Positions 1-58,018 of a DNA stretch of 58,018 bases are shown one piece after another. Source of the stretch: a virus (taxonomy: Duplodnaviria > Caudoviricetes); IMG/VR virus record IMGVR_UViG_3300032335_001124, positions 1 to 58,018 of that record. One strand, 5' to 3'. The notes under the pieces are model-generated. The model did no database searches, had not been told where the DNA came from, and was given only the letters and a program-made list of their open reading frames with translations. How positions within the stretch are numbered: the first letter of the stretch is position 1; each line of letters starts with the position of its first letter. Position numbers and translations under genes: made by a program.

Positions 1-896
1 CTGAGATCAACGCCCCCATTATCCAAAGGATTCAACGTACAATAATTCCCCCTCACCTCACCACCCACGCCAGTGTCCGACTGCGACCCATTAGTGGGGG
101 AGTCTACGAGGCTGTCATTCCCAGCACCAGCGGTAACGGATAAGTTATTAGTTGTCCATGTATTCCCATTGCCGCTGCTATCAGTGCCCAGCGCAGCGGT
201 AGTGGAGTTATCGTTAAATCTTAAATAAAAACCATTGGTGCCATAACTGCCGGTGTAAGCCTTAGGAATCAGTTGCCCAGTAGTGGCATCGGTTTCGGTG
301 AAACTGCTGGGGGTTAATGCTTGGCCGTCGATGAAGTGGATGTTGGTTAAGTAGCCGTCAAAATACTGAGATGCACCATTTTGGTATCGACCTATTGAAT
401 GTGGATCAGCGGCATTAAATTGCGGTGTTGAGTTTTGAGGTGGATAGGAAGCAGAACTGAAGTTGGTTACCTGCGTCCCGTTGATATAAATTTTATGTCT
501 ATCGGCTGCTGTCGCCTGTGTTGTGTCCATTACAACAACAAGATGATACCAAGCAGATGGATCTCTATAAAGCGGTGTCGTGTAAATTGCATATCCAGTA
601 CCTCCAATTCTTATTTCACCACTAAGTTCATTGCTTGGAGTGAAATAAAATTCATACCTGTCGTTTACACTATTTGCAGCACTTAGGATGTTTTGGTAGA
701 CAGCTCCAAGTCCACCTCTCTTCACCCACCCGCTCCACGTCCAAGTTGTTCTTGTCCCCGCTACTGCCGGGGTCCGAGACAAGTAGGCACTGTCACTACT
801 GTTGAATCTGAGACTACGCTCTATCTGCAAACCACCAGCACTAGCGGCGGCTAGAGAAGAACCCAGAAAAAACGGGCTGGCTGACCCAGGTATCAC
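1..896 (-). CDS. LamG/concanavalin A-like tail fibre or receptor-binding protein, partial (runs off the window start)
   Basis: Absent from the ORF track. GTG at 896 overlaps the TGA of the upstream gene (GTGA). Translates MIPGSASPFFLG...IERSLRFNSSDSAYLSRTP...TWTWSGWVKR, a typical phage LamG-domain start. Confidence 0.8.
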   Translation of the reverse strand, partial: MIPGSASPFFLGSSLAAASAGGLQIERSLRFNSSDSAYLSRTPAVAGTRTTWTWSGWVKRGGLGAVYQNILSAANSVNDRYEFYFTPSNELSGEIRIGGTGYAIYTTPLYRDPSAWYHLVVVMDTTQATAADRHKIYINGTQVTNFSSASYPPQNSTPQFNAADPHSIGRYQNGASQYFDGYLTNIHFIDGQALTPSSFTETDATTGQLIPKAYTGSYGTNGFYLRFNDNSTTAALGTDSSGNGNTWTTNNLSVTAGAGNDSLVDSPTNGSQSDTGVGGEVRGNYCTLNPLDNGGVDL

Positions 897-1705
897 TGGG
901 AACCTCCAGAATAAGCAGCAGTCAAGATAGCAATTACGCGAGTAGGAGACACAACGTAGTAAGCTAAAGCGTCTATACCACTAGCTGCTGTCGTTAGTGT
1001 AGGAGCAGTTCCACCTTGGAATGCCCACGAACCACTATAAGCCAGTGTGCGGCTACCGGTATTATCTTGGCGAATCGTGATGGCCCCGGATTGACCTCCA
1101 CTTGCATTAACCGGACCGGCAAAGGTAGCGTTCGAAGCTAAAGTAACTTGAAAGTTATTACCTGTCGAAAAATCAACTAGGAGAACACCAGAACTTGTAA
1201 TGGTGTTGATCGTACCAAACGATTGTTTATTTACAATGACGGTGCCACTGATTACGCCGCCAGTCTTGTCGTATTTGTTGCTTAAATCTGCAAGAGCGGC
1301 ATTGCCACTAGCTTGAGCTGTCGACGAATTAGTGAGAGCTGCATTACCACTAGCAAGCGCCGAAGTGCCGACAACTAATGCGGCATTACCAGAGGCTAGA
1401 GCAGTAGTCCCGACAACTAACGCGGCGTTACCTGACGCTAGTGCTGTAATACCAGTGCTGATACCTGCGTTTCCGCTGGCTTGAGCTGTAGCGGCATTTA
1501 CAAGCGCAGCATTACCAGATGCTTGTGCCGTTACTGCTGCACTAATACCCGCGTTACCACTAATTTGAGCGGAACCATCGATACCTAACTTATTACCTAC
1601 ATAAATCAGACCACTCGGAGCCGCCGCGAGCTCAACCGTAATATCACCTACAGGCAATTCGGAAAAAAGCCCGCTGACAATAACTAATGGTTTACGAGCA
1701 GCCAT
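893..1705 (-). CDS. tail fibre-like structural protein with 14-aa (TAxASGNAAL...) repeats
   Basis: About 7 tandem 14-aa repeats. The C-terminal DFSTGNNFQVTL...QDNTGSRTLAY...GTAPTLT domain is common in phage fibres. Confidence 0.7.
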   Translation of the reverse strand: MAARKPLVIVSGLFSELPVGDITVELAAAPSGLIYVGNKLGIDGSAQISGNAGISAAVTAQASGNAALVNAATAQASGNAGISTGITALASGNAALVVGTTALASGNAALVVGTSALASGNAALTNSSTAQASGNAALADLSNKYDKTGGVISGTVIVNKQSFGTINTITSSGVLLVDFSTGNNFQVTLASNATFAGPVNASGGQSGAITIRQDNTGSRTLAYSGSWAFQGGTAPTLTTAASGIDALAYYVVSPTRVIAILTAAYSGGSQ

Positions 1706-1737
1706 GAGTTTAATATTCTAAATTCAGTATAGCGAGG

Positions 1738-2244
1738 CTAAGTTAAAAGAGTCGGAGGTAAAATCTCAACTTCAATTTCTGTTGTGCTAAATGCTTTACC
1801 TAACGCAACTAAAGCTTGGTATTGATCTGTACCAGAAGCAGTAATTGAGCCGGAAGCTGTCGCATAACGAGTTAGCTGACCAGTATATTTCGACAAAAAG
1901 TAATACTCACCGGGTACGAGCGTAGATTCAGCAGTAATATTTGCTGCAGATACGACCGCTACATCATCTACGTTCACAGCCACGCCGGAAGTAACTCCTG
2001 CAGCACCTGCCGTAATTCCGATAGCACCAAAGTTAAAGGAGGCTATACCGCTTACAGCGCTCGCAGGGAAAACCAAAGCGCCACTTACGTAGACAACTGT
2101 ACCTTGAATTAAGTTAGCTCCTGCTGTGAAATTCTGTGTTGTGGGTAGCGAGGTTGTTACCCCGGCGCCATTTATCAGAAAAACTTCGACTCCGGCAGGA
2201 GAAAACGACGTATATTTACGATTAAAAATGGACCTATCGGCCAT
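1738..2244 (-). CDS. putative virion structural protein (cement/fibre-base-like)
   Basis: A/G/S/T-rich beta-type sequence (TAGANL..G.VVYV, L.PG..YFLS, LGKA.S.TEI); lies in the structural module. Confidence 0.5.
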   Translation of the reverse strand: MADRSIFNRKYTSFSPAGVEVFLINGAGVTTSLPTTQNFTAGANLIQGTVVYVSGALVFPASAVSGIASFNFGAIGITAGAAGVTSGVAVNVDDVAVVSAANITAESTLVPGEYYFLSKYTGQLTRYATASGSITASGTDQYQALVALGKAFSTTEIEVEILPPTLLT

Positions 2245-2294
2245 GGCCCTTTAAATAAGTACTTCTAGTTTAATCATACCACTGAGGTAAAGTA

Positions 2295-2684
2295 TTAAAG
2301 TGGTGCGGTAACAAAAACAGGTCGACCAATTTCAATATTTATACCAGAACTAGAAACAGCTCGGCCAAGAGGGACAAGATACGCGGAAGAAAGAGCAGAA
2401 GAATTAAGTTCTGTTTGAAATGCAGTATAAGAGGGTTGAATAGTCCCAGATGTTATGGAAAGATAAGGAATATTTCCTGCTGTTTGACCCGAAAAAATAT
2501 ACTGGATACTGTCTTTGTCTACACGAACAAGTCCTTGTGCAGACGCAGAATCCAGTGCGACACCGATGCATTTAGCGTTACTTAAAGTTGCAGCAGAAGA
2601 TGGGTAAATAGTTCCGCTTGACCCTACAGTTACGGGCTGGCCTGCAGTTATGGATGTTAGAGCCCTAAAACTTACAAGCGCCAT
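2295..2684 (-). CDS. putative virion structural protein, resembling 1738..2244
   Basis: Same pattern as the neighbour (ITAGQPV, IGVAL, YLS, LGRAVS..INIEI). Confidence 0.5.
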   Translation of the reverse strand: MALVSFRALTSITAGQPVTVGSSGTIYPSSAATLSNAKCIGVALDSASAQGLVRVDKDSIQYIFSGQTAGNIPYLSITSGTIQPSYTAFQTELNSSALSSAYLVPLGRAVSSSGINIEIGRPVFVTAPL

Positions 2685-2708
2685 GTTAAAAGCATATCTA
2701 AATAAAGT

Positions 2709-2831
2709 TTAGCCTTTACCTTGACCACGTGATTTTTTACGCCCGTGGTTCGGTTTAGAGTGAAGTCCATTACCTTGCTTAGTCCGCTTAGGCTTGGATT
2801 CTATTTTATTAGTGGGAGACTTGGCTGACAT
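2709..2831 (-). CDS. small basic protein (40 aa)
   Basis: Hand translation: MSAKSPTNKIESKPKRTKQGNGLHSKPNHGRKKSRGQGKG. The K.T.QG...RGQG pattern resembles small phage proteins. Confidence 0.6.
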   Translation of the reverse strand: MSAKSPTNKIESKPKRTKQGNGLHSKPNHGRKKSRGQGKG

Positions 2832-2858
2832 AAAAAAGTGGTTTAGGAAATAATACTA

Positions 2859-3623
2859 TTAAACCCAGGCCGTGCCGTTCCAGACTTTTAAAACACTTGT
2901 ACCGCTGTCGTACCAAAGATTACCTTGCTGACTAGGTGCTGGAGCAGCAACACCATAAGCGGCATTTCTAACGGAACCAGTTTCGTACCAACCAGAACTT
3001 GTGGCGTCGTAGATAAAGAGATTGCCTAGTAGCTGGTTGAACCACAAGGTGCCGTCCCTTGGAGGCGAATTTAAACCAGCGCCGGATGGAGGTAGTTCTG
3101 ACTTGACCGCAATTGCTTCAGAGTTGGTTTGGTACCAACCGTCGGCAGATACGCCAGTTCCACTTGCATAAATAAATAGACGCCCTTCGTTGGTATCGAA
3201 CCAAAGCGCACCTGGATTATACCCTGAACCAGGTGACCCAGAAATGACTGTGGGACTGGTAACTAAGCCAGAAACGCTGACACGACTACCGCTGTAAACG
3301 ACGTTTGTACTACCTTCGCCAACAACGCCGATATTAATAAGAGAGGATCCACCACTAGTAGTTATATAAACACCGGATCCGCCCACGATGCCGGAAACTA
3401 CAGCCGAAGCTTGAGTTGAAATACCTGAAATTGTGAGATTTAAATCTTCTAGGACTTGAACGACCCCGTCAAAGTTAGCGGCATAACCGCTGGGGTCCAT
3501 CATAAAACTTACAGTTCCCACACCGCTGACCGTGTAAATAATATCTGTTACAACGTCAATTATACCCCGAAAATTCGCTTCATGAAGGGCCTTTCTGGAA
3601 GGGTAGTGGATACACGCCGCCAT
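2859..3623 (-). CDS. putative tail/fibre structural protein
   Basis: Three G.LW[FY]D.....L.[IV][YW] repeats; rich in Ser-Gly. Confidence 0.6.
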   Translation of the reverse strand: MAACIHYPSRKALHEANFRGIIDVVTDIIYTVSGVGTVSFMMDPSGYAANFDGVVQVLEDLNLTISGISTQASAVVSGIVGGSGVYITTSGGSSLINIGVVGEGSTNVVYSGSRVSVSGLVTSPTVISGSPGSGYNPGALWFDTNEGRLFIYASGTGVSADGWYQTNSEAIAVKSELPPSGAGLNSPPRDGTLWFNQLLGNLFIYDATSSGWYETGSVRNAAYGVAAPAPSQQGNLWYDSGTSVLKVWNGTAWV

Positions 3624-3679
3624 CGTATATTTACCCGAGAATACTCTAGTTTAGACACTACCTTCGTATTCTAAAGATT

Positions 3680-3844
3680 TTACCTCTTCTTGAGACTATA
3701 TAAGTCAACCGGATGTTTAAAACCTTCTTCAGCAATCATCCAAGCTGGAATATTTAAAATTTCAGCCTGACGTTTGCACTCTTCCCAAAAAGATAAATCA
3801 GGAGCTGCTTGCTTTTCTAAAACAGCAGAAGGCACTACGACCAT
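3680..3844 (-). CDS. hypothetical protein (54 aa)
   Basis: Hand translation: MVVVPSAVLEKQAAPDLSFWEECKRQAEILNIPAWMIAEEGF... Confidence 0.45.
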   Translation of the reverse strand: MVVVPSAVLEKQAAPDLSFWEECKRQAEILNIPAWMIAEEGFKHPVDLYSLKKR

Positions 3845-4186
3845 GGTTTGCTCTAGAAATGAAGTGGATAACTACATACTAACAGGGAATGTAAAGATAT
3901 GTCAAATATTTGGCAGGCCACGGTTGATTTTGAGTCATACTAAAATCAAAAAACCTTGCTGGAACTGGAAATTAGTCTTGAATTGCGCTTTAAATGAAAT
4001 CTTTAAATATATTTAAAAATTAAATTAGTAAGACTACTTCTAAATGCGACTTTACCCGCAAGTAAAAAGTCTTTAAATAAACGTATCACCTAGCAATTTC
4101 CGACTCGGAACGAAATAGTAAAAAAGAAGTTTAAATTCTATGTCGAACCCAGAAACACTATGCTATGGTGAGGCACATACCTCACT

Positions 4187-4885
4187 GTGAGCATGATCTA
4201 CCTGGATTCTTACGTTGCCGTCTTTGGGCTGATTGTCCGCACTCCGCCAGACCCGCCAGAAGGGCCAGTCTTAAAAGAATACGATTTAGACTCATTTAGA
4301 GTCGTTGAGCAGGCCAAAACAGCCACGCTGCACTGCAAATGCAGACGTAGCGACCCCTTTACTCTCTCCCTTGCGGATCTGTCGCGGATCCACCCTGTAA
4401 GGGGCTTCTATGCTTGCCCAACGTGCTTACAAGAGCTTCACTCGGCTCGTACGGTCGCTCAAAAAGTTGCTGTCTGGTTACGACAGAACAACCCATCCAT
4501 AACACCCTTAAAGCACCTATTTCTCCCCAATAACTTGACCCGCTTTATGGATCCAGAATCCAGATTGGCTACGAGACCGCGCCGGTTTATTTACAGCAGC
4601 TATTACGATGTCGATTTAAGTTCTAAAGAAAACATTATTTCTACTTGTGACGAGCCACACTGTGTAAACCCTTTACATTGTCAGGTCGCTAACAGCCCTG
4701 CTACTAAAATTACATCCCAAATGGTGGAGGACACCGCAAAATGGATACAAAAAGGTATATCAAACAAAACACTTCAAGAACTCATAGAGATAAAGTACAG
4801 AGTCTCTTTAAGTATGCGCAGCATAAACAACATAAAGCGATCAGCGATCTTGTTAACCGAAACGCAGACTTGTTGTACGTGCTAA
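4187..4885 (+). CDS. Zn-binding protein with a degenerate His-Me finger (HNH-like) domain
   Basis: CxC and CxxC motifs. STCDEPHCVNPLHC resembles HxCDNPxCVNPxHL but lacks the catalytic His. Confidence 0.55.
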   Translation: MSMIYLDSYVAVFGLIVRTPPDPPEGPVLKEYDLDSFRVVEQAKTATLHCKCRRSDPFTLSLADLSRIHPVRGFYACPTCLQELHSARTVAQKVAVWLRQNNPSITPLKHLFLPNNLTRFMDPESRLATRPRRFIYSSYYDVDLSSKENIISTCDEPHCVNPLHCQVANSPATKITSQMVEDTAKWIQKGISNKTLQELIEIKYRVSLSMRSINNIKRSAILLTETQTCCTC

Positions 4886-5091
4886 TCTACCAGCGGGTAA
4901 TGTCCGCTAATGAACTTATTAAATTCTTAGAGTTCCCAAAAGCTAGAGTTTTTAAAGGTCTCAAAGAACTTAAAAATTGCAATTTTGTAATTCAGGTGAA
5001 CTTTGAAATCCATACTCTCTACGCCATAAACGGCCATTATCTTCACTTTATCAAAACCCTACTTCGATACGATGAGCTATCCGGAATCTAA
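4741..5091 (+). CDS. winged-helix DNA-binding protein
   Basis: MSANELIKFLEFPKARVFKGLKELKNCNFV is an HTH pattern followed by a beta-hairpin. Confidence 0.55.
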   Translation: MDTKRYIKQNTSRTHRDKVQSLFKYAQHKQHKAISDLVNRNADLLYVLIYQRVMSANELIKFLEFPKARVFKGLKELKNCNFVIQVNFEIHTLYAINGHYLHFIKTLLRYDELSGI

Positions 5092-5488
5092 GCCTTGCCT
5101 CTGGAATGAAAAATACGTCATTGAAAACTTGCCTTCTTGGTTGTACTCTGACAATCAAGAACCAAATTCGGCGATGGAGTGTAAAGCTAAAATATCAGCT
5201 TTGCAATACACCATTCAAGACATTGACTTACAGATTGAGATACGTGAACTTGAATTAAAAAATGGTCTTAGTCGCCACGGATCGGCTTTTGAGTTTGAAA
5301 AGTGGAAAGCACAAGCATTAAGAGCCAAACAAACGCACACCTACTTGCTGAATGCGTACAGCTACTGGCTGCTACTAAACGAAAAAGATACTTCGATTCT
5401 TAATACTTCTGAAATACTCAGAAAACTAATAAAACTTTTAATAGAAGAACCAAAGGATTTTACCGCGCAACTAGAGGAACTGCTGTAA
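5072..5488 (+). CDS. hypothetical coiled-coil protein
   Basis: ORF in an operon with overlapping start/stop; helical pattern. Confidence 0.6.
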   Translation: MSYPESKPCLWNEKYVIENLPSWLYSDNQEPNSAMECKAKISALQYTIQDIDLQIEIRELELKNGLSRHGSAFEFEKWKAQALRAKQTHTYLLNAYSYWLLLNEKDTSILNTSEILRKLIKLLIEEPKDFTAQLEELL

Positions 5489-5497
5489 ACTATGACT

Positions 5498-5617
5498 GCC
5501 GGTTATTGAAAGAAGGGTCTTTAACCGGTAACGTGGAGGCGCTAGGACTTTTCACCCTTTCGGCCTAGCAGTAATCGATCTCTTGTGCCTGGTACCAGGT
5601 GCTGGAGCGACCTCCCA
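5498..5617 (+). ncRNA. candidate structured 5' leader RNA
   Basis: Stems ccggtta/taaccgg, ggagg/cctcc, gctagg/cctagc and gcctgg/ccaggt in an ORF-free gap after TAAACT. Confidence 0.35.
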
Positions 5618-5633
5618 TTTATTTTAAAAAATC

Positions 5634-5978
5634 ATGTACGGATTTAAAGAAACACTAACGGCTTCACTACCAATCAAAGAACTTCTTGAAATTTTTCGAA
5701 GCATCGACACATCCCTACAAGTGTTGTCAAACACAAAATCTGGAAATGTAACCACGGCATTTATCAACAAAAAAGCTATAGCGGAACGAATGGGTGTTAA
5801 CCCTGTAACAATAGATAAACTGATTCATCAAGGTATTACTTCAAAAGGAAAATCTGGCTTAGTTGAAGGAAGACATTACTGTAAAATAGATCCGACGGAA
5901 AACAATACCAGTAACTTTCTATATGACTCTGCTAAAGTCCTAGCAGACGCTTGGAAATCCTTCCAAAACTATGATTAA
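5634..5978 (+). CDS. HTH (excisionase/MerR-like) DNA-binding protein
   Basis: FINKKAIAERMGVNPVTIDKLI...GLVEGRHY. Confidence 0.6.
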   Translation: MYGFKETLTASLPIKELLEIFRSIDTSLQVLSNTKSGNVTTAFINKKAIAERMGVNPVTIDKLIHQGITSKGKSGLVEGRHYCKIDPTENNTSNFLYDSAKVLADAWKSFQNYD

Positions 5979-6387
5979 TCTCGGAGAAAAAGCAAAAAAA
6001 CTAGCTGCCTCTTTGTTCGGAGTCAACGAAGTTAAGAATCGTATTGCAAAAAATACGATGAAGCTCTTGGTAAATGACATTGCGACCCTTAACTCACAGT
6101 TTGCTGAGGCAAAAGGGGAAGGAGCTCTGTTTTTTAACCCAAGTAAGCCAAATCAAAGTCAATACCTGACTCTTAAAGAGATTCAAAATGATATCTCATT
6201 AGCTGAAGAAGTATATGATGTTTCCACAGCAGAATTTTTAAAAAAACTGATAAACATGGTGCAGAAAGAAGATGTGAAAAAAAGTCCAGTTGTAGTGATG
6301 GTCAATTACACAGGTTTATCCGCTCATAGGTTAGATTTAGAAGATCTTGATGAACGCATCGATACTTTGATAAATGCCGTTAGCTGA
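5971..6387 (+). CDS. hypothetical protein
   Basis: ORF track; overlaps its neighbours in operon fashion. Confidence 0.6.
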   Translation: MINLGEKAKKLAASLFGVNEVKNRIAKNTMKLLVNDIATLNSQFAEAKGEGALFFNPSKPNQSQYLTLKEIQNDISLAEEVYDVSTAEFLKKLINMVQKEDVKKSPVVVMVNYTGLSAHRLDLEDLDERIDTLINAVS

Positions 6388-6952
6388 CAGGGATTTTGTT
6401 TCACCTCCAGAAATAATTGGTGTAACTACTTCTTTTTTTGACGGTCAAATAGAGTTAGACCCTGCTTCTAGCGATACAGCTAACCAATTGGTGTGCGCAA
6501 ACAAGTATTTTACGCACGACCATAACGGACTAAAGCAAACCTGGAAAGCAAAAAACATATATCTTTATCCGCCTAGAGATTTTTTATTTAGCAGCGAACA
6601 ACCAACAGATACAAATGTATTTTTTAAAAAAAGAAGGTTTGTTAAGTCTGCTCAAAGAATCTGGTTAGAAGAATGTTTAAAAAAATACAGAAAAAACGAA
6701 TTTGACGAAGCTATTGTTTTTTTAACTTCCACGGAGGTTGCGTTGCTTGTTACGCAACGTTTAGACATAGACATGCCTATATGTATCTTAAATAAGAGAC
6801 CAGAACTTTATATAGATGCGCCTGGACTACCTAAATTACTAAACACAAAATGTTTTGGTTTTATACTTTATTTTCCACGCTTGATAAACCCTAAAAACAG
6901 AATTACAGAGTTTATTGATTTGTATAGTGATCTTGGCCGTGTATATTGTTAA
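6374..6952 (+). CDS. phage N6-adenine DNA methyltransferase-like protein with a degenerate catalytic motif
   Basis: IELDPASS..AN..V.A..YF...NGL...W matches the family, but YPPR replaces NPPY. Confidence 0.65.
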   Translation: MPLADRDFVSPPEIIGVTTSFFDGQIELDPASSDTANQLVCANKYFTHDHNGLKQTWKAKNIYLYPPRDFLFSSEQPTDTNVFFKKRRFVKSAQRIWLEECLKKYRKNEFDEAIVFLTSTEVALLVTQRLDIDMPICILNKRPELYIDAPGLPKLLNTKCFGFILYFPRLINPKNRITEFIDLYSDLGRVYC

Positions 6953-7250
6953 AGTTTTCTTTGGTATTAAAAGAATCATCGGGGCCGTAACGGTCACCTA
7001 CGCCAAAACCTAACCCTACAGGACCACTCAAAGAAGCATATCTTAGATTTTTACGTTTTAAATCTTTTTTTTCTTCTGTTTCAGAAGTTTGCCAGATTTT
7101 TCCCGCAATTCGTAAAGGTAAATATTTATCTAACCTTTTTCCATATTTCTGTAAAGGTTTTACACCAGCATATTCAACTCGGCTTTCATGTAAAGAAGGT
7201 CGAATGTGGTTAAACATTGTATTTGTAGAGTCCTTGCATGGACCCAACAT
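6912..7250 (-). CDS. hypothetical protein (probable start at MFNHIRPS)
   Basis: ORF track; last gene of a minus-strand run. Confidence 0.45.
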   Translation of the reverse strand: MLGPCKDSTNTMFNHIRPSLHESRVEYAGVKPLQKYGKRLDKYLPLRIAGKIWQTSETEEKKDLKRKNLRYASLSGPVGLGFGVGDRYGPDDSFNTKENFNNIHGQDHYTNQ

Positions 7251-7926
7251 CTGACCGCTGAGTTGGAGGCGCAGCAGCCATCCTCATAAAGTAAGGGTTA
7301 TATAAGTTTGAAAAAGCTTGACTTCCTTGAACACTTTGAAATGCTTGAATAGGAGCAGACAAAGTTCCATATAAACGAGAAGCACCACGCTCACTTGTCC
7401 CGGCAAGTAAACCTGTTCCCGCTGCCGTTGTCCCTCTTAGACTACCAACATTAGAACTAGCTAAGTTTGCTAAATTCTGTGTAGCCGCTTTAGTTGTATC
7501 TACAGCCGCTCTTGCATAACCAGAAGCTTGTGACGCCACTCTTTGAGAGGAAGCGTCTGATGCCGTACCAATAGCAGAATTAATTTTGCCCATATCGTAC
7601 ATTACCTTTGTTCCGTAATCCTTCATTTGGCCGCCAATGGCGCCCATAGCATTTCTATAAGAAGGAGACGATAAAAGCTTAGGATCAAAATTCTTTATAG
7701 AAGCTTCGTGTTTTGCAACAGCAGCATCTATTGTAGATTTAAAATAATCTCTAAACTTTTTAGATAAATCTGAAGTTTTAGTGCCGGTTAGAGTATCTAT
7801 GCTGCCAAGAACACCTGCTTGTTTAGATGTGTAATCTTGCTCTCGACCTTCTGCTGCACCTTTGGTTGCAGCTTGCGCATTCATCGCAAGAATAGCACCC
7901 ATATTTGTAGCAAATCCGTCAGCCAT
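7210..7926 (-). CDS. putative internal virion/ejection protein
   Basis: A/G/S/Q-rich helical sequence, directly downstream of the lysozyme gene. Confidence 0.45.
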   Translation of the reverse strand: MADGFATNMGAILAMNAQAATKGAAEGREQDYTSKQAGVLGSIDTLTGTKTSDLSKKFRDYFKSTIDAAVAKHEASIKNFDPKLLSSPSYRNAMGAIGGQMKDYGTKVMYDMGKINSAIGTASDASSQRVASQASGYARAAVDTTKAATQNLANLASSNVGSLRGTTAAGTGLLAGTSERGASRLYGTLSAPIQAFQSVQGSQAFSNLYNPYFMRMAAAPPTQRSDVGSMQGLYKYNV

Positions 7927-9302
7927 TATCCAAAAACAGGAAGACCTTTCTCTATTCTACCACGAATAAAATCTTTAATCTTCTTAACCTCCGCGTCTGC
8001 TGAAGTAGAACCCGGATTAAAGAAATCCATAGAGATATGAGCCCCAGTAGTGGATCCAGTTCGCCCTTGAGTTCCTATGTACGTGCCTGGAGTTATTACA
8101 TCTCCTGGCTTAAGATTCTGGTTTAATTCATCAAAGTGCGCAATTAATGTATCTACTACTTTTCCTTGAGGTGTTTTAAACCTAAGCTCGACATTATTTC
8201 CGTAACCACGAGTGGTGGCTCCTTTCTCTAAATTAAACTCTCTGGGGTCTCTAGTTACTTTTAAAACTTCTGCTTGGAAAGGAGCTACAAATTTTGCTCC
8301 TCTTTTACCTCCCTCAATAACAAAGTCCATACCTTTCCCTCCAGTATCGTTCGGATTTGTTATAGAAACTCCTGTATAAGCAACCCCTTGTGACGGTTTT
8401 GCTGCAGTTTCAATATTTTTACCTGCGTTTTGAGCAAGATTACCTTGTCGCATGTTATTAACAAGTTGTTCCAAGTCAGAAGCAGCTTGGTTGTATCCTT
8501 GCTCTTCTTTTGCAACATTTAAATAACTGTTAACTAAATCAATAGGATCCTTCATAGGCGTTGTTTTGACCATAGCACTCATAGCTTGAGATCTATATAT
8601 TTCTGCGGCGTCTTGATTACGAGGGTCTTCACTGTCTTCTAACTCGGAGGCTAGTTGCAGTAAAGAAGAAGCCTGTAAATACTCATTTGGAGCATCCGTT
8701 TTTACAGCCGTAGAAGCAATTAAATTTTTAGAGATTGTTTCGTTTAATGCTTCATTAAAGTCAAAAGGTTTAACTTTAAAAGGAGTTGTCTCTGCATTTG
8801 CATTTGTTTGCTGATTAGGTACTTCGGCTTTAGCACCAAAACTAGGTAGATCTCCTAGAACACGTCTAGCGTTCTCATAAAGATCGCCCCCTTGCCGAAA
8901 ACGTTTTGCTGCACTAGAAACAGAAGTACCAAAAGAATCTTCCTTACCTAACGAAACATTTGGATTACCTCCTAAAACTGTTGCGTAAGCACGTTCAATC
9001 CCCATACCTGGCTTATACCCTCTGTCCAAAAGAAATTGAACAGCACTCGGCATCTGTTCCGCACGAGTATATTTACCAATACGAGAAGGATTTAAGTATT
9101 TTGCTCTTTCCCCCGGTCCGAATTGGATCATCCCATAGTGTTTTCCTCCCTCACCACCCCAAATATTGGGGTCCATATTGGTTCCTGACTCTAAGGAAAG
9201 AAACCCTCCTAATTCGTATGGATTAAGTTTTAATTTTTTTGCAGCCTCAAATATCGCTGCACGATCAGCCGGAGGTAAAGATCCAATGCGAGGGTTTGGC
9301 AT
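7926..9302 (-). CDS. virion-associated peptidoglycan hydrolase: lysozyme-like N-domain plus M23 peptidase C-domain
   Basis: N-term LESG..MDP...G.IQF. C-term GMDF...GYGNNVEL...AHF...GTQGRTGSTTGAHISMD. Likely ATG at 9302. Confidence 0.8.
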   Translation of the reverse strand: MPNPRIGSLPPADRAAIFEAAKKLKLNPYELGGFLSLESGTNMDPNIWGGEGGKHYGMIQFGPGERAKYLNPSRIGKYTRAEQMPSAVQFLLDRGYKPGMGIERAYATVLGGNPNVSLGKEDSFGTSVSSAAKRFRQGGDLYENARRVLGDLPSFGAKAEVPNQQTNANAETTPFKVKPFDFNEALNETISKNLIASTAVKTDAPNEYLQASSLLQLASELEDSEDPRNQDAAEIYRSQAMSAMVKTTPMKDPIDLVNSYLNVAKEEQGYNQAASDLEQLVNNMRQGNLAQNAGKNIETAAKPSQGVAYTGVSITNPNDTGGKGMDFVIEGGKRGAKFVAPFQAEVLKVTRDPREFNLEKGATTRGYGNNVELRFKTPQGKVVDTLIAHFDELNQNLKPGDVITPGTYIGTQGRTGSTTGAHISMDFFNPGSTSADAEVKKIKDFIRGRIEKGLPVFG

Positions 9303-9568
9303 AATTATCAGAGTTTTATCTAACCCAGTTTGATTCGGCCTTGAGACCTGGTGCAAATACGGCTTGGACAGACGTAATTAAGCTGAAAGTAACTGCAAGG
9401 TGGCGAACAAAGCTAGGGCAAAGAATCATCAAATTAAAGCAACAACACTGGCTCCCGCAAATCAAAAGATTTTTGTCCAGTTGGCTTGGGCTTACATGAG
9501 GAGCAAAGCCAAGAATAAATTTAACCTCGATATTACTTTAGCTAAACAAACAATAAATATAAAAAGTA

Positions 9569-9823
9569 TTAATTTTCGACTGAAGTTACATCGTCATCAA
9601 ACAAATCTATATTCGTATCCACAGCGATTCCGGCGTCATCCATTACAGAAAGATAAGCCCGTTCACGGCAAATAAGTCGGTAAATAATATTCCAAAAAAA
9701 CTGATCTCTTTCTCTGTTCTTAAGGGAATGAGCTTTATTGCGGATACGAGTCAGCGTAAATTCGTCCTCAAGCGTCAAGCCGCAGTGGACTCTTTTTTGT
9801 CCTTCAGCACAGTCTCCATTCAT
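9569..9823 (-). CDS. nblA: NblA-like phycobilisome degradation adaptor
   Basis: LTLEDEF-x19-F-x10-RERAY aligns without gaps to the recalled cyanobacterial NblA pattern LSLEQQF...F...REATY. Confidence 0.7.
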   Translation of the reverse strand: MNGDCAEGQKRVHCGLTLEDEFTLTRIRNKAHSLKNRERDQFFWNIIYRLICRERAYLSVMDDAGIAVDTNIDLFDDDVTSVEN

Positions 9824-9894
9824 CGGCCTGCTACAGGTGCCTTAATTGTAGCTAAATCCAAACCTTTTCGAATTTCAAAAACCCGAAAATTAAA

Positions 9895-10164
9895 CTACCA
9901 GTTTCGGCAGCTCCAAAAACCCGCTGTTAGTTTGCTCTTGGGCTCATCACAGTTATGACGCGCACGAAAATTACGCCTTCGCTCGGGGTCATCACGTTTA
10001 ATTTCCATATTTGCGTCTCCAAATCTAACTAAGCGAACTTGATCACCCTCTTTAGCTGCCACGGCAAACTTTTTTCCTCCCTGTTTATCCCGTTTTGGTT
10101 TGTTATACCCATGAAAAATCTCCCCTGCCAGTCGAATTGTCATTTGAGCTGAATATCTTTTCAA
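9895..10164 (-). CDS. conserved phage hypothetical basic protein
   Basis: GYNKPKR...KKFAVAAKEGDQVRLVRFGD...RRRNFRARHNCD...AGFWSCRNW is a widespread phage pattern. Likely start MTIRL. Confidence 0.7.
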   Translation of the reverse strand: MKRYSAQMTIRLAGEIFHGYNKPKRDKQGGKKFAVAAKEGDQVRLVRFGDANMEIKRDDPERRRNFRARHNCDEPKSKLTAGFWSCRNW

Positions 10165-10282
10165 ATTATAGAAAACCTAAAGGCAATCAAAAAAATTCAC
10201 AAACATTAAATTCGTCTAAGGGTCAAAAACTTGTGTTGCGCACAGAGCTAACTAGGCTAACATAAGCTCGTCTGATTCTTTC

Positions 10283-10564
10283 TTGCATACAAGCTGTATG
10301 GACGCCAAAACTTTGTTGACCATTGCGGAAACTGCGAAATTACTTAACTGTAGTTCGGGCTTTGTTCGTAAACGTATTGCTCTGTCAGAATCCAATCAGA
10401 ACGGAGGCTGGCCTAAGTCTGTGTACATCAATCTGCAACCAAACGGAGCTAAATCGCTGTACCGCGTCAACAAAGAAGCACTAGAGTCCTTCCTCCAAGA
10501 CTATAAAGAGGAAGCTACAGTAGAAGAATCCGGTCTAGAAGCCTGTTCTTTAGCTTCTTTCTGA
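10283..10564 (+). CDS. HTH_17/excisionase-like DNA-binding protein
   Basis: LLTIAETAKLLNCSSGFVRKRI...YRVNKEALESFL. Confidence 0.7.
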   Translation: MHTSCMDAKTLLTIAETAKLLNCSSGFVRKRIALSESNQNGGWPKSVYINLQPNGAKSLYRVNKEALESFLQDYKEEATVEESGLEACSLASF

Positions 10565-10565
10565 T

Positions 10566-11111
10566 ATGACTTACTCGGATTCCTTCGCCCAAACACAAAT
10601 GCAGCCCACGATCGCAATGGAGTCCGAGCAAGAGTCGATTCAGCCCGAAATCGAGCAGCCAAAGACAACAGTACAAGGCATGGTCGAAATTTTAATTGAC
10701 TATGCCTCATACTTACACCAGCTTTACGCCCAGTCCCATTTAATTCACTTAAATATCGAAGGACCTCTATTTTTTCCAATCCATGATTTTTTAAAGGAGC
10801 AGTACGAAGCTCACATCGTACAGTTCGATAAAACATCGGAGTTTGTTAGAACATTAGATTACTTAATGCCTATGTGCCAACGTGGACTATTACAGGCACA
10901 TAAAGGATTTAAACACGTTAAAGATTACGACACACGCAATATGCTCACTACTTACTTAAAAAATTTAGAAGACGCTGGAATGACAGCAAAAGATGTACTG
11001 GAATATGCCCGAGATCTTGGAGCAATTGACGTTGAAAACTATATGGCGGAACTTGCGGGAGACATGTTTAAAGCAGCGTGGATGCTTAAATCGACACTGA
11101 GGTCTAAGTAA
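10566..11111 (+). CDS. dps: Dps/ferritin-like protein
   Basis: H.IHLNIEGPLFFPIHDFL.EQY......D...E..R and a C-terminal K.AWMLKS. Confidence 0.8.
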   Translation: MTYSDSFAQTQMQPTIAMESEQESIQPEIEQPKTTVQGMVEILIDYASYLHQLYAQSHLIHLNIEGPLFFPIHDFLKEQYEAHIVQFDKTSEFVRTLDYLMPMCQRGLLQAHKGFKHVKDYDTRNMLTTYLKNLEDAGMTAKDVLEYARDLGAIDVENYMAELAGDMFKAAWMLKSTLRSK

Positions 11112-11700
11112 AGGCCCAACCATTAAGGGCGCGAACAAACAAGCCACTAGGTGTGGCCCCAGAGCTTTGCACTTGATAAATAAGAGTTCCAGAAGAATAA
11201 CTGGTGGGGCTAGGTAGTCCGCTAAGTAATACTAAAACCGAGGGTGTTCCTGCAGAAGTGACCACGCCACTAGCAAGTATTGCTCCACTAGCTAAAAGCG
11301 CAGTATTCGCTGTGGTGGCGAAAGCTGTTATCGCACCACTGGCGATTATGCAAGAGTTAGCCTGAGTAGCAAAAGCTGCTGTGTCCGCAAGACCAGCATA
11401 TATTTTTGTCCACGCTGAGCCCGTCCACACTTTTAAGTAAGGATTTCCTGCTGTAGCGTCTGTCCACAGCTCTCCGATTGAGTTTCCCGCTAACCCTACA
11501 GGCACCGCATTAGGTGCTGTAGTTCCATAAGGGGTAGGTCCGATTTTAACTATGTTTCCCGCAGAGTCCTCAAAATAAACTCCTGGATCAGCAGCACCAA
11601 AGTTTATGGATAGCTCACCATTAACAAGAATGTTTCCACTAGGTCTATCTGAAGCATTACCAGATCTTTTAGATAAGATCGTAACTGGCGTTGAAGTCAT
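11104..11700 (-). CDS. tail fibre-like structural protein
   Basis: ILSKRSG.A..RPS...L..GEL.IN N-terminus typical of phage fibres; GELW.D...LKVW repeat. Confidence 0.65.
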   Translation of the reverse strand: MTSTPVTILSKRSGNASDRPSGNILVNGELSINFGAADPGVYFEDSAGNIVKIGPTPYGTTAPNAVPVGLAGNSIGELWTDATAGNPYLKVWTGSAWTKIYAGLADTAAFATQANSCIIASGAITAFATTANTALLASGAILASGVVTSAGTPSVLVLLSGLPSPTSYSSGTLIYQVQSSGATPSGLFVRALNGWAFT

Positions 11701-11701
11701 T

Positions 11702-13240
11702 TTAGTAAGTTCCTCCGTTTATAAATGAGGGGGGAGAACTAGGAGGTACTAGATTACCATTATTATACTGACCTCCGTCTATGCTGTTCGGAGAGCTGGT
11801 AACAATAACTCCATTAGCATATGTTCCTCCGTCGTAAGTTTCCTGAGGTAAAGTACCAGGATTTAATGGGTTAAAATCGTCAATTGTAAATAATTCAAAA
11901 TTTGTATCTTGTAGTTCGGTAAGATCGTCTAATTGACCAAAGTTTAACGTTTTGGCAATCATATTATATTTATCAGAATAAAGTAAATGCTTCGGTAGCC
12001 CGCTTAAAGAAGGACTGTAACGTTGCCACCAAACAAGATCTTCTTCTCGTTTTAAATAGCTCATTTGTTTTTTTAAATCAATCTCAAATTTTTCACGGTA
12101 ATACTCATTCATTGGTTCATCATTTGGTTGGGGTAACCGAAACGATGTAACATCCGACAGATTAAATCTTCTTTGCATATCCCAGAAAGAAGCGTATATG
12201 TGTTTACACCATTTAGGCTGAAAATAAAATAAAAATGGATCCGAGTAAATAGCTGTGTCTGAGTACACAGGAGCGGTATAAATTTTATTTAAATAAATAA
12301 AACCAAAGGTTCTCACATAACCAGGGTAATCAGCGGAAGATGCTTGTCGAGTAGGAGCATTTGGACCTGCATCAAAATAACCAGGATCTATGTTGAGTAC
12401 TTTTGTATAAGGGTATCGTTGTTTCAAAGAAAGATTATAGAAATTAAATCCTTCCCTATTTAAAAAATCTTGACACGAACACTGAACTCGTATTTCAGTG
12501 GTTAAAAATTCACCAACGGCAGGAGGTCCTGTAGCGGGAACAACAATTGTGTTGGCATCAACCACGGACCAACTTGCATTTTCTGAAAATGAAAGGAATA
12601 ATGTGTTGAAGTCTGGATTTATACTCGGGGTAGTTACTACTCCGTTAAAACCTACTGCTACAACTGTGTAGTTGTTATATCCAAACTCTTTTTCGCTACC
12701 ATCCGCTCTAAACCTATTGGATAATACCTCTCCAGCGAAATAAGAAATAGGAGAACCAAATCTTTGACTTAAAACAACGGCATAAGTTGTATCGTTGTAT
12801 TGAGTTACAGATTGAATTGAAATACCAAAGTCCAAAAAGTTAAAAGTATCTCGTGGGCGAATACCCACCATGTGCATTCTGGTATCGGCACGGCGCGTTG
12901 GATATACAAAGAATAGACCGGGTATGTAACCTCCTACACCAGCAGTGCCTGAGACGTAATATTTAAAAGATGAATAAACTAGACCGCTGTACGCACCTTG
13001 TGCATACATACTAAGTTCGTAGCCACGGCGCCAACGAACCCAAAGGGAAGCATAATCATAGTCACTTAAAATACTAAAATCTTTTGTACCAACTGCAGGT
13101 CTGAACCTACGTTCAAAAGGTAATGGGTTTATAAGTTGAGATTTATTGTCAGCACCAGCAATGTTTGAAATAGATTCAAAAGAGCCAAGTGACTTTTGGT
13201 TCTTAAAGGAAAAACTGTCAGAACCTTTTTTGCGAGACAC
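11702..13240 (-). CDS. putative virion protein with a SWIM-type Zn finger
   Basis: VQCSCQDF...CKHIYA; three C-terminal [DN]GG[TQ]Y motifs. Confidence 0.5.
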   Translation of the reverse strand: MSRKKGSDSFSFKNQKSLGSFESISNIAGADNKSQLINPLPFERRFRPAVGTKDFSILSDYDYASLWVRWRRGYELSMYAQGAYSGLVYSSFKYYVSGTAGVGGYIPGLFFVYPTRRADTRMHMVGIRPRDTFNFLDFGISIQSVTQYNDTTYAVVLSQRFGSPISYFAGEVLSNRFRADGSEKEFGYNNYTVVAVGFNGVVTTPSINPDFNTLFLSFSENASWSVVDANTIVVPATGPPAVGEFLTTEIRVQCSCQDFLNREGFNFYNLSLKQRYPYTKVLNIDPGYFDAGPNAPTRQASSADYPGYVRTFGFIYLNKIYTAPVYSDTAIYSDPFLFYFQPKWCKHIYASFWDMQRRFNLSDVTSFRLPQPNDEPMNEYYREKFEIDLKKQMSYLKREEDLVWWQRYSPSLSGLPKHLLYSDKYNMIAKTLNFGQLDDLTELQDTNFELFTIDDFNPLNPGTLPQETYDGGTYANGVIVTSSPNSIDGGQYNNGNLVPPSSPPSFINGGTY

Positions 13241-13243
13241 GGA

Positions 13244-13798
13244 TCAATAGAACCCACCTTGCGCAAAGACAGTGATACCAGAGGGGCTTAGACCACCAGA
13301 AACTGCAGCTGGACCATTACCTATGTAACCGACGCAAAGAATGTATCCTTTCTCAAGATAAAGCCCTTCACCTTTGCCTACTTCAATAGGGCGAAGAAGA
13401 CTTGTATCACCAACACCAGGTACGGGAGCGTTTATAGCAGGTAACTCGATTCTTTGAATATTTCCTTCAGTAGCTCCGCTGAGTCCAACTTCAACCTTGG
13501 ATAGCATTAAAGCCGTGGAAGTGGAAGGCGCAGATTGATTTGGAGCATATACGTAAAAAATTAATTCACAAGTCCTTCTGCCTCCATTATTTGGATAACC
13601 TTCATTACTGACTAGAAAAATATCTTCAACTAAAGCAGCGTCTTCTGTAGGTAAATCACCCACACGAACAAGTTGAACTAGATTCGCAAACGAAGGGTTT
13701 GTAGGATCTACAGTTGATGTGCCACTATTGATTTTAGCCCCTCTTAAAAAAGGGCGATCAATAAGGCAAGGTTGCTTGTTTGTGGAAGTAGAAGCCAT
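13244..13798 (-). CDS. putative structural protein
   Basis: ORF in the late module; STSTNKQP.LIDRP start and AQGGFY end. Confidence 0.5.
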   Translation of the reverse strand: MASTSTNKQPCLIDRPFLRGAKINSGTSTVDPTNPSFANLVQLVRVGDLPTEDAALVEDIFLVSNEGYPNNGGRRTCELIFYVYAPNQSAPSTSTALMLSKVEVGLSGATEGNIQRIELPAINAPVPGVGDTSLLRPIEVGKGEGLYLEKGYILCVGYIGNGPAAVSGGLSPSGITVFAQGGFY

Positions 13799-13857
13799 TT
13801 AAAACTCCGAATGCCCTGCACAACTATTGGGTTTGGTTAAAGTCTAGCGCGTATTCT

Positions 13858-14295
13858 TTAGGCTATAGACGAGCCAGTAGAAGCTGAGCTTAAGTAGTCG
13901 CCCATGTTCTTGTTGAACAACCCGGCAAAAATAGAAGCTAACCCAATAGTATTTGATTTAGGGTTATTCAAATAATCAGTTAAAAGATCCCCACTCATAC
14001 GTTGCTTCGATTTTGCTAATAACTCTTTAGAGTAACCAGTTGGGCTACCCTTAGAAGCTCCGATAACGTCTCCGGCAACTCCAAGACCCATACCTATAGC
14101 CGAAAGCCAATCAAAATCCTTAGGTTTGTTTCTATCAATACTATATTTAGACGTATCGACTCCAATTCCTTTACCGAACGCTAAATCGACATCTGAAGGA
14201 CTAGACCCATAAAAACTCGGCGAAGACGCAACTCCAAAGGTTGCTGACTCAATCGGCTGAAAACCGCCAGAAAAATCAAAATCATTAAAGGGCAT
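13858..14295 (-). CDS. putative internal virion protein
   Basis: G/S-rich with a glycine-zipper-like segment. Confidence 0.45.
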   Translation of the reverse strand: MPFNDFDFSGGFQPIESATFGVASSPSFYGSSPSDVDLAFGKGIGVDTSKYSIDRNKPKDFDWLSAIGMGLGVAGDVIGASKGSPTGYSKELLAKSKQRMSGDLLTDYLNNPKSNTIGLASIFAGLFNKNMGDYLSSASTGSSIA

Positions 14296-14310
14296 GACTA
14301 CTCTCCTGGT

Positions 14311-16020
14311 TTAATTGCCGAGTAAGGAAGGATCCATTGACAGTTTACCTAATTTAAGCTCCAAAGCCCTTTCTAACATCTCGTCTGAAATTTGAGCCGT
14401 TGCTCTCGCACGTTCAGGTGCTTGATCTATAAATTGTTCGGCTGTTTGCAAAGTTGGTTGAACAAGAGGTTGGGTAGCGTCGGCTAACTCATTAGATAAT
14501 TGACTTCCAGAAACATAAGCGTCAGCTTTAAAGTGACTGTTAGCCACGGCATTTCGAGCCAAGTTAGCTCCCATAGGGGAGTTAACCATTGTTCCTTCTA
14601 CGTTACTTGCCGATTGTTGATTTACTGGGTCACTAGACGATAACTCTCTAGGAGAAGGAAAATCAGAGCGGTTATTTAAATTTTGTTCTAACTGTTTGTT
14701 ATAAACAGCAAGAGCAAGTCCTGGGTTTGACTCCGCCCACACGGCTAAATCGCGAGTAGCAGGATCTTGCGGTGAGTAACCTAAATTTTTCAAAATTTCA
14801 GGTAATAAAACTTTACCTGCAGCTTGCTGTGCTTGCATAGTCATCACATAATCGCGTTGCTCATCTGTTATTCCTTTAGGAGCGCCTTGTTTGGCGTATT
14901 GCTGTTTTTGTTCATTAACAGCTTGATCCCGTGCTCCGCTAAGCATTAATTTTGGCGTACCCATTAAAGGATTGCCTGCCATAAAACTTGGAGACTCCGG
15001 CATTGCTTGAGCCGAAGCCACGCTGTTAAGTAGGCTTTCTAGATCCGCTGTTTTTAGTCCAGAGGTAAGAGAACCCAGATCACGAGTTTGTACACCACCC
15101 GTGGCGGTAGCTAGCTCCCTTGCTGTTGGAGTAAGACGATTAGCGTCATCTACAAAAAATCTAGTGAAAGCAGCGGATGCGGGTGTCATGGTGTTACCGG
15201 GAGGAGTAGTTTGAGGAAGAGTATTTTGATTAATTACGGCTTGTTGCTGACTACCTGGCATATAACGACCTGCGTCAGTACGGTTTGTATTAAATTCTTG
15301 GTCACGAGCCTTGATCCTGGCGTAAGCTTCTAACCTCTGCGCATCCGTTAAATTTTCAGGTATGGGTCGTTGCTGACTACCTGGTATATAACGACCTGCG
15401 TCAGTACGGTTTGTATTAAATTCTTGGTCACGAGCCTTGATCCTGGCGTAAGCTTCTAATGGAGCTTGTTCTTGGGCACTTACTTTTCGCCTCATATCGG
15501 CTTCTGATGCATACCCTAAATTTTTATAATTAGGTTCTGGAGTCGAACCTTCTAGCTTAGCTGCTAGAGCTAATGCCCCACCTAAACTAGGAGTACCATA
15601 GGGACCTATGTTTTCAAGAAAAATTCTTAGATCGCGAGAAGTGGGTAGTAAAGAACCACCTGGTGTTTTATTTATTGTTGCTAATTGACCGGGGGGTTCT
15701 TGTGTGGCTAAGGCGCCATATCGTGCAATAGCACCGTATCTATCTAAAGAGCCGCCTGGATTTTGGTTAGGTACAACAGGAGCAGAGGGAGAAGGAGTCG
15801 CTCTGATATCAAAAAGACCTAGCTGACCTGGTGAAACAGGGTTAGGACGAAAAGAAGGGGGAATCGGTGTGCGACCTTGATTTACAGGTATTGGATCCGA
15901 ACCTATAAAAGGCCTCCTGTTCCCAGAAAAATTCTGCGGGTTTCCGCTTTTAGTAAAAAGAGAACCTTGCTTAATTCCTTGCGAGAAAAGTTCTACAGCT
16001 CTGCGTAAGTTAGGTTCCAC
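14311..16020 (-). CDS. large low-complexity putative internal virion protein
   Basis: 569 aa, P/Q/A-rich, with an internal 30-aa duplication. Confidence 0.5.
   Translation of the reverse strand: MEPNLRRAVELFSQGIKQGSLFTKSGNPQNFSGNRRPFIGSDPIPVNQGRTPIPPSFRPNPVSPGQLGLFDIRATPSPSAPVVPNQNPGGSLDRYGAIARYGALATQEPPGQLATINKTPGGSLLPTSRDLRIFLENIGPYGTPSLGGALALAAKLEGSTPEPNYKNLGYASEADMRRKVSAQEQAPLEAYARIKARDQEFNTNRTDAGRYIPGSQQRPIPENLTDAQRLEAYARIKARDQEFNTNRTDAGRYMPGSQQQAVINQNTLPQTTPPGNTMTPASAAFTRFFVDDANRLTPTARELATATGGVQTRDLGSLTSGLKTADLESLLNSVASAQAMPESPSFMAGNPLMGTPKLMLSGARDQAVNEQKQQYAKQGAPKGITDEQRDYVMTMQAQQAAGKVLLPEILKNLGYSPQDPATRDLAVWAESNPGLALAVYNKQLEQNLNNRSDFPSPRELSSSDPVNQQSASNVEGTMVNSPMGANLARNAVANSHFKADAYVSGSQLSNELADATQPLVQPTLQTAEQFIDQAPERARATAQISDEMLERALELKLGKLSMDPSLLGN
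15243..15459. repeat. 91-bp direct repeat (15243-15333 and 15369-15459, one mismatch)
   Basis: Direct comparison; encodes LEAYARIKARDQEFNTNRTDAGRY[IM]PGSQQ twice. Confidence 0.9.
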
Positions 16021-16056
16021 GTAAAAGCGGGGCTACTTCTTGTTTAAATATAGCGC

Positions 16057-16677
16057 TCACCTCCATTTAGTGTAAAAGTAAATCCTGTCGGCCCTTGCTG
16101 TATCAGGAGGACCGGGTATAGCTTGAATAAACTCTCCGCCACTACGTTCATAACGGTAACGAGCTGTAACAGGGTCTTTATAGTTAGGAACATAAAGCAT
16201 ATGGGCTAAACGATCACACTCAAATTGGTAATTCTCTCTCCAGATTCTTGAGGTCTCCCTTTTATCTTGGATATTAATGGAACGACTAACATCACCGAAA
16301 ATTGTTTCTTGACGACTGGTTGCTCGTCCAGTAGCCAGCTCAGTTAAGCGCTCGGCTTCTTCACAACGTTCAATTTGACCAACAATTTTGTCGTAATAGA
16401 ACTCAGAAGGAATACTACTTGTAGCTTCTAAAAGTCGAGCATAGTCACCGGCAGGCACTGTGGCAATATTGTATCCAAGGTGATATGCACAACGACTAAA
16501 GTTAAAATCATCAAGTCTATAACCAAACGTCTGAGCAGGGTTACGGGTAAGTTGATTAACCGCAGCATAAATTATTTCTCTTTTAGTCGCATCGGTGGTT
16601 GTTGCTTGGAAAACAACACCTTGTTGCGCTAAATAGCTTTGAATCTGCTCAAGTTCTTGTTGAGAGAATTGAGACAC
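16057..16677 (-). CDS. putative head-tail adaptor/structural protein
   Basis: Position downstream of the capsid genes; helical; inference only. Confidence 0.4.
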   Translation of the reverse strand: MSQFSQQELEQIQSYLAQQGVVFQATTTDATKREIIYAAVNQLTRNPAQTFGYRLDDFNFSRCAYHLGYNIATVPAGDYARLLEATSSIPSEFYYDKIVGQIERCEEAERLTELATGRATSRQETIFGDVSRSINIQDKRETSRIWRENYQFECDRLAHMLYVPNYKDPVTARYRYERSGGEFIQAIPGPPDTARADRIYFYTKWR

Positions 16678-16733
16678 TTTATTTAAGCACTAGATAAACT
16701 TATTCTACCCGATTTACAAAATAAAAATTTAAA

Positions 16734-17213
16734 TTATTCTACGTAGACGACACCAGCAGCAAGAACCTCGTCCCAGTCAACACGAGTGATGGCTTTTAGC
16801 TGTTCTAACTTTGTAAAACGCTCTCCGGGCATAGATTGTTGTAGCTCTTTAATTTCCACAGCGGTTTTTATTCCTACTCCTTTAAGAACCTGCGTTAACC
16901 GCTCGGGAGTAGCGCCATTTATGTTGATCCGGTTCTCAAAAGGGATTTCTGGCTGAATAATTTGACGGCCACGGCGTTTTAAGGAGGGTTTTGCGTCCTT
17001 TTTATCTTCGCTACCTTCTACAATCTCAATTTGGCCTTTATGAGCGAAAAATACCTTTCCTGTCGTGGTTGAGCGGACCATTTTGTATTCACCTTCGTCG
17101 TGCTCACTCAAAATTTCAACTTTAACTCCACTTGGTTTGTACAAAACGTCTTGAACTGAGATAGCGGTCATTATGTAAGCAGTGTCTACGAATAGTTTAC
17201 TAACAAATTTCAA
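16734..17213 (-). CDS. helix-hairpin-helix (ComEA-like) DNA-binding protein
   Basis: RININGATPERLTQVLKGVGIKTAVEI...RFTKLEQL. Likely start MTAISV. Confidence 0.7.
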   Translation of the reverse strand: MKFVSKLFVDTAYIMTAISVQDVLYKPSGVKVEILSEHDEGEYKMVRSTTTGKVFFAHKGQIEIVEGSEDKKDAKPSLKRRGRQIIQPEIPFENRININGATPERLTQVLKGVGIKTAVEIKELQQSMPGERFTKLEQLKAITRVDWDEVLAAGVVYVE

Positions 17214-17238
17214 TTTCAGTTGTCATATTGCCATGCAT

Positions 17239-17262
17239 AAAAAAACCCCTCCGAAGAGGGGT
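17239..17262 (-). terminator. rho-independent terminator after the capsid operon
   Basis: ACCCCT-C(TTCG)G-AGGGGT followed by a T-run on the minus strand. Confidence 0.85.
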
Positions 17263-17284
17263 CTTGTATTTACCTTTAACTAGA

Positions 17285-18157
17285 TCAGGAAGGAACAGTA
17301 GAGGTGTAAACGTTGGACTCAATGAGACCAGCAGGCTGAAGAGCCAAATCATCGCGATTAGGAGCTTCGTCAGACAGGAACCAACACACTTCACAGATAC
17401 CCAGAGCTTTGTTTTTGCCCCGAAGTTGTCCGTTAGTAGCGCGAGGATCGAACACACCGGATGCTTGTGCAAGACCAGAAGCGGCAGCACCGCCGAGGTT
17501 AGTCACAGCAAACAGTTTGTACTGAGTTTCGGAACCAGTCCGATACAAAGTAGCGCTGTTCCAAACGTTGTTGCTATTGAAGGAACCGTTTGCAATCCGG
17601 CTGCTGCTACCAGCAAGGGTAACGAAGAATCCGGAAGCAGAAGGTGTGGTATTAAGACCAACACCCACAGCAGGGCCAAGACCCAATGTAGGGGTGGCAC
17701 TACCGCCGCCAACACCGCTGCTGATAACGTCGCCACCGTCAACACGGAGGGACAAACGATAAACATAAGCACCAGAAGGCACTTTGACACCGTCAGTAAT
17801 ATCAGCGCGAACATCTTTGTAAGCATCCGGTGAAGGAATGATTACATTGGCGTTCAAGAAGGGACTGTTAGCTCCGTTTAGACCAGAGCTGTAAGCCTGA
17901 GTGTAATACTCCAGTTGGCTAGTGGTGCCCAAAGCTTGGAACGACAAGTCGACGTAACCAATAGCTTGTTGAGCTACCCAACCTGGAGTAAATACCACAC
18001 CAACTGGACCACCAATAGGTTGATTGGTGTAGGTGGTTTCCGTGTCGTTCGCATTACGGAACTGGAACGTCTTTTCGTCGTGCCAGTAACGTAGAACGTT
18101 TGTATAGTTTCCAGGATAGATTTTGGAAACTTGAAGCTGATTAGGGTTAGTTGCCAT
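17285..18157 (-). CDS. putative capsid decoration/minor capsid protein
   Basis: Directly follows the MCP with a GGAGG RBS and ends at the strong terminator. Confidence 0.55.
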   Translation of the reverse strand: MATNPNQLQVSKIYPGNYTNVLRYWHDEKTFQFRNANDTETTYTNQPIGGPVGVVFTPGWVAQQAIGYVDLSFQALGTTSQLEYYTQAYSSGLNGANSPFLNANVIIPSPDAYKDVRADITDGVKVPSGAYVYRLSLRVDGGDVISSGVGGGSATPTLGLGPAVGVGLNTTPSASGFFVTLAGSSSRIANGSFNSNNVWNSATLYRTGSETQYKLFAVTNLGGAAASGLAQASGVFDPRATNGQLRGKNKALGICEVCWFLSDEAPNRDDLALQPAGLIESNVYTSTVPS

Positions 18158-18171
18158 TGTTAGTTACCTCC

Positions 18172-20590
18172 TCAAACGTTGAACGAGTAGGCAACAGTAA
18201 CGAAGTCAGCGTTTAGAAGCTCGAAACCTGCGTACAGGCTCCAGATCATCATGATAAAACGGCTGAAATCGTCGTTGTTGTTAAGCAGCACTTGAGCATT
18301 GTTACCGCCGATACCGACGCCAACACTCTGAGGGCCGAAGAACATACCGATAGCACTGTCGTACGTAGTCGAAGTACCACCGATAGTTGCTGTGGCGGTT
18401 TGGGAAGGCATGTTGGTGGATTCGAAGAATCGCACACCTTCAAACACAAAACCGGTAGGCATGATGGGTTCGCCAGCCACGAAGGAGGCTTGCCCAAAAC
18501 CCTGACCCATGTAGATAGCAGCGTTAGGCTGCATAGCAGACATGAGTGGGTTGATCTGACCGTTGCCGGGGTAGCGAGCCACTTCGCGGAAATCGCTGTT
18601 CTGACGCAGGTGCATCAGGAACGTGGGGTCGCAAACGCAACGATAGAAACCGTCTTGGTAGGTGGGGGTGTTCCGCTTACGCAGAGACTTCACCACGCGG
18701 AGAAGGTCATCCTTAACGTCAAACTTGGCTTGCTCTGAGTTGGTGTAGGTTAAAGAACCAACAGCCAAATTACCGGGGTAGTAGTAACCACCTTGGGTAT
18801 CAGAAGATTGACCTTTAGATACAGCTTTCAGGAGTTCATTAATGAACACCCGATCGCGCCAACGACGATAGTCGTCGAGCAGGGTCAAAGAACCAATTGA
18901 TTGGTGGAAGGCAGTGAGATTACCGGTATCCAACAGCAAACGCTGAGCGGTAATTAGTGTCTCACGTGCAATCTTAAATGTACTTGCTTGTGTTGGATCG
19001 CTAGGGTCGGCAGGACCGGTGTCACATTGTTACCCTAAAGGCTCTTTATCCTTTAGTTCTTACGGTTTACCATCCCGTAAGGTCAGACTATATCATCACC
19101 CATGATTAAATCGTTTGGGTGCGGGGCACTCGTGTCACCTTATCGGCTTCAAAGAGATACTTCTCTCGGTCAGCCTCGGTGTTAGTCGTTGAACCTTCCA
19201 ATCATTTCTGATTGGCTTGGCTGCTGATTACCAGACCAGTATAAGTACAAAATGTACTGGTTGGAGGGCTTCCAGCAATTCACCCCGTTATTCAATGCGG
19301 ATTACGCCGCAAGGGAGCTACACGTTAACTCGCGAAGAGTAACCAACACTTTATCCTTCACGATATTGCGGCTGCTAGCAGTACCGATGGTCTGCTCTGC
19401 AGTACGCTCACGTGACTCTTTGCTTCCGGGATTGCCCCAGAACCTGTAACGATCAAGCTGAACGGTTTGACCGGGTTGTTTTGCTGTTTTACACTCAATC
19501 TAGAGTGCTGCGAGGCTCTTTATCCTCACACACTACCTTAAGGGCGGTAGTGACAAGACTATATCATCACCCACAGCATTATCTGTTTGGGTGCTCCGCG
19601 CTCGTGTCACCTTATCGGCTTCAAAGAGATACTTCTCTCGGTCAGCCTCGCTCCACTTGGCTTTTCCTCGATTAGAAGAAGAGTCATAATGAAGGTCAAA
19701 TTTGTAGGCCATTGCTTCACAAGCAAAAGGTTTAAGCGAATCGACAAATCGACGTGCTTCAGTTCCCCCTGCTCTTAAATTCCACTTATCAGGTGATTTA
19801 AGGCTCATCGGAATCCTGGGGATAAACGAAGCTCCTGTAAGACACTCAATCCAATCGCCGATCATCACGGCAATGTCGTGTGGAACATAAAGCGCTAGCT
19901 CTACAGTGCGTTCTCTAATCATTAACTCTCCTTGTTTATTTTGACCTCGCTTGCGAATATGCAAGTTTCCGTCATCCATATAAAGAAGAGCCAAACCTTC
20001 TAATCCAATTTCCCTTAAGAAGATGGGACTAAAACGTTTTCGACCGTCTGGATATAGTTCCTTCCACAAAGGTAAAAGAACCTCTGAAGATGGAGACCAC
20101 CATTGACAAGCTGCATGGGTTTTACCAGAGAGAATTATCTCTCTTGGCTTAACCTCATTACTGCTTTTAAAGATTTTATTTAGGCGATCAGCTTTCCATT
20201 GAAGATAATCTTTCTGTTTAGCAGAATGAGTCATCTGTAACAGAGCTGTGGTACTGCTTACTTTACGTAAGCATCCATCACCTAAACAGGCACCTTTAAG
20301 GTACGAAGAGTCGCTTAGAGAAAGCATTGACAGTGTTAGTCGTTGGACCTTCCAACCATTTCTGATTGGCTTGGCTGCTGATTGGCCTTCCCTACTCGAG
20401 AGAGGGGTCCGGCTTTCCAGCAATTCACGGAGTTATTCGACCAGGATTTCGCCTGGAAGTTCCCTAGCTCACAATAAGCTCAGAAGTCATGAACAACCAC
20501 GGGTTCTGCAGCCATCTCTACAACGTACGCGGGATGCGGACGGTAGAGCTCTGCACCGAGCAGCTTCGGAAAATCATTGTCGACGAACAA
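18172..20590 (-). CDS. major capsid protein (371 aa after splicing); exons 20590-20482, 19483-19328 and 19022-18172
   Basis: GGAGG then TTG at 20590. Joining gives MFVDNDFPKLLGAELYRP...HDFS|KQPGQTVQLDRYRFW...TLREY|TGPADP...GVRFFES...DFSRF..MIW: 1116 nt in frame. N4-gp56-like motifs. Confidence 0.85.
19023..19327 (-). mobile_element. group I intron 2 in MCP (305 nt, no ORF)
   Basis: Exon ends in U; P1 gagU|ua/uaGcuc; P4 uugcug/cagcag; P3 cggggug/ugccccg; P7 gacua/uaguc; terminal G at 19023. Confidence 0.9.
19484..20481 (-). mobile_element. group I intron 1 in MCP (998 nt) carrying a LAGLIDADG gene
   Basis: Exon ends in U with an in-frame TGA across the junction; P3 cuccgug/cgcggag; P7 gacua/uaguc; terminal G at 19484; splicing restores the Ser codon T|CA. 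Confidence 0.9.
19533..20327 (-). CDS. intron-encoded LAGLIDADG homing endonuclease (two motifs)
   Basis: YLKGACLGDG and LALLYMDDG motifs plus HS.KQ..YL.WK. Likely ATG at 20327. The 3' end reads through the ribozyme core. Confidence 0.85.
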   Translation of the reverse strand: MLSLSDSSYLKGACLGDGCLRKVSSTTALLQMTHSAKQKDYLQWKADRLNKIFKSSNEVKPREIILSGKTHAACQWWSPSSEVLLPLWKELYPDGRKRFSPIFLREIGLEGLALLYMDDGNLHIRKRGQNKQGELMIRERTVELALYVPHDIAVMIGDWIECLTGASFIPRIPMSLKSPDKWNLRAGGTEARRFVDSLKPFACEAMAYKFDLHYDSSSNRGKAKWSEADREKYLFEADKVTRARSTQTDNAVGDDIVLSLPPLR

Positions 20591-20702
20591 AGCGCCAACC
20601 TCCGAAAAACTACTCCTTTATTTTAAGCTGTTTAAAGACAGATGGTATATTGTTTGTCGCATTAATAGCGTTATTTACTTTTTTTGTTTACCTTAAATAA
20701 AT

Positions 20703-21518
20703 CTATATATTCTTCTGATTGCTTACATTTACAGAAGGACTAAACCGATGAGGTAACGCACGAATGCCTTCTCCCGTAATTCCATAAATTGACCCGAGAT
20801 TAAAAGCGTAACGTGAGGACCTACCGCGATAGATGTAACGAGTTGGAGCTCCCATTAAACCGGGAACTTGAGCGTAAATAGTTTCAGTCAAAGTCTGACA
20901 ATATACGGGAGGATTGTACCTCCATTCCGCTCTTGTTACTTCTGTAGCACCAGGTGTCGCTGTGGTAGTTAAAAGCGTACCCATTTGACGTGGGTGAGCC
21001 ACGCCGCCGCCAGTGGTTCCTTCAGCTGACGTATTTCCCTCAGGAGTATTGTATGGGTCGTAAGATTGACTAGAAGGAGCGTCTCCGAAGTAATAAGTGT
21101 ATGCGCCCGTATCACGAATACCAAAAGGAGGATTATAAGTTGTTGAAACCTTGGCGTTAGCTATTTTTTGAGTTGTAAATCCTCTAAAACCGGTGTAAAC
21201 ACTCATTTCTCCGCTTGGAGAATAATAAGTAAAGTTATAATCCGACCAATAACCAGAAACTGCAACAGGTACTGCCCTCCAACTATCGACTACGTAGGCA
21301 CCTGAGTTAGGAGGACCTATAACGGGGCGTCCATAATCAGCGCCAAAATCGTTAACGCCATACCATGACACTTGATTTCCTAGCGAATCGACGTAACCGC
21401 TCGAAACGACTAGGTATTTTTGAGCTAAAGCCAGATCATCGCCAGCACGATAAGGTCCAGACTGTTGCTGATGCAGTCCAGTGTCGTACTTATAGTTAAC
21501 AAGTGAAATGTAACCCAC
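20703..21518 (-). CDS. putative structural protein
   Basis: Y/G/T-rich ORF in the head module. Confidence 0.5.
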   Translation of the reverse strand: MGYISLVNYKYDTGLHQQQSGPYRAGDDLALAQKYLVVSSGYVDSLGNQVSWYGVNDFGADYGRPVIGPPNSGAYVVDSWRAVPVAVSGYWSDYNFTYYSPSGEMSVYTGFRGFTTQKIANAKVSTTYNPPFGIRDTGAYTYYFGDAPSSQSYDPYNTPEGNTSAEGTTGGGVAHPRQMGTLLTTTATPGATEVTRAEWRYNPPVYCQTLTETIYAQVPGLMGAPTRYIYRGRSSRYAFNLGSIYGITGEGIRALPHRFSPSVNVSNQKNI

Positions 21519-21560
21519 GGAAAACTCAACAGAGGGCTACTTTAAGTATACCTAGTTAAA

Positions 21561-21743
21561 TTATTCGGCTGGAGGTTGTCTTTTAGAATCCACTGTGACG
21601 ATATCTAAAGCAATTTTTTCCATATCCGACTTGTATTCCTCTTTAACAGAGGCAAGTTCTTTTTTTAGCTCGTCTAACTGAGCCAAAAGTGCTGAATTGT
21701 CTGAAGACTCGCGACGACGAGTGTGTCCGATAGGAAGAACCAT
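21561..21743 (-). CDS. small coiled-coil protein
   Basis: LLAQLDELKKELASVKEEY heptads. Confidence 0.55.
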   Translation of the reverse strand: MVLPIGHTRRRESSDNSALLAQLDELKKELASVKEEYKSDMEKIALDIVTVDSKRQPPAE

Positions 21744-21745
21744 GG

Positions 21746-21919
21746 TTAGTCTCTTTTACTATTAGTGTACTGCTGGGCTTTTCTTTTAGCACTAACCCTT
21801 TCGGGTAAATCCCCGCGAGTTTTTTCTTCATACTCACTGACTGTTGCTTCAGGGATTTCCCCACGCTCAGCCATTGCGTAAAATTTACGTCTTTGAGCCT
21901 CTGATTTAAAAGGAGCCAT
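21746..21919 (-). CDS. small conserved phage protein (57 aa)
   Basis: Hand translation MAPFKSEAQRRKFYAMAERGEI...LPERV; the PFKS.AQRR pattern is common in phages. Confidence 0.65.
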   Translation of the reverse strand: MAPFKSEAQRRKFYAMAERGEIPEATVSEYEEKTRGDLPERVSAKRKAQQYTNSKRD

Positions 21920-21921
21920 AG

Positions 21922-21942
21922 AAAAACCCCCGTTTCCGGGGG
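21922..21942 (-). terminator. rho-independent terminator
   Basis: CCCCCG-GAAA-CGGGGG-TTTTT on the minus strand after the scaffold gene. Confidence 0.8.
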
Positions 21943-21964
21943 AATTTTAGTATTAAAACGTAAA

Positions 21965-22882
21965 TTAAGCGGCGTCTAAGAACAAGAGCTTCTGACGGAA
22001 AGCGTCAGGGCTCATTTGACTCAGATAACGCCAAGCTTGCTCGGGATTCTGATTCATGGTTTGGGAGAAACCATTCCACTGAGTGTCAGGATCGTTGCGA
22101 ACTGCGCCTGCAGAAGCAGGAACAGCAGGCATGTCATAACGAGGTTGATAAGCTGCTTGCTGAGCAGGATAACCAGAGTTATCTGCATCTACTGGATACA
22201 CTTCGGTGAAGAACCGGTTGGTGTAATCAGCTAGTTGATCAGGATCAGTAAGAATATGCTCCATTGCAGCGCCACGTGTGGCGATGGAGTTCATATTTTC
22301 GTTCTGAGCAATCAGAGCGTCTTCGAGAGTAACAGCATACTGATTAAGGATGCCGGGAGCCTCGATGCCGAAGTGATTAACGACTTGAGCGCTTGCGGGG
22401 CTTAGCTGGGGGGCTTGGCTGCGCCCCGTAGAAGCCTGAGAGGAAGCTTGGGTCGTAGAGACGTTGTTGGAGTAAGTCGGGGCTGCCGTAGGCGCTTGGT
22501 ACGCCCATGGTTGGGCCTGTAAAGGCTGACTGTACTGAGGAATAGCCTGTTGCGTCGTCGCGTATTGTGGAGACGGTGCTGTTTGGCTGGGGAGTGGTGA
22601 CATCCTGGACACCACCCGCTCCAGGCTGCCCATTGCTGCTTCCCACGGATTGTTCGGGGAGTAAGCGGACGGAGACTGGTTGTACTGGTTGCTGGTAGAA
22701 AGGACCGAACCCTGTGTTGCCTGCGACGGCATTTGGGCTGTAGGTACCGAAGCTACCGCCGGGGTACTGGTTTGCGCCACCCACTGCGGGTAAGCGGTTG
22801 AGCCCTGGTCCATTGCTGGCGCCGCCGAGGGGGCTGCTGCCGCTACCGGGCTCGGGATCGAAGCTTGGATCTGCTGGCTCAT
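21965..22882 (-). CDS. putative capsid scaffolding/assembly protein
   Basis: Lies between portal and MCP; P/Q/A/S-rich disordered N-terminus and helical C-terminus. Confidence 0.6.
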   Translation of the reverse strand: MSQQIQASIPSPVAAAAPSAAPAMDQGSTAYPQWVAQTSTPAVASVPTAQMPSQATQGSVLSTSNQYNQSPSAYSPNNPWEAAMGSLERVVSRMSPLPSQTAPSPQYATTQQAIPQYSQPLQAQPWAYQAPTAAPTYSNNVSTTQASSQASTGRSQAPQLSPASAQVVNHFGIEAPGILNQYAVTLEDALIAQNENMNSIATRGAAMEHILTDPDQLADYTNRFFTEVYPVDADNSGYPAQQAAYQPRYDMPAVPASAGAVRNDPDTQWNGFSQTMNQNPEQAWRYLSQMSPDAFRQKLLFLDAA

Positions 22883-24611
22883 AGCTACCCGAGTAGGTTA
22901 GTTCTTGCGCGAGGTGGTCAAACGTCCTGTATAACAGGGGCGTTATGTTTAATCTAGGGTCAGCCCCTAAGGGTTGATCCGGGGCGAGAGGATGTGGCGT
23001 TTGCAACATCTGTGATAATAATACTAAAAATTGTTGCATTGCGCTTTGAGTTTGTTGGATCATCCTGAAAGGAAATCCTTTTAACATTTCTTCTCGCTCA
23101 GTATCCGTCTTATCCGGGAATAAATAACGTAAAGCTTCGACACTGTCAACTCCTAATTCCTGCAAATTTCGGACAACAATAGACTTTTGGTTTATGTCGT
23201 AGGCCGTGTCCTCATAGACATCGCCTTGGAAGCGGTACGCAACAGTACGATCTCCATCTGGAGGTAAACCAAAAACACCACGTGGGACTGCAGAAGTTGA
23301 AAGCGCTTCTTGCATCATCTGTTTTAGTTTTTGGTCAAACTTTTGCTGTTCTACTTCAAAGCGAATTGTCTCTTCAGATGAATCATCGGCAACAGGTTTA
23401 GGCTTTTTGAGCTTAACAACAGCGGCAAAACTATCTTTAAAAGTTTCTTCTTGGTGGTAGAGAATCATCTCCAACAACTTACAGAACCCGTACACCAAGA
23501 AACTTTTATTTTTTCTTAGTGCTGTGGCTTGAGCGCGACCCATCAAACCCTTAATTTCTGTGGCAGTGGCACCAGCAGAAACTGAAATTTCATCAACACC
23601 TCCTAATGCTGTCCGAATTTCTTCACGCAGCATTAAAGCCCATCGGTTCATGTCCCCGTTAACAGGGTCTGGTGTCATGTAACCAACACGATCCGAAGGC
23701 TCGACGTTGGCAATAATTCGAGGGACTCTCAGCCCGCCCATCAAACCACTGGAACCAAAAGGCTCGCTTACTCGTGTCGAGGGGGTATCGCGACCAGCAA
23801 ATCCACTTTGACTACTAATTGTTGGACGGAAAGTGCGATCAGAGTCGCTAGCTTCGACAAGATCACTACGAGGACGCGAACTAATAAGTGTCGGATTACC
23901 AAAAAATTCAATATTTTTAGCAATGTTCGTATTTAAGGTGTCATGAAGAACAATTTGTTCCATAAAAGGTTCAAATTCGCCTTCACCAGAAGTACCACTA
24001 CTGTCTGGTTTGTTAAGAACCTCAACAGCAGGTATAAATCCAAGTGTATTTTCTCGCGTATTTCTTGAAGTGACGAGTCCTCCTGGCTCCAGGTCAAAAC
24101 TCAACTCTGTATTAGACTCAAATTCAGATATACGTTCTTCGGTAATAGAAATTCGGACATAGCGTTCGTTTAAACCTGCTGTGTCAGAAGGTAAACCAAT
24201 GTTAGAACTACGAATTTTATATTTGTAGATTATTACAACTTCATCTAAGTTTCCGTTTACATCGTGGTAAACACGATACTGATCTTTAGAAAAAAAGTAT
24301 ATTTGATACTTTAATTTGGGGTCAGGTCGAAAATAAAATAAACCACATCCGTCGATTAAAAAATTACGAATAATCGAAGGAAAACGAATATCAATTTTAT
24401 TTAAAGTAATCAAGCTATCTAAAAATTTAGATCTAGCTTTATAAGTGTCTTGTTCACAATAAAAAGTCAAGCCCTTCTTAATCATCAACAGCGTCATTTG
24501 CTGGATGTGACTAAGAACGACTAAAGTAGACGCTTGCTTGGATCTATCTTGAGTCCGCGAAGCCTCAAGAATTTCTTGAAAGCGTTGACGGACTCCGATC
24601 TGGTCGGCCAT
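22377..24611 (-). CDS. putative portal protein with a long low-complexity C-terminal tail
   Basis: Size and position between terminase and scaffold; LGFIPAVEV.N and SA.ATATEIK resemble portal motifs. Confidence 0.7.
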   Translation of the reverse strand: MADQIGVRQRFQEILEASRTQDRSKQASTLVVLSHIQQMTLLMIKKGLTFYCEQDTYKARSKFLDSLITLNKIDIRFPSIIRNFLIDGCGLFYFRPDPKLKYQIYFFSKDQYRVYHDVNGNLDEVVIIYKYKIRSSNIGLPSDTAGLNERYVRISITEERISEFESNTELSFDLEPGGLVTSRNTRENTLGFIPAVEVLNKPDSSGTSGEGEFEPFMEQIVLHDTLNTNIAKNIEFFGNPTLISSRPRSDLVEASDSDRTFRPTISSQSGFAGRDTPSTRVSEPFGSSGLMGGLRVPRIIANVEPSDRVGYMTPDPVNGDMNRWALMLREEIRTALGGVDEISVSAGATATEIKGLMGRAQATALRKNKSFLVYGFCKLLEMILYHQEETFKDSFAAVVKLKKPKPVADDSSEETIRFEVEQQKFDQKLKQMMQEALSTSAVPRGVFGLPPDGDRTVAYRFQGDVYEDTAYDINQKSIVVRNLQELGVDSVEALRYLFPDKTDTEREEMLKGFPFRMIQQTQSAMQQFLVLLSQMLQTPHPLAPDQPLGADPRLNITPLLYRTFDHLAQELTYSGSYEPADPSFDPEPGSGSSPLGGASNGPGLNRLPAVGGANQYPGGSFGTYSPNAVAGNTGFGPFYQQPVQPVSVRLLPEQSVGSSNGQPGAGGVQDVTTPQPNSTVSTIRDDATGYSSVQSAFTGPTMGVPSAYGSPDLLQQRLYDPSFLSGFYGAQPSPPAKPRKRSSR

Positions 24612-24646
24612 TCTGTTAACTACACAACGAAATTAAAAATTTAAAA

Positions 24647-24799
24647 TTAAGCTTTTTTACCTGCAGCTTTAACTTTTTTAGCTTTCCTCAAAGCTTCCTT
24701 ACGCTTCTCCATTTTTTCTTCCTTATCTCCATGTTTACCCTCGTGCTTTGCCTTATTGGCAAAGTGCTCACGGAGTTGTTCGGGCATCTGGTTAGCCAT
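24647..24799 (-). CDS. small Lys-rich protein (50 aa)
   Basis: Hand translation: MANQMPEQLREHFANKAK...ALRKAKKVKAAGKKA. Confidence 0.55.
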   Translation of the reverse strand: MANQMPEQLREHFANKAKHEGKHGDKEEKMEKRKEALRKAKKVKAAGKKA

Positions 24800-25634
24800 C
24801 GGGAAGCAGATAATTTCTTACTCTATCTAGTTTAAACAACTCTGGCGGTAATAGGTCATGTGGGTACGCTTGTAAAATATGATCTTTTCGACCTAAAGGA
24901 TCTGTACTCCCCGGTAAAGCTTTATAAGAATCTAAAAAGTCTAACATTTCTTGGCTGTAGGCAGGAGCATGTGCGTTAGGGATATCGTCGTAGCAATGAG
25001 AAAACGATGTGAGTTTTCGTTTCATCCGAGCCGAGTCACCCATCCAAGAAAAATGCCAACCGCAATCGCAATCCCCCACAACAAGGCCATTGTCCTTCAT
25101 TCGGATTTGCGAAGGTGTTTCTTCTAGGTGATTGTATAAAACCACGGTGCCACAAGTCCAGTTATTTGGGGGTTTGGAAGGATCACCTTTCGGATCAATA
25201 ACTCTAAGATCTGCCCTCCCGTAAAACATAGGCATCGACAGACGTACACACCGGTCTGGATTCGCTTTCGCAATTTCGACAGCTTGTAAAACCGCCTCCG
25301 GTTTCGGTATTTCATCGACATCACTAAAGAAAAAGACGGAATCTGGTGGAGTTAAGCGCATCCCCACAGCGAGAGCGTCGCGTTGTGCGTATTCCCGTAC
25401 CCATGGATTAGGAGCTACTTCCTTAGAAGGCAACTCAACGTGAAGAACTTGTATTTTTTCCTCAGGTAAACCTAGTTCTCGAATCGTATCAAGACAAGTA
25501 AAGGGTTTTGGGTCCCCTTTAAACGTCAAATTTCCATCCGTAATGATAAAGCCGTCAACAATATCCTTTAAAAGATTTACCCTTAGTTCAAGGAGTTCTT
25601 TTTCGTCAAAATATAAAAAACAATCGTAGAGCAC
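24792..25634 (-). CDS. GT17-like glycosyltransferase (beta-1,4-GlcNAc transferase family)
   Basis: YDCFLYFDE.ELLELR, QRD, SDVDEIP and GWHFSW motifs. Confidence 0.8.
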   Translation of the reverse strand: MLYDCFLYFDEKELLELRVNLLKDIVDGFIITDGNLTFKGDPKPFTCLDTIRELGLPEEKIQVLHVELPSKEVAPNPWVREYAQRDALAVGMRLTPPDSVFFFSDVDEIPKPEAVLQAVEIAKANPDRCVRLSMPMFYGRADLRVIDPKGDPSKPPNNWTCGTVVLYNHLEETPSQIRMKDNGLVVGDCDCGWHFSWMGDSARMKRKLTSFSHCYDDIPNAHAPAYSQEMLDFLDSYKALPGSTDPLGRKDHILQAYPHDLLPPELFKLDRVRNYLLPDG

Positions 25635-25653
25635 GACCTTTAGGCGAGTGTCA

Positions 25654-25965
25654 CTATGATGCTAGCACTGACTTGGTTGGATTACCATTTCCTGCTCGCG
25701 CTGTAAGAGAGCTTTGTGTTGGTCCTTTCTGAGTTGCCTTATTGATCGCAGACTGAATCAGCCTGTTTTTTACATCTTCCATAAACGTTTCGGAATTATG
25801 CATCGGTGAATCAGGCTCGTAAGCTTCTTTTCGTGTAGGAAAAAAATCGTGCCTCATTGGTTGATCTACGCTGCGTTGATACTGAGTTTGCTGACCTGCG
25901 GCAGATTCCTGCTTTGCAAAAGCATCCGAGAAAAAATCCCTAGCTTGATTAAAAGGGTTAGACAT
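25654..25965 (-). CDS. hypothetical protein
   Basis: ORF track; in operon. Confidence 0.55.
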   Translation of the reverse strand: MSNPFNQARDFFSDAFAKQESAAGQQTQYQRSVDQPMRHDFFPTRKEAYEPDSPMHNSETFMEDVKNRLIQSAINKATQKGPTQSSLTARAGNGNPTKSVLAS

Positions 25966-25967
25966 AA

Positions 25968-26183
25968 TTAGCTTGCCTTTCTCTTAATATACTCAGAAGC
26001 TCTCCGACGAGCCTCACGAGCTTTTTCTGTATTAGGAACGTGGGTATTGACGGGTTTATTACCAGCCGTTTCTTTTTTCTTTTTTTCGTCCGTTTCACGT
26101 CTTTCGGCAGGGCTCATTTGTGCCCACGCTGAACGAGGTAAATAACGTTCTGTGCGCCCGTGCTCGCGAGCTAAATCAGGCAT
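25968..26183 (-). CDS. DUF5872-like protein, C-terminal half
   Basis: ERYLP..AW..MSP.ERRETD.KK...VPNT; AAGGAG RBS before ATG 26183. Confidence 0.55.
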   Translation of the reverse strand: MPDLAREHGRTERYLPRSAWAQMSPAERRETDEKKKKETAGNKPVNTHVPNTEKAREARRRASEYIKRKAS

Positions 26184-26406
26184 TTCTCCTTTCCTCATCC
26201 CTGACCTTTTCTTGAATTGCTCTATAAAGTAAATCTTCTGTTGTAGATGCAATGATTTTAGCTAAGGTTGGATCTAACGAATCAGAACTAAACCTAGACC
26301 TACTTTTAGTAAGTCCTCTAAGCATATCACCAGACGTAGGTAAGTTACGCTCTCGATAGCTTTTACCCGATCCAGTTAAGGCATCGACAAGTGATGAAGG
26401 GGTCAT
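26176..26406 (-). CDS. hypothetical protein
   Basis: ATGA-coupled to the upstream gene. Confidence 0.5.
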   Translation of the reverse strand: MTPSSLVDALTGSGKSYRERNLPTSGDMLRGLTKSRSRFSSDSLDPTLAKIIASTTEDLLYRAIQEKVRDEERRNA

Positions 26407-26636
26407 TGTTTTTCTCGGTTGGATTCGTATTCTTCTTTAGTCTGCCAATCTTCTTTACCCCATTGGCGTAGACGATTGCTCTCGGATTTTTTTCCTTCGT
26501 AGGAACCGCCAGCATCTTTATAATACTTCACAGCAAGCTGCATGGCACGAGCACTGTGCCCTCCCATTTTTTTACGGGCTCGTGCTTTTGCTTGTGCCCA
26601 TTTTTCAGGGTCACGTTTTTTAGCAATGTCTGCCAT
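26403..26636 (-). CDS. DUF5872-like protein, N-terminal half
   Basis: HSARAMQLAVKYYKDAGGSY.G......L.QWGKEDWQTK. Confidence 0.6.
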   Translation of the reverse strand: MADIAKKRDPEKWAQAKARARKKMGGHSARAMQLAVKYYKDAGGSYEGKKSESNRLRQWGKEDWQTKEEYESNREKQ

Positions 26637-26920
26637 TAGTAAAGAACGTATACGTGATCTACTGTGCTTATTCCGCTTATTGCTGTGGCAGATACAGGTA
26701 AAAATACGTCTGTACGAATATGATCAAAACTAATAAAAGAGCTGGGAGAATCAGCTAATTGAACAATTAAAGTTTTGTCTGCATTTTTGTTCGACGTCTC
26801 CACATACAGAGCTCTGCACGCAGGAAAAACTTTATTAGTTCCCGCGCTAACCATAAACCCACTGGCATAGGGAAGAGTGGCTGAAAAACCATAACGACTG
26901 CCAAAAGCCCTAACGTCCAT
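26636..26920 (-). CDS. small putative structural protein
   Basis: CRALYV...L.V.L.......F......FLPV.A..I.......VLY, a beta-rich phage pattern. Confidence 0.55.
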   Translation of the reverse strand: MDVRAFGSRYGFSATLPYASGFMVSAGTNKVFPACRALYVETSNKNADKTLIVQLADSPSSFISFDHIRTDVFLPVSATAISGISTVDHVYVLY

Positions 26921-26922
26921 GT

Positions 26923-27159
26923 TTACTCAACTGTTTCTATAAGTTTAGCCAAATAAACCGCAGCTTTCTGTAAATCCTCTTTTCCATTTTTTTCCTCCCA
27001 GCGCCACATATACTTAAAAATACAACACTCTAAATACCCTTGAAATTTACTAAGGCCGACAGATGCTAGCTGCGCGTCATAGCATTCCATACCATTCCGG
27101 ACATAATAATCTGGGTTAGTATTGTCCTTTGGCGGGGTTAAACCAGTAGATTGTTCCAT
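26923..27159 (-). CDS. DUF3310 family protein
   Basis: NPDYY...MECYD...KYMWRWEEKNGKEDLQKA..YL. Confidence 0.85.
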   Translation of the reverse strand: MEQSTGLTPPKDNTNPDYYVRNGMECYDAQLASVGLSKFQGYLECCIFKYMWRWEEKNGKEDLQKAAVYLAKLIETVE

Positions 27160-27281
27160 TTTTTGATTCTATGTACTTCCGCAACGCATAGGCTTCTAGT
27201 TTTGGTAAAACTTCACACTTATGCTTTTTGTTCAAAACGTAGCAGATCGATACAAAACGGGCACCGCCATGTAACACTGTT

Positions 27282-28163
27282 TTATATGGTTAACATACTT
27301 TCACAGCATATCAATAGGTCGGGATCACATAATAAATTTTTTGTGTATTTGTCGTCGTCATGACAAATCAGCCCACAAGGAAGGATCTCGTAATGGTCTT
27401 TAACCTTACGTACAGGAACGCAACGCCTATGCTCAAAACCAAAAGGAGGGTTTTCAAAAGCTAAACCCATCGAGCTCCGGTCAGCTATAGGCCAATTTCT
27501 AATCCCAACTTTCTCATAACTTTTCTGAGGATCATAGCTATCGGAACGAATATAGTAGTCTCCATCTTCTTGGTTTAGGATCATAGCTCCGTAATAAGGA
27601 TTAGCTAAAGCAACGAAAAAACTAACAGAGTGGTCTACAACTAAAACATTGGGGACTTTATAGCCCTGAGTAGACCAGACATTAGGGGTTTCTTTAGTAA
27701 GGGAATATCGGTAATAGTTATCAAAAGGAATTTTTTTATTATATTTTTTTTCGTATCTAACAAACCCAGGTTCAAGCTCGTACTTAGCTAAGACTGGTTT
27801 CCACTTCAAATAGTATTTAAAATTGTCATAAGTCATTAACATATCATTTTCTGTATAGATATAGTAATCTGCTTTTTTGTTTAAAATTGCCAAAGCTAAA
27901 TCTGTCTTGTGAGCCCAAGTTAAAAACCAACCTTCGTACCCAGGAGAAGCAACTTTAACTTGTATATTTAACTTACTAAACTCGCTTAAAAGGGTTTCTA
28001 AAATCTCTACGTCGTCTTGAGAACCATAATCTATGTAAATATTTGTTTCAAAAGTAAAAGGAAACTCCATATAACCACGCAGGAGATTGACCAAACAGTC
28101 AATGCGCTCTAAGGGTTTATGCGCCGTGATGGCAACCCAGATCTTCTTGGACATAAACCCCAA
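27282..28163 (-). CDS. putative glycosyltransferase-like protein (GT-A fold)
   Basis: N-terminal VAITAH strand and a DYYIYTEND DxD-like motif. Confidence 0.5.
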   Translation of the reverse strand: MGFMSKKIWVAITAHKPLERIDCLVNLLRGYMEFPFTFETNIYIDYGSQDDVEILETLLSEFSKLNIQVKVASPGYEGWFLTWAHKTDLALAILNKKADYYIYTENDMLMTYDNFKYYLKWKPVLAKYELEPGFVRYEKKYNKKIPFDNYYRYSLTKETPNVWSTQGYKVPNVLVVDHSVSFFVALANPYYGAMILNQEDGDYYIRSDSYDPQKSYEKVGIRNWPIADRSSMGLAFENPPFGFEHRRCVPVRKVKDHYEILPCGLICHDDDKYTKNLLCDPDLLICCESMLTI

Positions 28164-28170
28164 AATACTC

Positions 28171-30702
28171 TTAGTACTCTATTGAATAATTGCCTCGCCT
28201 TTGTAAATAAGTTATTAAATGCGTGTATGCGTCTAAAAGGTCGTCGTGCGACGTTGCCCCCACATTTATAATCTGATCAAACAACGCATCAAATTTTCTA
28301 TATCTGTTAAACACAATTTTTTTATTTTCTAGCAAACCTAGCGTCCCTCTAAAACGAGCTATTTTATCTCCTCTAAAACCGTTAACTTCATGAATATGTA
28401 AATTACTCAATCCCCTCTCATTTAACAAAACTCTTCTAAGGTCCGCCGCTAAACTCGCTTGGTAAGCAACTGACTCAACTACTAGCGTAACCGTAGAATA
28501 AGTCGGAAAATACGTATCGTTCTGAAAAGATAAGATTCCCCATTCAAGTAGCATATCGCACAGCAAATCTATTTTTTCTAAATTTCCAATAGACCGACAT
28601 TGGTGAGAATCAATAATGAAGTATTTGTCTTTAAGCCTTCCGCCTAAAACAAAAGCTGTATAGTCGCTGGTTTCATTTCTACTTGCGGATAAATCAATAC
28701 CGATAGCCAGCGAATCAAATTCAGTTTCAACTTCAGCTCGAACAAGCAAGTCTGGAGAAACAATTAAATCCGTGGTTAACACCGGCTGTTGCTGGTACTG
28801 GAAAGCAAATGCCACAGGGTCGAGTTCTTTCTGACCGAGTAAGTACTGAACACTCCACTGCTCAGGCCAATAACTTACGGGGTTGCCTTGATTGTCGTAA
28901 GTGACAGCTTCTTGTGTCACTTGTTTCCAATTTTTTTCCGGCGCAAACATTGTTTTATGTATATCTAACGGGTGAAAACGTGTACCTAAACAAATAGCTC
29001 TACCCCCTTCAAAAATAATTGGTGCGATAACAGATGACCAGTTGTTGTTCATTTCATCTCTAATAGCAGGGTTTCGTATATCGGCGCTGCTCTTGATGGG
29101 GTCGTCGATGAAACAGTTGCTTACAACAAATCCATTCGCAATAAAATTATGATCTGGATGGTCTATTTCAAGGTCATAGACAATGTGCGTTCCTCCGCTA
29201 ATTTTTTCAACTCCGGAAACGGTGAGGGTCTCCCAGCTTTGTCTGTAACCTGATGGTGAGCCACATGGCATTGACGGCAAAGCGTTATAAGATTGCAAAA
29301 AATGTTGTTTGACCGATCGTGATCTATGTGATGAACACACAGGTTTGTTCGCACTGTCCCGTCTTTTGTAGATAACTTCTTCTCCTTCGTATTGCAACCG
29401 ACACAGATGAAACTGTCCCGATTTAAAACTATCTTCCTCTGTTTTTTGAAGTCTCCTATATAACCCCCATGCTGGTAATTTGGGTTGTCCACACCGGTCA
29501 TTTTTTTGGAATGATTTAAATCTGCACACTGGCGAGAACAAAACTGTGTCGTATGCGATGTTGGGCGAAACCTTTTGTTGCAATACAGACACACCTGAGG
29601 TTTTAAAATTTGCTTCACCTGCCCCGCACAAGTCCGAGAACAACACAGAATTTTTTGATCGGTGCTTAATCTCTGAGCTAAACGGGAAGACATAACCGTG
29701 AATATCTCCTGACAACAGGGGCATTGAATCTCTACTTGAAATTTTCCTAGTTTTTGCCAACAAGTTGTACAGATTCTTTGTGTGCGTTGTTTTGCCTGAC
29801 CGCAACTCAAACAAACTTTTAGTTGATTCGCAGGCGGATACTCCGATAAGGGTTTGCCCTGTACTAATATCTCCCGCCCATTCGTACCCTTGGTCTGTCG
29901 TAAGGAAAGGATGCTCGGGAGTTGCGGAAATATAACGGTTATCTGTTGTTCTAATTCGAACAATTTTTGAGGAACAACGCCGTGTAGCTGCTGCCACGTC
30001 GCTCCAATCAATTTGATGTGTTTTTGAGTTTCTGACAGCAATTTGGAAGCGTCCTGGGTCTGCATAAATTTTTTTAATTGGCTGTTCGCCTTTATCTGTC
30101 AAGATTAGTGTATCGCCCGTAAGACACAAGTGTGCGCGTTTTGAGGTAATTGATCCTCTAAGACCTGCAGCGCGTAATGTGAATTCTTCGTCACCTACTC
30201 TAGGAATACCTGCGTATTCAAAATCAATAGACCAACCAACGTCACTTTGCATACCTGGTTTAAGCCTGCAATTAGGAAATATTTTTTTAAACTCAACTGA
30301 GTCAACAATTTGTTTGATAATTCGACTTTTAGGAATAGCAGTAGCAATGTTGTAAGAAATGTAAATTATCTGTAAGGGCATTTTTGCTGCTGTATGTCTT
30401 CCTATACACCACGCAGTAAACATATTTAACACGGTACTTTTCGCTGAACCCCTGGGGCTTAGTATATCAAGGTTTGATCCTGCTATATCTAATAAGTACT
30501 TATTGCTTTCATTTGTTATCAAGTGTGTATACCACTCCAACATATGTCTTGCTGGAGGTTTATCTAAAAGAGTACAAAACGTTTGAAAATCACCCGCTGC
30601 TTTGGTGTAAATAGAGTTCTCTCTTGTGCTCGAATCTTCAACAGCGCGAACAGCATTTAACTGAGCCCGGCGACGATAAGCAAAAGTTTCCCGGCTAGGC
30701 AT
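28171..30702 (-). CDS. terL: terminase large subunit (506 aa after intein removal)
   Basis: Walker A PRGSAKST, Walker B L|CFIDD, GTRFH, RNase H-like GIDLS..DYT and HDDLLDA. Confidence 0.92.
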   Translation of the reverse strand: MPSRETFAYRRRAQLNAVRAVEDSSTRENSIYTKAAGDFQTFCTLLDKPPARHMLEWYTHLITNESNKYLLDIAGSNLDILSPRGSAKSTVLNMFTAWCIGRHTAAKMPLQIIYISYNIATAIPKSRIIKQIVDSVEFKKIFPNCRLKPGMQSDVGWSIDFEYAGIPRVGDEEFTLRAAGLRGSITSKRAHLCLTGDTLILTDKGEQPIKKIYADPGRFQIAVRNSKTHQIDWSDVAAATRRCSSKIVRIRTTDNRYISATPEHPFLTTDQGYEWAGDISTGQTLIGVSACESTKSLFELRSGKTTHTKNLYNLLAKTRKISSRDSMPLLSGDIHGYVFPFSSEIKHRSKNSVLFSDLCGAGEANFKTSGVSVLQQKVSPNIAYDTVLFSPVCRFKSFQKNDRCGQPKLPAWGLYRRLQKTEEDSFKSGQFHLCRLQYEGEEVIYKRRDSANKPVCSSHRSRSVKQHFLQSYNALPSMPCGSPSGYRQSWETLTVSGVEKISGGTHIVYDLEIDHPDHNFIANGFVVSNCFIDDPIKSSADIRNPAIRDEMNNNWSSVIAPIIFEGGRAICLGTRFHPLDIHKTMFAPEKNWKQVTQEAVTYDNQGNPVSYWPEQWSVQYLLGQKELDPVAFAFQYQQQPVLTTDLIVSPDLLVRAEVETEFDSLAIGIDLSASRNETSDYTAFVLGGRLKDKYFIIDSHQCRSIGNLEKIDLLCDMLLEWGILSFQNDTYFPTYSTVTLVVESVAYQASLAADLRRVLLNERGLSNLHIHEVNGFRGDKIARFRGTLGLLENKKIVFNRYRKFDALFDQIINVGATSHDDLLDAYTHLITYLQRRGNYSIEY
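29116..30126 (-). mobile_element. intein (337 aa) inserted at the terminase Walker B strand
   Basis: Block A CLTGDTLILT, block B ATPEHPFLT, blocks F/G VYDLEI..DHNFIANGFVVSN followed by Cys+1. Confidence 0.92.
29163..30065 (-). CDS. Zn-finger/HNH homing endonuclease encoded out of frame inside the intein
   Basis: Multiple CxxC motifs, FCSRQC, G..NPNY..G and RD.F.CVGC...VHHIDHDRSNN...NLITLCRQCH...H. Frame is offset by 1 from terL. Confidence 0.85.
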   Translation of the reverse strand: MQTQDASKLLSETQKHIKLIGATWQQLHGVVPQKLFELEQQITVIFPQLPSILSLRQTKGTNGREILVQGKPLSEYPPANQLKVCLSCGQAKQRTQRICTTCWQKLGKFQVEIQCPCCQEIFTVMSSRLAQRLSTDQKILCCSRTCAGQVKQILKPQVCLYCNKRFRPTSHTTQFCSRQCADLNHSKKMTGVDNPNYQHGGYIGDFKKQRKIVLNRDSFICVGCNTKEKKLSTKDGTVRTNLCVHHIDHDRSNNIFCNLITLCRQCHVAHHQVTDKAGRPSPFPELKKLAEERTLSMTLK

Positions 30703-30756
30703 GTCAGTAAGCTGGCAATGTCGCTATACTAATCGTACTTCAAGTTTACCGTAAAA

Positions 30757-31929
30757 GTGGCAAAAGTACTCTGGTACGGAGATGCATGTTCTAACACAGG
30801 ATTTGGTCGTGTAACAACTAGCGTACTAGAACACTTACAGAAAGAACATGAAGTAGAGGTTATAGGAATCAACTATAACGGAGACCCTCATGATCTTCCC
30901 TATAAAATTTATCCAGCATCAAACTTAGCTTGTCCGGATCGTTTTGGTATTCCACGGCTACCGGAGTTGATCGACAAGATTAAACCTGATATTTTTATCT
31001 GTTTAAATGACGTTTGGATTGTAAATCAAGTATGGGAACGCATTCAATTCCTGAAAGATCAGTACAAATTTAAGTTTATTGCTTATTTTCCTATCGACAG
31101 CGAAGCTTATTACCCTGAAATGTTGCGGAATATTCCGCATTGGGACTTAGCCATAACATTTACAGTTAACTGTGCTCATAGAATTCTTAAACATAACATC
31201 CAACCAAGCAGGCTAGGTGTGTTACCCCACGGTGTAGACACATCTAAATTTACTCCTATGCCTCGGGATGAAGCTCGCGATGCACTAGGAATTCCAAAAG
31301 ATAAATTCATAGTTTTTAACGGGAATAGAAACCAACCTAGGAAACGAATAGATCTGACAATACAGGCTTTTGCTAAGTTTGCAATTGGAAAACCAGATAC
31401 AATGCTTTACCTCCACATGGGGGTAAAAGATCTAGGTTGGGACATAACCGCTTTATTTAAACGGGAAATGTCTAAGTACGACCTAGACGACAAACAAAGA
31501 TTGATTTTGACATCGAACGAAATAAATTATATTGCGGCTCCACCTGACGATTTATTAAACAAAATTTATAACTCATGCGACGTTGGTTTAAACACCGCCG
31601 ACGGGGAAGGTTGGGGTTTGGTTAGTTTCGAACATGCCAGTTGTCGTAAGCCGCAGGTGGTGCCAAACCATACGGCATGTAAAGATATTTGGGAAGGGGC
31701 TGGCCTGCTTATCGATATTTCTACGTGGGTAACGGATAAAGATCTAGGTGTAGAAAGAGGTTTAGTTGATGTAGACGACGCGGCAGCACTACTTACATCC
31801 TTATATAACGATAAAGAAACTTACGATACAGTAGCTGACGCTTGTTTTGATGTAACGCAACGTAACGAATATCGTTGGGAATCCGTTTCAATGGGATTCA
31901 CTAAAGCCATCTCTGATCTCCTCGCTTGA
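30757..31929 (+). CDS. GT4 family glycosyltransferase
   Basis: TGFGRV, PHGVD, NRNQPRKRID and EGWGL..FE motifs. Confidence 0.88.
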   Translation: MAKVLWYGDACSNTGFGRVTTSVLEHLQKEHEVEVIGINYNGDPHDLPYKIYPASNLACPDRFGIPRLPELIDKIKPDIFICLNDVWIVNQVWERIQFLKDQYKFKFIAYFPIDSEAYYPEMLRNIPHWDLAITFTVNCAHRILKHNIQPSRLGVLPHGVDTSKFTPMPRDEARDALGIPKDKFIVFNGNRNQPRKRIDLTIQAFAKFAIGKPDTMLYLHMGVKDLGWDITALFKREMSKYDLDDKQRLILTSNEINYIAAPPDDLLNKIYNSCDVGLNTADGEGWGLVSFEHASCRKPQVVPNHTACKDIWEGAGLLIDISTWVTDKDLGVERGLVDVDDAAALLTSLYNDKETYDTVADACFDVTQRNEYRWESVSMGFTKAISDLLA

Positions 31930-31930
31930 T

Positions 31931-33010
31931 ATGCAAACTACATTCCGCTTTCGCCACGTCAATTCAGACGTAACCTTCCCTATAAAAAAAGAATGCGAAG
32001 GCATTCCCAGTGTTTATAGACAAGCCGAAAACCTTAAAGGTAGTTTTACAAGAATTGTTTACGGTTTACCCAAAGATAGCGTGGGTAATTTTAGCCCTTC
32101 GATCCTACAACACAATAAAAATACCTATATTGCCTGGAGGTCTCAACCCGAACCTTTTGGTTTTAAGTACGACAATAACTATTACTATTTAAATAACACA
32201 CCTACAGATATTTATCTAGGTCAACTAGCTGATGATTGCACGGTTCTTGGGGCTAAGAAACTACGCTCCACGCCGCACCGACTTAGCTACGAAGACCCTA
32301 GGTTGTTTGTGGGACCAGATGAACAGATGTACGTACAATTTGTTACTTCTAAATATGCCAGTAAGTACGACTTAAAAGGTAAAAAGCTATTTGATTTCCC
32401 TAAAGTAGCAGTCTGCTACGTTGATCAAACAGGGGAAGCAGTCAGCGCTGCGATTCCGCCTATAGGAAAAAATAGGATTAAAGGCGAAACAGAAAAAAAT
32501 TGGTGCTTTTTTTCACATGAGGGTTTGCTGCACTGTCTGTACTCCATCAGACCTTTTGTTATTGAACGAGAAGATAAGACCTCAATAACAATAAACAGTG
32601 ATGTTCTTGAAAATGTAACTAAAGGAACGCCAACGTTCTGTTCGTTGCCGCCGCTAGAAGTAGATGAAGGAAACCTTGTGTTTTATCACTGGAAACACAT
32701 GACGTTTGACCAAAACGGTCAGCCTTATTTGCTTTATCACTTAGGCGTTTTTATGGTAGATAAACAATTTACAAAGATAACCCACGTGGCAAACGAGCCT
32801 TTATTTAGTGGGTCACTGGAAGATACACTAATCACCTGGACAGATTACGTAGGTAATCCAGTTTCCAAACAACCAGCGGTGTTACTACCCTTTGGTGCCT
32901 TTATAGAAGACGGAGAACTTGTAATGTCGCTAGGAGTAAACGACGCTTTTATGGGGATTTTACGTTGTCCTATAGATGAAATACTAAAAAAATTACAAGA
33001 AGTAAGTTAA
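31931..33010 (+). CDS. GH130-like five-bladed beta-propeller (glycoside phosphorylase/mannosyltransferase-like)
   Basis: FSPSI, YEDPRLF, EKNW.FF, P.GA and GVND motifs. Confidence 0.7.
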   Translation: MQTTFRFRHVNSDVTFPIKKECEGIPSVYRQAENLKGSFTRIVYGLPKDSVGNFSPSILQHNKNTYIAWRSQPEPFGFKYDNNYYYLNNTPTDIYLGQLADDCTVLGAKKLRSTPHRLSYEDPRLFVGPDEQMYVQFVTSKYASKYDLKGKKLFDFPKVAVCYVDQTGEAVSAAIPPIGKNRIKGETEKNWCFFSHEGLLHCLYSIRPFVIEREDKTSITINSDVLENVTKGTPTFCSLPPLEVDEGNLVFYHWKHMTFDQNGQPYLLYHLGVFMVDKQFTKITHVANEPLFSGSLEDTLITWTDYVGNPVSKQPAVLLPFGAFIEDGELVMSLGVNDAFMGILRCPIDEILKKLQEVS

Positions 33011-33534
33011 GACTTTTCTTCGCGTTCTAAAGTAGACCAAATAATTAGACCTGCATCTTCAAGTAAAGACGATATTGTCGGTTGATCTTGGAAAGTATTC
33101 GCTAACTCGCGTAAACAACGATCCGCGCCAGCTAACAGTAGCCCTCTACGATCTAAACCGTCAGAAATAGCACGTACTGTTTGTATGTGGGATCTTAGTT
33201 CTTTTTGTAAAGACGCAATTTTTGTAGCTGCTGTGGCATAATCAAGCATACCTTGAGTGGTCATCTTTCTTACATTTGTAATATCCATACGAAGTTCATC
33301 GATTTCAATTAGAAGAACTTTACGTAAATCTTCTTTTGGGTACTTTTCTTGAGTCCACGCGGTTAAATCTGCGATACTACCTGCGTAAGACGGTTTTAAG
33401 AAACGTGCATAAAGATAAGATTCTATATCGCTTGTCGCATTTTTAGCGTAATACGCAAAAGCATCCCGGTCTGATTTTTCTAACGAATTTAACCAGTCCC
33501 CTACAGTGGTACTATTTGCAATAAGTGTCGTCAT
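33007..33534 (-). CDS. helical protein, possible terminase small subunit
   Basis: Size, coiled-coil content and position upstream of terL; inference only. Confidence 0.3.
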   Translation of the reverse strand: MTTLIANSTTVGDWLNSLEKSDRDAFAYYAKNATSDIESYLYARFLKPSYAGSIADLTAWTQEKYPKEDLRKVLLIEIDELRMDITNVRKMTTQGMLDYATAATKIASLQKELRSHIQTVRAISDGLDRRGLLLAGADRCLRELANTFQDQPTISSLLEDAGLIIWSTLEREEKS

Positions 33535-34439
33535 TAAGCAAACGACCTATGTCCTTGGAAGACTCGCTGTGTTTTATCGCGTTCAAGTGCTAGTCGACCT
33601 TCGATATCAGCCCTGCGTAAAACAAGTTGATTTCGAGTATTTTCTTGAGCTCTAGCAATATCTAAATTTGTAGATGCTATTTGAGAAGCTAGTTCATTTT
33701 GTCCGGCTAAAGCCTGACCGCCTGCTTGAGCTAAAGTTGTGGCTGTTGGTTGTAGTAATGACGTTTCTCCTGTAAGAGTTTTACCCGCAACATCGGCTTG
33801 GCTTGCAAGAGTTTGTTGTCCTAATTGAGCTGTTCCTTGTTGCGCCCCCACACCGAGTTGGGAAGCTCCAGCTATTTGTTGTCCGCCAAGAGTTGTCTGA
33901 GATTCAATACCAGACCGACCCACAGCGCCTGTTTCGCCAACTAACTGCTTACCTATTTCACCTATTGATTTAGACCCTGTTAGAGCTAGGTTAGAGGCAG
34001 CTTCACCATATTGTTTAGCAAAATCTTTCGCTGTTTCAACAGGTGTTAGCTCAGTGGCGAGCTTGCTTTCTGCTGCTTTAGTTTGAAGGCCAATATCTGA
34101 ACCAGCATATTGACCAGCAATACCGGATTGTAAACCAGCCGCTGCTGCTTGTTCAGCTACAGCTTCGTTTCCAGCACCTAATTGCATTGCCTGAGAACCA
34201 CCGGCCCCCATTGCTGTCAAGCCATAAAACGCTCCTTGCGCAGCCGCAGCTGATCGCGTGGATTCAGTTACACCTACATTACCAGCAGATAATGTACCGC
34301 CATAAAGCATATTAAAATCCGCCATTGGATCTTTATATTGTTGCTGCTGTTGCGGTTTATTAAATATGGCACTACCTAAAGATCCAAGACCTCCAAGGAC
34401 CGATCCAATACCGCCGAGCGTAACAAAAGGTTCTGCCAT
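33534..34439 (-). CDS. putative DNA ejection/pilot protein
   Basis: N-terminal glycine zipper (LGGIGSVLGGLGSLG) and 11-residue A/G/Q repeats. Confidence 0.55.
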   Translation of the reverse strand: MAEPFVTLGGIGSVLGGLGSLGSAIFNKPQQQQQYKDPMADFNMLYGGTLSAGNVGVTESTRSAAAAQGAFYGLTAMGAGGSQAMQLGAGNEAVAEQAAAAGLQSGIAGQYAGSDIGLQTKAAESKLATELTPVETAKDFAKQYGEAASNLALTGSKSIGEIGKQLVGETGAVGRSGIESQTTLGGQQIAGASQLGVGAQQGTAQLGQQTLASQADVAGKTLTGETSLLQPTATTLAQAGGQALAGQNELASQIASTNLDIARAQENTRNQLVLRRADIEGRLALERDKTQRVFQGHRSFA

Positions 34440-34470
34440 ATTGGTTTTTTAGTACTTTCTTCTCATCATT

Positions 34471-35391
34471 CTAAGCACGAGTGCGAACACGGGCCGAAAA
34501 TGGTGCCGCCCCAGCATTAAAAGCCTCACTAAGCGCACCCATAAAATTAACATTAGGTTGCTGTAAAGCTGTCATCAATGATGCGGTTAGTGCTGCACTA
34601 CGAGTCTGAGCCTCAATTTGAGTTTGAGATATATCACGCCACGCCTTAATGTTCTCTAGTTCACGTAGTCTTTGAGTATTAAGTCTTGATTTTTCTAACG
34701 AACCGCGTTCGTATTGAGCTGCAATTTGTTGCTGACGTTCAAAATCTTTAGCTTTTTCGGTTGCAACAACTAAGCGTTCTTCTCGTACAAGCTCAAGTAA
34801 TTCCGGGGGAAGCATTGGAGGGTTTTTTGTCTGACCAGTTATGCTCGTGCTTTCCGAACCTTTAGACGCTGGTGCATTTAGTACTGTTGGACCTTTTTTG
34901 CCGGGCTCAATATACCCGGTAGGAAAAGCACCTCTAATCACCTTGTAAGAAGGAGCTGACTGGTACCCATAATCTTTACCCGCATAGAATTTACCATCTT
35001 TCTGCGCCCCCAGGACTAGATCCTCTAATTCGTTTTGTTTTTCTTGAGCTTGTTGTTTTGCTTCTTCATCTAATTGTGCTTTTTGTATTTCTCTATAGGA
35101 ACGTGGATAACCGCCAAAAACTTCTTTATACGATTCCGGACTTTGGTACCCATATTTTGGCCCTGCATAATATTTTGCACTTGCGTTAGGTGTTACAAAC
35201 CCCTGAGGAGCTCCTACATCTGGAACAGCAGATTTATTGAGTGCATTATTGTGTAATAAATTAAGGGGAAAAGGAAGAAAGTCTACTCCCATTTGTACCG
35301 CCTCCTCATAACTTGGAATAGCTTCCAATGTTGCCCTGCCCACAGAGGGCATTTTGTTTATACTTTCGTTTAAGAATGCAAAAGGATCCAT
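34471..35391 (-). CDS. putative internal virion protein with a duplicated YAGxxYGYQS motif
   Basis: Two copies of the motif; coiled-coil C-terminus. Confidence 0.5.
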   Translation of the reverse strand: MDPFAFLNESINKMPSVGRATLEAIPSYEEAVQMGVDFLPFPLNLLHNNALNKSAVPDVGAPQGFVTPNASAKYYAGPKYGYQSPESYKEVFGGYPRSYREIQKAQLDEEAKQQAQEKQNELEDLVLGAQKDGKFYAGKDYGYQSAPSYKVIRGAFPTGYIEPGKKGPTVLNAPASKGSESTSITGQTKNPPMLPPELLELVREERLVVATEKAKDFERQQQIAAQYERGSLEKSRLNTQRLRELENIKAWRDISQTQIEAQTRSAALTASLMTALQQPNVNFMGALSEAFNAGAAPFSARVRTRA

Positions 35392-35393
35392 GG

Positions 35394-36134
35394 TTACACA
35401 GGGGTAGCGACTTGACGCAAATCGGGATTATTTGCGTATGAACCTTGACCAGAAATAGCAGTAATCGTAGAATTTAATAAAGTTTTAGCTGCGTCATAGG
35501 CAGATGTATATTTTTGTCGCTCAATATCTCCGATAGCTTTTTGTTTAACTTCTTCTAAACTGAAACCTCGTTCTAACCCAGTTCGCGCTAAATCAGCTCC
35601 CTTTTCCATTTCAATTCTTTTAAATTCTTTATCCGCCTTAAGCTGTGCAAGCATACGTTCTTGCATCCCTATAGCTTGTAGTTCTTGTATTTTGCGGACA
35701 TTTAGTTCTTCTGCTTGGCGTTTTTGAGACTGCTCGATATCTTGCGTAAACTCGGCGGTTGTAGCAACCGGAGGAAGATTAGTCCCAAGTATCTTATTTG
35801 TAATTGCACGGTTTATATTTTCTTGGTTTCTATACGAAGTTTCGTAGTTAAGAAAGGGAGCAGGCCCCAGAAAATAGTTACCCGAATTAGCCTGTACCCC
35901 AACTGGACTATAAGGGCTCGGGGCAGTAGCACTAATAGCACCGCCAGCAAGTTGCGAAACTAAAGGTTCAAAATTAAAGTTTTTTTGTTTAGCCTCATCA
36001 CCGCCACCGACCATTTTGCTAACTAAGTATTCAACAGCAAGCTGAGGACCCAATGCTTTAGTTAAACTCGCTAGAAAACCTTCCAGAGAGGCGGCACTAG
36101 CACCAGCAGCAGCAGCAGCAACAGGAAGAGCCAT
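35394..36134 (-). CDS. putative ejection/internal virion protein
   Basis: Ala-rich N-terminus and coiled coil. Confidence 0.5.
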   Translation of the reverse strand: MALPVAAAAAGASAASLEGFLASLTKALGPQLAVEYLVSKMVGGGDEAKQKNFNFEPLVSQLAGGAISATAPSPYSPVGVQANSGNYFLGPAPFLNYETSYRNQENINRAITNKILGTNLPPVATTAEFTQDIEQSQKRQAEELNVRKIQELQAIGMQERMLAQLKADKEFKRIEMEKGADLARTGLERGFSLEEVKQKAIGDIERQKYTSAYDAAKTLLNSTITAISGQGSYANNPDLRQVATPV

Positions 36135-36139
36135 ATCAA

Positions 36140-36373
36140 TCAGGAACTAGCTGGGTTATCGAAAGATGTGCCTGAGCGAGGCTTCTTGTTATATTCTACA
36201 CCTTTAGTCTGTAACTCAGCTAAAACTCCATATTCATTTTGTTTAGCAGATGGGTGTGCAGCTGTCTGAGGAAAATTAGACTTTAAATACGCCTGCAAAA
36301 AAGCAGACGAATTTAAATCCGGGCTTTCCCGTCGTACATCTTTCTCAATTAACTGATGTTGTTTAGCGTTCAT
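36140..36373 (-). CDS. hypothetical protein
   Basis: ORF coupled to the upstream gene. Confidence 0.55.
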   Translation of the reverse strand: MNAKQHQLIEKDVRRESPDLNSSAFLQAYLKSNFPQTAAHPSAKQNEYGVLAELQTKGVEYNKKPRSGTSFDNPASS

Positions 36374-36879
36374 CAGCCTAATTCTTGATAAGCTTGCGAT
36401 GGAGGAATTACAGAACTTGCAGGAGCATTCAATATCGAATAGTTTGACCCGTAATTAGGCATATCATACGCTGGAGGACGTTGAGCGCTCAACATATCCA
36501 TATGCTCATCCCCTTGATTTTCTAAATTATGCAAGAAATTGAGGAACATTTCCCCAACTTCAGGATTATTTGTAATTAAATCAATAAGATCTAGAATTTC
36601 TTGTTCGTGGTGTGGGTCAGTAACCCCAGCCTGGAGCCTGTGCTGAAGTTGATTACGATAAACGGGCTGAGTGTTGTCTGGGGGTGCGTTTAAAGAGCGA
36701 GTAGCGCCCATATTCATCATATGTTCGTCTTCCATCCCAGGAGCGGGAGGCAACGTCTGACAAAAAGTCCTCATAACCACAGCGGTCATGGGTGCGGCAG
36801 CGGCTTGTTCGGCTGCGGTGATCGGAACGGGAAGCCCCAGAATCCGAGCAGCTAATTCATAATCCTGAGGCGAAAACAC
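36373..36879 (-). CDS. hypothetical protein
   Basis: ORF track; FSPQDYELAAR..GLP.P N-terminus. Confidence 0.55.
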   Translation of the reverse strand: MFSPQDYELAARILGLPVPITAAEQAAAAPMTAVVMRTFCQTLPPAPGMEDEHMMNMGATRSLNAPPDNTQPVYRNQLQHRLQAGVTDPHHEQEILDLIDLITNNPEVGEMFLNFLHNLENQGDEHMDMLSAQRPPAYDMPNYGSNYSILNAPASSVIPPSQAYQELG

Positions 36880-37141
36880 CAGAACACACCACTACTGATT
36901 CCTCTATTGTAGGCATTATTTTCAATAAATCGCCGGGGACAATGTTCAACGTCAAACAAATCCGTTCGATAACGTCTGGAGAAGGTATATATTTGGTGTC
37001 GTAGTAGATCTTGCGCGTTGTAGTAGGCGACAGATCTGCTAGTTTACTCAGCTTAAAAGAAGATAAACTTTGTGCGTCGACGATTGACTTTAAGTTATTT
37101 ATTAATTTACCATACGTTGTATACGAAGAGTAAAAAGGCAT
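36857..37141 (-). CDS. XRE/Cro-CI family HTH regulator
   Basis: LSSFKLSKLADLSPTTTRKI....PSPDVIERICLTLNIVPGDLL. Confidence 0.85.
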   Translation of the reverse strand: MPFYSSYTTYGKLINNLKSIVDAQSLSSFKLSKLADLSPTTTRKIYYDTKYIPSPDVIERICLTLNIVPGDLLKIMPTIEESVVVCSGVFASGL

Positions 37142-37174
37142 AGGATTAGTGTCAGTATAAAATTAGTATAGTAG

Positions 37175-37945
37175 TTAAAACCCAAGATTTTTACGTCTTA
37201 CAAAGCTAAGATCGTAAGTTGTGAAGTCTAACGGAAGAGTAGGTGTATTAAAAGGAGACTCATACACCTCACCTTCTATGTGTGCTTGCCACGCTGGTGA
37301 CCACTTGGCATGAAGATACTGCTTATTAAGCTCATGAGCGACATGTATCCCTTGGGCTAAAGCTGGCTCACTACGCCAAGTCTGGCTCCCGTCCTCATAC
37401 GACTCAGTGGCCCACCCGTGGTAATAAGGAACACCGACAGACATCTCACGTTTAATCTCTTGATGCTTAAACCGCATACCGTAATCCATATCTTCGCAGT
37501 AGCCAGGGTATAAGTTTTCATCAAATAGACCAAAGTTTTGTACAACCCAGTCTTTAAGAAGAAAAACATCCCAGCTTCCGTTTAGCCCGTGGACAATCCC
37601 TGTATCCGGATCGTCAGCTTTTTCCTTCATGGCTTTTAAAAAGCCAGGGGTAAACATAATATCGTGATTCGTGATCACCCAATAAGGGTTCATCATGGCC
37701 GACTTAATAATTAAGTTCCACGCACCAGAACATCCAAGATTTGCAGGAAGGTGACAAACTTTAACTTTCTTTACGAAAGCATGAGGAATGTGTTCTAGCG
37801 CATCAAGTTCGCGTGTAATTTGATCTCGGCCATTATTGTTAAAAACTATAAAAGTATCAACAGGGTAATCAATACTATAAAACAAGCGATAAACCCAATG
37901 AGGAGCGTTAACTACCGCTGTACCAATAACAGGAATAGATTCCAT
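37175..37945 (-). CDS. GT2-like glycosyltransferase
   Basis: NLG.SGAWN, ITNHDI and GLFDENLYPGYCEDMDY motifs. Confidence 0.8.
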   Translation of the reverse strand: MESIPVIGTAVVNAPHWVYRLFYSIDYPVDTFIVFNNNGRDQITRELDALEHIPHAFVKKVKVCHLPANLGCSGAWNLIIKSAMMNPYWVITNHDIMFTPGFLKAMKEKADDPDTGIVHGLNGSWDVFLLKDWVVQNFGLFDENLYPGYCEDMDYGMRFKHQEIKREMSVGVPYYHGWATESYEDGSQTWRSEPALAQGIHVAHELNKQYLHAKWSPAWQAHIEGEVYESPFNTPTLPLDFTTYDLSFVRRKNLGF

Positions 37946-37989
37946 TTTAAAACCAATGATGCTAACATAGTAGCATTCACAGAAGCCTT

Positions 37990-38706
37990 ATGACTAAATT
38001 TATTTGGGGACCAGAAGAAAGCTTAATCCTTCCTCTACCTGAAATTTCTTTTCTTATGAATAACGATGACTCTGGTAGGTGCCAAATGCACCAAGTAGGA
38101 ATACCAGAATACGAAATTATAAAATGGGCAAAACAGTTTGGAGATAAAACAAAAAGATTTATTGACTGTGGTGCTCATATGGGAACCTATTCGTTACTTC
38201 TTGCAGACGAATTTAAACATGTAGAAGCGTTTGAAGCTCAGCGAAGAACATATTTCCAGCTGTGCGGCAACATCTTTATGTTTGACAAAACCAATGTATC
38301 TCCTTACCACGCGGCGGTTACGGACGAAGAAGGAGGCAATGAAATTGTAGAGTTGTTTATTGTGTCCGAAGATGGTGGCGGATCTACAATCTTACCTTTA
38401 CCAGAAAACCAACCCGTACTAGCAACCGAATACATTGACACGTGCTACATAGATAACTTCGAGTGGAACGATATAGGACTGATAAAGCTTGATGTAGAAG
38501 GAAATGAACTCGCTGTTCTGCGAGGAGCGCACGATACGATTATTGACTCTGGCTACCCTCCAATTATTTTCGAATCAAACTCACACGCTTGGAACGTAAA
38601 ACACAAAAGTGAATTATTTAACTATTTACAAGTTAAGTTTGGTTACTCGATTGGTGAGATTAAACCGTTTAACAATATGTTTATCGCGGCAATTAAGGAT
38701 AAATAA
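37990..38706 (+). CDS. FkbM family SAM methyltransferase
   Basis: IDCGAHMG, AFEA and IKLDVEGNE..VLRGA motifs. Confidence 0.88.
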   Translation: MTKFIWGPEESLILPLPEISFLMNNDDSGRCQMHQVGIPEYEIIKWAKQFGDKTKRFIDCGAHMGTYSLLLADEFKHVEAFEAQRRTYFQLCGNIFMFDKTNVSPYHAAVTDEEGGNEIVELFIVSEDGGGSTILPLPENQPVLATEYIDTCYIDNFEWNDIGLIKLDVEGNELAVLRGAHDTIIDSGYPPIIFESNSHAWNVKHKSELFNYLQVKFGYSIGEIKPFNNMFIAAIKDK

Positions 38707-38904
38707 CTATTTAGATTTTTCTAACAATCTGCTTTCTGACGCTCTTTTTGCGTTGTACTTTGCAGAACATTTATAGTGACAAAAAGGTCCTTTACGGTCA
38801 GGTTGTTTTTGTTTCTTGCCGCACCACGCCTTGAGCTTTGACCCTTTCAGGGAAAACGAAACACCGCAGGTTGGACACACAGCGTGTAAAACAAAAATTT
38901 TCAT
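38707..38904 (-). CDS. small Zn-finger protein
   Basis: CPTCG..F and FCHYKC motifs. Confidence 0.55.
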   Translation of the reverse strand: MKIFVLHAVCPTCGVSFSLKGSKLKAWCGKKQKQPDRKGPFCHYKCSAKYNAKRASESRLLEKSK

Positions 38905-38969
38905 AAAAAAAGAGAGACTCGGTTATTAAACCCGAATCCCTCCCTTAGAGCAAGCTAGGAAAAGTAAAA

Positions 38970-39365
38970 TTATTGTGGAGATAATCCGTATTTTGTTTTG
39001 ACGTTATAACGAGCTAAAGCAAAACAGTTAACAAACGGGTATCTTTTTGTTTCGTTACCCATAGGATCAATAATAATCCTGCCGTTATAAGGGTTTTCCA
39101 GCTTACACCGATCTAGTTCCTGGTTATACACTTCTGAATATTTAATCGAACGTTGACCCTCTTCTCTAACATGCTTTAGAAACGAATAAGTAAATAAAGA
39201 TGCAAAAAGAAGTAAAACCCAAAAAGTTATAAAAATTAGAAGAAGACCCAAGAGATTAGGGGATCGGTACGCTAGAGCAGTTATAGGAAGATCTTTGCTT
39301 TTGAGATCGATTTTAATGTCGTTAGTCATGTGAGTTAGGTGTGAACCATACGTATAGTAGCACAT
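38970..39365 (-). CDS. single-pass membrane protein
   Basis: Hydrophobic stretch LLGLLLIFITFWVLLLFASLF. Likely start MTNDIK, preceded by TTGACA-16-TACTAT. Confidence 0.55.
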   Translation of the reverse strand: MCYYTYGSHLTHMTNDIKIDLKSKDLPITALAYRSPNLLGLLLIFITFWVLLLFASLFTYSFLKHVREEGQRSIKYSEVYNQELDRCKLENPYNGRIIIDPMGNETKRYPFVNCFALARYNVKTKYGLSPQ

Positions 39366-39429
39366 TATGACTCCTTGTCAACCCTCAGGGGGCTGCTAGT
39401 ATATTGATGTCAACAAAGGGACACAGCAC

Positions 39430-40056
39430 ATGGCCGAGGCTCCACCTCTAGATCAGAAATATACAATAACCCACGGCTGGTATAAACATCTTACCGATGG
39501 TTATGAAATTATCAAAAAACATGAACCAGCAAAAAAATTAGTTTTTGAACCTAAAAGCAAAAGGCTTATTGTCGAAATAGGCATGTATGAAGGAGCATCA
39601 ACTGTTTGGTGGATCGATAACTTCTTAACGCACGAAAATAGTAGGTTAATCGGAATTGATCCGTTTACCGGGTCAAAAGAGAACATTGAGAACCCAGAAG
39701 CACACCCGACCTTAGATAAAATTGAAAAAATTACAAAGAAAAACGTATCTTTGAGTCAACACCCAGAAAAAGTTGATATTTATAAAGGTTGCAGTTGGGA
39801 TTTGTATTCAAAATTGCAACCAGAGTTCGAGGAAGGGATTGACATCCTTTATATAGATGGTGCCCACGACAGTTTGTCGGTTTGTAGAGATATTGCTCTG
39901 TACTACCCTCATGTAAAACCAGGTGGAGCCTTGATTTTTGACGACTATGGAGCAGAATCTGTCAAAAAAGCTGCGGACTCCTGCTTAAGTTTGTTTGGGA
40001 ATATTGAAAATGCTTTTTACACAGGCTGGCAGCTCTGGTGTGTCAATGGAAAGTAA
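39430..40056 (+). CDS. class I SAM methyltransferase (Methyltransf_24-like)
   Basis: VEIG.YEG.ST, IDPF, LYIDGAH and KPGG.LIFDDY motifs. Confidence 0.85.
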   Translation: MAEAPPLDQKYTITHGWYKHLTDGYEIIKKHEPAKKLVFEPKSKRLIVEIGMYEGASTVWWIDNFLTHENSRLIGIDPFTGSKENIENPEAHPTLDKIEKITKKNVSLSQHPEKVDIYKGCSWDLYSKLQPEFEEGIDILYIDGAHDSLSVCRDIALYYPHVKPGGALIFDDYGAESVKKAADSCLSLFGNIENAFYTGWQLWCVNGK

Positions 40057-40942
40057 TAAAACAGTTAATCTTATCTGGTTTGGCGAAAGCGCAAACTTGT
40101 GGGGTAGGAGTTGGATTGAAGAACTACTAAAAGATGTGGAATTGGTGTACCACTACCCAAAAAACAAAGAGGGTGCGGTTTTACTGGACAATTGCATTGT
40201 GGTCACAAACAATAGCGAGTCATACGAATACATAGAAGCGTTAGATCGAGCTAATAAAAAGTATGCGGTGATTCTGTTATCGGACGAAACTTTAACAGAA
40301 CCCATGTTTTACTTATCAAGCCCTAACTGTATATACGCGGCACGGAACTATTTTAGTCCGCGTTACTGGCGCGACGATAAAGTATTTACTTTTGGCCTCG
40401 GTCACAGGCACAAATTCGAACACTACGTAACTCCGAAAGTATTAGCTTCAAAAAGACGACGTACGTGGAGTTTTGCAGGTTCTTTAAAAGCAGACCGAAT
40501 ACACGCATTTGATTGTTTTAAAGATATAAAACCCTACCAATTAAACATAATTGAGTTTTTTAACGATTCAAAAGGGCTGACTACGGAAGAGTATGCAGAT
40601 TTGTTGTCAGATACAGTTTTTTGTTTGGCGCCACAAGGTGGTTGTAATCTAGATTCTTTTCGAATCTACGAGGCTTTAGAGGCTGGAAGCATACCCGTGG
40701 TACTAAAACAGACGGAATATCAAAAAATACACCCTTCGTACTGGCATTCTATTTTTATAGGCGAAAAAGATATGCCTTTTGTGTGTGCGTCATCTTGGGA
40801 AGAAGCAGCACAAATTTGTAAAAAAATAATTCAAGAAGATCGTGCGAACGAAATTCAGAAAAAATGTAGTGTTTTCTGGGACTCGTGGAAACTTAAATGG
40901 CGTTCTACCTTTGCCACGCGGACCGAGCAGCTCAAAAAATAA
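40046..40942 (+). CDS. exostosin-like (GT47) glycosyltransferase
   Basis: WSFAGS, FCLAPQG...DSFRIYEALEAGSIPV. Likely ATG at 40046. Confidence 0.8.
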   Translation: MESNKTVNLIWFGESANLWGRSWIEELLKDVELVYHYPKNKEGAVLLDNCIVVTNNSESYEYIEALDRANKKYAVILLSDETLTEPMFYLSSPNCIYAARNYFSPRYWRDDKVFTFGLGHRHKFEHYVTPKVLASKRRRTWSFAGSLKADRIHAFDCFKDIKPYQLNIIEFFNDSKGLTTEEYADLLSDTVFCLAPQGGCNLDSFRIYEALEAGSIPVVLKQTEYQKIHPSYWHSIFIGEKDMPFVCASSWEEAAQICKKIIQEDRANEIQKKCSVFWDSWKLKWRSTFATRTEQLKK

Positions 40943-41268
40943 TAAACGCTAAAAATAAGAATTAAATTTTTTTAACCAGGGCCTGTCAATATATTGCTAT
41001 ACTCAGGTTTGGGGTCACTTCACCCCGCTGATTGTGAAAGGGTTCTCGCCGCCCCCGTCGTATAAGTGCTGTATATAAAAAAAAGGCCGGATTGCGGGCA
41101 GCTAATTGGTACATAGTGGCAGCCTAAGTAACACATAACAATCGCGCTAAGTGTTACTTAGTGTGCGCTTAGTTATCTAATAGGCATATAGTAGTACCTA
41201 TGTACTATCCCGCTTTATTAGTTAGTTTGAACTAGCAAGCGAGGGCGGGCACGTTAAGATTTATTTCA

Positions 41269-41375
41269 ATTAACCAAAGCTTAACCTTGGTGTGATATAC
41301 GCGCGGGCGTGCGCGTTCGTTGTATTACCTGACCGCTCAAAGGTTAATCAGAATTTAATCAGAATTTAATCAGAA
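41269..41375 (+). promoter_or_regulatory. Pho-box-like 11-bp-period repeats (YTTAAYYW-N3)
   Basis: attaacca-aag-cttaacct at 41269-41287 and (g/t)ttaatca-gaa x3 at 41343-41375. Confidence 0.5.
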
Positions 41376-41446
41376 GATAATCTGTTCTTATCCTTACCTG
41401 GTGGCTTATGGCTTACCTTTAGTTCATCGATCCCAAGGGACCGATT

Positions 41447-41458
41447 GAACCTAGACAA
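41447..41458 (+). promoter_or_regulatory. boxA-like antitermination element 1 (GAACCTAGACAA), preceded by a boxB-like hairpin
   Basis: One mismatch to the recalled cyanobacterial rrn boxA GAACCTTGACAA. Confidence 0.55.
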
Positions 41459-41614
41459 TCAAATAGATTCAAGCCAAGCCGTGAAACGTTCACCGGTCTT
41501 GCCACGGGTTCCCCGTCTCGCCATAGTTAAACCTATGAGATGAGACCGGATCCTAGGACAGGATTGTTATAACTATGCGAGAAGCAGCTTAAGTCTATTT
41601 GATTCTAGGTTTGT

Positions 41615-41626
41615 GAACCTTGACAA
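41615..41626 (+). promoter_or_regulatory. boxA-like antitermination element 2 (GAACCTTGACAA)
   Basis: Exact match to the recalled picocyanobacterial 16S-23S ITS boxA. Confidence 0.65.
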
Positions 41627-42287
41627 TCCGATTAGTTCACCCGTAGCTAGATAGTTAGCACGGATAGCCTACCCTATGGGTGAACCTATCTACATAGCTT
41701 CCTAACTATAACTAACTGAATGTGACAATCAGTTATTTATATTTACAGCGTAACAGTTTGGATCTGGCACTGTATCCGAATCTAGTAGGGCTTTGGTATT
41801 AACCAATGGAGATTCACCTAGACCAAACTGTAAACATATAGTGGCAGCATATTAACTCTAACAACTACTACAGCTGAACCATACAGTTCGCAACTGTATA
41901 TTCTCCCACGTCTCCTTAAGTGGATGCCAGCGTGGCAACTGAATACATAAGATTGTAGGCTTACATTCTTAAAGGGGGGTCGATATCCGCATCGACACCA
42001 GTGGCCTTGCGGCTACTGAATACAGAAGAATGTAAGGCCTCACAGTGTATGAGTTAGCTACCCTTTGCAGTTCATTCTGTAACGTGTAGCTAACTCTATG
42101 CACTGTTTAAGTTTATAAGTTAATTAATCTGAGTGCATCTATTAGGTGCCATGGTTAATGTAACTAACTAAGATCTTAGTTTAATATAGGATCATTTGTG
42201 ATCTTATTAGATCATCATGCTTAAAAGTTCTCCTCCTGTGTATTACATAGGATGAGAACCTTTTGGTTCTCTATCCACTAAATCCAG

Positions 42288-42605
42288 GTGTACATCATGA
42301 CTGATTTCGACTACGATTTGGCCCATGAGTTAAAGCTTCACGCAGACAATTTAAGTGTTCATTTTAATAGTGTAGGTAAAACTTTAAGTAAATTTTGGCG
42401 TAAGGGTTCTTTTGATTACGAACGCGCATCTGGTTACATCTACCGAAACCTAACTATTCCAGCCGCTAAAGATTACCACAGTCTATGTGGTTCATTAACA
42501 GACTCTTGGTTTGGAATGTTTCCTATTCCAGAGCGTAAGTATGTTACAGAGAAGATCTTGATGGAATTCTTAGATGAGTTTCATTCAGGTAACTTTTGGG
42601 AATAA
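42288..42605 (+). CDS. early hypothetical protein
   Basis: First ORF after the non-coding region; EL.L.ADN...KG.FD...A..AAKDY pattern seen in phage early genes. Confidence 0.65.
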   Translation: MYIMTDFDYDLAHELKLHADNLSVHFNSVGKTLSKFWRKGSFDYERASGYIYRNLTIPAAKDYHSLCGSLTDSWFGMFPIPERKYVTEKILMEFLDEFHSGNFWE

Positions 42606-42626
42606 TACTTTAACTTTATTATCCAC

Positions 42627-42821
42627 TTGCACTTCAACATTATGACTGGCCTAAAACCATTTGCTGGCACCTTTATCTACAAAGGTGTGCAGGTTAATTG
42701 TATTGATCCATCACGTAGATTAGACGGTGATTTGTTTTACTTTCAATCGCCATTAACTAACAAGATTGTATGGACTACCACGCCTAACAAAGCCCGCAAA
42801 CTTATCAAGGAGATTATCTAA
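42627..42821 (+). CDS. early hypothetical protein
   Basis: ORF track. Confidence 0.5.
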   Translation: MHFNIMTGLKPFAGTFIYKGVQVNCIDPSRRLDGDLFYFQSPLTNKIVWTTTPNKARKLIKEII

Positions 42822-42823
42822 TC

Positions 42824-43021
42824 ATGACCATCAAAGTTAATCTGGATTCAATGCGTGAGGCTATCGGAACTTGTGTGTCTGATGGTTACTACGACTACGT
42901 TGTTGTTGATTACTCGTTAGCTAACGACACTATAGAACTATGGTGTAAGAAGCGTCAGACTTTCTACAAGGTAACACCTAGAGCATTTGATAATATGCTA
43001 TGTGTCTCCGGTACAATATAG
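42824..43021 (+). CDS. early hypothetical protein
   Basis: ORF track; AAGGAG upstream. Confidence 0.55.
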   Translation: MTIKVNLDSMREAIGTCVSDGYYDYVVVDYSLANDTIELWCKKRQTFYKVTPRAFDNMLCVSGTI

Positions 43022-43099
43022 TAATTTCTCTATAAGAAAGTATTAGTGGGCTGCGCATACTTACCACGCAGAACTTAAACACTCACTAGCTAACAACTA

Positions 43100-43366
43100 A
43101 TGATTAAAACTACCATCACTCTCAATCAATTCCATGATCTTTTGGCAGATGCTTATGCTGTCAGTGTGAATGATACGCTCTACTTTGTGGGTTATCATAC
43201 GGATGATACTCCTTACATTGCCGCCGACAATGATGGGAACGATTATACTGATCTTTCCACTGTGGATGGTGACATTGAACTAGATGATACTTATGCTGTG
43301 TTTTTCTATGTGAATGGTGCTCCATTTCGTATGATTTTTCTTAACATTAAAGCTCCTATTCTATGA
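43100..43366 (+). CDS. acidic early hypothetical protein
   Basis: Starts 27 nt after repeat copy 1. Confidence 0.6.
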   Translation: MIKTTITLNQFHDLLADAYAVSVNDTLYFVGYHTDDTPYIAADNDGNDYTDLSTVDGDIELDDTYAVFFYVNGAPFRMIFLNIKAPIL

Positions 43367-43533
43367 CCTACGATTTTACAACCAACAAACTCAATTTACT
43401 CACTGCTAGGGAACAATTAATGGAGGACATTGATTGCATCCTTGATGAATACTTCCAGGAGTATGGTATTACAAACGACCCTCAACTTGTTAAGGTCTTA
43501 TGTGATGCCGTATGCAACAACTTTCCTTTCTAA
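43363..43533 (+). CDS. cyanophage-type small protein (56 aa)
   Basis: Hand translation ...REQLMEDIDCILDEYF...LCDAVCNNFPF; ATGA-coupled. Confidence 0.65.
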   Translation: MTYDFTTNKLNLLTAREQLMEDIDCILDEYFQEYGITNDPQLVKVLCDAVCNNFPF

Positions 43534-43555
43534 TTCACCGCGCAAACTAACCGCC

Positions 43556-43777
43556 ATGGATTTCACAATCACAGACAAGCTCCAAACTATTAACGGTAAG
43601 GAGTATTCCTTATCTGCTGTTAACAACCTAACACGGATTAAGATTAACAACCGACTGCATTATTTAGGTGATCAAATACTTAAGTTACGTATGCAACAAG
43701 ATGAGCTAATTAAGATGCGAGATGAGTTAGATAATCAGCCCATAGACTTATTTCATGAGATGTTCGAAACAACTTAA
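43556..43777 (+). CDS. early hypothetical protein (73 aa)
   Basis: True start likely MDFTITDK at 43556, because the upstream part overlaps another gene. Confidence 0.6.
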   Translation: MDFTITDKLQTINGKEYSLSAVNNLTRIKINNRLHYLGDQILKLRMQQDELIKMRDELDNQPIDLFHEMFETT

Positions 43778-43852
43778 ATCACTATCCCGTTTGTATTAGT
43801 GGGCTGCGCATACTTACCACGCAGACAATCAACATCTACAAACACAATCACC

Positions 43853-44218
43853 ATGCGTAAGATCGAAGCCTTGATGTGCGATGCGATCCGCAATCGCAAG
43901 CCATTTAAGTCTGGCAACACAGAAGTTAAGCCAGTTACTTATGGCCACAATGATCACATACAGGGGGAGACTAATGTCTACCTCCACAATAATTGGGTCG
44001 CAAGTATAACTTATTATGCCGACCGGGTGGATTACGTTAATGTCAATAACTGCGGATGGCAGTCGTCAACAACTAAGTCAAGACTTAATGCAATCCTGAG
44101 AACATTTACTGAGTGGGCAGTGTATCAAAAGGCTCACACTTGGTACTCATATAATTACAAACATGTGGCGCATGATGCGCTATTTCCTAATAGCGAATGG
44201 GTACACTTTAAGGCTTGA
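43853..44218 (+). CDS. cyanophage-type hypothetical protein
   Basis: MRKIE..M..AI...SGNT.V...VYLH.N...GWQS.TTKSRLNA. Confidence 0.7.
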   Translation: MRKIEALMCDAIRNRKPFKSGNTEVKPVTYGHNDHIQGETNVYLHNNWVASITYYADRVDYVNVNNCGWQSSTTKSRLNAILRTFTEWAVYQKAHTWYSYNYKHVAHDALFPNSEWVHFKA

Positions 44219-44292
44219 TGTATTAACCCTCGTTGAATATCCTCGCTCGCTTCGCTCACTGCGGGGCGAGTTTACTATTTATCACCAACGTC

Positions 44293-44505
44293 ATGAACTT
44301 ACACTCACAACTTGATCACATCCTAACTCAATGGGATATCAAACAATCCACAAAACGTGGATACAATCCGTTTGCTCTAGGTATTTACTTAGAACGGGCA
44401 GAAAGATTAGCTAAAGATGTAGCTCAAGGCGCCACAATTAGTGACGCGATTGATGAACATTTTTGCGACAGACTTGCAGCTATGCTGCATAAGAAATTTT
44501 CTTAA
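44293..44505 (+). CDS. early hypothetical protein
   Basis: ATG at 44293 after the hairpin repeat; YNP.AL..Y...F.DRL. Confidence 0.6.
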   Translation: MNLHSQLDHILTQWDIKQSTKRGYNPFALGIYLERAERLAKDVAQGATISDAIDEHFCDRLAAMLHKKFS

Positions 44506-44582
44506 ATCACTATCCCGTTTGTATTAGTGGGCTGCGCATACTTACCACGCAGAACTTAAACATCCACATCCAAATTATTACA

Positions 44583-45308
44583 ATGAAACGCCCTCAAGGT
44601 TTTGTTTTGTGGGAGGGGTTGTCGCCTCTCGATGGATCCCCAATCGTATGCATTGCAACACTTAAATCAGCTAATCGCAAGACTGGCAATATGATTCAAA
44701 CATTCATATTGCGCCAAGATATTAACCCTGTGGCTGCACTTAAGAGCGGCGATGATTTAGCGATCTGCGGTAATTGTTACCATCGAGGATCAGGCTTTGT
44801 AAACAACAAGCCACGCAGGAAAAGATCTTGTTACGTAAATGTAGGCCAGGCGCCTAACAGTGTGTGGAAATCATACAGGCGTAATGGTTACCCTAAATAC
44901 GATGCAACTCTACACTCTAAGTATTTCAAAACAAGGAAGATTCGCTGGGGTTCTTATGGCGATGGTGCTATGTTGCCTGCTGAGTTAGTTACATATTTCA
45001 ATAACCTATGTATATCCCACACAGGCTACACTCACCAGTGGCGAGAATCATTTGCTCAATGGTGCAAAGGTGTATTTATGGCATCATGTGATGGTCTACA
45101 GGATTACATTGAAGCATCCGCCCATGGTTGGAAGACCTTTGCAGTTGTAGCAAAAAACTCTGTAGCATTCAGTGGTAAACAATGCCCAGCTACAGTAGAT
45201 AACAGCCAGGCGCAATGCCTAACATGTAGCCTGTGCGATGGCACTAAAACAGATATATTTGTAGAAGTACATGGCACCGGGGCTTCTAACTTTGTGGCCG
45301 CAGTGTAG
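44583..45308 (+). CDS. Cys-rich conserved phage protein (gp88/radical-SAM-like)
   Basis: S.N.KTG.M.QT, CG.C..R...CYV, R.G.YGD, TGYTHQW and CPA....C..C.LC motifs. Confidence 0.6.
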   Translation: MKRPQGFVLWEGLSPLDGSPIVCIATLKSANRKTGNMIQTFILRQDINPVAALKSGDDLAICGNCYHRGSGFVNNKPRRKRSCYVNVGQAPNSVWKSYRRNGYPKYDATLHSKYFKTRKIRWGSYGDGAMLPAELVTYFNNLCISHTGYTHQWRESFAQWCKGVFMASCDGLQDYIEASAHGWKTFAVVAKNSVAFSGKQCPATVDNSQAQCLTCSLCDGTKTDIFVEVHGTGASNFVAAV

Positions 45309-45519
45309 CTGAAACCATAAACATGATGTACACTGCCTATGCAATTTAGATTTAATCCGTGGCAGAAAATGTAACCACGCGGCATTACAAAATTGAATTA
45401 GTTATCGAAGTTAGTGCAGATAAAACTAGCCCTTTAGTGTGGTTATCTGAATGCATCTATGAGAACATCGACTTAAACAACTGCGAAGATCTTAAATCAT
45501 TCAACATGGAGGAACTCAA

Positions 45520-45684
45520 ATGAATTGGCGACCTGAAACAATTGAAGAACACATTCTTGCACTTGAGCGAGAACTTGAGGAGGTAAACTCTAGCGATGAG
45601 TGGGAGTTTATTAACAACAAGCTGGAGAACTTAGAGCTCAAACTGTTACATAGCTGTGTTGAGTATATGGAGATTGCCTATTGA
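45520..45684 (+). CDS. small acidic protein (54 aa)
   Basis: GGAGG RBS; hand translation MNWRPETIEEHILALERELEE... Confidence 0.55.
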   Translation: MNWRPETIEEHILALERELEEVNSSDEWEFINNKLENLELKLLHSCVEYMEIAY

Positions 45685-45757
45685 CAATTAAATCCTCGCT
45701 CGCTTCGCTCACTGCGGGCCAACGCACACACTAACCTAACCCTCACTAACTAACATC

Positions 45758-45982
45758 ATGGAAACCTACAGAGTAACTGCAATCGAGTTCAATTTAGAAG
45801 ATGACGAAGATCTGACAAAGTACGAAGCACTTCGTATTAATGAAATACTCGAAGAAAAGTATCTTCATAGTGAATGGACTGTAGAAGATGGAGACGAAGG
45901 TTTTAGCATTGCAGATTTAATATCTGACGAATGTAAATGGGGTGTAGACTCCATTGATTATAAATTAGTCGAATCTAATTAA
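45758..45982 (+). CDS. acidic cyanophage-type hypothetical protein
   Basis: YRVT.IEF...W.VED...D.ISD...W.V.SIDY. Confidence 0.6.
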   Translation: METYRVTAIEFNLEDDEDLTKYEALRINEILEEKYLHSEWTVEDGDEGFSIADLISDECKWGVDSIDYKLVESN

Positions 45983-45986
45983 CCTA

Positions 45987-46334
45987 ATGGAAAACTTTCC
46001 CTGCACAAGTTGTGGTCTTTGCTGTAAGATTGTCGGTCACGTTTTAGCTGACGTTGACAAAGTTACAGACCCAGTGATTAAACAACTGTTTAACGACTTT
46101 CCCTATGAAACCACGGATGGTGTTTGTAGTATGCTACAGCCAGATAATACCTGCGCTGTGTATGACAACAGACCAGACATGTGCAACATTAAAACTATGT
46201 CTAAGATCCGTGGCATCACTGATCTAAATGAGTATTACAAAATTAATGCTCAGATATGCAATTCTTGGATTCAACTTAACAAACTCGATTCTTCCTACCT
46301 AATCAACTTGGAGCAATTTAACCATGCTAAATAA
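45987..46334 (+). CDS. YkgJ-like (CxxCxxCC) Zn/Fe-S cluster protein
   Basis: FPCTSCGLCC...CSML...CAVYDNRPDMC. Confidence 0.85.
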   Translation: MENFPCTSCGLCCKIVGHVLADVDKVTDPVIKQLFNDFPYETTDGVCSMLQPDNTCAVYDNRPDMCNIKTMSKIRGITDLNEYYKINAQICNSWIQLNKLDSSYLINLEQFNHAK

Positions 46335-46557
46335 GTACAAGTTCACTGTTTATGTTGAGACAAACTCTGGCGAACGTAAGAATCATTCAATTGTTCGTAT
46401 GTTTTATAAGAAGTCAGATGTGGATCGTTACTTAATCGGATTCGCTGACGGTTTAGCCATCGCTTATGACGGAGTTATCCTCCGTGGTACAGCTGAAAAC
46501 CTCAACGAATTGGATGAACACACTAACCAGGCTAAGTCTTTAATGAATTGTAGTTAA
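46324..46557 (+). CDS. hypothetical protein
   Basis: ORF track. Confidence 0.5.
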   Translation: MLNKYKFTVYVETNSGERKNHSIVRMFYKKSDVDRYLIGFADGLAIAYDGVILRGTAENLNELDEHTNQAKSLMNCS

Positions 46558-46702
46558 TTTTAAGGGGAATTTTAGATTGTCCGAAGCGTTCCTCAGAATA
46601 AGTAGGAGGTTTAGATAACATCGATGGAGCCACGAAACCACTTTCGCCTCCAATCATCGGAACCTGCAAGTATTTATTGAGGAACGCAATCGGATTGTTC
46701 AC
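46532..46702 (-). CDS. small hypothetical protein (56 aa), opposite strand
   Basis: Hand translation (M)NNPIAFLNKYLQVPMIGG... Confidence 0.35.
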   Translation of the reverse strand: MNNPIAFLNKYLQVPMIGGESGFVAPSMLSKPPTYSEERFGQSKIPLKINYNSLKT

Positions 46703-46709
46703 AGTCAGC

Positions 46710-46793
46710 TCACTTTTTCATGCCGCCTTTACTACCTTTAGCGCCAGCTTTAGTGCCTTTAGATGCACCACCTTTTTTAGTCATGCCAGCCAT
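46710..46793 (-). CDS. 27-aa Lys/Gly-rich basic peptide
   Basis: MAGMTKKGGASKGTKAGAKGSKGGMKK with codon-like periodicity. Confidence 0.55.
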   Translation of the reverse strand: MAGMTKKGGASKGTKAGAKGSKGGMKK

Positions 46794-47126
46794 GAGAGTT
46801 AAACCGAAGGACAACCAATTCTAATCTTAAAAATCTAATTAACGATTCTTAAACTCTCTCTTATCTGTATATTTTCAAAAATTAATTGATGATAGAGCTT
46901 TGCGTTAAGCGCAAGAAACATTACAAATAAACTATAAACATTGTATAAATTCTAACCAATGCGCAAGTTGCGACTCATATTCAATAGTCAGAAAAGAGTT
47001 ATTACTAAGGTATAGGAAGCAAAGACACTAACGCACTATGCGTTATGTAAACTTATGTTTTCTTGCTTATTTTGCTCTTGACTTTTAACCTTATTTTGCC
47101 ATCATGTACCTGGATTCAGACCACCC

Positions 47127-47303
47127 ATGCTATTGAACAGCTCCAAAACCCTTCAAAAATTTGACGTTTTTATCCGAGACAAAGGACGTTGGAAGTTCAG
47201 TCACTCAATAGAGGAACTAGACGAATCAACCGTAAAGATGAAGTTCTTAAACGAAAATGCTGACGTTGACCCTTCCTCAATTAGTGTGTATCCAACCCGT
47301 TGA
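47127..47303 (+). CDS. small hypothetical protein (58 aa)
   Basis: Hand translation; follows a TTGACT-17-CATCAT promoter-like sequence. Confidence 0.5.
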   Translation: MLLNSSKTLQKFDVFIRDKGRWKFSHSIEELDESTVKMKFLNENADVDPSSISVYPTR

Positions 47304-47309
47304 TTACCA

Positions 47310-47444
47310 ATGAACACGATTGCCTCACTAAAAGTAATTGGAGTTGCTTACATATCTATGGCTGTGTATTGCTTTTTTTCCGTCAATTACTTTTATGGAA
47401 TTGTGTTTTCGATCTGCGCAGTGACTTTACTGCGCATTCGATGA
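47310..47444 (+). CDS. small membrane peptide (44 aa)
   Basis: Hand translation shows two hydrophobic segments. Confidence 0.4.
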   Translation: MNTIASLKVIGVAYISMAVYCFFSVNYFYGIVFSICAVTLLRIR

Positions 47445-47502
47445 CAACATAGGTTTCTTAGTGGTTAAACACTAAGACGCAGGTTCGATTCCTGCGGTTG
47501 CC
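47443..47502 (+). ncRNA. tRNA-like mini element (perfect T-arm, no D-stem)
   Basis: GCAGG-TTCGATT-CCTGC T-arm; TCTTAGTG/CACTAAGA stem; imperfect acceptor GACAACA/GGTTGCC. Confidence 0.5.
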
Positions 47503-47557
47503 TTTGCCTCAATACGGGGCAACGCACCTATTGCTTTTATAGTTCTGAGGTGCTACA

Positions 47558-48028
47558 TTGTACATGGGAGACAGCTCCCCTCCTTTATCCTTCTTAAATC
47601 ACATGAACACCCCCAACTTCACGACCCTGATTAAAGACGCTGAGCTCGCTGCACATTCGTGGAACGAGTTTGATATAGCAACCCTGTCTTGCAATGAGGC
47701 TTTTGGTCTGCCTTTTAACGCAGCCAAAGAGACCTTGACTAACAACGTTACCGTTGCTGAGTCACGCAAATTTGATTTGTCTGTATTCAGTGGCGCTGAA
47801 TCTGCTTTTAAGTTCCCAGACCTTGAAACCAACATTGTTGTTCGGGTAACACGTAAGCCCACAGCTCACGTAAAACTCGAACGGATTGACGATAAGATCG
47901 AGCAATTAGAACAGAAACTTAAAGTGGCAAAGATCGAACGGAAGAAGTTGATCGAGCAGCTTGCTGTAACTCGTGACGTAGATATGATTACCGATAAAAT
48001 CAACCTCGCATTTACTCGCTTAAAATGA
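47558..48028 (+). CDS. hypothetical protein with a C-terminal coiled coil (likely start MNTPNF)
   Basis: ORF track. Confidence 0.6.
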   Translation: MYMGDSSPPLSFLNHMNTPNFTTLIKDAELAAHSWNEFDIATLSCNEAFGLPFNAAKETLTNNVTVAESRKFDLSVFSGAESAFKFPDLETNIVVRVTRKPTAHVKLERIDDKIEQLEQKLKVAKIERKKLIEQLAVTRDVDMITDKINLAFTRLK

Positions 48029-48186
48029 TCTACCGTTTCGCTACCTTCACACTTCTTAGCCTCATGTTTGGGATTATAACTTGCGCAGCGTTAGGCTACG
48101 ATCCTCTGGTCTTAGCCAAAAGACCAGGCTACCAAATTCAAGTCTGCAGAAATCCTGAAATCCATACAAATGGATGCCTTCCATAG
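48025..48186 (+). CDS. small membrane/secreted peptide (53 aa)
   Basis: ATGA-coupled; MIYRFATFTLLSLMFGIITCAALG... Confidence 0.45.
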   Translation: MIYRFATFTLLSLMFGIITCAALGYDPLVLAKRPGYQIQVCRNPEIHTNGCLP

Positions 48187-48275
48187 TATTGTATGGCCGG
48201 GCCATGGGAACCCTGGGTCGTCTACAGCAACGACCCATTTTTCTTTATTAACTTTCACTTTTCTTGTAACTAACC

Positions 48276-49469
48276 ATGAACTATTTGCTTTCTTGTACAA
48301 TTTCCGCCAGTGTTCGTCAAAGCATTCAAATTAAATTTGACGATCTCAAACTTCCGCAATCAGTTGTAGACACATTAGAGAAGAACAACACTGTTTCTCT
48401 ACGACCTAATCTTTCTAACGCACTTAAATCTGAGCTAGATGCTCTTCGAGTTATGCAACGAGAGTTGTACGACGGTTACTGCATACACTTTGGCGACACT
48501 CATTTTGTAACAGCAAATTATTTCGATGAAGCAAACAAACTAATTAAACAAATTCGTGCGAAAGCTAAAGAAGCTAACGAACGTTTGTTTGGTCTTTGGG
48601 AGTCAGAACACGGTAAATGGAGGAACACAGTAGAGGGTTTCTTACTTCCTCTTTTTAAGGATGAAATGGAATACAAACTGGCTAGCGATGCCTATATGCG
48701 AGTGTTCCCAACACTGCAAGAGTATCGCAATCCAATTGGGGTTCATGTTGTTGGCCCTCTTCCAGTTTCTTTAGAAATTGCTACGAAACCAGTTGAAGGT
48801 GACGTACAAGGTTTACTTACATATGAAAATTCAATAAATACTAAAGAAGTAATCGAAGCAGCCCACGCTAATGCTGCGGACAAAGCACTTTGTTTAGGTG
48901 CTGAGTTACTTGACGATTTAGATGTTAGGACTGTAACTAAAGTCGGACGACAACAAACAGGTGGAGATAAGAAGCGTGGGTCTTGGCAAGTAACAGCCGA
49001 GAAGCTAAAGCTAATTAGCGATTCCGTAGTTGGGTTTGATAACTTAGCTGGCTTAGCAGATCAACTGCTAGGTGCAGGCAACGCAATTCAATCACCAATG
49101 CGACAAGTTCGCGAAGAAGGATGTAAAAGATTCCAAGAACTACAACAAGAAATTCGTACTGAATTGGAGTCGATCGTTGACACCCGTGATACATCTAAAG
49201 GACTAGAGACACTTCAAAAATCCTTAGCTTTGTCTAACACTTATACAACTCTATGCGAACAAATTAAAACTGCAGAAAACTCAAATGCTTTAGACCTATT
49301 GGTTAAAGAAGCAAACATTGAGTTGGACATTTACGCACAACGATCTAAGCACCTCAATAAGATGATTGGTCAGCGCCGCGAACTAATTAGTGTTGCTGGT
49401 GACGACCTAGACGATTTGATTTCTGATATAAAAACACCATTAACATCTCAACCAACACCCGATTTCTAA
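48276..49469 (+). CDS. DUF3150-like helical protein
   Basis: Size, helical pattern and linkage with the AAA/VWA genes; inference. Confidence 0.45.
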   Translation: MNYLLSCTISASVRQSIQIKFDDLKLPQSVVDTLEKNNTVSLRPNLSNALKSELDALRVMQRELYDGYCIHFGDTHFVTANYFDEANKLIKQIRAKAKEANERLFGLWESEHGKWRNTVEGFLLPLFKDEMEYKLASDAYMRVFPTLQEYRNPIGVHVVGPLPVSLEIATKPVEGDVQGLLTYENSINTKEVIEAAHANAADKALCLGAELLDDLDVRTVTKVGRQQTGGDKKRGSWQVTAEKLKLISDSVVGFDNLAGLADQLLGAGNAIQSPMRQVREEGCKRFQELQQEIRTELESIVDTRDTSKGLETLQKSLALSNTYTTLCEQIKTAENSNALDLLVKEANIELDIYAQRSKHLNKMIGQRRELISVAGDDLDDLISDIKTPLTSQPTPDF

Positions 49470-49684
49470 TGACACAAACTGTTTATGCCTTCCATTCAAA
49501 GGAAGGCTTTCTCTCTGACATTGAAAAATACACTAACGATCCAGAAAAAGCTGTTACCTTTGTCTCTTTTGAAGTAGCTTCAAACCGATTAAACGGATTC
49601 AAAGACCGATTAAAACATACTTGCCGAATTGTATCTGTACAACTTCCTTTCCCACGAACAACGGCGGTGCAGTTTTATGCCTAG
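49469..49684 (+). CDS. hypothetical protein
   Basis: TAATG coupling; YTNDP.KA..F. Confidence 0.55.
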   Translation: MTQTVYAFHSKEGFLSDIEKYTNDPEKAVTFVSFEVASNRLNGFKDRLKHTCRIVSVQLPFPRTTAVQFYA

Positions 49685-50339
49685 ATTAACAACAGTTAAG
49701 TTTCAAACAATCTTACTTGAAGATTGTCCTACAAAAGAACCGGTTTTATTAGAAGTTAAGTATCGCAGACAATTAGATAAACCAGGTGTTTTTATAGTTG
49801 AAGGCTTTAGTACTCGATTAAAAAACGATAAACATCTAACTATAGAACGGGCAATTCATTCGGACATACACAAATTAGTTGAGCAAGTTAAAGCAAAAAT
49901 TATAAAACAATATGAGGATAAAAACATAAAGTATAACGATTATGTTAAACGAACACCTTTAACTCTGCCTCACAAAGAATTGAACTATACATACTCACCC
50001 GAAGATAAGTTTCCCTGGCTTAGTAACGCAACTCAGGAACGATTTAAGATTGGAAAAAACTATAAAGGAGAGTGGGTTCGTTTTGTGACAACTAATCTTG
50101 AATGGGTGGTGATTGATAATATAGATGATTACGTACTTTTTGATCAAGCCAAGCAAACTGAATTCATAAGACAAACAACGCTTTTGTACGAAAACTTTAG
50201 AGAACAGAGACAAAGTTTGGTTACTACGTACGAAACATTATGGAACAAAACATATGAGCAAATATTCAATGGGTTAACGTATGAGAACAATAAAGATAAG
50301 CCTCAAGAATTCGACGAGGTTTTACGAAGTTACATTTAA
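49629..50339 (+). CDS. hypothetical protein (likely start MPRLTT)
   Basis: ORF track. Confidence 0.55.
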   Translation: MYLYNFLSHEQRRCSFMPRLTTVKFQTILLEDCPTKEPVLLEVKYRRQLDKPGVFIVEGFSTRLKNDKHLTIERAIHSDIHKLVEQVKAKIIKQYEDKNIKYNDYVKRTPLTLPHKELNYTYSPEDKFPWLSNATQERFKIGKNYKGEWVRFVTTNLEWVVIDNIDDYVLFDQAKQTEFIRQTTLLYENFREQRQSLVTTYETLWNKTYEQIFNGLTYENNKDKPQEFDEVLRSYI

Positions 50340-50381
50340 TTACACCCTCGCTGCTTTGCAGCTGCGGGGCAAGCTCACAGT

Positions 50382-51608
50382 TTGCTACAATCCCTACAAC
50401 ATCACATCACGCTCATGAACGACACTTTATTCGCTTCTCTCCAAACCTTTCGCGCAAACCTAAACGCTGCCACGCTCGAACGTGAGTCTGTGGTTGATGG
50501 TCTGTTAGCAACCCTAATAAGCAAGCAAAACGCTTTCTTGTTAGGAGAACCAGGTACAGGTAAGTCTGATCTGGTACGGAACATATGTAACGGGATTTCT
50601 GGGGCCAACTACTTTGGTTATCTTTTAACCCCAACCACCGATCCTTCCGAGATCTTCGGCCCCGTGGCCGTTACCAAGCTTCTTAATGACGAGTACACAC
50701 GCGACGTTAAAGGGTATCTTCCAGACGCTCACATCGCATTCACGGATGAGTTATTTAGAGGATCATCCGCTATTCTGAACTCACTGTTGACTCTTTTAAA
50801 CGAGCGCACTTTCAACAATGGAAAAGAAGTTATCCACACTCCGATTCAATCTATTGTTGCAGCAACAAATTCCTGGCCGGATGAAGAATCTCTCCAAGCA
50901 TTTGCAGACAGATTTCTGTTCCGACCCACGGTGGAATTTCTTAAGAAAAGCACATCGAAACGGATCTTGGATGGTTGGGCTCTTGGAGTCGAGGAACGAC
51001 CTACCGTAGGCACACACTTAAGTCTTGATACCCTTACACAGTTACAGGACGCCGCTAAACAAATTAAAGTCTCAGATGATTTCGTAGATAAATATGGCGA
51101 AGTATGGGATATGTTAAGTGCCCGTGGTATTACAATTAGCGATCGGCGTCGTGTGCAGGTACTTAAGTTCTTAAGAGCTTGGGCAATTGTTCAGGGAGAT
51201 GAAGAACTTGTACCAGAGCATATGCACGACTCTTTGGTTCATATTGTATATAGAACACCCGATGATAAGGAAACTATTAAAGAGATCCTTGATCAGGTGA
51301 TTCCCACGGCTAACAAAATATTTGCCGATGCTAAACGAGCTGCTTCTGGGATAATGACGGAGTACTCAACTACGACTCATAAAGCTCAACTACGTAGTAG
51401 TGGAATCGCTGAGTTAAATGATTTTGTTATTCAATTACGTAAGTACCATAAAGATATGCAGACAGTCAGAGACAAAGTAGGAGAAGTTATTGACGGAAAT
51501 AAATATCGTATGAATTTGAGCACAAGACAGACGGGCGTAAAATTACAGAAACAGCTCGAAAATTATTGCGAAACGCTTACCGTTGCAATTAGCGACATAA
51601 GCAAGTAG
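50382..51608 (+). CDS. MoxR-family AAA+ ATPase, RavA-like (likely start MNDTLF)
   Basis: GEPGTGKS, T.PSEIFGP, FTDE.F..SSAILNSLL..LNER, ATN, DRF and SDRR motifs. Confidence 0.9.
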   Translation: MLQSLQHHITLMNDTLFASLQTFRANLNAATLERESVVDGLLATLISKQNAFLLGEPGTGKSDLVRNICNGISGANYFGYLLTPTTDPSEIFGPVAVTKLLNDEYTRDVKGYLPDAHIAFTDELFRGSSAILNSLLTLLNERTFNNGKEVIHTPIQSIVAATNSWPDEESLQAFADRFLFRPTVEFLKKSTSKRILDGWALGVEERPTVGTHLSLDTLTQLQDAAKQIKVSDDFVDKYGEVWDMLSARGITISDRRRVQVLKFLRAWAIVQGDEELVPEHMHDSLVHIVYRTPDDKETIKEILDQVIPTANKIFADAKRAASGIMTEYSTTTHKAQLRSSGIAELNDFVIQLRKYHKDMQTVRDKVGEVIDGNKYRMNLSTRQTGVKLQKQLENYCETLTVAISDISK

Positions 51609-51633
51609 TCTAAGCGCGTAGCATCACATCAAC

Positions 51634-51792
51634 ATGACTGTCAAAACTGAAGACTTAAATCTTGTTCGAAAAAGACTGGCAGACTTTATAGAGTCTGCGG
51701 AGGTAATCAGCCCTTCAAGTGCTTACGACAAACTTGTAGCTCTATTAGTCGATTTAGATCAAGCCATCATCAGATCCAAAAAACAAACATGA
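51634..51792 (+). CDS. small helical protein (52 aa)
   Basis: Hand translation; ATGA overlap with the VWA gene. Confidence 0.5.
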   Translation: MTVKTEDLNLVRKRLADFIESAEVISPSSAYDKLVALLVDLDQAIIRSKKQT

Positions 51793-53339
51793 AACTAAAC
51801 AAACACACTGAATTCGTGAGGCTGACTCACAACGAACCTCTAACGCTAGCTTGCTCAGCACTTGCAGATTTTCTTTGGGAAGACTTTGTTGTAGACGGGA
51901 AACCTTCTGTAACTTATCTCATTGATCACTACAACATTAAAAAACTATCCCGCTTTGGTAAAGAGCTTTTCGAACGGTTGTATAACGCAGACGACGTAAA
52001 CTGGACCATTACAGAGCAAGCTTACGAAGATTATTTCAGAGCAAAACAAAATGGAGATGACGTTAAATTTCCAGAAGGATATAAGCCTGAGAATGGAATG
52101 TGGTATGCGATTATGTCTGATATTAGTCTTGCCGCTGCTTGGCCTCATCTACTAGCTAGAAGTGTAGGCAATCAATTTAACGCAGGTAACAACGCAATCA
52201 ATATTTTAAACCAACTGTCTGAAGTCATAGAAGAGTTAATTGAGAAAGATTTATTGGATGTTCAACTTGTATTCAACGCGGGAGACAAATTAGATGAGTT
52301 AAGAAAACAATTTCAAGATGCTCAGGATAAAGGTGATAAAGCTGCAATGGATAAAGCTCGTGCTGAGGGTAAAGAAATTAATCAAGCAATTCAAAACGCC
52401 ATAGAAGAACTTAAAGATCAAATAGGATCGCAGACCAGCAGGATTGTAGATAAAACCAATAAAGATTGCGACGAAACAAACAGTTCAATTTCGACTTTGT
52501 TTGGAAACGAAGAGGGTAAGGGGACCCACGGTACAGACTTGCAAACTAAGAGAGACTTAGCGGAAAAGTTACAAAGAAACCCCAAGCTAAAAGCACTGGC
52601 AAAGAAGTTAGGTGCTCTCCGCAAAGTATGGCAAGAACGAAAACGAGCGAAGATAACAAAGTCAACTTACGAAGCAATTAACGGAGCGGTTTTTTCAAAT
52701 GACATTACAAGAGCCTTTCCTGTAGAACTGGCATTAGCTGGAAGTAACGAGGGAAAACTTTTATTTGCGTTGAAGTACTCACAGAAAACTTTGCTTACAA
52801 AAGATTACAACGCTCACCGAAAAGATATAGGTAAAGGTCCAATAATTATGTACGTAGATACCTCAGGTTCTATGGGTGGAGAACCAGAAGTCTGGTCAAA
52901 AGCTATTTCGTTTGTAATTTCTGAAGAAGCCTTAAAGGAAAATAGAGAAGTTCAGATCTATTTATTTGATACACGAATTGAACAGGGTGTGATCTTGAAG
53001 GGAAATAGAAAAACAAACAAAGAATTACTTGACTTTGTAGGCACTTGGCATCTTGGCGGAGGTACAAGTTTTAACTCCGTAATCTCCCACGCGGTAGAAT
53101 TAACAAAGACCCAGGATCGTTCAGACATTCTTTTGATTACGGATGGTTATTCAGACGTTCGAGACTCTAATATGAGAGCGCTTCGGTCCCTCAAACAAAG
53201 GACAGGAGCCATGTGGAGTACAATCTGTATCGGAACACAGGTTCCGGATATAGTGCATGAGTTTTCAGATGAAGCTTATGCGGTCGACATTTCTGCTCAC
53301 GCAGAAACCATTGACGTTATCCAAAAATGTATTAGGTGA
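51789..53339 (+). CDS. VWA domain protein, ViaA-like
   Basis: MIDAS motif VDTSGSM, GGGTSF and ITDG. Confidence 0.9.
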   Translation: MKLNKHTEFVRLTHNEPLTLACSALADFLWEDFVVDGKPSVTYLIDHYNIKKLSRFGKELFERLYNADDVNWTITEQAYEDYFRAKQNGDDVKFPEGYKPENGMWYAIMSDISLAAAWPHLLARSVGNQFNAGNNAINILNQLSEVIEELIEKDLLDVQLVFNAGDKLDELRKQFQDAQDKGDKAAMDKARAEGKEINQAIQNAIEELKDQIGSQTSRIVDKTNKDCDETNSSISTLFGNEEGKGTHGTDLQTKRDLAEKLQRNPKLKALAKKLGALRKVWQERKRAKITKSTYEAINGAVFSNDITRAFPVELALAGSNEGKLLFALKYSQKTLLTKDYNAHRKDIGKGPIIMYVDTSGSMGGEPEVWSKAISFVISEEALKENREVQIYLFDTRIEQGVILKGNRKTNKELLDFVGTWHLGGGTSFNSVISHAVELTKTQDRSDILLITDGYSDVRDSNMRALRSLKQRTGAMWSTICIGTQVPDIVHEFSDEAYAVDISAHAETIDVIQKCIR

Positions 53340-53581
53340 TCACCATGCCACGACCTTCTGAAGATCAAATCCTAGAGCTTTGGCGCGACACTCAAGCTTC
53401 AGCTCGCATAGACCATCCAGATCCTCCACTAGAGTTGATGATAGGCCGTTTTGCTGACTCGTTGTTAGACAAGTGGCAGTACGCTGAAGGGCGCTCAGAC
53501 CTCGACAGTCTGTTTGACAATTCAAACTGGGTGTGGGCAGAGGAAGAGGACGAAGGAAAAAACAGTGTGTGTGTTTTTTAA
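53336..53581 (+). CDS. hypothetical protein
   Basis: GTGA-coupled ORF. Confidence 0.5.
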   Translation: MITMPRPSEDQILELWRDTQASARIDHPDPPLELMIGRFADSLLDKWQYAEGRSDLDSLFDNSNWVWAEEEDEGKNSVCVF

Positions 53582-53616
53582 AAAGTAAGACTTTTATTTA
53601 TTACGTATTCTTTATT

Positions 53617-53829
53617 ATGACTCCTGACTTTTCTGAGTATTTTTACTTGGACTCCGCTATTTATAGCGGTCTAAGATGGAAAAAGAGAAACGGACGTATT
53701 GCTCCGGGTGAAAAAGCTGGAACCTTATATAAAACTAAAAAACATTATGTTGTTCAGCTTCTTGGAAAAAAATACAACTGCGACGACATTATTGCCAAAC
53801 TTAAAGAAAATAAAAAGTTAGTTCGTTAA
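53617..53829 (+). CDS. truncated N-terminal domain of an HNH_3/AP2-type endonuclease
   Basis: EYFYLD....GLRWKK.....GEKAGT.....Y.VQL.GKKY, then ends before any HNH motif. Confidence 0.5.
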   Translation: MTPDFSEYFYLDSAIYSGLRWKKRNGRIAPGEKAGTLYKTKKHYVVQLLGKKYNCDDIIAKLKENKKLVR

Positions 53830-53857
53830 ATTTACTAAACAACACACAGACAAACTA

Positions 53858-54121
53858 ATGGACGACTCTCAAATTTGCGATTCACTTCTTGACCACTGTT
53901 GTACCGTGTTTAATAACGTAAAATTTAATCTGGGTGTTAGCTCAAAAAGTGCGTGGCAACGAGAAGCGCGAGAACCAATGGCTGCGGTTTTTAGAACCTT
54001 AGCTGAGGAATTGGTTATTGATTTAACTAGTGATAAAGACGATAAACATAATCAAACCTTAACGTTAGTAAAACATTATTTGTTGAACAAAGCAAACGAA
54101 CACTTGGATGACGTAGTGTGA
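53858..54121 (+). CDS. hypothetical protein
   Basis: ORF track. Confidence 0.55.
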   Translation: MDDSQICDSLLDHCCTVFNNVKFNLGVSSKSAWQREAREPMAAVFRTLAEELVIDLTSDKDDKHNQTLTLVKHYLLNKANEHLDDVV

Positions 54122-54576
54122 ACCACACTGATGTAAATTCGGTTTTACTAGAGCCAAGTAAAAGGGACGCAGCTACGGAAATAAAGCTTATAAAAAATAT
54201 ATATTATTGGGATTCCAGTATTGAAAGTTTAGCTAACTGGATAATGGCTTCGTTATGGACTTCCGTAAACACAAAATCCCAGACTGAAGGAGATGACTAT
54301 ATTTTTAAATATAAAGAATCTTGTATTGCATATAACTTTAAACAAAGAATATTCACTATTAATCTATGGAGCGAAGAAAATTCTTTTTATACTGTTGGTT
54401 TACATGTAAGTTCTTACTTGGAGACACTCTATGGAGTTAAAACATTTGCCGAAGTAGAGACTTCTTTAATATTTGACATTGTAGAAATTGAAAATTTGTC
54501 AAAAACAATAGCTAGGGATGTTGATACGTGGATAACAAATGTACCTAATATTTACAAAGAAATTTGTGCTGGTTAA
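54118..54576 (+). CDS. hypothetical protein
   Basis: GTGA-coupled ORF. Confidence 0.55.
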   Translation: MNHTDVNSVLLEPSKRDAATEIKLIKNIYYWDSSIESLANWIMASLWTSVNTKSQTEGDDYIFKYKESCIAYNFKQRIFTINLWSEENSFYTVGLHVSSYLETLYGVKTFAEVETSLIFDIVEIENLSKTIARDVDTWITNVPNIYKEICAG

Positions 54577-54604
54577 TTTGCATATTTTTATGTCATTAAC
54601 AAGT

Positions 54605-54871
54605 TTAAACTCCACTCATATATTGTCCGGGAGTCATCGGGCTCAGACCACGAAGTTCTCTCAGCATGTTTATATTTTGAGTTTGCCTTTCTATAGAAGG
54701 TAGAGAATAATCCCCACCAACCGGTACATCGTCAATAGGAGTAGGTATAGTTCTTGGTCCAATTTTCAATTTAAATGTTCTAGCTATGGGTCCGCCTTGT
54801 TCTTCTGCAAGAAGCTCAGGGTGTTTCATAAGATACATGTTTAAAAAAGAGAGCGCTTCGTCTTGCATCAA
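54605..54871 (-). CDS. hypothetical protein, opposite strand, with its own -10 element
   Basis: GCTATAAT at 54890-54897 (minus strand). Confidence 0.55.
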   Translation of the reverse strand: MMQDEALSFLNMYLMKHPELLAEEQGGPIARTFKLKIGPRTIPTPIDDVPVGGDYSLPSIERQTQNINMLRELRGLSPMTPGQYMSGV

Positions 54872-54991
54872 ATGGTTTCTTCTTAAAAAATTATAGCCTC
54901 GCTCCTTTGTTTAAACAAATATTAAATTTTTATGAAGCGGCTTGACACTATATTTACACCCATTACATTGACCTTGTAAACGGACTTTCTT

Positions 54992-55771
54992 ATGGACATC
55001 AAGTTCAAATACCAGGGTTGCACCCTGGAAAACCCAGAAGCAGCGGCTTTAATGAAAGCTGCTAAAGCAAAGCAACCTTTTGAGATCGACCTTGAAACTC
55101 TGATCGATGTCAAAATAATGGACAGTGACAAGCTGTTTAGCCTAAGCGTAGAGCAAAAGAGTTCCGCGCTGGCATCCCTAGCTTTTAAGCTAGCTACATC
55201 TGAAAAAGCAACTCCTAAATATTCTGCTTTGGTTAAAAACAAACCAAGCACAAAAAAACTCGAAACATCAAAAGATCCTCTAGACATTGTAGAGGAAATA
55301 AATAAGTCTGTTAGTTACCGTAGTGCAGGCGCAGCTTTATTGCTCCACCTTTGTACAACAACAGATTATCGCGCAATACGCGATATAGCAGTGGAGTTTG
55401 TAAATAAGTGTTCTTCGGAATACCGAATCAAATCCACGTCAGCGGTGTATCGTGGGTTTAAAAAGAACGCTAGTAAAGTATTTGAACCAACTGAACTTTC
55501 TCCCGGAACCCCTCGTCGTGATTCTTTCTACGTCTGCCCTTTATACATCTCTCTTCGTTCGGGCTTGCTCTATTGCGACAGTAATGGGCTGCTGTCTCTT
55601 CGTCAGCAATATTCCTGTGGTTCACGACGAGAGGACGCTAGCTCCAAAGCTGAAGCGATGAAGCGGATGTTCTACACATTTAAACTAACCGACAAGGGAA
55701 ATCAAGTTAAAGAAATGTGGGGAGACATTGAAACATACCTTGTAAACTTCTACAAATCTCGTCAGGCTTGA
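54992..55771 (+). CDS. hypothetical protein, possible C-terminal winged helix
   Basis: TTGACA promoter-like motif at 54942; ends ...YTFKLTDKG. Confidence 0.55.
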   Translation: MDIKFKYQGCTLENPEAAALMKAAKAKQPFEIDLETLIDVKIMDSDKLFSLSVEQKSSALASLAFKLATSEKATPKYSALVKNKPSTKKLETSKDPLDIVEEINKSVSYRSAGAALLLHLCTTTDYRAIRDIAVEFVNKCSSEYRIKSTSAVYRGFKKNASKVFEPTELSPGTPRRDSFYVCPLYISLRSGLLYCDSNGLLSLRQQYSCGSRREDASSKAEAMKRMFYTFKLTDKGNQVKEMWGDIETYLVNFYKSRQA

Positions 55772-55775
55772 TCGA

Positions 55776-56021
55776 ATGGAGACTCTAAATTATCCTAGAA
55801 CTTCGAAAACTCTCACTGAAATTTGTTTCGATGCCTTCAACGAAACTATTGGGGAGTTCATTGACGACTTAGAACCAGAGGAGATTATGGATTGTTTCCG
55901 AGGAGCAATCTGTCATAACATTGATTACCACACGGGTGAGACGGGGAAGTTTATGGAACTACTTTCTTATGTAGTTCCTGAACTGGAAGAAGAATCCGAA
56001 GAGCAAAACGACGTTTATTAA
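55776..56021 (+). CDS. acidic hypothetical protein
   Basis: ORF track. Confidence 0.55.
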   Translation: METLNYPRTSKTLTEICFDAFNETIGEFIDDLEPEEIMDCFRGAICHNIDYHTGETGKFMELLSYVVPELEEESEEQNDVY

Positions 56022-56091
56022 CTTTTAGGTCTGCGGCGTCCTCGCGGTTTGCATTGCGGGGGCGCCTTTACTATTTTCTTTTAAACTTCTA

Positions 56092-57987
56092 ATGCACATC
56101 AACTACATAACAACACCCGATACGTACACCGAAGCCATTGGAATTCTTACCCAACATAAAAAGATTTGCCTTGACTTCGAAACAACAGGGCTACAAGCAA
56201 GATTGGCTAAACCGCGTTTACTCCAGTTGTGTGACAGCAATCCAACTGATGAGGATCGTATTGTTTATGTTTTTGACTTATTTAAAGTTCAAGCTGACAG
56301 CGCGTTAAAGGAGTTAATAGAGTCCCGCGAAATGATAATTGGTCAAAATTTAAATTTTGACTTGCAGTTCTTATATGAGTTAGGAATTGATTTTAAAAAC
56401 AAGATTTATGATACTTACATTGCTGAGCGTGTATTGCGTTCAGGTTTTAAAGAAAAAAAGATTAGTCCTCAAGCTCAAAAACCTTACTTTGCGGATTTGT
56501 CGTGCAGTTTAAAAGCCATCGCACTAAGGCGTCTTAACATTGAACTCGATAAAGAGCAGCGTCGAACAGATTGGTCTCAACCCGAACTAACGTTAGAACA
56601 AATAGAGTATGCAGCAAAAGACGTTGACGTACTGCCACGCATTGCCGCAGATCAACTGGAAGAGCTGCGTGAAGAAAATTTAACTCCTATTTATAGCGTC
56701 GAGTCGCAGTGTGTTCGCCCTGTGGCTTTAATGTGTCACACAGGATTTGGGGTTGATGTAACGAAATTAATGGTGTTGCGTAAACGTATTGAGGATGAAC
56801 TGGTTGCAAAAACCGAACAGTTTATTAACGAACTTGACTCTAGACTTCCAGAAGATTGCAAACTTCCAAGGTCTAGTGACGGTTCTATTGCTGTTGGAAA
56901 AAAACCAAAGAAAGAATTCAACCCCGGATCAACAGCCCAGATTGTCAATGTCTTTAGTTCTTGCAATATCGAGTTGCCTAAAGATGCCACGACGGGCAAG
57001 ACCACGCTTAACCAAATCGCCCTTTCTGAGTTTGATAGCGAAGACTCAACCTTGATTCTGTACCGAGAACGAACTAAAATTGAGACTCGATTAGAGCATG
57101 TAAATAAATTAATTAGTAATATAAACCCTGTAACCCACAGGATACACTCTGGTTACAACCAAGTTGGTGCAAACTCCGGACGTTTTACCAGCAATGGATC
57201 CCCTAAAACAACTAAAACACAGGGAAAAACAGTTTATGCAGTAAACATTCAGCAAGTTCCAAGGTCAAAAGATTTTAGAGAATGCTTTATTGCCGCTCCA
57301 GGTTATAAGTTGGTTATTTGTGACTGGGCTCAAATCGAGTTACGCCTCGGTGCGGAGCTCATAAACATAGCTCAGATGAAAGAAGCTTTTGTTAAAAACA
57401 TCGACTTACACACCCTGACTGCCAGCCTGATATATAAAATTGACATTTCTTTAGTTACAAAAGAGCAGAGGCAAGAAGGTAAGACTCTGAACTTTGCTCT
57501 TTTATACGGTATGGGTTATCGAAAATATAAAACCTATGCTGCTCAAAGCGGGAAGATGATTAGTTTATCGGAAGCTAAAATTGCCCACGCAGCATTTCAC
57601 CTGGCTTACCCTCGCTTAAGGGCGTGGCACCAAGAAAGAGCATCTCTGGTACAAGAGGGTTGGGCTTATATCCGAACAGCTTGCGGAAGACGACGGTTAC
57701 TAAGCTACGATGACGCGACAATGATGTGCAGCGCCAACACACTAATCCAAGGAAGCGGGGCTGATATTTTAAAGTTGGCAATTGCGGATTTAAACAAACA
57801 CTTAAATGAAGATGTTCGACTGGTCGCTGCTGTCCACGACGAATTAGTTTTGGAAGTAAAAGAAGAATTAGCTGAGACTTATAAAGAGATTCTTGAGACA
57901 ACCATGATTAAATCGGCTGAAACAGTTTTAAAATCAGTTCCTTCTTCTGCTGACGCTTCTGTAGGAAGTTCATGGGCCGCAAAATGA
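56092..57987 (+). CDS. polA: family A DNA polymerase with 3'-5' exonuclease (no 5'-3' exonuclease)
   Basis: ExoI DFETTG, ExoII NLNFD, ExoIII YAAKD; motif A DWAQIELR, motif B KTLNFALLYG, motif C VHDEL. Confidence 0.95.
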   Translation: MHINYITTPDTYTEAIGILTQHKKICLDFETTGLQARLAKPRLLQLCDSNPTDEDRIVYVFDLFKVQADSALKELIESREMIIGQNLNFDLQFLYELGIDFKNKIYDTYIAERVLRSGFKEKKISPQAQKPYFADLSCSLKAIALRRLNIELDKEQRRTDWSQPELTLEQIEYAAKDVDVLPRIAADQLEELREENLTPIYSVESQCVRPVALMCHTGFGVDVTKLMVLRKRIEDELVAKTEQFINELDSRLPEDCKLPRSSDGSIAVGKKPKKEFNPGSTAQIVNVFSSCNIELPKDATTGKTTLNQIALSEFDSEDSTLILYRERTKIETRLEHVNKLISNINPVTHRIHSGYNQVGANSGRFTSNGSPKTTKTQGKTVYAVNIQQVPRSKDFRECFIAAPGYKLVICDWAQIELRLGAELINIAQMKEAFVKNIDLHTLTASLIYKIDISLVTKEQRQEGKTLNFALLYGMGYRKYKTYAAQSGKMISLSEAKIAHAAFHLAYPRLRAWHQERASLVQEGWAYIRTACGRRRLLSYDDATMMCSANTLIQGSGADILKLAIADLNKHLNEDVRLVAAVHDELVLEVKEELAETYKEILETTMIKSAETVLKSVPSSADASVGSSWAAK

Positions 57988-58018
57988 CTAAACTTGCAGA
58001 GAAATCTTTATTTTCAAC

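Follow-up and report, generated by a model that had tools for sequence, protein, structure and literature searches.

Two introns assigned to group I interrupt the major head protein gene of an S-EIVl-like freshwater cyanophage, and we consider it likely that they are old paralogues, one of which had its centre replaced by ectopic conversion from the other type in a form lacking an open reading frame (ORF). The phage is known from an IMG/VR record; the window, by which we mean the whole stretch of 58,018 nt analysed here, carries the gene on its minus strand. The upstream intron (intron A) holds a homing endonuclease gene (HEG) and the downstream one (intron B) has no ORF; they are introns 1 and 2, respectively, of an earlier sequence-only reading of this DNA. 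Together with the 156-nt exon between them, the two introns exactly fill positions 19023-20481. The features concerned are listed below in the order of the gene.

20482-20590, minus strand: exon 1 of the major head protein gene, 109 nt, ending in ...GAC TTC T, colinear with the S-EIVl ORF
19484-20481, minus strand: intron A, 998 nt, assigned to group I, carrying the HEG
20333-20481, minus strand: 5' ribozyme part of intron A, from P1 to the 5' strand of P7
20333-20383, minus strand: shared block 1 in intron A, 51 nt, covering P6, J6/7 and the 5' strand of P7
19651-20332, minus strand: endonuclease cassette of intron A, 682 nt, absent from ORF-less A alleles
19533-20327, minus strand: LAGLIDADG HEG ORF (HEG_A), 264 aa plus TAG, with Pfam and phrog matches
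19484-19650, minus strand: 3' ribozyme part of intron A, with P7.1/P7.2, P3', P8, P7' and P9
19601-19650, minus strand: shared block 2 in intron A, 50 nt, first part of the 3' ribozyme
19328-19483, minus strand: exon 2, 156 nt, colinear with intron-less alleles
19023-19327, minus strand: intron B, 305 nt, assigned to group I, without ORF, a likely chimera
19129-19229, minus strand: centre of intron B, 101 nt, with P6, J6/7, the 5' strand of P7, P7.1 and P7.2
18172-19022, minus strand: exon 3, with the stop codon at 18172-18174, matching phrog_1357

After removal of both introns, the coding sequence comprises 371 codons. Exon 3 matches phrog_1357, 'major head protein' (5.7e-20), as does the S-EIVl ORF (1.4e-19), and a portal-like gene lies upstream (22377-24632, minus strand). 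Family match and position in the head module together identify the product as the phage major head (capsid) protein. Among the ESM Atlas clusters nearest to it, Phage_capsid_3 or Phage_capsid_4 is assigned to 13-44% of the members. A Pfam search of exon 3 and its neighbours gave no match, a PDB sequence search with the head protein returned nothing relevant, and the AlphaFold2 model of the protein (shallow alignment of 10 sequences, 95-99% identical) has a pLDDT of 29.9. Translation would start at a TTG codon (20588-20590), which is TTG, ATG or GTG in relatives, with a GGAGG motif 8 nt upstream; read without splicing, the frame of exon 1 meets a TGA that spans the 5' splice site. The capsid ORF of isolate S-EIVl is itself mis-annotated as two CDS.

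When 19484-20481 and 19023-19327 are excised, the encoded protein aligns colinearly with intron-less IMG/VR alleles and with the ORF of S-EIVl, which is uninterrupted. The resulting junctions, TTCT|CAAA for intron A and GAGT|ACAC for intron B, had been predicted from the sequence and agree to the base with the uninterrupted alleles (S-EIVl and many IMG/VR contigs). The splice sites read TTCU|G...CAG|C in intron A and GAGU|U...GUG|A in intron B, the intron-less alleles leave these boundaries no room to slide, and the U at position -1 and the 3'-terminal G are kept at all seven sites at which related introns occur (see below). Both introns form a P1 fold with a U-G pair at the splice site, each P1 fitting its own exon. 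A twintron arrangement is ruled out by the 156-nt exon, colinear with intron-less alleles, that separates the two introns.

The affiliation to group I was evaluated with the Rfam covariance model RF00028 (gathering score 50 bits), a check that the sequence-only reading had itself suggested. Intron B scores 73.4 bits (19065-19337, minus strand). Intron A with its ORF remains under the gathering score (38.1 bits, E 1e-7; 19531-20486, minus strand) since its alignment is interrupted by the ORF; alleles of this intron that lack the ORF reach 71.9 (L013) and 68.7 bits (L009). In the RNAalifold consensus of five ORF-less introns, three of which are near-identical, compensatory changes support 24 of 77 pairs, and the helices P3, P4/P5, P6, P7.1 and P8 are recovered. 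As had been noted, P3 differs between the two introns in a compensatory way (CUCCGUG/CGCGGAG versus CGGGGUG/UGCCCCG), and three compensatory versions exist in the family. Relative to the Rfam model, a 52-nt insert between P7 and P3' folds into nested helices, with compensatory changes in both the outer P7.1 stem and the inner P7.2 hairpin. Extra helices P7.1 and P7.2 between P7 and P3' are the mark of subgroup IA, which introns A and B therefore resemble. On these sequence and structure comparisons, both appear to be genuine group I introns with boundaries exact to the base, located at different sites of the head gene and each with its own P1, in agreement with the sequence-only reading.

Self-splicing of both introns is suggested by the ribozyme scores, by boundaries exact to the base and by the fact that the gene is essential, and both would have to splice for capsids to be made. 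Logan contigs from one DNA run and three RNA-library runs were compared with positions 18700-20700. No exon-exon joint was found among the contigs of the three RNA-library runs over this interval, and the sole long contig from these libraries (X15; 19434-20537, 38 differences) crosses intron A unspliced and could be DNA carry-over. The absence of joints in Logan contigs says nothing on whether splicing occurs.

HEG_A matches Pfam PF03161 (LAGLIDADG_2) with 47.6 bits (cut-off 25) and phrog_11023 at 6e-15; as intron B has no ORF, the LAGLIDADG gene is indeed confined to one of the two introns. A pair of LAGLIDADG motifs denotes the monomeric two-domain form of the enzyme, and the acidic residue of each motif is functionally relevant. 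The two motifs of HEG_A, LKGACLGDGCL and LALLYMDDGNL, are both kept in site-A homologues that are 60-90% identical. The 682-nt cassette lies inside the 5' strand of P7.1, between ...ACAC and CGAGG..., and has no stop codon of its own: the last 39 codons of the ORF overlap shared block 2, P3', P8 and P7', and the TAG falls in P9. The C-terminus thus runs through the shared block and the P3/P8/P7 core, as the sequence-only reading had described. A PDB sequence search with the endonuclease returned no relevant entry and no solved relative. The reading frame is unbroken in 43 of 45 locus rows, the two exceptions being one contig counted twice. From its sequence, intron A thus looks like a complete mobile unit made of a ribozyme and an intact endonuclease gene. 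Its presumed mode of spread is cleavage of intron-less alleles at TTCT|CAAA when phages co-infect a cell, the activity and the target of HEG_A being those suggested by its sequence and location. A role of HEG_A as a maturase for both introns, acting through their shared centre, is unlikely, given genomes in which both introns are ORF-less and HEG_A is absent.

Introns A and B are homologous over their full length (70% identity over 293 aligned positions), and this identity is very unevenly distributed. Positions 19113-19178 and 19585-19650 match over 66 nt at 94%, the last 50 nt being identical (19129-19178 = 19601-19650), and positions 19179-19229 and 20333-20383 match over 51 nt at 96% with two mismatches. 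The two blocks, both reported in the sequence-only reading along with their arrangement, abut in intron B and lie 682 nt apart in intron A (19651-20332). By calculation, an exact 50-nt repeat is expected by chance in 58 kb with a frequency of ~1e-21; weaker repeats comprise one of 39 nt at 79% identity and two perfect ones of 18 and 14 nt. A and B agree at 99 of the 101 positions of the centre, but at only 106 of the 192 positions aligned outside it (Fisher p = 2.7e-17). By segment, the window's intron B is 54% and 60% identical to its intron A in the outer parts, 96% in P6-P7 and 100% in P7.1-P7.2. Both mismatches of the B centre to the window's intron A are located in P6, and the same centre is 100% identical to that of an ORF-less A allele (L013). 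The comparison with the site-B intron of L011, which carries its own HEG, gives the reverse pattern: 99% in the 5' part and 100% in the 3' part, versus 89% in P6-P7 and 52% in P7.1-P7.2.

These alleles come from a survey of the best 80 loci of 594 confirmed relatives, 72 of which cover the whole 5' region of the gene. A comparison with intron-minus alleles had been proposed as a check, and 44 of the 72 loci proved to be intron-less, which fixes the boundaries. The site-A intron with its HEG is the only intron in 15 loci; site-119 introns are found in four, site-91 introns in three, site-35 plus site-81 introns in two and a site-171 intron alone in one. ORF-less A and ORF-less B occur together in two loci, and in one more they are accompanied by a site-171 intron. 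A contig end cuts the 5' region in the remaining 8 of the 80 loci, several IMG/VR contigs ending inside these introns; among these loci, a B intron with its own HEG is seen in L008, L012 and L011, in the last of these together with ORF-less A, and L004, which lacks B, has an HEG-bearing A. The relatives are metagenome assemblies, and some of these intron combinations could be strain mixtures.

In total, related introns occupy seven sites within the first 265 nt of the head gene in these S-EIVl-like freshwater cyanophages. An intact two-motif LAGLIDADG HEG is present at four of them (81, A, 171 and B), and site 91 retains a truncated remnant. HEG_B is 33% identical to HEG_A and the site-171 HEG 31%; among the HEGs of A, B and site 171 and the site-91 remnant, pairwise identity is ~30%, and the site-81 HEG is only weakly related. 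In both A and B, the HEG begins 11-12 nt past the 5' strand of P7 and enters the 3' core in the same frame. The site-81 insert (931 nt) is a probable group I intron, judging from a weak RF00028 score of 29.2 bits. The 1.1-kb site-119 insert matches only the middle of the group I model (43.7 bits); no ORF in it exceeds 88 aa, and the sole trace of an endonuclease is a match of 17 residues over the shared P6 block.

The ORF-less A alleles of L013 and L112 (316 nt) correspond to positions 1-149 plus 832-998 of the window's intron A, that is, to this intron minus exactly the 682-nt cassette, with flanks 97-99% identical. The endonuclease is thus present or absent at a boundary that is fully precise, where the sequence-only reading had proposed a near-precise one. 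The same 305-nt intron B occurs in L009, L010 and L013 at 99.7-100% identity. L112 has the same 472-nt spacing between the two matches and the same site-B gap length, its intron B being known by this spacing only; in all two-match contigs the spacing is either 472 or 1387 nt. The window's combination of A with HEG and ORF-less B was not found in any other contig. Exon 2 is ~90% identical to that of the window in intron-less genomes whose exon 3b is 98-100% identical, and 96% identical in the intron-bearing L009 and L010. This divergence pattern and the unbroken state of HEG_A may be read as signs of mobility.

In the scenario that we favour, P1-P5 and P3'-P9 of intron B would represent the intron type proper to site B, which elsewhere carries its own endonuclease. 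The 101-nt centre, from P6 to P7.2, would have been overwritten by an ORF-less site-A centre from the window's own clade, and this conversion between introns 156 nt apart would also have deleted the endonuclease gene of B. It would follow that the shared blocks abut in B but flank the 682-nt cassette in A. The A/B split would be old and only the centre recent, since the two types have separate HEGs, their outer parts are only 54-60% identical and the family occupies seven sites. As read from these comparisons, the direction would be from A to B and the mechanism conversion. The window's own genome need not be where this happened, as its intron A differs from the donor-type centre at the two P6 positions. 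Alternatively, ORF-less B may be the older form, the L011-type B having gained HEG_B together with a foreign centre; such a history would still need an exchange to account for the 100% identical centre.

It is quite improbable, in our view, that intron A or an ORF-less copy of it was recently duplicated or transposed into site B, for example through reverse splicing, with P1 and the periphery then diverging fast and the shared centre persisting as a remnant. Such an origin would agree with the full-length homology, with the match of each P1 to its own exon and with the fact that the family clearly colonised new sites at some past time. In a recent copy, however, one would not expect outer parts reduced to 54-60% identity around a centre that retains 99 of 101 positions. 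In addition, the P3 difference directly adjoins the identical block, and the outer parts of B are 99-100% identical to those of a site-B intron whose HEG shares just 33% identity with HEG_A. The sequence-only reading had left the choice between duplication with retargeting and inter-intron gene conversion; conversion fits the mosaic of identities, whereas recent duplication and retargeting find no support, in view of HEG_B, the outer parts and the seven sites. Quite unlikely, too, is that, without any exchange, the centre owes its identity to very strong selection, for instance on an RNA domain, on an endonuclease DNA target or expression signal, or on a binding site for a LAGLIDADG maturase common to both introns. 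The block from P6 to the 5' strand of P7 is admittedly more conserved than most of the ribozyme, being 85-100% identical across site-A and site-B introns, 81-88% identical to site-91 and site-119 introns and ~75% identical, over a longer stretch, at site 171. Yet identity in the downstream block falls to 83% in L023_A, to 82% in both L042_A and L044_A and to 52% in L011_B; in the three site-A introns of this series, compensatory substitutions also alter the P7.2 hairpin. Furthermore, both introns are ORF-less and HEG_A is absent in L009, L010 and L112, whose head-protein genes, when scanned, contained no intron-encoded LAGLIDADG gene, though a maturase gene could lie elsewhere in these genomes.

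That HEG_A is itself mobile and targets the DNA of ORF-less introns (...GACTAACAC|CGAGGCTG...), the shared blocks being co-conversion tracts, seems very unlikely. The forms with and without the cassette diverge at a single exact position, between near-identical flanks, and the near-identity of the introns is centred on this insertion point; Loizos, Tillier and Belfort reportedly described in 1994 an intron endonuclease that recognises intron sequence. But the window's intron B, which offers a perfect copy of the site beside an intact HEG_A, is still uninvaded, and every endonuclease-bearing B has HEG_B, never HEG_A. The HEGs of different sites also share only ~30% identity, which is what one would expect of enzymes each specific for a separate exon site. 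An in-register comparison of the exon junctions with the cassette insertion site showed no similarity, 1804 and 1997 of 2000 shuffles reaching the observed match. It is highly unlikely, finally, that an assembler joined co-occurring strains and so produced the duplicated blocks or the ORF-less forms. The suspicion arises from block lengths of 50-51 nt, close to common k-mer sizes, from the IMG/VR contigs ending inside introns and from the breaks of X1 Logan contigs at the repeat edges. However, the two P6 variants of the B centre differ from the window's intron A, so that this centre does not come from a switch within this genome; the same ORF-less B is found in three contigs of other metagenomes (L009, L010 and L013) and ORF-less A in several, and L112 has equal spacing. 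A 151-nt X17 record, obtained in an independent run, extends from P5 to P3', both in A-specific form, and connects 19650 directly with 20333. Moreover, the X1 DNA contigs permit only the window's order as a linear path, one of them (19149-19630) links intron B, exon 2 and intron A, and the X1 depth of the 50-nt block is 31.5x, versus 12.5x and 17.3x beside it.

Beyond the case of intron B, we tentatively put forward a broader possibility, which is rather doubtful at this stage. The first 265 nt of the head gene may be a battleground of seven related intron-endonuclease pairs, whose close spacing would lead them to recombine. A phage could then regularly rid an intron of its endonuclease, but not of its ribozyme, by conversion from an ORF-less neighbour, and intron-less alleles would escape by recoding the target, for example by changing the site-A serine codon from TCN to AGY. 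If this is true, endonuclease stripping by neighbour conversion would be a step of the homing cycle that is not usually considered.

Several components of this system have counterparts elsewhere. The td, nrdB and nrdD/sunY introns of T-even phages are, as those described here appear to be, self-splicing group I introns of lytic phages, with or without a HEG and polymorphic between related phages, and a homing cycle of invasion, decay and loss would apply in both cases. T4 introns belong to subgroup IA with P7.1/P7.2, and the T4 endonucleases are of the GIY-YIG or HNH type. Domains can reportedly shuffle between T4 introns, according to Bryk and Belfort in 1990, and work by Sandegren and Sjoberg in 2004 and by Goddard and Burt in 1999 is said to bear on the T-even introns and the homing cycle. 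In contrast with T-even phages, the host gene here encodes the major head protein instead of a function in nucleotide metabolism, the endonuclease is of the LAGLIDADG family, seven sites lie in one 265-nt stretch, and the HEG is located in P7.1 and runs into the 3' core. Landthaler and Shub are said to have reported, in 1999, three group I introns in one gene of Staphylococcus phage Twort, for which we know of no evidence of population-level gain and loss or of chimeric introns. The psbA group I introns of S-PM2, S-CBWM1 and S-SRM01, as described in the available parts of the sources, also belong to cyanophages and occur with or beside homing endonucleases, but they interrupt a photosynthesis gene in marine or T4-like cyanomyoviruses, whereas ours lie in a head gene of the unrelated S-EIVl lineage.

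Published precedents exist for introns in capsid genes, for multiple introns within a gene and for sequence segments common to different introns, and capsid genes are less unusual as hosts than the sequence-only reading had supposed. The capsid gene of mycobacteriophage LittleE contains a probable group I intron with a LAGLIDADG-related endonuclease ORF, its splicing was shown, and a 156-bp segment of this intron is 98% identical to tail-gene introns of BAKA and Optimus (PMC3706429). As here, one core is thus found at different sites, with and without an endonuclease. In the available part of that account, the LittleE endonuclease lies on the opposite strand and the related introns are in different genes (PMC3706429), whereas here a single gene harbours both introns 156 nt apart, the HEG is co-oriented with the ribozyme core and overlaps it, and population data point to a chimera. 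In crAss-like phages of the Delta and Zeta groups, MCP genes are split by group I introns with endonuclease domains, one MCP ORF being in five fragments; these data also come from metagenome assemblies (PMC7886860). They concern other phage and host lineages, and intron kinship, paralogous site-specific HEGs or inter-intron exchange are not described in the accessible text (PMC7886860). Neighbouring inteins in the MCM gene of Haloarchaea, as far as the available text goes, offer another parallel, with several homing elements in a short stretch of an essential gene, where homing of one can overwrite its neighbour, as proposed here, although the elements are inteins and not phage introns (PMC10643990). 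Our search of the accessible literature found no paper on introns in the S-EIV1 lineage.

With these introns, an abundant lineage of freshwater cyanophages provides a natural and well-sampled system, in which steps of the homing cycle, namely invasion, endonuclease loss, exchange between introns and target-site escape, would be readable from co-existing alleles. At a practical level, they disrupt metagenome assemblies and gene calls. With seven sites and several paralogous LAGLIDADG enzymes packed within 265 nt of an essential late gene, it becomes testable how endonuclease specificity retargets to new sites and how close neighbours interfere with each other's homing. The same holds for the possibility that capsid-gene intron endonucleases act as weapons between co-infecting phages, as reported, in the available part of the source, for a jumbo-phage intron (PMC11620839).

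The two insertions in this gene are genuine group I introns, with splicing predicted from sequence and with the activity and target of the encoded endonuclease presumed:

19484-20481, minus strand: intron A, 998 nt, carrying a LAGLIDADG gene (HEG_A)
19023-19327, minus strand: intron B, 305 nt, ORF-less

Without both introns, the three minus-strand exons form a single reading frame. The predicted spliced protein aligns residue for residue, over both junctions, with an ORF that runs uninterrupted in Synechococcus phage S-EIVl (shared junction residues ...VVVHDF-S-KQPGQ... at A and ...TLRE-Y-TGPADP... at B), and many intron-less IMG/VR alleles are likewise colinear with the spliced frame. The boundaries of both introns are fixed, with no room to slide. 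A U ends each 5' exon and a G ends each intron; each P1 folds with a U-G pair at its splice site, in agreement with the proposal of the sequence-only reading that each P1 fits its own exon. No exon-exon RNA joint was seen in the assembled contigs of three RNA-library runs, in which the sole long contig remains unspliced, possibly through DNA carry-over.

The host gene (371 codons) encodes the major head protein, as judged by a phrog_1357 match (5.7e-20). Members of the nearest ESM Atlas clusters bear Phage_capsid_3 and Phage_capsid_4, and a portal-like gene lies upstream. The start codon of the head-protein gene is TTG (20588-20590), at which position relatives have ATG or GTG; the completeness of the IMG/VR virus record is estimated at 72%. 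The GenBank record of the isolate S-EIVl (KJ410740, 60784-62010, or 3961-5187 of our locus L001) shows the capsid region as a pair of CDS labelled 'hypothetical protein', of which one runs along the opposite strand; at L001 3961-5118 (minus strand), a stop-to-stop frame of 385 codons without interruption matches the major head protein.

The Rfam group I model matches 19065-19337 (minus strand) with 73.4 bits, above the gathering score of 50, and 19531-20486 (minus strand) with 38.1 bits (E 1e-7), the latter score being low because the ribozyme is broken up by the ORF; ORF-less alleles of intron A score above the gathering threshold. The repeats described from sequence alone were all recovered: 19129-19178 is identical to 19601-19650 over 50 nt, and 19179-19229 matches 20333-20383 with 2 mismatches over 51 nt, the blocks adjoining in B and being separated by 682 nt in A. 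The P3 helices of A and B indeed differ by compensatory changes. The ORF (19533-20327, 264 aa; Pfam LAGLIDADG_2, 47.6 bits with a cut-off of 25) begins 5 nt inside the 682-nt insert, which itself lacks a stop, and its translation bears out that the C-terminus continues over the second shared block, P3', P8 and P7', up to a TAG stop in P9. Short DNA matches (74-91%) link 19027-19135 to Clostridium, Streptococcus and Alicyclobacillus phages and 19552-19596 to phiKZ-like phages. These pair the P7'/P9 core of the introns with mostly unannotated stretches of unrelated phages, and probably reflect the conserved group I core in introns of their own.

At least 594 relatives were confirmed in IMG/VR by the exon 3 protein, and the best 80 of these (94-100% identical) were analysed. 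Aligning the spliced gene to them reveals insertions at seven sites, all preceded by U and ending in G.

Insertion sites (last coding nt before the insertion) and match to the group I model RF00028
Site 8: above gathering score
Site 54: 29 bits
Site 64: above gathering score
Site 92: 43.7 bits, partial match
Site 109 (A): above gathering score (ORF-less alleles)
Site 144: 38-42 bits
Site 265 (B): above gathering score

The five other insertions lie at L022 1182-1529 (site 8, merely 8 nt into the coding sequence) and 1575-2505 (site 54), L019 about 3264-3797 (site 64), L051 about 1137-2257 (site 92) and L013 771-1690 (site 144), where L numbers denote related IMG/VR loci. No ORF longer than 88 aa occurs in the insert at site 92 (about 1.1 kb), whose group I match is only partial. 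Three loci (L085, L114 and L116) have an additional 1.33 kb or so separating exon pieces at sites 92/A (positions 119 to 137 of an alignment query that begins 27 nt before the start codon), intron A with endonuclease being about 1.0 kb; two introns just 17 nt apart, at sites 92 and A, may account for it.

The whole 5' region is covered in 72 of the 80 loci, the other 8 being cut by contig ends. Intron-minus alleles, a survey of which had been proposed, make up 44 of the 72 full loci and are consistent with the predicted boundaries.

Intron configurations in the 72 full loci and in the eight cut by contig ends
No intron: 44/72
A with endonuclease only: 15/72
Site 92: 4/72
Site 64: 3/72
ORF-less A and ORF-less B: 2/72
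Sites 8 and 54: 2/72
ORF-less A, site 144 and ORF-less B: 1/72
Site 144 only: 1/72
L004 (cut): A with endonuclease, without B
L008, L012 (cut): B with endonuclease
L011 (cut): ORF-less A and B with endonuclease, the converse of the window
L024 (cut): contig stops within the site-54 intron
L049 (cut): without insert from position 60 onward
L018, L034 (cut): configuration not classifiable

Scanning IMG/VR with a 44-nt P6-P7 motif returned 35 stretches, and all checked loci (34 plus L009) lie in this head gene. Five of the 80 contigs (L004, L008, L011, L012 and L024) stop inside one of these introns; metagenome assemblies of this lineage thus seem to be interrupted by the intron family.

The endonucleases of sites B and 144 are 33% and 31% identical to that of site A, respectively, the site-54 endonuclease is weakly related, and the site-64 intron retains a truncated remnant. 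The endonuclease genes of A and B both begin 11-12 nt past the P7 5' strand and run in the same frame through the P3'-P8 core, which suggests a single ancestral unit of intron and endonuclease whose descendants later colonised neighbouring sites. This spread is old, not recent. The near-precise boundary of endonuclease gain or loss suggested earlier proved exact: cutting precisely 19651-20332 out of the window's A gives the 316-nt ORF-less form of L013 and L112, with flanks 97-99% identical, and a 151-nt record from an independent run joins 19650 to 20333 with A-specific sequence on both sides. When five ORF-less family members are folded to a consensus (77 pairs, 24 with compensatory changes), the cassette insertion falls inside P7.1, in its 5' strand, between P7 and P3'.

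Intron B is a mosaic, its outer parts following the endonuclease-bearing B of L011 and its centre (19129-19229, P6 to P7.2) following intron A.

Identity of the window's intron B, by segment, to L011 B and to the window's intron A
5' outer part: L011 B 99%; window A 54%
P6-P7: L011 B 89%; window A 96%
P7.1-P7.2: L011 B 52%; window A 100%
3' outer part: L011 B 100%; window A 60%

B and A agree at 99 of 101 positions in the centre and at 106 of 192 in the outer parts (Fisher p = 2.7e-17), and the centre of B is 100% identical to that of ORF-less A in L013. Function does not keep this centre constant, as the P7.2 hairpin has differing, compensating sequences in the A introns of L023, L042 and L044. 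In the simplest history, the endonuclease cassette would have been lost from a site-A intron of the window's clade, and the centre of this ORF-less intron would then, by conversion, have overwritten the native centre of the site-B intron, which lies 156 nt away, together with the endonuclease gene of B. The direction is inferred; had an L011-type B instead gained its endonuclease (HEG_B) together with a foreign centre, the identical centre would still require an exchange. The window's intron A departs from the donor-type centre at two positions in P6, so that its genome probably arose by later recombination. Of the two origins offered by the sequence-only reading, segment identities favour gene conversion; recent duplication is not supported, the A and B endonucleases being only 33% identical and their spread old.

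An assembly artefact could in principle produce both the repeats and the ORF-less forms, but this is unlikely. The variants in the centre of B are not those of intron A in the window, and ORF-less B is 99.7-100% identical in three other contigs of different metagenomes (L009, L010 and L013), a fourth (L112) having the same spacing. Contigs of the best DNA run are compatible only with the window's linear order, and depth over the 50-nt block is 31.5x, versus 12.5x and 17.3x beside it. The window may originate from the sample of this run.

Two further observations concern the same region. In that DNA run (X1), a 482-nt contig (19149-19630; 5' part of B, exon 2 and 3' part of A) has a mean word depth of 12.5, with flanking contigs at 17.3 and 18.6, and a minority variant without 19149-19630 is possible. 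In addition, 19028-19098 (3' part of B, P9 region) is 95.8% identical over 71 nt to the site-144 introns of L013 and L043, the remainder of B being about 76% identical to them; judging from this contrast, neighbouring introns would share a second mosaic tract here.

Among contigs with the site-A endonuclease, all but one have the gene unbroken. The only copy found in two frames (L038 2994-3748, the same as the L088 contig) suggests a frameshift and may be in decay, in line with the homing cycle. Intron-less genomes with an exon 3b 98-100% identical to the window are merely about 90% identical in exon 2, whereas intron-bearing L009 and L010 reach 96%, a contrast that would be expected if introns travel with flanking exon sequence. 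At Ser37 (20480-20484), whose codon is split by intron A, AGY (AGT/AGC) stands in place of TCN in 38 of the 56 alleles that lack the intron, and TCN is present in each of the 30 rows that contain it. AGY abolishes the required U at -1 and alters three central bases of the presumed target. Such alleles may represent target-site escape from the endonuclease, as part of an arms race.

Phage capsid genes with group I introns have been described before, for example in Tuc2009 and mycobacteriophage LittleE; the LittleE intron has a LAGLIDADG-related ORF, and 156 bp of it are 98% identical to introns in tail genes (PMC3706429). In crAss-like phages, the MCP gene can be split into five pieces (PMC7886860). 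Our literature search found no report of introns in the S-EIV1 lineage. The population context of the present introns makes them a good study system.

Follow-up and report, generated by a model that had tools for sequence, protein, structure and literature searches.

The 58,018 nt stretch of viral DNA analysed here (the window) belongs to a cyanophage-like virus, in which an intein sits at the Walker B motif of the large terminase gene (terL). Textbooks present inteins as 'one frame, one polypeptide' elements. This example is very probably a mobile intein with a predicted homing nuclease overprinted in its +1 frame. An initial annotation of the window had described an intein with its endonuclease in a different frame of the same strand, and this central observation holds.

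The intein within terL

The terL precursor gene (28171..30702, this and all other features described here being on the minus strand) encodes 843 aa in a single open frame comprising an N-extein, the intein and a C-extein, as identified from the open reading frame (ORF) list and from PHROG and Pfam searches. Its product matched the terminase large subunit family phrog_38 in the former search (E value of 9.2e-68) and both Terminase_6C and Intein_splicing in the latter. Alignment with the TerL of phage S-EIVl and with intein-less alleles delimits the N-extein (30127..30702), consisting of TerL residues 1-192 and ending ...SKRAHL, and the C-extein (28171..29115, including the stop codon), which begins with Cys+1 in the Walker B sequence CFIDDP. 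Between them the intein (29116..30126) extends over 337 codons from Cys1 (CLTGDT) to Ser-Asn337, such that Cys1, Asn337 and Cys+1 are residues 193, 529 and 530 of TerL; its limits are defined by the Intein_splicing match, by the constancy of its length and by its precise absence from the related locus L046.

When the intein is read in the TerL frame, Intein_splicing is the sole Pfam family detected (E value of 1.3e-13; 51.5 bits, relative to a cut-off of 35.8), matching the two ends. The initial annotation had described the middle region as lacking endonuclease motifs in this frame. Both ends are predicted by AlphaFold to be beta-rich (pLDDT of 79-89). The N-terminal splicing (Hint) part, intein codons 1-98 (29833..30126; pLDDT of 79-89), includes block B, an intein motif defined as Thr-x-x-His and present here as T69-P-E-H72; across 13 aligned inteins T69, P70, E71, H72, P73 and F74 are all invariant. 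The C-terminal splicing part, codons 296-337 (29116..29241; VYDLE..HNFIANGFVVSN; pLDDT of 85-88), has invariant residues V316-E320, H323, H326, N327 and N337 in the same 13 inteins, and a TerL-frame wobble pattern from codon ~311 onwards. The intervening linker, codons 99-295 (29242..29832), is stop-free, is not conserved as protein according to the substitution classes and stop counts described below, and is predicted to be disordered, with pLDDT values below 50. A group I intron was also considered as the identity of the insertion and was ruled out by the open TerL frame and the conserved Hint blocks.

Class 1 inteins begin with a Cys or Ser nucleophile and end in an Asn that is followed by Cys, Ser or Thr. 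Here the nucleophile is Cys1, which is likewise invariant in the 13 aligned inteins and occurs in each of the 33 related TerL genes, all of which also have Cys+1. The window intein terminates in Ser-Asn, with Cys+1 lying within LCFIDDP; the absence of a penultimate His, already remarked upon in the initial annotation, extends to all 33 aligned relatives, in which this residue is S, L or G. Many active inteins have a penultimate His, although it is not essential, and it is found in the relatives from Brucella, Gordonia and Ralstonia phages; its absence from the window's clade could affect how efficiently the intein splices.

The nested open reading frame

Lying wholly inside the intein is a 300 aa ORF (29163..30065), which starts 637 nt downstream of the TerL start and hence occupies the +1 frame. 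These coordinates and frames, as well as the overlap of the ORF with both splicing ends, are those originally annotated. It consists of an N-terminal domain, three Cys4 zinc ribbons, an HNH core and a C-terminal tail, an arrangement defined from the ORF list, PHROG, AlphaFold and Foldseek. Twelve HNH families were matched in PHROG (best E value of 9.8e-9), while the matches to the Pfam families HNH_3 (14.6 bits) and DZR_2 (19.6 bits; E value of 7.9e-4) fell under the respective curated cut-offs of 24.8 and 27. The product is predicted to fold (mean AlphaFold pLDDT of 83.3), and the closest folds retrieved by Foldseek are those of the HNH enzymes McrA (6ghc), Cap5, Cas5-HNH and ScoMcrA, with a best E value of 3.5e-3, none at or below 0.001, and TM-scores of ~0.2 across the whole multidomain model. 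A profile of the whole ORF searched against PDB sequences gave no match.

The three zinc ribbons (residues 85-180; 29526..29813), of the form CxxC...CxxC / CxxxC, were recognised from invariant cysteines at positions 85, 88, 99, 102, 115, 118, 142, 146, 159, 162, 176 and 180, together with the sub-threshold DZR_2 match. Similarly, the catalytic core (residues 217-271; 29253..29417) was located from residues D217, C221, C224, H245, H246, N258, C263, H267 and H271, which are invariant in 43 sequences with identities as low as 26%, and from C266 and N254, retained in at least 90% of them; these comprise a His-Asn-His motif flanked by two pairs of CxxC zinc ligands. Residues 1-80 (29826..30065) lie over the Hint-N coding sequence and represent the stretch constrained in both frames, as judged from the wobble pattern, the substitution classes (region B) and the many invariant columns found from L19 to P77. 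A search of the ESM Atlas with the N-terminal 84 residues returned no usable match.

Selection on the two reading frames

Across TerL as a whole the +1 frame contains 38 stop codons, yet none over the 311 codons from nt 602 to 1538, and the +2 frame contains 75. When the codons of the HNH ORF were shuffled synonymously, 17.1 +/- 2.8 stops arose in the TerL frame, as compared to the zero observed, and none of 20,000 shuffles left it stop-free; in the reverse test, in which the TerL-frame codons were shuffled, the +1 frame acquired 5.5 stops, again versus zero, and was open in just two of 20,000. It is therefore excluded that both frames are open by chance.

The wobble pattern is that of the TerL frame at intein codons 1-30 and at 311-337, and that of the +1 frame at ~31-310. 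In the middle region, 194 changes affect the TerL frame and are synonymous in the +1 frame, versus 69 expected, and the converse class amounts to 56, versus 78 expected. Seven changes in this region that were scored as 'stop-creating' are artefacts of evaluating single changes in the reference context when neighbouring changes co-occur, and no TerL frame in the set actually contains a stop. The per-frame substitution check among homologues proposed at the outset thus places protein-level selection on the HNH frame at codons ~31-310, and that on the TerL frame nowhere but at the two splicing ends. Selection at the amino acid level acts on both frames at about codons 21-100 only, and from codon 101 to 310 the TerL frame is kept free of stops and nothing more. 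The initial claim of 903 double-coding nucleotides consequently stands in the sense that both frames are open over the full 903 nt, although dual amino acid selection is limited to ~codons 21-100.

These patterns bear on the proposal that the +1 ORF is a relic from which no protein is made, and that it stays open through chance or through the constraints on the TerL frame only. The wobble and substitution classes both indicate that the +1 protein is under purifying selection, its catalytic residues do not vary, and the reverse shuffles show how rarely TerL-frame composition leaves the +1 frame open. Furthermore, in inteins from which the HNH core has been deleted, stops have accumulated rapidly until they fill the +1 frame while terL is still open, which demonstrates that the ORF is not a by-product of TerL-frame composition. 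The likelihood of it being such a relic is negligible.

Copies and distribution of the element

Full-length copies of the intein were found in the window, in the isolate genome of phage S-EIVl and in 29 independently assembled viral contigs. In all 31, which share 56-99% nucleotide identity, the intein has exactly 337 codons, the TerL frame is open and there is no indel. In 30 of them the HNH frame runs uninterrupted across the homologous region, answering the initial concern as to whether the alternative ORF is conserved; in the exception, L028, it is broken by a stop. The concern that two compensating indels, arising through sequencing or assembly error, might mask an ordinary intein with an in-frame HNH domain is contradicted by the same comparison, as the identical frames recur without indels in the 29 contigs and the isolate genome, and the +1 offset is also shared by homologues in cultured Brucella, Gordonia and Ralstonia phages. 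In addition, an in-frame intein would have no need of an open TerL frame over the HNH sequence, which is nevertheless open where 17.1 stops are expected. Such an artefact is barely conceivable.

The distribution of the intein is sporadic. Nothing is inserted at Walker B in 65 of 80 close terL loci, among them L046, an intein-less allele reading KRAHL|CFIDDP with a C-extein 96% identical to that of the window. Other loci form a decay series: L037 and L038 have a 378 nt deletion of the HNH region, and L051, L052, L058 and L059 harbour mini-inteins of 181-185 aa from which the HNH sequence has been lost. Relative to the window, L013 has an identity of 0.87 in the intein and 0.72-0.77 in the exteins, and L014 has identities of 0.66 and 0.69-0.73, respectively. 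Intein and host gene therefore appear discordant, an effect for which slower evolution of doubly constrained DNA could be a partial explanation.

Relatives of the window HNH are encoded at 80 viral loci, at 78 of which they are nested in the +1 frame of a TerL Walker B intein; at none of the 80 are they in frame. The same nesting at Walker B occurs in Brucella phage Tb, where it is annotated, in Gordonia phage Clown and in Ralstonia phage RS-CA1. That both the offset and the site are common to phages of these three hosts, and to 78 of 80 loci, points to the arrangement being ancestral and stable; the originally suggested invasion of a mini-intein by a free-standing HNH gene was accordingly not an event in this particular phage. 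An ultimate origin from a free-standing HNH gene is still plausible, given that a 211 aa zinc-ribbon HNH of the same family, neither nested nor associated with an intein, exists at L192 and L193. At both loci it lies just upstream of a gene that, on visual inspection of its N-terminal sequence, was taken to encode the small terminase.

Out-of-frame nesting is not absolute. In the protein library, HNH is in frame with Hint-C and the C-extein in P0147 and P0154, and Hint-N is in frame with HNH in P0022 and P0084. A dedicated search for longer (fused) forms of the HNH found none, which is weak evidence. P0147 is encoded on contigs of 2.8 and 7.5 kb.

It might alternatively be supposed that the HNH protein is not a homing enzyme, instead benefiting the phage as a terminase packaging helper in the manner of HNH proteins encoded beside terminase genes. 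The position of the free-standing 211 aa relative, upstream of the putative small-terminase gene, would fit such a role, and a functional link between HNH and terminase was raised by the authors describing the brucellaphage element (in the part of PMC4422536 considered here). However, the whole element is missing from close terL alleles, including L046 and the other loci among the 65 of 80, mini-inteins with ruined HNH frames persist in otherwise intact terL genes, and L028 carries a stop in its HNH frame. Such absence and decay are characteristic of the life cycle of a selfish element and not of an essential helper, making the packaging role improbable and favouring a mobile intein.

Probable translation of the nested frame

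The candidate start of the HNH ORF is an ATG at intein nt 62-64 (30063..30065), identified by its conservation and by RNA structure. It is kept in 22 of 25 unique sequences, the remaining three requiring a GTG or TTG 7-8 codons downstream, and few parts of the terL RNA are less structured than the 40 nt segment that surrounds it (median percentile of 0.10 in 12 representatives). No Shine-Dalgarno motif is evident by eye ahead of the ATG. The number of promoter-like sites, six as compared to 5.9 expected, does not exceed chance, and the same scan detected no terminator-like site.

The best reading of the HNH ORF, from these sequence features, is that it is translated separately from TerL, with a putative start at the conserved ATG. 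The initial annotation had left open internal initiation or frameshifting, of which the former is favoured by the ATG and the weak RNA structure and the latter has no conserved slippery site. Frameshifting was prompted as a candidate by a run of seven A residues just upstream of the ATG (30069..30075) and was dropped on finding from the nucleotide alignment that the run is restricted to the window's clade, and hence outside any conserved mechanism. As a programmed ribosomal or transcriptional event, a +1 shift would produce a fusion of N-extein, Hint-N and HNH, and a +1 followed by a -1 shift would recreate a canonical in-frame intein; the natural fusions P0022 and P0084, along with the placement of the A7 run directly before the ATG, are consistent with this. 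Yet there is no other conserved slippery motif, and in 22 of 25 unique sequences a +1-frame stop within intein codons 1-9 (codon 17 in L033) would confine any shift to a brief interval. The ATG is itself kept in 22 of 25, and the strong selection for an open TerL frame, which an obligatory shift would make unnecessary, implies that TerL is made by straight reading. Programmed frameshifting is accordingly very unlikely.

Proposed mechanism and significance

Under separate translation, ribosomes on terL would read straight across the intein, the two ends of which (about 98 and 42 residues) would build the Hint splicing domain, with the ~197 residues between them acting as an unstructured tether for which the sole requirement is the lack of a stop codon. 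The intein would then splice out, restoring LCFIDDP. Independent initiation inside this transcript, for which the conserved ATG at 30065 is the likeliest site, would generate the 300 aa protein, predicted to consist of the N-terminal domain, three zinc ribbons and HNH core. During co-infection this protein may cut intein-less terL alleles, such that repair would copy the element in. Homing of this kind is supported indirectly by the sporadic distribution, the discordance of intein and exteins, and the decay series.

A more speculative, and on balance doubtful, extension is that overprinting represents a stable condition favoured by selection in an extensive and ancient family of inteins, not a transitional accident, and that the first ~80 nuclease residues of the S-EIVl-like clade were possibly born de novo on Hint-N. 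These residues are conserved, selected in the +1 frame, predicted to fold and lacking in any detectable relative. Were this so, with the nuclease translated on its own inside terL, the phage could produce abundant terminase and only trace amounts of nuclease, and the precursor would never bear a nuclease domain.

The predominance of +1 nesting, at 78 of 80 loci with none in frame, suggests an advantage in uncoupling nuclease synthesis from that of the host protein, which bears on how inteins gained their endonucleases. With about 240 nt constrained by two functional proteins and about 630 nt in which one frame is kept only stop-free, the locus and its many metagenomic relatives represent a clean natural data set for the evolution of overlapping genes. 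It should also help to calibrate gene-finding programs, which miss ORFs of this kind, and the presence of the same element in a cultured phage, S-EIVl, opens it to experiment.

Comparison with known systems

A number of related arrangements have been reported, each cited here for the portion of the source considered. The dCTP deaminase intein of cyanophage CL131 is canonical, with Hint and an in-frame HNH forming one mobile unit (PMC6293099); its HNH forms one domain within the intein chain, whereas that of the window is a separate polypeptide. Mycobacteriophage inteins insert at the Walker B motif of TerL, at site TerL1-e (PMC5050341), which is the same class of insertion site as that of the window intein; a term search of that article returned no mention of an out-of-frame endonuclease. 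In ShiLan, a zinc-finger HNH is hidden off-frame in an insertion in a phage methylase, the host frame being stop-free (PMC11855218). This insertion uses 'the third frame' and a different host gene from that of the window and, having no splicing domain, stays in the host protein. The free-standing HNH genes at L192 and L193 belong to the same family as the window HNH but are un-nested and intein-less, and their role may be in packaging.

Closer parallels are provided by the non-canonical inteins of actinobacteriophages, in which endonuclease genes are off the frame of the splicing domains, many of them in terL, and the middle of the TerL frame has no recognisable structure (bioRxiv 10.1101/2025.01.02.630785). 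Gosselin, Arsenault and Gogarten propose in this preprint that such inteins were invaded by free-standing endonucleases. The same-strand case it describes involves an endonuclease VII-like gene in 'frame 3', by contrast with the +1 zinc-ribbon HNH of the window, which overlaps both splicing ends. The intein of Gordonia phage Clown does contain a +1 HNH of the window's family; the preprint names Clown only as the largest class 1 intein, and its supplements may list more. Among the papers covered by the literature search, none described this element in cyanophages, and same-strand overprinted endonucleases were noted only for brucellaphages and in the 2025 preprint. The initial annotation had correctly pointed to the actinobacteriophage examples and missed the homologous brucellaphage element.

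The latter is the earliest precedent for such an arrangement, a terL element with an HNH annotated as 'intein-encoded' and described as out of frame (in the part of PMC4422536 considered). In Brucella phage Tb/Pr (Tb_07/Tb_08, KC556897), the HNH is homologous to that of the window (33% identity and an E value of 3e-11 by tblastn), the insertion point in Walker B is the same (D|C...HN|C.IIDDP), and so is the +1 offset, with the HNH 823 nt after the terL start and the TerL frame open throughout. The brucellaphage intein differs in having a penultimate His (VHN), a position occupied by S, L or G in the clade of the window, and in its shorter ORF (open span of 235 aa), which is without the conserved N-terminal 80 residues of the window's; the host lineage is also unrelated to that of the window's phage. 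On the strength of the shared site, frame offset and homologous HNH, the window element can be assigned by sequence comparison to the brucellaphage Tb type. The arrangement itself is thus already in print, and what is newly added is the scale of the family, with 78 of 80 loci nested in the +1 frame.

A second reading frame within the terminase intein

The large terminase gene, terL, occupies 28171..30702 on the minus strand of the window as a single ORF of 843 codons, which matches the terminase large subunit family phrog_38 (E 9.2e-68) and the Pfam Intein_splicing profile. The intein itself (29116..30126, minus strand) comprises 337 codons, extending from Cys193 (CLTGDT) to Asn529 of TerL, and interrupts the ATPase Walker B motif (...SKRAHL^CFIDDP..., the caret marking a splice junction), a site described as hosting inteins in mycobacteriophages (TerL1-e; PMC5050341). 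Wholly within the intein, and on the same strand as terL, lies a second ORF (29163..30065) starting 637 nt past the terL start, hence in the +1 frame. This encodes three Cys4 zinc ribbons and an HNH core, and matches 12 PHROG HNH families (best E 9.8e-9), with scores for Pfam HNH_3 and DZR_2 falling under the curated cut-offs. Among cultured-phage records, Synechococcus phage S-EIVl is the top match of both terL and the nested HNH ORF.

The 58,018-base IMG/VR record is estimated to be 72% complete, and a scan of its whole length found no tRNA or tmRNA genes. Genes for sugar-active enzymes flank terL (24792-25634, 30757-31929 and 31931-33010), with Pfam matches to glycosyltransferase family 17, GT1/GT4 and a GH130-like protein. 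A mechanical ORF list also includes minus strand ORFs of 305 and 744 aa (21965-22882 and 22377-24611) that overlap by about 500 nt, which may reflect only an upstream alternative start codon.

Both frames are held open

Across terL there are 38 stops in the +1 frame and 75 in the +2 frame, and the +1 frame runs for 311 codons across the intein without any stop. When the synonymous codons of the HNH ORF were permuted, holding its protein sequence and codon usage constant, the TerL frame acquired 17.1 +/- 2.8 stops and was never stop-free in 20,000 shuffles; with the HNH protein re-encoded in the codon usage of the extein, the figure was 25.1 stops. In the reverse shuffle of TerL-frame codons, the +1 frame stayed open in just 2 of 20,000 trials. 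Selection therefore holds both frames open.

Searching IMG/VR with the HNH ORF returned 34 loci of 55-99% identity, three of them truncated at contig ends. None of the other 31 has a stop in the TerL frame along the element, and in 28 of them the HNH frame extends uninterrupted over 304 codons or more, the exceptions being one locus with a stop within the HNH frame (L028) and two carrying a 378-nt in-frame deletion (L037 and L038). The full-length inteins, 31 including those of the window and S-EIVl and representing 25 unique sequences, are all exactly 337 codons long and align with zero indels at nucleotide identities of 56-99%. The objection that compensating indels might have created the offset consequently fails, as shared errors of this kind are not credible in 29 independent assemblies and one isolate genome.

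Selection on the two frames

Mean pairwise diversity, calculated per codon position over the 25 unique inteins, divides the element into zones. Counting from the first cysteine of the intein, codons 1-30 and 311-337 have an excess of third-position diversity in the TerL frame, while from around codon 31 to around codon 310 variability peaks at position 1 of the TerL frame, corresponding to the third position of +1-frame codons; over codons ~31-100, all three positions are low in diversity. Substitutions within five close clusters were also compared with neutral expectation. Over codons 101-310, changes silent in the +1 frame that alter TerL are enriched 2.8-fold (194 observed, 69 expected), while those silent in TerL that alter the +1 product (56 observed, 78 expected; 0.72-fold) and those altering both (65 observed, 148 expected; 0.44-fold) are depleted. 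The same classes over codons 21-100 number 36 against 19.9 expected (1.81-fold), 26 against 20.2 (1.29-fold) and 20 against 34.5 (0.58-fold), respectively, and in the final 16 codons the TerL frame is dominant. From the diversity zones and substitution classes, about 240 nt therefore code simultaneously for two constrained proteins, and about 630 nt code for the nuclease, with the TerL frame merely kept clear of stops. The splicing domain is encoded by the two extremities of the intein.

The per-frame comparison suggested in the initial annotation accordingly finds constraint on the +1 frame over the middle, on the TerL frame at both ends and on both over codons 21-100. Taken with the open frames, the shuffles and the relatives, it upholds the original reading of an out-of-frame HNH ORF within the terL intein as real and under selection.

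Proposed expression of the nested gene

Of the 25 unique sequences, 22 retain the ATG found at intein nt 62-64 (30063..30065), the other three having a GTG or TTG 4-8 codons downstream instead, and conservation of the +1-frame protein starts around 10 codons past it. The 40-nt window at this ATG is among the least structured RNA in terL (median percentile 0.10, and below 0.5 in 11 of 12 representatives). No Shine-Dalgarno motif was found before the ATG, and a scan for promoters detected promoter-like sites at no more than chance level. An A7 run immediately upstream of the ATG is excluded as the conserved mechanism because it is restricted to the window's clade. These features together tilt the balance moderately towards internal initiation on the terL mRNA, whereby the HNH product would be translated from its own start, independently of a Shine-Dalgarno sequence.

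Predicted structures

The +1 product, modelled from a 43-sequence alignment, has a mean pLDDT of 83.3, with values of ~85-96 in the zinc ribbons and HNH core and 54-86 in the N-terminal 80 residues. Its best PDB matches are the HNH nucleases McrA (6ghc), Cap5, Cas5-HNH and ScoMcrA, at E values no better than 3.5e-3. The TerL-frame intein, modelled from 13 sequences, has pLDDT of 79-89 over residues 1-98 and 85-88 over residues 296-337, and below 50 over residues 99-295. Both predictions fit the zones of selection, and the second describes a putative mini-intein with its halves linked by a disordered tether of ~197 residues.

Distribution, decay and possible transfer

A search with the C-extein identified 80 close terL loci (84-100% identity). 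The full-length element is present in 10, including one truncated at a contig end (L055), and four contain mini-inteins of 181-185 aa (L051, L052, L058 and L059). At one further locus (L092:2-2533), where the C-extein is 86% identical to that of the window, the same Walker B site is occupied by a divergent intein of 361 aa that carries a +1 zinc-ribbon/HNH ORF of its own (326 codons); one terL lineage thus harbours two diverged lineages of the element. The remaining 65 have no insertion at Walker B. The +1 residue is Cys in six of them (L046, with a C-extein 96% identical, L047, L057, L060, L061 and L062), and the sequence at the site in most of the others is H(L/I)V(I/V)VDDP.

The deletions in the four mini-inteins have eliminated the zinc ribbons and HNH core, and the in-frame deletion in L037 and L038 has left 211-aa derivatives lacking the zinc ribbons and/or HNH core. 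Mini-inteins contain several +1-frame stops, with terL still open. Such a mixture of full, mini and empty alleles would be expected if a homing element invaded, degenerated and was eventually lost. Relative to the window, intein identity is 0.87 in L013 and 0.66 in L014, as against 0.72-0.77 and 0.69-0.73, respectively, for the exteins; this discordance with the host gene is suggestive only, since doubly constrained DNA evolves slowly.

A different, canonical intein is found at Walker A (PRG^PLHP...VVS[KS]N^SAKST) in close relatives of the window's terL (L096:1704-4439, also L103, L109, L110 and L117; C-extein ~85-87% identical). It has an in-frame LAGLIDADG domain (Pfam LAGLIDADG_3, E 1e-5) and starts with a residue other than Cys, Ser or Thr, a feature reminiscent of class 3 inteins.

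The wider family and known systems

Three cultured phages, Brucella phage Tb, Gordonia phage Clown and Ralstonia phage RS-CA1, share the layout of the window's element, all with the insertion point D^C...HN^C.IIDDP. In Tb, terL is annotated 'intein present' and Tb_08 'HNH endonuclease, intein-encoded', the latter offset from the terL start by 823 nt, which is +1 as in the window; the open +1 spans of Clown and RS-CA1 are 380 and 325 codons. Among 1.84 billion representatives searched with HMMER, 2410 are related to the HNH ORF at E <= 1e-3, a number that falls to 149 when the threshold is E <= 1e-10. Many share a C-terminal tail, ...SMTSK...TSLQ..YSSTTA, that results when the conserved intein blocks VYD(L/I)xV and (I/L)LVHNC are read in the +1 frame; in the window, for instance, IVYDLEI there becomes LSMTLK*. 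Rough pattern matching finds this 'frame shadow' in 81 of 153 proteins.

A profile of these proteins retrieved 80 viral loci. Not all are independent: some are evident duplicates, ten are S-EIVl-like, and one contig of 58,203 bases shares both its 385-aa intein and its junction with Clown. In 78, the HNH is nested in the +1 frame within an ORF of ~810-1380 codons bearing a ...HN^C..DD junction; in-frame and +2-frame placements are absent. The other two (L192:3273-3908 and L193) are free-standing 211-aa zinc-ribbon HNH genes, adjoining, upstream, a gene called as small terminase by eye, and may represent the type of gene that gave rise to the nested form. Setting aside 19 loci, made up of duplicates, contig-truncated loci and members of the S-EIVl-like clade, left 59 nested loci. 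Intein length is 314-385 aa (median 361, over 47 loci with an N-terminal junction found by pattern), and the first HNH-frame start is at a median of intein codon 44. The HNH ORF ends short of the junction in 12 of the 59, like the window, and extends beyond the intein in 47, in 33 of which its stop codon is completed exactly 6 nt into the C-extein. There the conserved Walker B codons TGC-CTG-AT are read as GCC-TGA, and the nested gene thus takes its stop from a motif of the host gene.

Out-of-frame nesting does not appear universal among the library relatives: in P0147 and P0154 the HNH shares a frame with the C-terminal part of the splicing domain and with the C-extein, in P0022 and P0084 it continues the frame of the N-extein and the N-terminal part, and P0006 fuses the two frames. 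These may be real in-frame or split forms, indel variants or errors.

The actinobacteriophage out-of-frame cases mentioned in the initial annotation are indeed on record. Gosselin, Arsenault and Gogarten (bioRxiv 10.1101/2025.01.02.630785) describe actinobacteriophage inteins with the endonuclease in another frame or on the antisense strand, the other-frame case being endonuclease VII-like in 'frame 3', propose an origin through invasion by free-standing endonucleases and state that such ORFs are missed by annotation pipelines; in the text of that preprint, the one distinction given to Clown's intein is that of being the largest in class 1. Insertion of an out-of-frame HNH is also reported where no intein is involved (PMC11855218). 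A term search of the 2016 mycobacteriophage survey (PMC5050341) found no mention of an out-of-frame endonuclease. Literature searches on S-EIV1-like cyanophages, covering sources other than the S-EIV1 genome paper, found no report of the element. The window's element is of a known but barely studied kind, new in the S-EIVl-like cyanophage lineage; to these earlier descriptions are added evidence of selection region by region, a series of decaying forms and the finding that, in the loci compared here, +1 nesting is the near-universal state of a large TerL Walker B intein family.

What the first reader, a model, noticed from the sequence alone, without database searches (positions are those of the whole stretch)
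41422..42106. About 700 nt of ORF-free, densely base-paired sequence: candidate novel large ncRNA or sRNA array
Seen stems: 41448-74/41587-611, with inner caagccg..cggtcttg, acggg/cccgt, catagtta/taactatg and a possible ccggtct/agaccgg pseudoknot; 41635-46/41674-85; 41713-19/41729-35; 41753-67/41818-31 with inner gaatct/agattc; 41881-99; 41957-70/42026-40 enclosing gtcgat/atcgac and cagtggcc/ggctactg; and 42042-61/42086-106. G-U pairs and bulges favour RNA-level structure on the plus strand. I recognise no tRNA, tmRNA, RNase P or ribozyme consensus. Inference: first-expressed phage RNAs acting as decoys, anti-defence RNAs or scaffolds. With the boxA and Pho-like motifs this is the best candidate for an undescribed system here.
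Basis: partly seen in the sequence, partly recalled or inferred. Interest (0 to 1): 0.85.

Follow-up and report, generated by a model that had tools for sequence, protein, structure and literature searches.

The report
Structured leader RNA of a cyanophage
A gene-free stretch at the head of the early genes of an uncultured freshwater cyanophage folds into hairpins that related phages keep through compensating mutations, so it probably makes a new structured RNA, but nothing yet shows what that RNA does.

Summary
The gene-free gap is larger than reported: 40943-42296, about 1.35 kb. Region 41422-42106 folds far better than shuffles (z -8.4 on +, -5.6 on -). It holds the two most structured of 289 plus-strand windows of the record. 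There is no credible Rfam hit, no tRNA, and no ORF of 60 aa or more under table 11 or TAG=Q (one 69-aa frame under table 4).

The phage is a distant relative of Synechococcus phage S-EIVl. Eight distinct versions of the 5' core (41426-41690) came from lake viromes and metagenomes. In them, 97% of cells pair and 12 of 83 pairs carry compensatory changes (0 of 500 shuffles reach this). G.U cells outnumber A.C cells 64 to 7, so the plus strand is the folded one.

A conserved -10 hexamer sits 7 nt before the first hairpin, behind an array of cyanobacterial Pho-box-like repeats.

The 3' part is mosaic. One hairpin cassette is swapped in 2 relatives. The 41954-42043 hairpin occurs only in the window. 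One relative carries a small gene between 46-nt repeats.

My reading is a promoter-proximal structured leader or ncRNA with conserved cores and exchangeable hairpin modules. Transcription and function are not shown, and the decoy or anti-defence idea is untested.

The parts
40995..41003 (+). candidate extended -10 promoter element TGCTATACT, just after the stop of the glycosyltransferase gene
   Evidence: read from the sequence; invariant in the 6 close sequences of A7; not found by the two-hexamer scan; inference only
41043..41086 (+). conserved block TTCTCGCC..CTGTATATAAAAAAAAGG of unknown role
   Evidence: kept at about 80% in L007 and L013, where the flanks do not align; single copy in the window
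41270..41299 (+). candidate promoter P2: TTAACC-18-GATATA overlapping two Pho-box-like octamers (ATTAACCA, CTTAACCT)
   Evidence: the homologous place in L004, L026 and L007 reads TTGACA-17-TATTTA; octamer pattern match
41299..41316 (+). G+C-rich hairpin of alternating purine-pyrimidine sequence
   Evidence: the only terminator-like site in the scan; alternating CG/TG tract kept in all 8 relatives and expanded in L013
41343..41394 (+). array of 4-5 octamers at 11-bp period (GTTAATCA, TTTAATCA, TTTAATCA, GATAATCT, CTTATCCT): cyanobacterial Pho-box-like
   Evidence: (family D1); relatives keep TTAACC-type octamers with 3-nt linkers; consensus and 8+3 architecture from passages of PMC1906773
41414..41419 (+). 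candidate -10 hexamer TACCTT (P3), 7 nt before hairpin H1
   Evidence: TACCTT in 7 of 8 relatives and CATGCT in L003; L003 and L029 have TTGACA 17 bp upstream
41426..41445 (+). H1: small 5' hairpin, GAAA loop in 4 of 8 sequences
   Evidence: helix 1 of A9: 8 pairs, 3 with compensatory changes, 90.6% of cells paired
41446..41613 (+). D1: 168-nt domain. A 26-pair outer stem (41446-41474 / 41587-41613) encloses either a four-way junction (41478-41497, 41498-41562, 41576-41586) or a continuous rod
   Evidence: covariance model R1 scores 185-202 bits on + against 12-37 on -; junction model 99.3% paired, rod model 97.6% paired
41615..41628 (+). unpaired linker GAACCTTGACAATC, a direct repeat of the 5' arm of D1 (41447-41460)
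   Evidence: 2 matches in the window, both here; the repeat extends to 24 nt at 92% in L030; near-invariant in A9
41630..41690 (+). H2: hairpin with a conserved 7-nt loop (G-N-ACGGA)
   Evidence: helices 7-8 of A9; by my reading of A7/A9, the basal stem GATTAG/CTATC becomes AAACAA/TGTTT in L028 and L031 and AATAG/CTATT in the L004 group
41703..41745 (+). Hx: A/U-rich hairpin with a U-rich 3' side; possible weak terminator
   Evidence: inverted repeat I1; C-G becomes G-C and a mismatch is repaired in L028 and L031 (my reading); a hairpin in the same place in the L004 group
41753..41831 (+). H3: exchangeable hairpin cassette
   Evidence: present in window, L003, L012 and L029; replaced by unrelated hairpin-forming sequence in L028 and L031 between identical flanks
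41876..41953 (+). second conserved core: H5 (41881-41899), H6 (41906-41935) and the motif AACTGAATACATAAGA (41937-41952)
   Evidence: nearly invariant in both relative groups; H6 is CCACAC/GTGTGG in relatives and CCACG/CGTGG in the window; 5 close relatives read TTGACA-18-TAAGAT here; a related motif also occurs in L013 and L005
41954..42043 (+). 90-nt hairpin insertion specific to the window, partly duplicating 41934-41957
   Evidence: absent from L003, L009/L012, L028, L029 and L031, which are 5 of the 5 close relatives covering the place; direct repeat D3; core pattern found in 0 viral contigs
42042..42106 (+). H8: long near-perfect hairpin followed by TTTAAGTTTAT
   Evidence: I2; invariant in close relatives; the L004 group and L013 carry a different branched domain (D2) at this position
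42175..42296 (+). conserved 5' UTR of the first early ORF, with two mutually exclusive hairpins (42227-42259 and 42254-42271) and AGGTG before ATG 42297
   Evidence: 78-88% identity even in the L004 group; hairpins read from the sequence

Best explanation
Region 41426-42106 is the structured, non-coding 5' part of the rightward (plus-strand) early transcription unit of an uncultivated freshwater cyanophage of the S-EIVl lineage.

Proposed layout:
- A host-type promoter starts the RNA at the first base of hairpin H1. Its -10 is TACCTT at 41414-41419. It is preceded by 4-5 Pho-box-like octamers at 11-bp spacing, and in some relatives by TTGACA.
- Then follow the 168-nt domain D1, a conserved 14-nt linker that repeats D1's 5' arm, hairpin H2 and an A/U-rich hairpin Hx.
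- Next comes one exchangeable hairpin cassette, then a second conserved core (H5, H6 and the AACUGAAUACAUAAGA motif).
- Long hairpins follow (H8, plus a window-specific insertion), and then the conserved 5' UTR of the first ORF.

I propose that it works at the RNA level and mainly in cis. The conserved cores would be binding or switching elements that set how much transcription, started in response to host phosphate status, reaches the early genes. The long perfect hairpins would serve as processing and stabilising sites or weak terminators. The variable hairpins would be peripheral modules gained and lost by recombination.

Shown here: the structure, the folded strand, conservation with compensatory change, absence of coding potential, absence from known families, and module exchange.

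Inferred: the promoters and the start site, Pho control, transcription itself, and every functional step.
For: Fold excess: z -8.4 on +, and the top two of 289 plus-strand windows lie here.

Covariation: on a MAFFT alignment of 8 distinct versions at 77-97% identity, 83 consensus pairs have 97.0% of 662 cells paired. 12 pairs and 27 cells carry changes on both sides. 0 of 500 shuffles reach these values, and slid controls give at most 3 pairs.

Strand: 64 G.U against 7 A.C cells; the same pairs read on the minus strand are 88.4% paired. Model R1 scores 185-202 bits on + and 12-37 on -.

Promoter context: the -10 TACCTT is kept 7 nt before H1 in 7 of 8 sequences. TTGACA lies 17 bp upstream in L003 and L029. 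The last Pho-like octamer sits 19-20 nt upstream in all. The octamer-pair pattern has 7 matches in the window against 2.1 expected, and 4 of the 7 lie in this gap. The consensus CTTAACCT and the 8+3 architecture come from PMC1906773 (passages).

Orientation: genes on both sides are on the plus strand.

Wider pattern: gaps at the same place in more distant relatives are also structured. L005 has z -5.2 on + against -2.2 on -. L013 has z -6.6 on +. A different branched domain D2 at the H8 position keeps 12 of 49 pairs through compensatory changes between the L004 group and L013.
Against: No direct evidence of transcription. The four runs laid gave only short contigs, and DNA carry-over in RNA libraries is not excluded.

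The generic promoter scan found no more sites than in shuffles (3 against 4.0). My promoter calls rest on conservation and on relatives with better hexamers.

There are only 8 distinct sequences, all from one narrow lineage, and the consensus structure was derived from the same alignment on which pairs were counted.

D1 is absent from L005, L013 and S-EIVl. Whatever it does is therefore not essential to the wider group.

H8, H3 and the window-specific hairpin have no covariation support.

L013's gap is as structured on the minus strand (z -6.3).

The cis-regulatory mechanism is a guess from position. The long distance (about 870 nt) to the first ORF, and a possible separate promoter near 41924-41953, fit independent small RNAs equally well.
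Confidence: 0.45

Rival explanations
1. Independent trans-acting RNA(s). The stretch from the start near 41426 to Hx (about 320 nt: H1-D1-H2-Hx), and a second unit from a promoter at 41924-41953 through H8 (about 70-160 nt), would be discrete early or phosphate-starvation-induced phage sRNAs. They would bind a host or phage protein or RNA as a regulator, sponge or decoy.
For: Each conserved core is preceded by a promoter-like element and followed by a hairpin with a U-rich flank. Invariant unpaired stretches could be binding sites: the linker 41615-41628, the G-N-ACGGA loop of H2, and the AACUGAAUACAUAAGA motif. Module turnover between near-identical phages resembles fast-evolving host-interaction loci. 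One rRNA-depleted metatranscriptome contig covers exactly 41613-41674 and then runs into what I recall to be an Illumina adapter, which would mean a short insert with defined ends.
Against: No canonical intrinsic terminator was found after either unit. No target or partner is known. No complementarity of the linker to other places in the window was found. Expression is not shown. The single short contig could come from any fragment.
Confidence: 0.22
2. An ordinary regulatory junk-yard. The region would be a stack of promoter plus stem-loop (terminator or stabiliser) cassettes left by repeated gain and loss of small early genes. It would be comparable to the promoter-early stem-loop (PeSL) cassettes of T4-type phages, with no RNA function beyond termination, insulation and mRNA end protection.
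For: Cassettes are swapped, inserted and deleted between phages that are 93-97% identical around them. L030 carries a 308-nt insertion with an ORF of about 90 aa between two 46-nt direct repeats inside the array. Several TTGACA-17/18-TAnnnT pairs occur in relatives. PeSLs are described as sigma70-like promoters plus stem-loop terminators that mediate shuffling (abstract of PMC2839356).
Against: The modules are not a dispersed repeat family: no copy of any of them lies elsewhere in the 58-kb record. D1 is a 168-nt domain with about 60 pairs and an invariant junction and linker, far beyond what a terminator needs. D1, H2 and H5-H6 are conserved where the neighbouring sequence has diverged beyond alignment. 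Only one terminator-like site was found, and it lies upstream at 41299-41316.
Confidence: 0.18
3. A DNA-level element: a replication origin or other protein-binding region. The 11-bp repeats would be iterons, and the hairpins would form on single-stranded or supercoiled DNA. Alternatively, a physical genome end.
For: Tandem 11-bp repeats, A/T-rich tracts and an alternating purine-pyrimidine tract occur together. Contigs of three relatives start or stop inside this gap: L004 and L005 start at the place homologous to about 41254, and G003 ends near 42300. The upstream part 41005-41335 is almost invariant yet not structured on the plus strand (z -0.86 on +, -3.58 on -).
Against: The strong excess of G.U over A.C pairs and the compensatory changes point to one folded strand, the sense strand of the flanking genes. 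The repeats fit the cyanobacterial Pho-box consensus in two different sequence versions and keep their distance to a -10 hexamer. Other relatives' contigs run straight through the gap (L003, L007, L009, L028, L029). GC skew shows no turning point here.
Confidence: 0.1

Closest known systems
PeSL (promoter-early stem-loop) regulatory cassettes of T4-type phages (PMC2839356, abstract read)
   Same: Promoter-like elements combined with stem-loops in an early region. The site carries insertions, deletions and replacements between near-identical phages. One relative has a small gene flanked by direct repeats of the cassette.
   Different: Not a repeated motif family within the genome. There are no genes between the modules in the window. 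The conserved cores are large, branched and covarying rather than simple terminator hairpins.
Large ornate phage- and lake-associated RNAs (GOLLD, ROOL; papers seen only as search listings)
   Same: Several hundred nucleotides long, phage-borne, recovered from lake metagenomes, with conserved cores and variable peripheral stems.
   Different: No match to any of the 4227 Rfam models, even at E<=10. Conservation is patchy, and whole hairpins are replaced by unrelated sequence, which argues against one tightly packed fold. Narrow distribution: 10 contigs including the window.
Structured early leaders of lytic phages: tandem early promoters plus RNase III hairpins of T7, and the cis-acting put antiterminator RNA of HK022 (both recalled; no call)
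   Same: Position between early promoters and the first early gene, on the sense strand. Long irregular hairpins, possibly several promoters in tandem.
   Different: The leader is much longer, and D1 has no described counterpart. RNase III cleavage and antitermination are untested.
Cyanobacterial Pho-regulon promoters (SphR/PhoB boxes; PMC1906773, passages read)
   Same: Three or more tandem 8-bp repeats resembling CTTAACCT with 3-bp linkers upstream of a -10 hexamer (41343-41394).
   Different: The array precedes a non-coding structured RNA of a phage, not a phosphate-acquisition gene. Binding by SphR is untested. The closest good octamer ends 19-20 nt from the -10, further than the 10 bp that the paper gives for E. 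coli.

Membership tests
Any Rfam 15 family (including riboswitches, ribozymes, 6S, tmRNA, RNase P, GOLLD/ROOL/HEARO, cyanobacterial Yfr and cyanophage motifs as far as Rfam holds them) | score at or above the family's gathering threshold | tested here: not met
   the only match in the window is a group I intron at 19065-19337; 9 matches at E<=10 in 40900-42350, all far below threshold
tRNA / tmRNA | cloverleaf or tmRNA detected by ARAGORN | tested here: not met
   0 genes in the window
PeSL-type mobile regulatory cassette | a conserved promoter plus stem-loop motif repeated at many intergenic sites of the genome | tested here: not met
   no copy of any gap module elsewhere in the 58-kb record. 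The record is only 72% complete
PeSL-type mobile regulatory cassette | cassettes mark the borders of insertions, deletions and replacements between close relatives | tested here: met
   H3 swap, 90-nt insertion; gene insertion between 46-nt repeats in L030
PeSL-type mobile regulatory cassette | stem-loops act as transcription terminators and promoters are active | not testable with these tools
   only one terminator-like site was predicted, at 41299-41316
Cyanobacterial Pho box (SphR/PhoB site) | at least three tandem 8-bp direct repeats near the CTTAACCT consensus, separated by 3-bp linkers, upstream of a promoter | tested here: met
   41343-41394. Relatives read GTTAACCG aac TTTAACCA aac CTTAACCG, or CTTAACCT aac CTTAACGA. 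Definition from PMC1906773
Cyanobacterial Pho box (SphR/PhoB site) | bound by SphR, with transcription induced by phosphate starvation | not testable with these tools
   no host genome, protein or expression data available
Conserved structured RNA (generic criterion) | base pairs maintained by compensatory substitutions beyond what shuffled and slid controls give | tested here: met
   12 of 83 pairs, 0 of 500 shuffles, slid controls at most 3. Caveat: 8 sequences, and the structure was derived from the same alignment
Conserved structured RNA (generic criterion) | the region is transcribed | tested here: inconclusive
   only short contigs from RNA-labelled libraries; DNA carry-over not excluded

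The most novel reading that the evidence does not exclude
A phosphate-starvation-switched (host PhoB/SphR-driven) modular phage RNA of 0.7-0.9 kb. Its conserved cores (D1-H2, H5-H6) would act in trans on a host factor early in infection, as a sponge, decoy or anti-defence RNA. Its peripheral hairpins would be swapped as cassettes in an arms race. That would be a new class of phage RNA effector coupled to the nutrient status of the host. A further twist the data allow: D1 keeps two mutually exclusive folds (rod and four-way junction) in all 8 sequences and may be a switch.
Probability: 0.12. Interest if true: 0.85.

Novelty: new variant of a known kind. Interest (0 to 1): 0.55.

Why it matters
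Non-coding RNAs of cyanophages are almost unexplored, and nothing is known about gene regulation in the S-EIVl lineage, which is known mainly from lake metagenomes. If the reading holds, the head of the early operon would be controlled by a large structured RNA placed behind host phosphate-sensing sites. That would link the start of infection to the nutrient that most often limits lakes. The locus also shows structured RNA modules being exchanged like gene cassettes. It offers a defined 265-nt core with covariation support that can be tested directly by probing, pull-down and deletion. If it proves to be only a stack of terminators and promoters, it is an ordinary regulatory region of modest interest.

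Tried and rejected
- blastn of the gap against 50,697 phage records found no match.
- The D1 pattern occurs in 0 of the GTDB species genomes.
- Three further DNA-pattern scans of IMG/VR found only the same four contigs or none. The profile scan added one new locus, L013.
- Model R1 with filters off found no D1 in the gaps of L005 or L013. The best scores were 4.9 and 13 bits, the latter on the alternating GC tract. R1 found nothing in S-EIVl.
- The gap at the corresponding place of S-EIVl is only mildly structured, z about -3.1 on both strands, and gave no homology.
- Sequencing runs: 9 runs hold small shares of the words (0.08 or less). Four were laid. They gave short contigs over parts of 40932-42134 and some neighbouring genes. 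They show no strand, ends or level, and uncovered parts mean nothing. I do not count them as evidence of transcription.
- The two-hexamer promoter scan gave no excess.
- The GAACCTWGACAATC repeat as a phage promoter: only two copies, both here, and no usable -10 at the right spacing (sequence).
- A kissing interaction between the H2 loop (CACGG) and CCGUG of D1: perfect in 4 sequences but mismatched in the other 4, with no compensatory change (A9).
- Recoding: table 4 and TAG=Q open no convincing frame.
- GC skew gives no origin signal.
Full report
WHAT THE RECORD IS

The window is a linear IMG/VR virus record of 58,018 bp, estimated 72% complete.

Structural genes lie mostly on the minus strand. 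These include a large terminase at 28171-30702 and a portal-like protein at 22377-24611.

From 37990 onward the large ORFs (100 aa or more) run on the plus strand, apart from 38970-39365 and some overlapping minus-strand frames:
- two methyltransferases and a GT47-like glycosyltransferase, ending at 40942;
- then the gap;
- then many small ORFs, a MoxR-VWA pair, and a family A DNA polymerase at 56092-57987.

The portal-like protein matches only one of 50,697 phage records. That record is Synechococcus phage S-EIVl, a 79-kb phage from an Arctic lake, at 41% identity over 98% of the query. The host is therefore probably a freshwater picocyanobacterium. This is an inference.

THE OBSERVATION

The ORF-free stretch is larger than reported.
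- It runs from 40943 to the first early ORF, whose start is probably ATG 42297.
- It holds only five ORFs of 30-44 aa.
- Table 4 opens one 69-aa frame and TAG=Q opens none of 60 aa or more.
- One-base indels among relatives fall inside the only plus-strand small ORF (A9).

Region 41422-42106 folds with z -8.4 on the plus strand and -5.6 on the minus strand. In a GC-corrected scan of all 289 windows of 400 nt, the two most structured plus-strand windows of the whole record lie here. 41401-41800 ranks seventh. On the minus strand the region is not the top.

Rfam gives nothing credible and ARAGORN gives nothing.

RELATIVES

The following searches gave ten contigs including the window that hold the 5' core, with eight distinct versions at 77-97% identity:
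- searches with the first early protein;
- DNA patterns taken from conserved stretches;
- one metagenome scan.

They fall into two groups:
- a close group (L003, L009/L012, L028, L029, L031);
- a more distant group (L004, L026, L007/L030).

Two further relatives have the homologous first gene but not this core: L005 (65% protein identity) and L013 (50%). The core pattern is absent from the species-representative prokaryote genomes.

THE 5' CORE (41426-41690)

I aligned the eight versions with MAFFT, without reference to structure (A9). The RNAalifold consensus has 83 pairs.
- 97.0% of 662 cells form standard pairs.
- 12 pairs and 27 cells have changes on both sides.
- None of 500 column shuffles reaches either value, and sliding the partners by 1-3 columns gives at most 3 such pairs.
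- Caveats: few sequences, one lineage, and a structure derived from the same alignment.

The elements are:
- H1 (41426-41445), a small hairpin;
- D1 (41446-41613), with a 26-pair outer stem;
- a near-invariant unpaired linker (41615-41628) that repeats the 5' arm of D1;
- H2 (41630-41690), with a conserved 7-nt loop.

By my reading of A7 and A9, the basal stem of H2 changes from GATTAG/CTATC to AAACAA/TGTTT in L028 and L031 and to AATAG/CTATT in the L004 group.

The interior of D1 fits two mutually exclusive models in all eight sequences. One is a four-way junction (99.3% of cells paired). The other is a rod (97.6%). I cannot choose between them, and a switch is possible.

The folded strand is the plus strand.
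- There are 64 G.U cells against 7 A.C cells.
- The same pairs read on the minus strand are 88.4% paired.
- The covariance model scores 185-202 bits on + against 12-37 on -.

WHAT LIES UPSTREAM OF THE CORE

In all eight sequences a TAnnnT-type hexamer lies 7 nt before the first base of H1. It reads TACCTT in seven and CATGCT in L003. L003 and L029 also have TTGACA 17 bp upstream.

Further upstream is an array of octamers at an 11-bp period.
- The window has GTTAATCA, TTTAATCA, TTTAATCA, GATAATCT and CTTATCCT (41343-41394).
- L003-type relatives have GTTAACCG, TTTAACCA, CTTAACCG and GTTAATTG.
- The L004 group has CTTAACCT (CATAACCT in L004 itself) and CTTAACGA.
- The last good octamer always ends 19-20 nt before the -10. 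The window gains one extra degenerate octamer and exactly one helical turn.

This is the architecture described for cyanobacterial SphR/PhoB sites: at least three tandem 8-bp repeats near CTTAACCT with 3-bp linkers (PMC1906773, passages). The octamer-pair pattern is enriched in the window, with 7 matches against 2.1 expected. Four of the seven lie in this gap.

A second promoter-like site lies at 41270-41299. It reads TTAACC-18-GATATA in the window and TTGACA-17-TATTTA in the L004 group. An alternating purine-pyrimidine GC hairpin follows it.

Region 40968-41220 is almost invariant among the close relatives but is not structured on the plus strand: z -0.86 on + and -3.58 on -. Its role is open. 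A block at 41043-41086 survives even in L007 and L013.

All promoter statements are inference. The generic scan shows no excess.

THE 3' PART (41691-42106) IS MOSAIC

- Hx (41703-41745) is kept, with a C-G to G-C change in L028 and L031.
- H3 (41753-41831) is present in four sequences. In L028 and L031 it is replaced by unrelated, also hairpin-forming sequence between identical flanks, although L028 is 97% identical to the window over 5 kb.
- Region 41832-41953, including H5, H6 and the motif AACTGAATACATAAGA, is the most conserved part. It is nearly invariant in both groups. H6 changes from CCACAC/GTGTGG to CCACG/CGTGG in the window. In the close relatives it reads as TTGACA-18-TAAGAT.
- 41954-42043 is a 90-nt hairpin found only in the window. 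It is absent from all 5 close relatives that cover the place. It is partly a duplication of 41934-41957 and was not found in other viral contigs.
- H8 (42042-42106) is invariant in the close group.

At the position of H8, the L004 group and L013 instead carry a branched domain D2 of about 180 nt. It is bounded by the same motifs, and 12 of its 49 consensus pairs are kept through compensatory changes.

In L030, a 308-nt insertion sits between two 46-nt direct repeats inside the array. It carries an ORF of about 90 aa with no Pfam match.

No module of the gap is repeated elsewhere in the record.

The gaps of L005 and L013 are also strongly structured: L005 z -5.2 on + and -2.2 on -; L013 z -6.6 on + and -6.3 on -.

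EXPRESSION

One run search and one laying were allowed.
- Nine runs held small shares of the words.
- The four runs laid gave only short contigs over parts of the gap and some neighbouring genes.
- The tool warns that DNA may be present in RNA libraries and that contigs show neither strand nor ends.
- One 81-nt contig of an rRNA-depleted metatranscriptome covers 41613-41674, from just after D1 into H2. It then continues into what I recall to be an Illumina adapter. This hints at a short insert with defined ends.

I treat all of this as too weak to count.

INTERPRETATION

The evidence supports a plus-strand RNA structure that selection maintains. It starts at a conserved promoter-like site and lies between co-directional genes at the head of the early operon.

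It does not support one uniform 700-nt RNA. There are two conserved cores, and hairpin modules around them turn over.

My best reading (0.45) is a structured leader that acts mainly in cis on transcription read-through, processing and stability of early transcripts, probably under host phosphate control.

The rivals are:
- a stack of promoter/terminator cassettes left by gene turnover, in the manner of PeSLs (PMC2839356, abstract) (0.18);
- a DNA-level element such as an origin or a genome end (0.10). This last is suggested by the 11-bp repeats and by three relatives' contigs starting or ending in the gap.

COMPARISON AND NOVELTY

The region belongs to no Rfam family. It fails the one testable defining feature of PeSLs, a dispersed repeat family. 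It meets the sequence definition of a cyanobacterial Pho-box array.

I found no paper describing non-coding RNAs or this region in S-EIVl-like phages. Two searches bear on this:
- S-EIV1 plus cyanophage: 30 papers, listing seen;
- cyanophage, noncoding RNA, early genes, Pho box: 3 papers, listing seen.

I rate it a new variant of a known kind: a phage structured leader or ncRNA, here modular and placed behind Pho boxes. Interest is moderate because the structure is well supported but expression and function are not.

Noticed in passing
window 19065-19337 (-): Group I catalytic intron, 73.4 bits against a gathering score of 50, full model length. It lies between minus-strand ORFs 18172-18939 and 19533-20423, so it probably splits a gene.
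   Followed up: no
window 28171-30702 (-): The 843-aa large terminase matches terminase profiles in two separated stretches (27-197 and 532-839). This leaves about 330 residues unexplained, possibly an inserted domain or an intein.
   Followed up: no
L030 722-1074 (minus strand of the locus): In one relative, a 308-nt insertion with an ORF of about 90 aa (no Pfam match) sits between two 46-nt direct repeats inside the hairpin array. It is a gene cassette captured in the leader.
   Followed up: partly
L004 735-915; L026 820-998; L030 1026-1205 (-); L013 3237-3424: A branched domain (D2) of about 180 nt replaces hairpin H8 in the more distant relatives. 12 of its 49 consensus pairs show compensatory change between the L004 group and L013.
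   Followed up: partly
window 41299-41316; L013 about 2790-2900: A tract of alternating purine-pyrimidine (CG/TG) sequence follows a promoter-like site in all relatives. It is expanded to about 100 nt in L013. It could form a hairpin or Z-DNA.
   Followed up: no
window 40968-41220: About 250 nt are almost invariant among six relatives that differ by 3-15% elsewhere, yet the stretch is not structured on the plus strand (z -0.86). A core at 41043-41086 is kept even in L007 and L013.
   Followed up: partly
L004 1; L005 1; G003 end (about window 41254 and 42300): Contigs of three relatives begin or end inside this gap, two of them at the same homologous position. Other relatives' contigs run through it. 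This could be an assembly break at a variable cassette or a physical genome end.
   Followed up: no
window 42227-42271: Two mutually exclusive hairpins share the segment GAGAAC in the conserved 5' UTR, just before the AGGTG and ATG of the first early ORF. This is a possible translational or attenuation switch (conserved).
   Followed up: no
window 22001-22400 (+), 24201-24600 (+), 20001-20400 (-): These are other strongly structured 400-nt windows in the GC-corrected scan, with z about -3.0 to -3.6.
   Followed up: no
window 50382-53339 (+): A MoxR-type AAA+ ATPase (bpMoxR domain, E 1e-57) is followed by a VWA-domain protein in the early or replication module.
   Followed up: no
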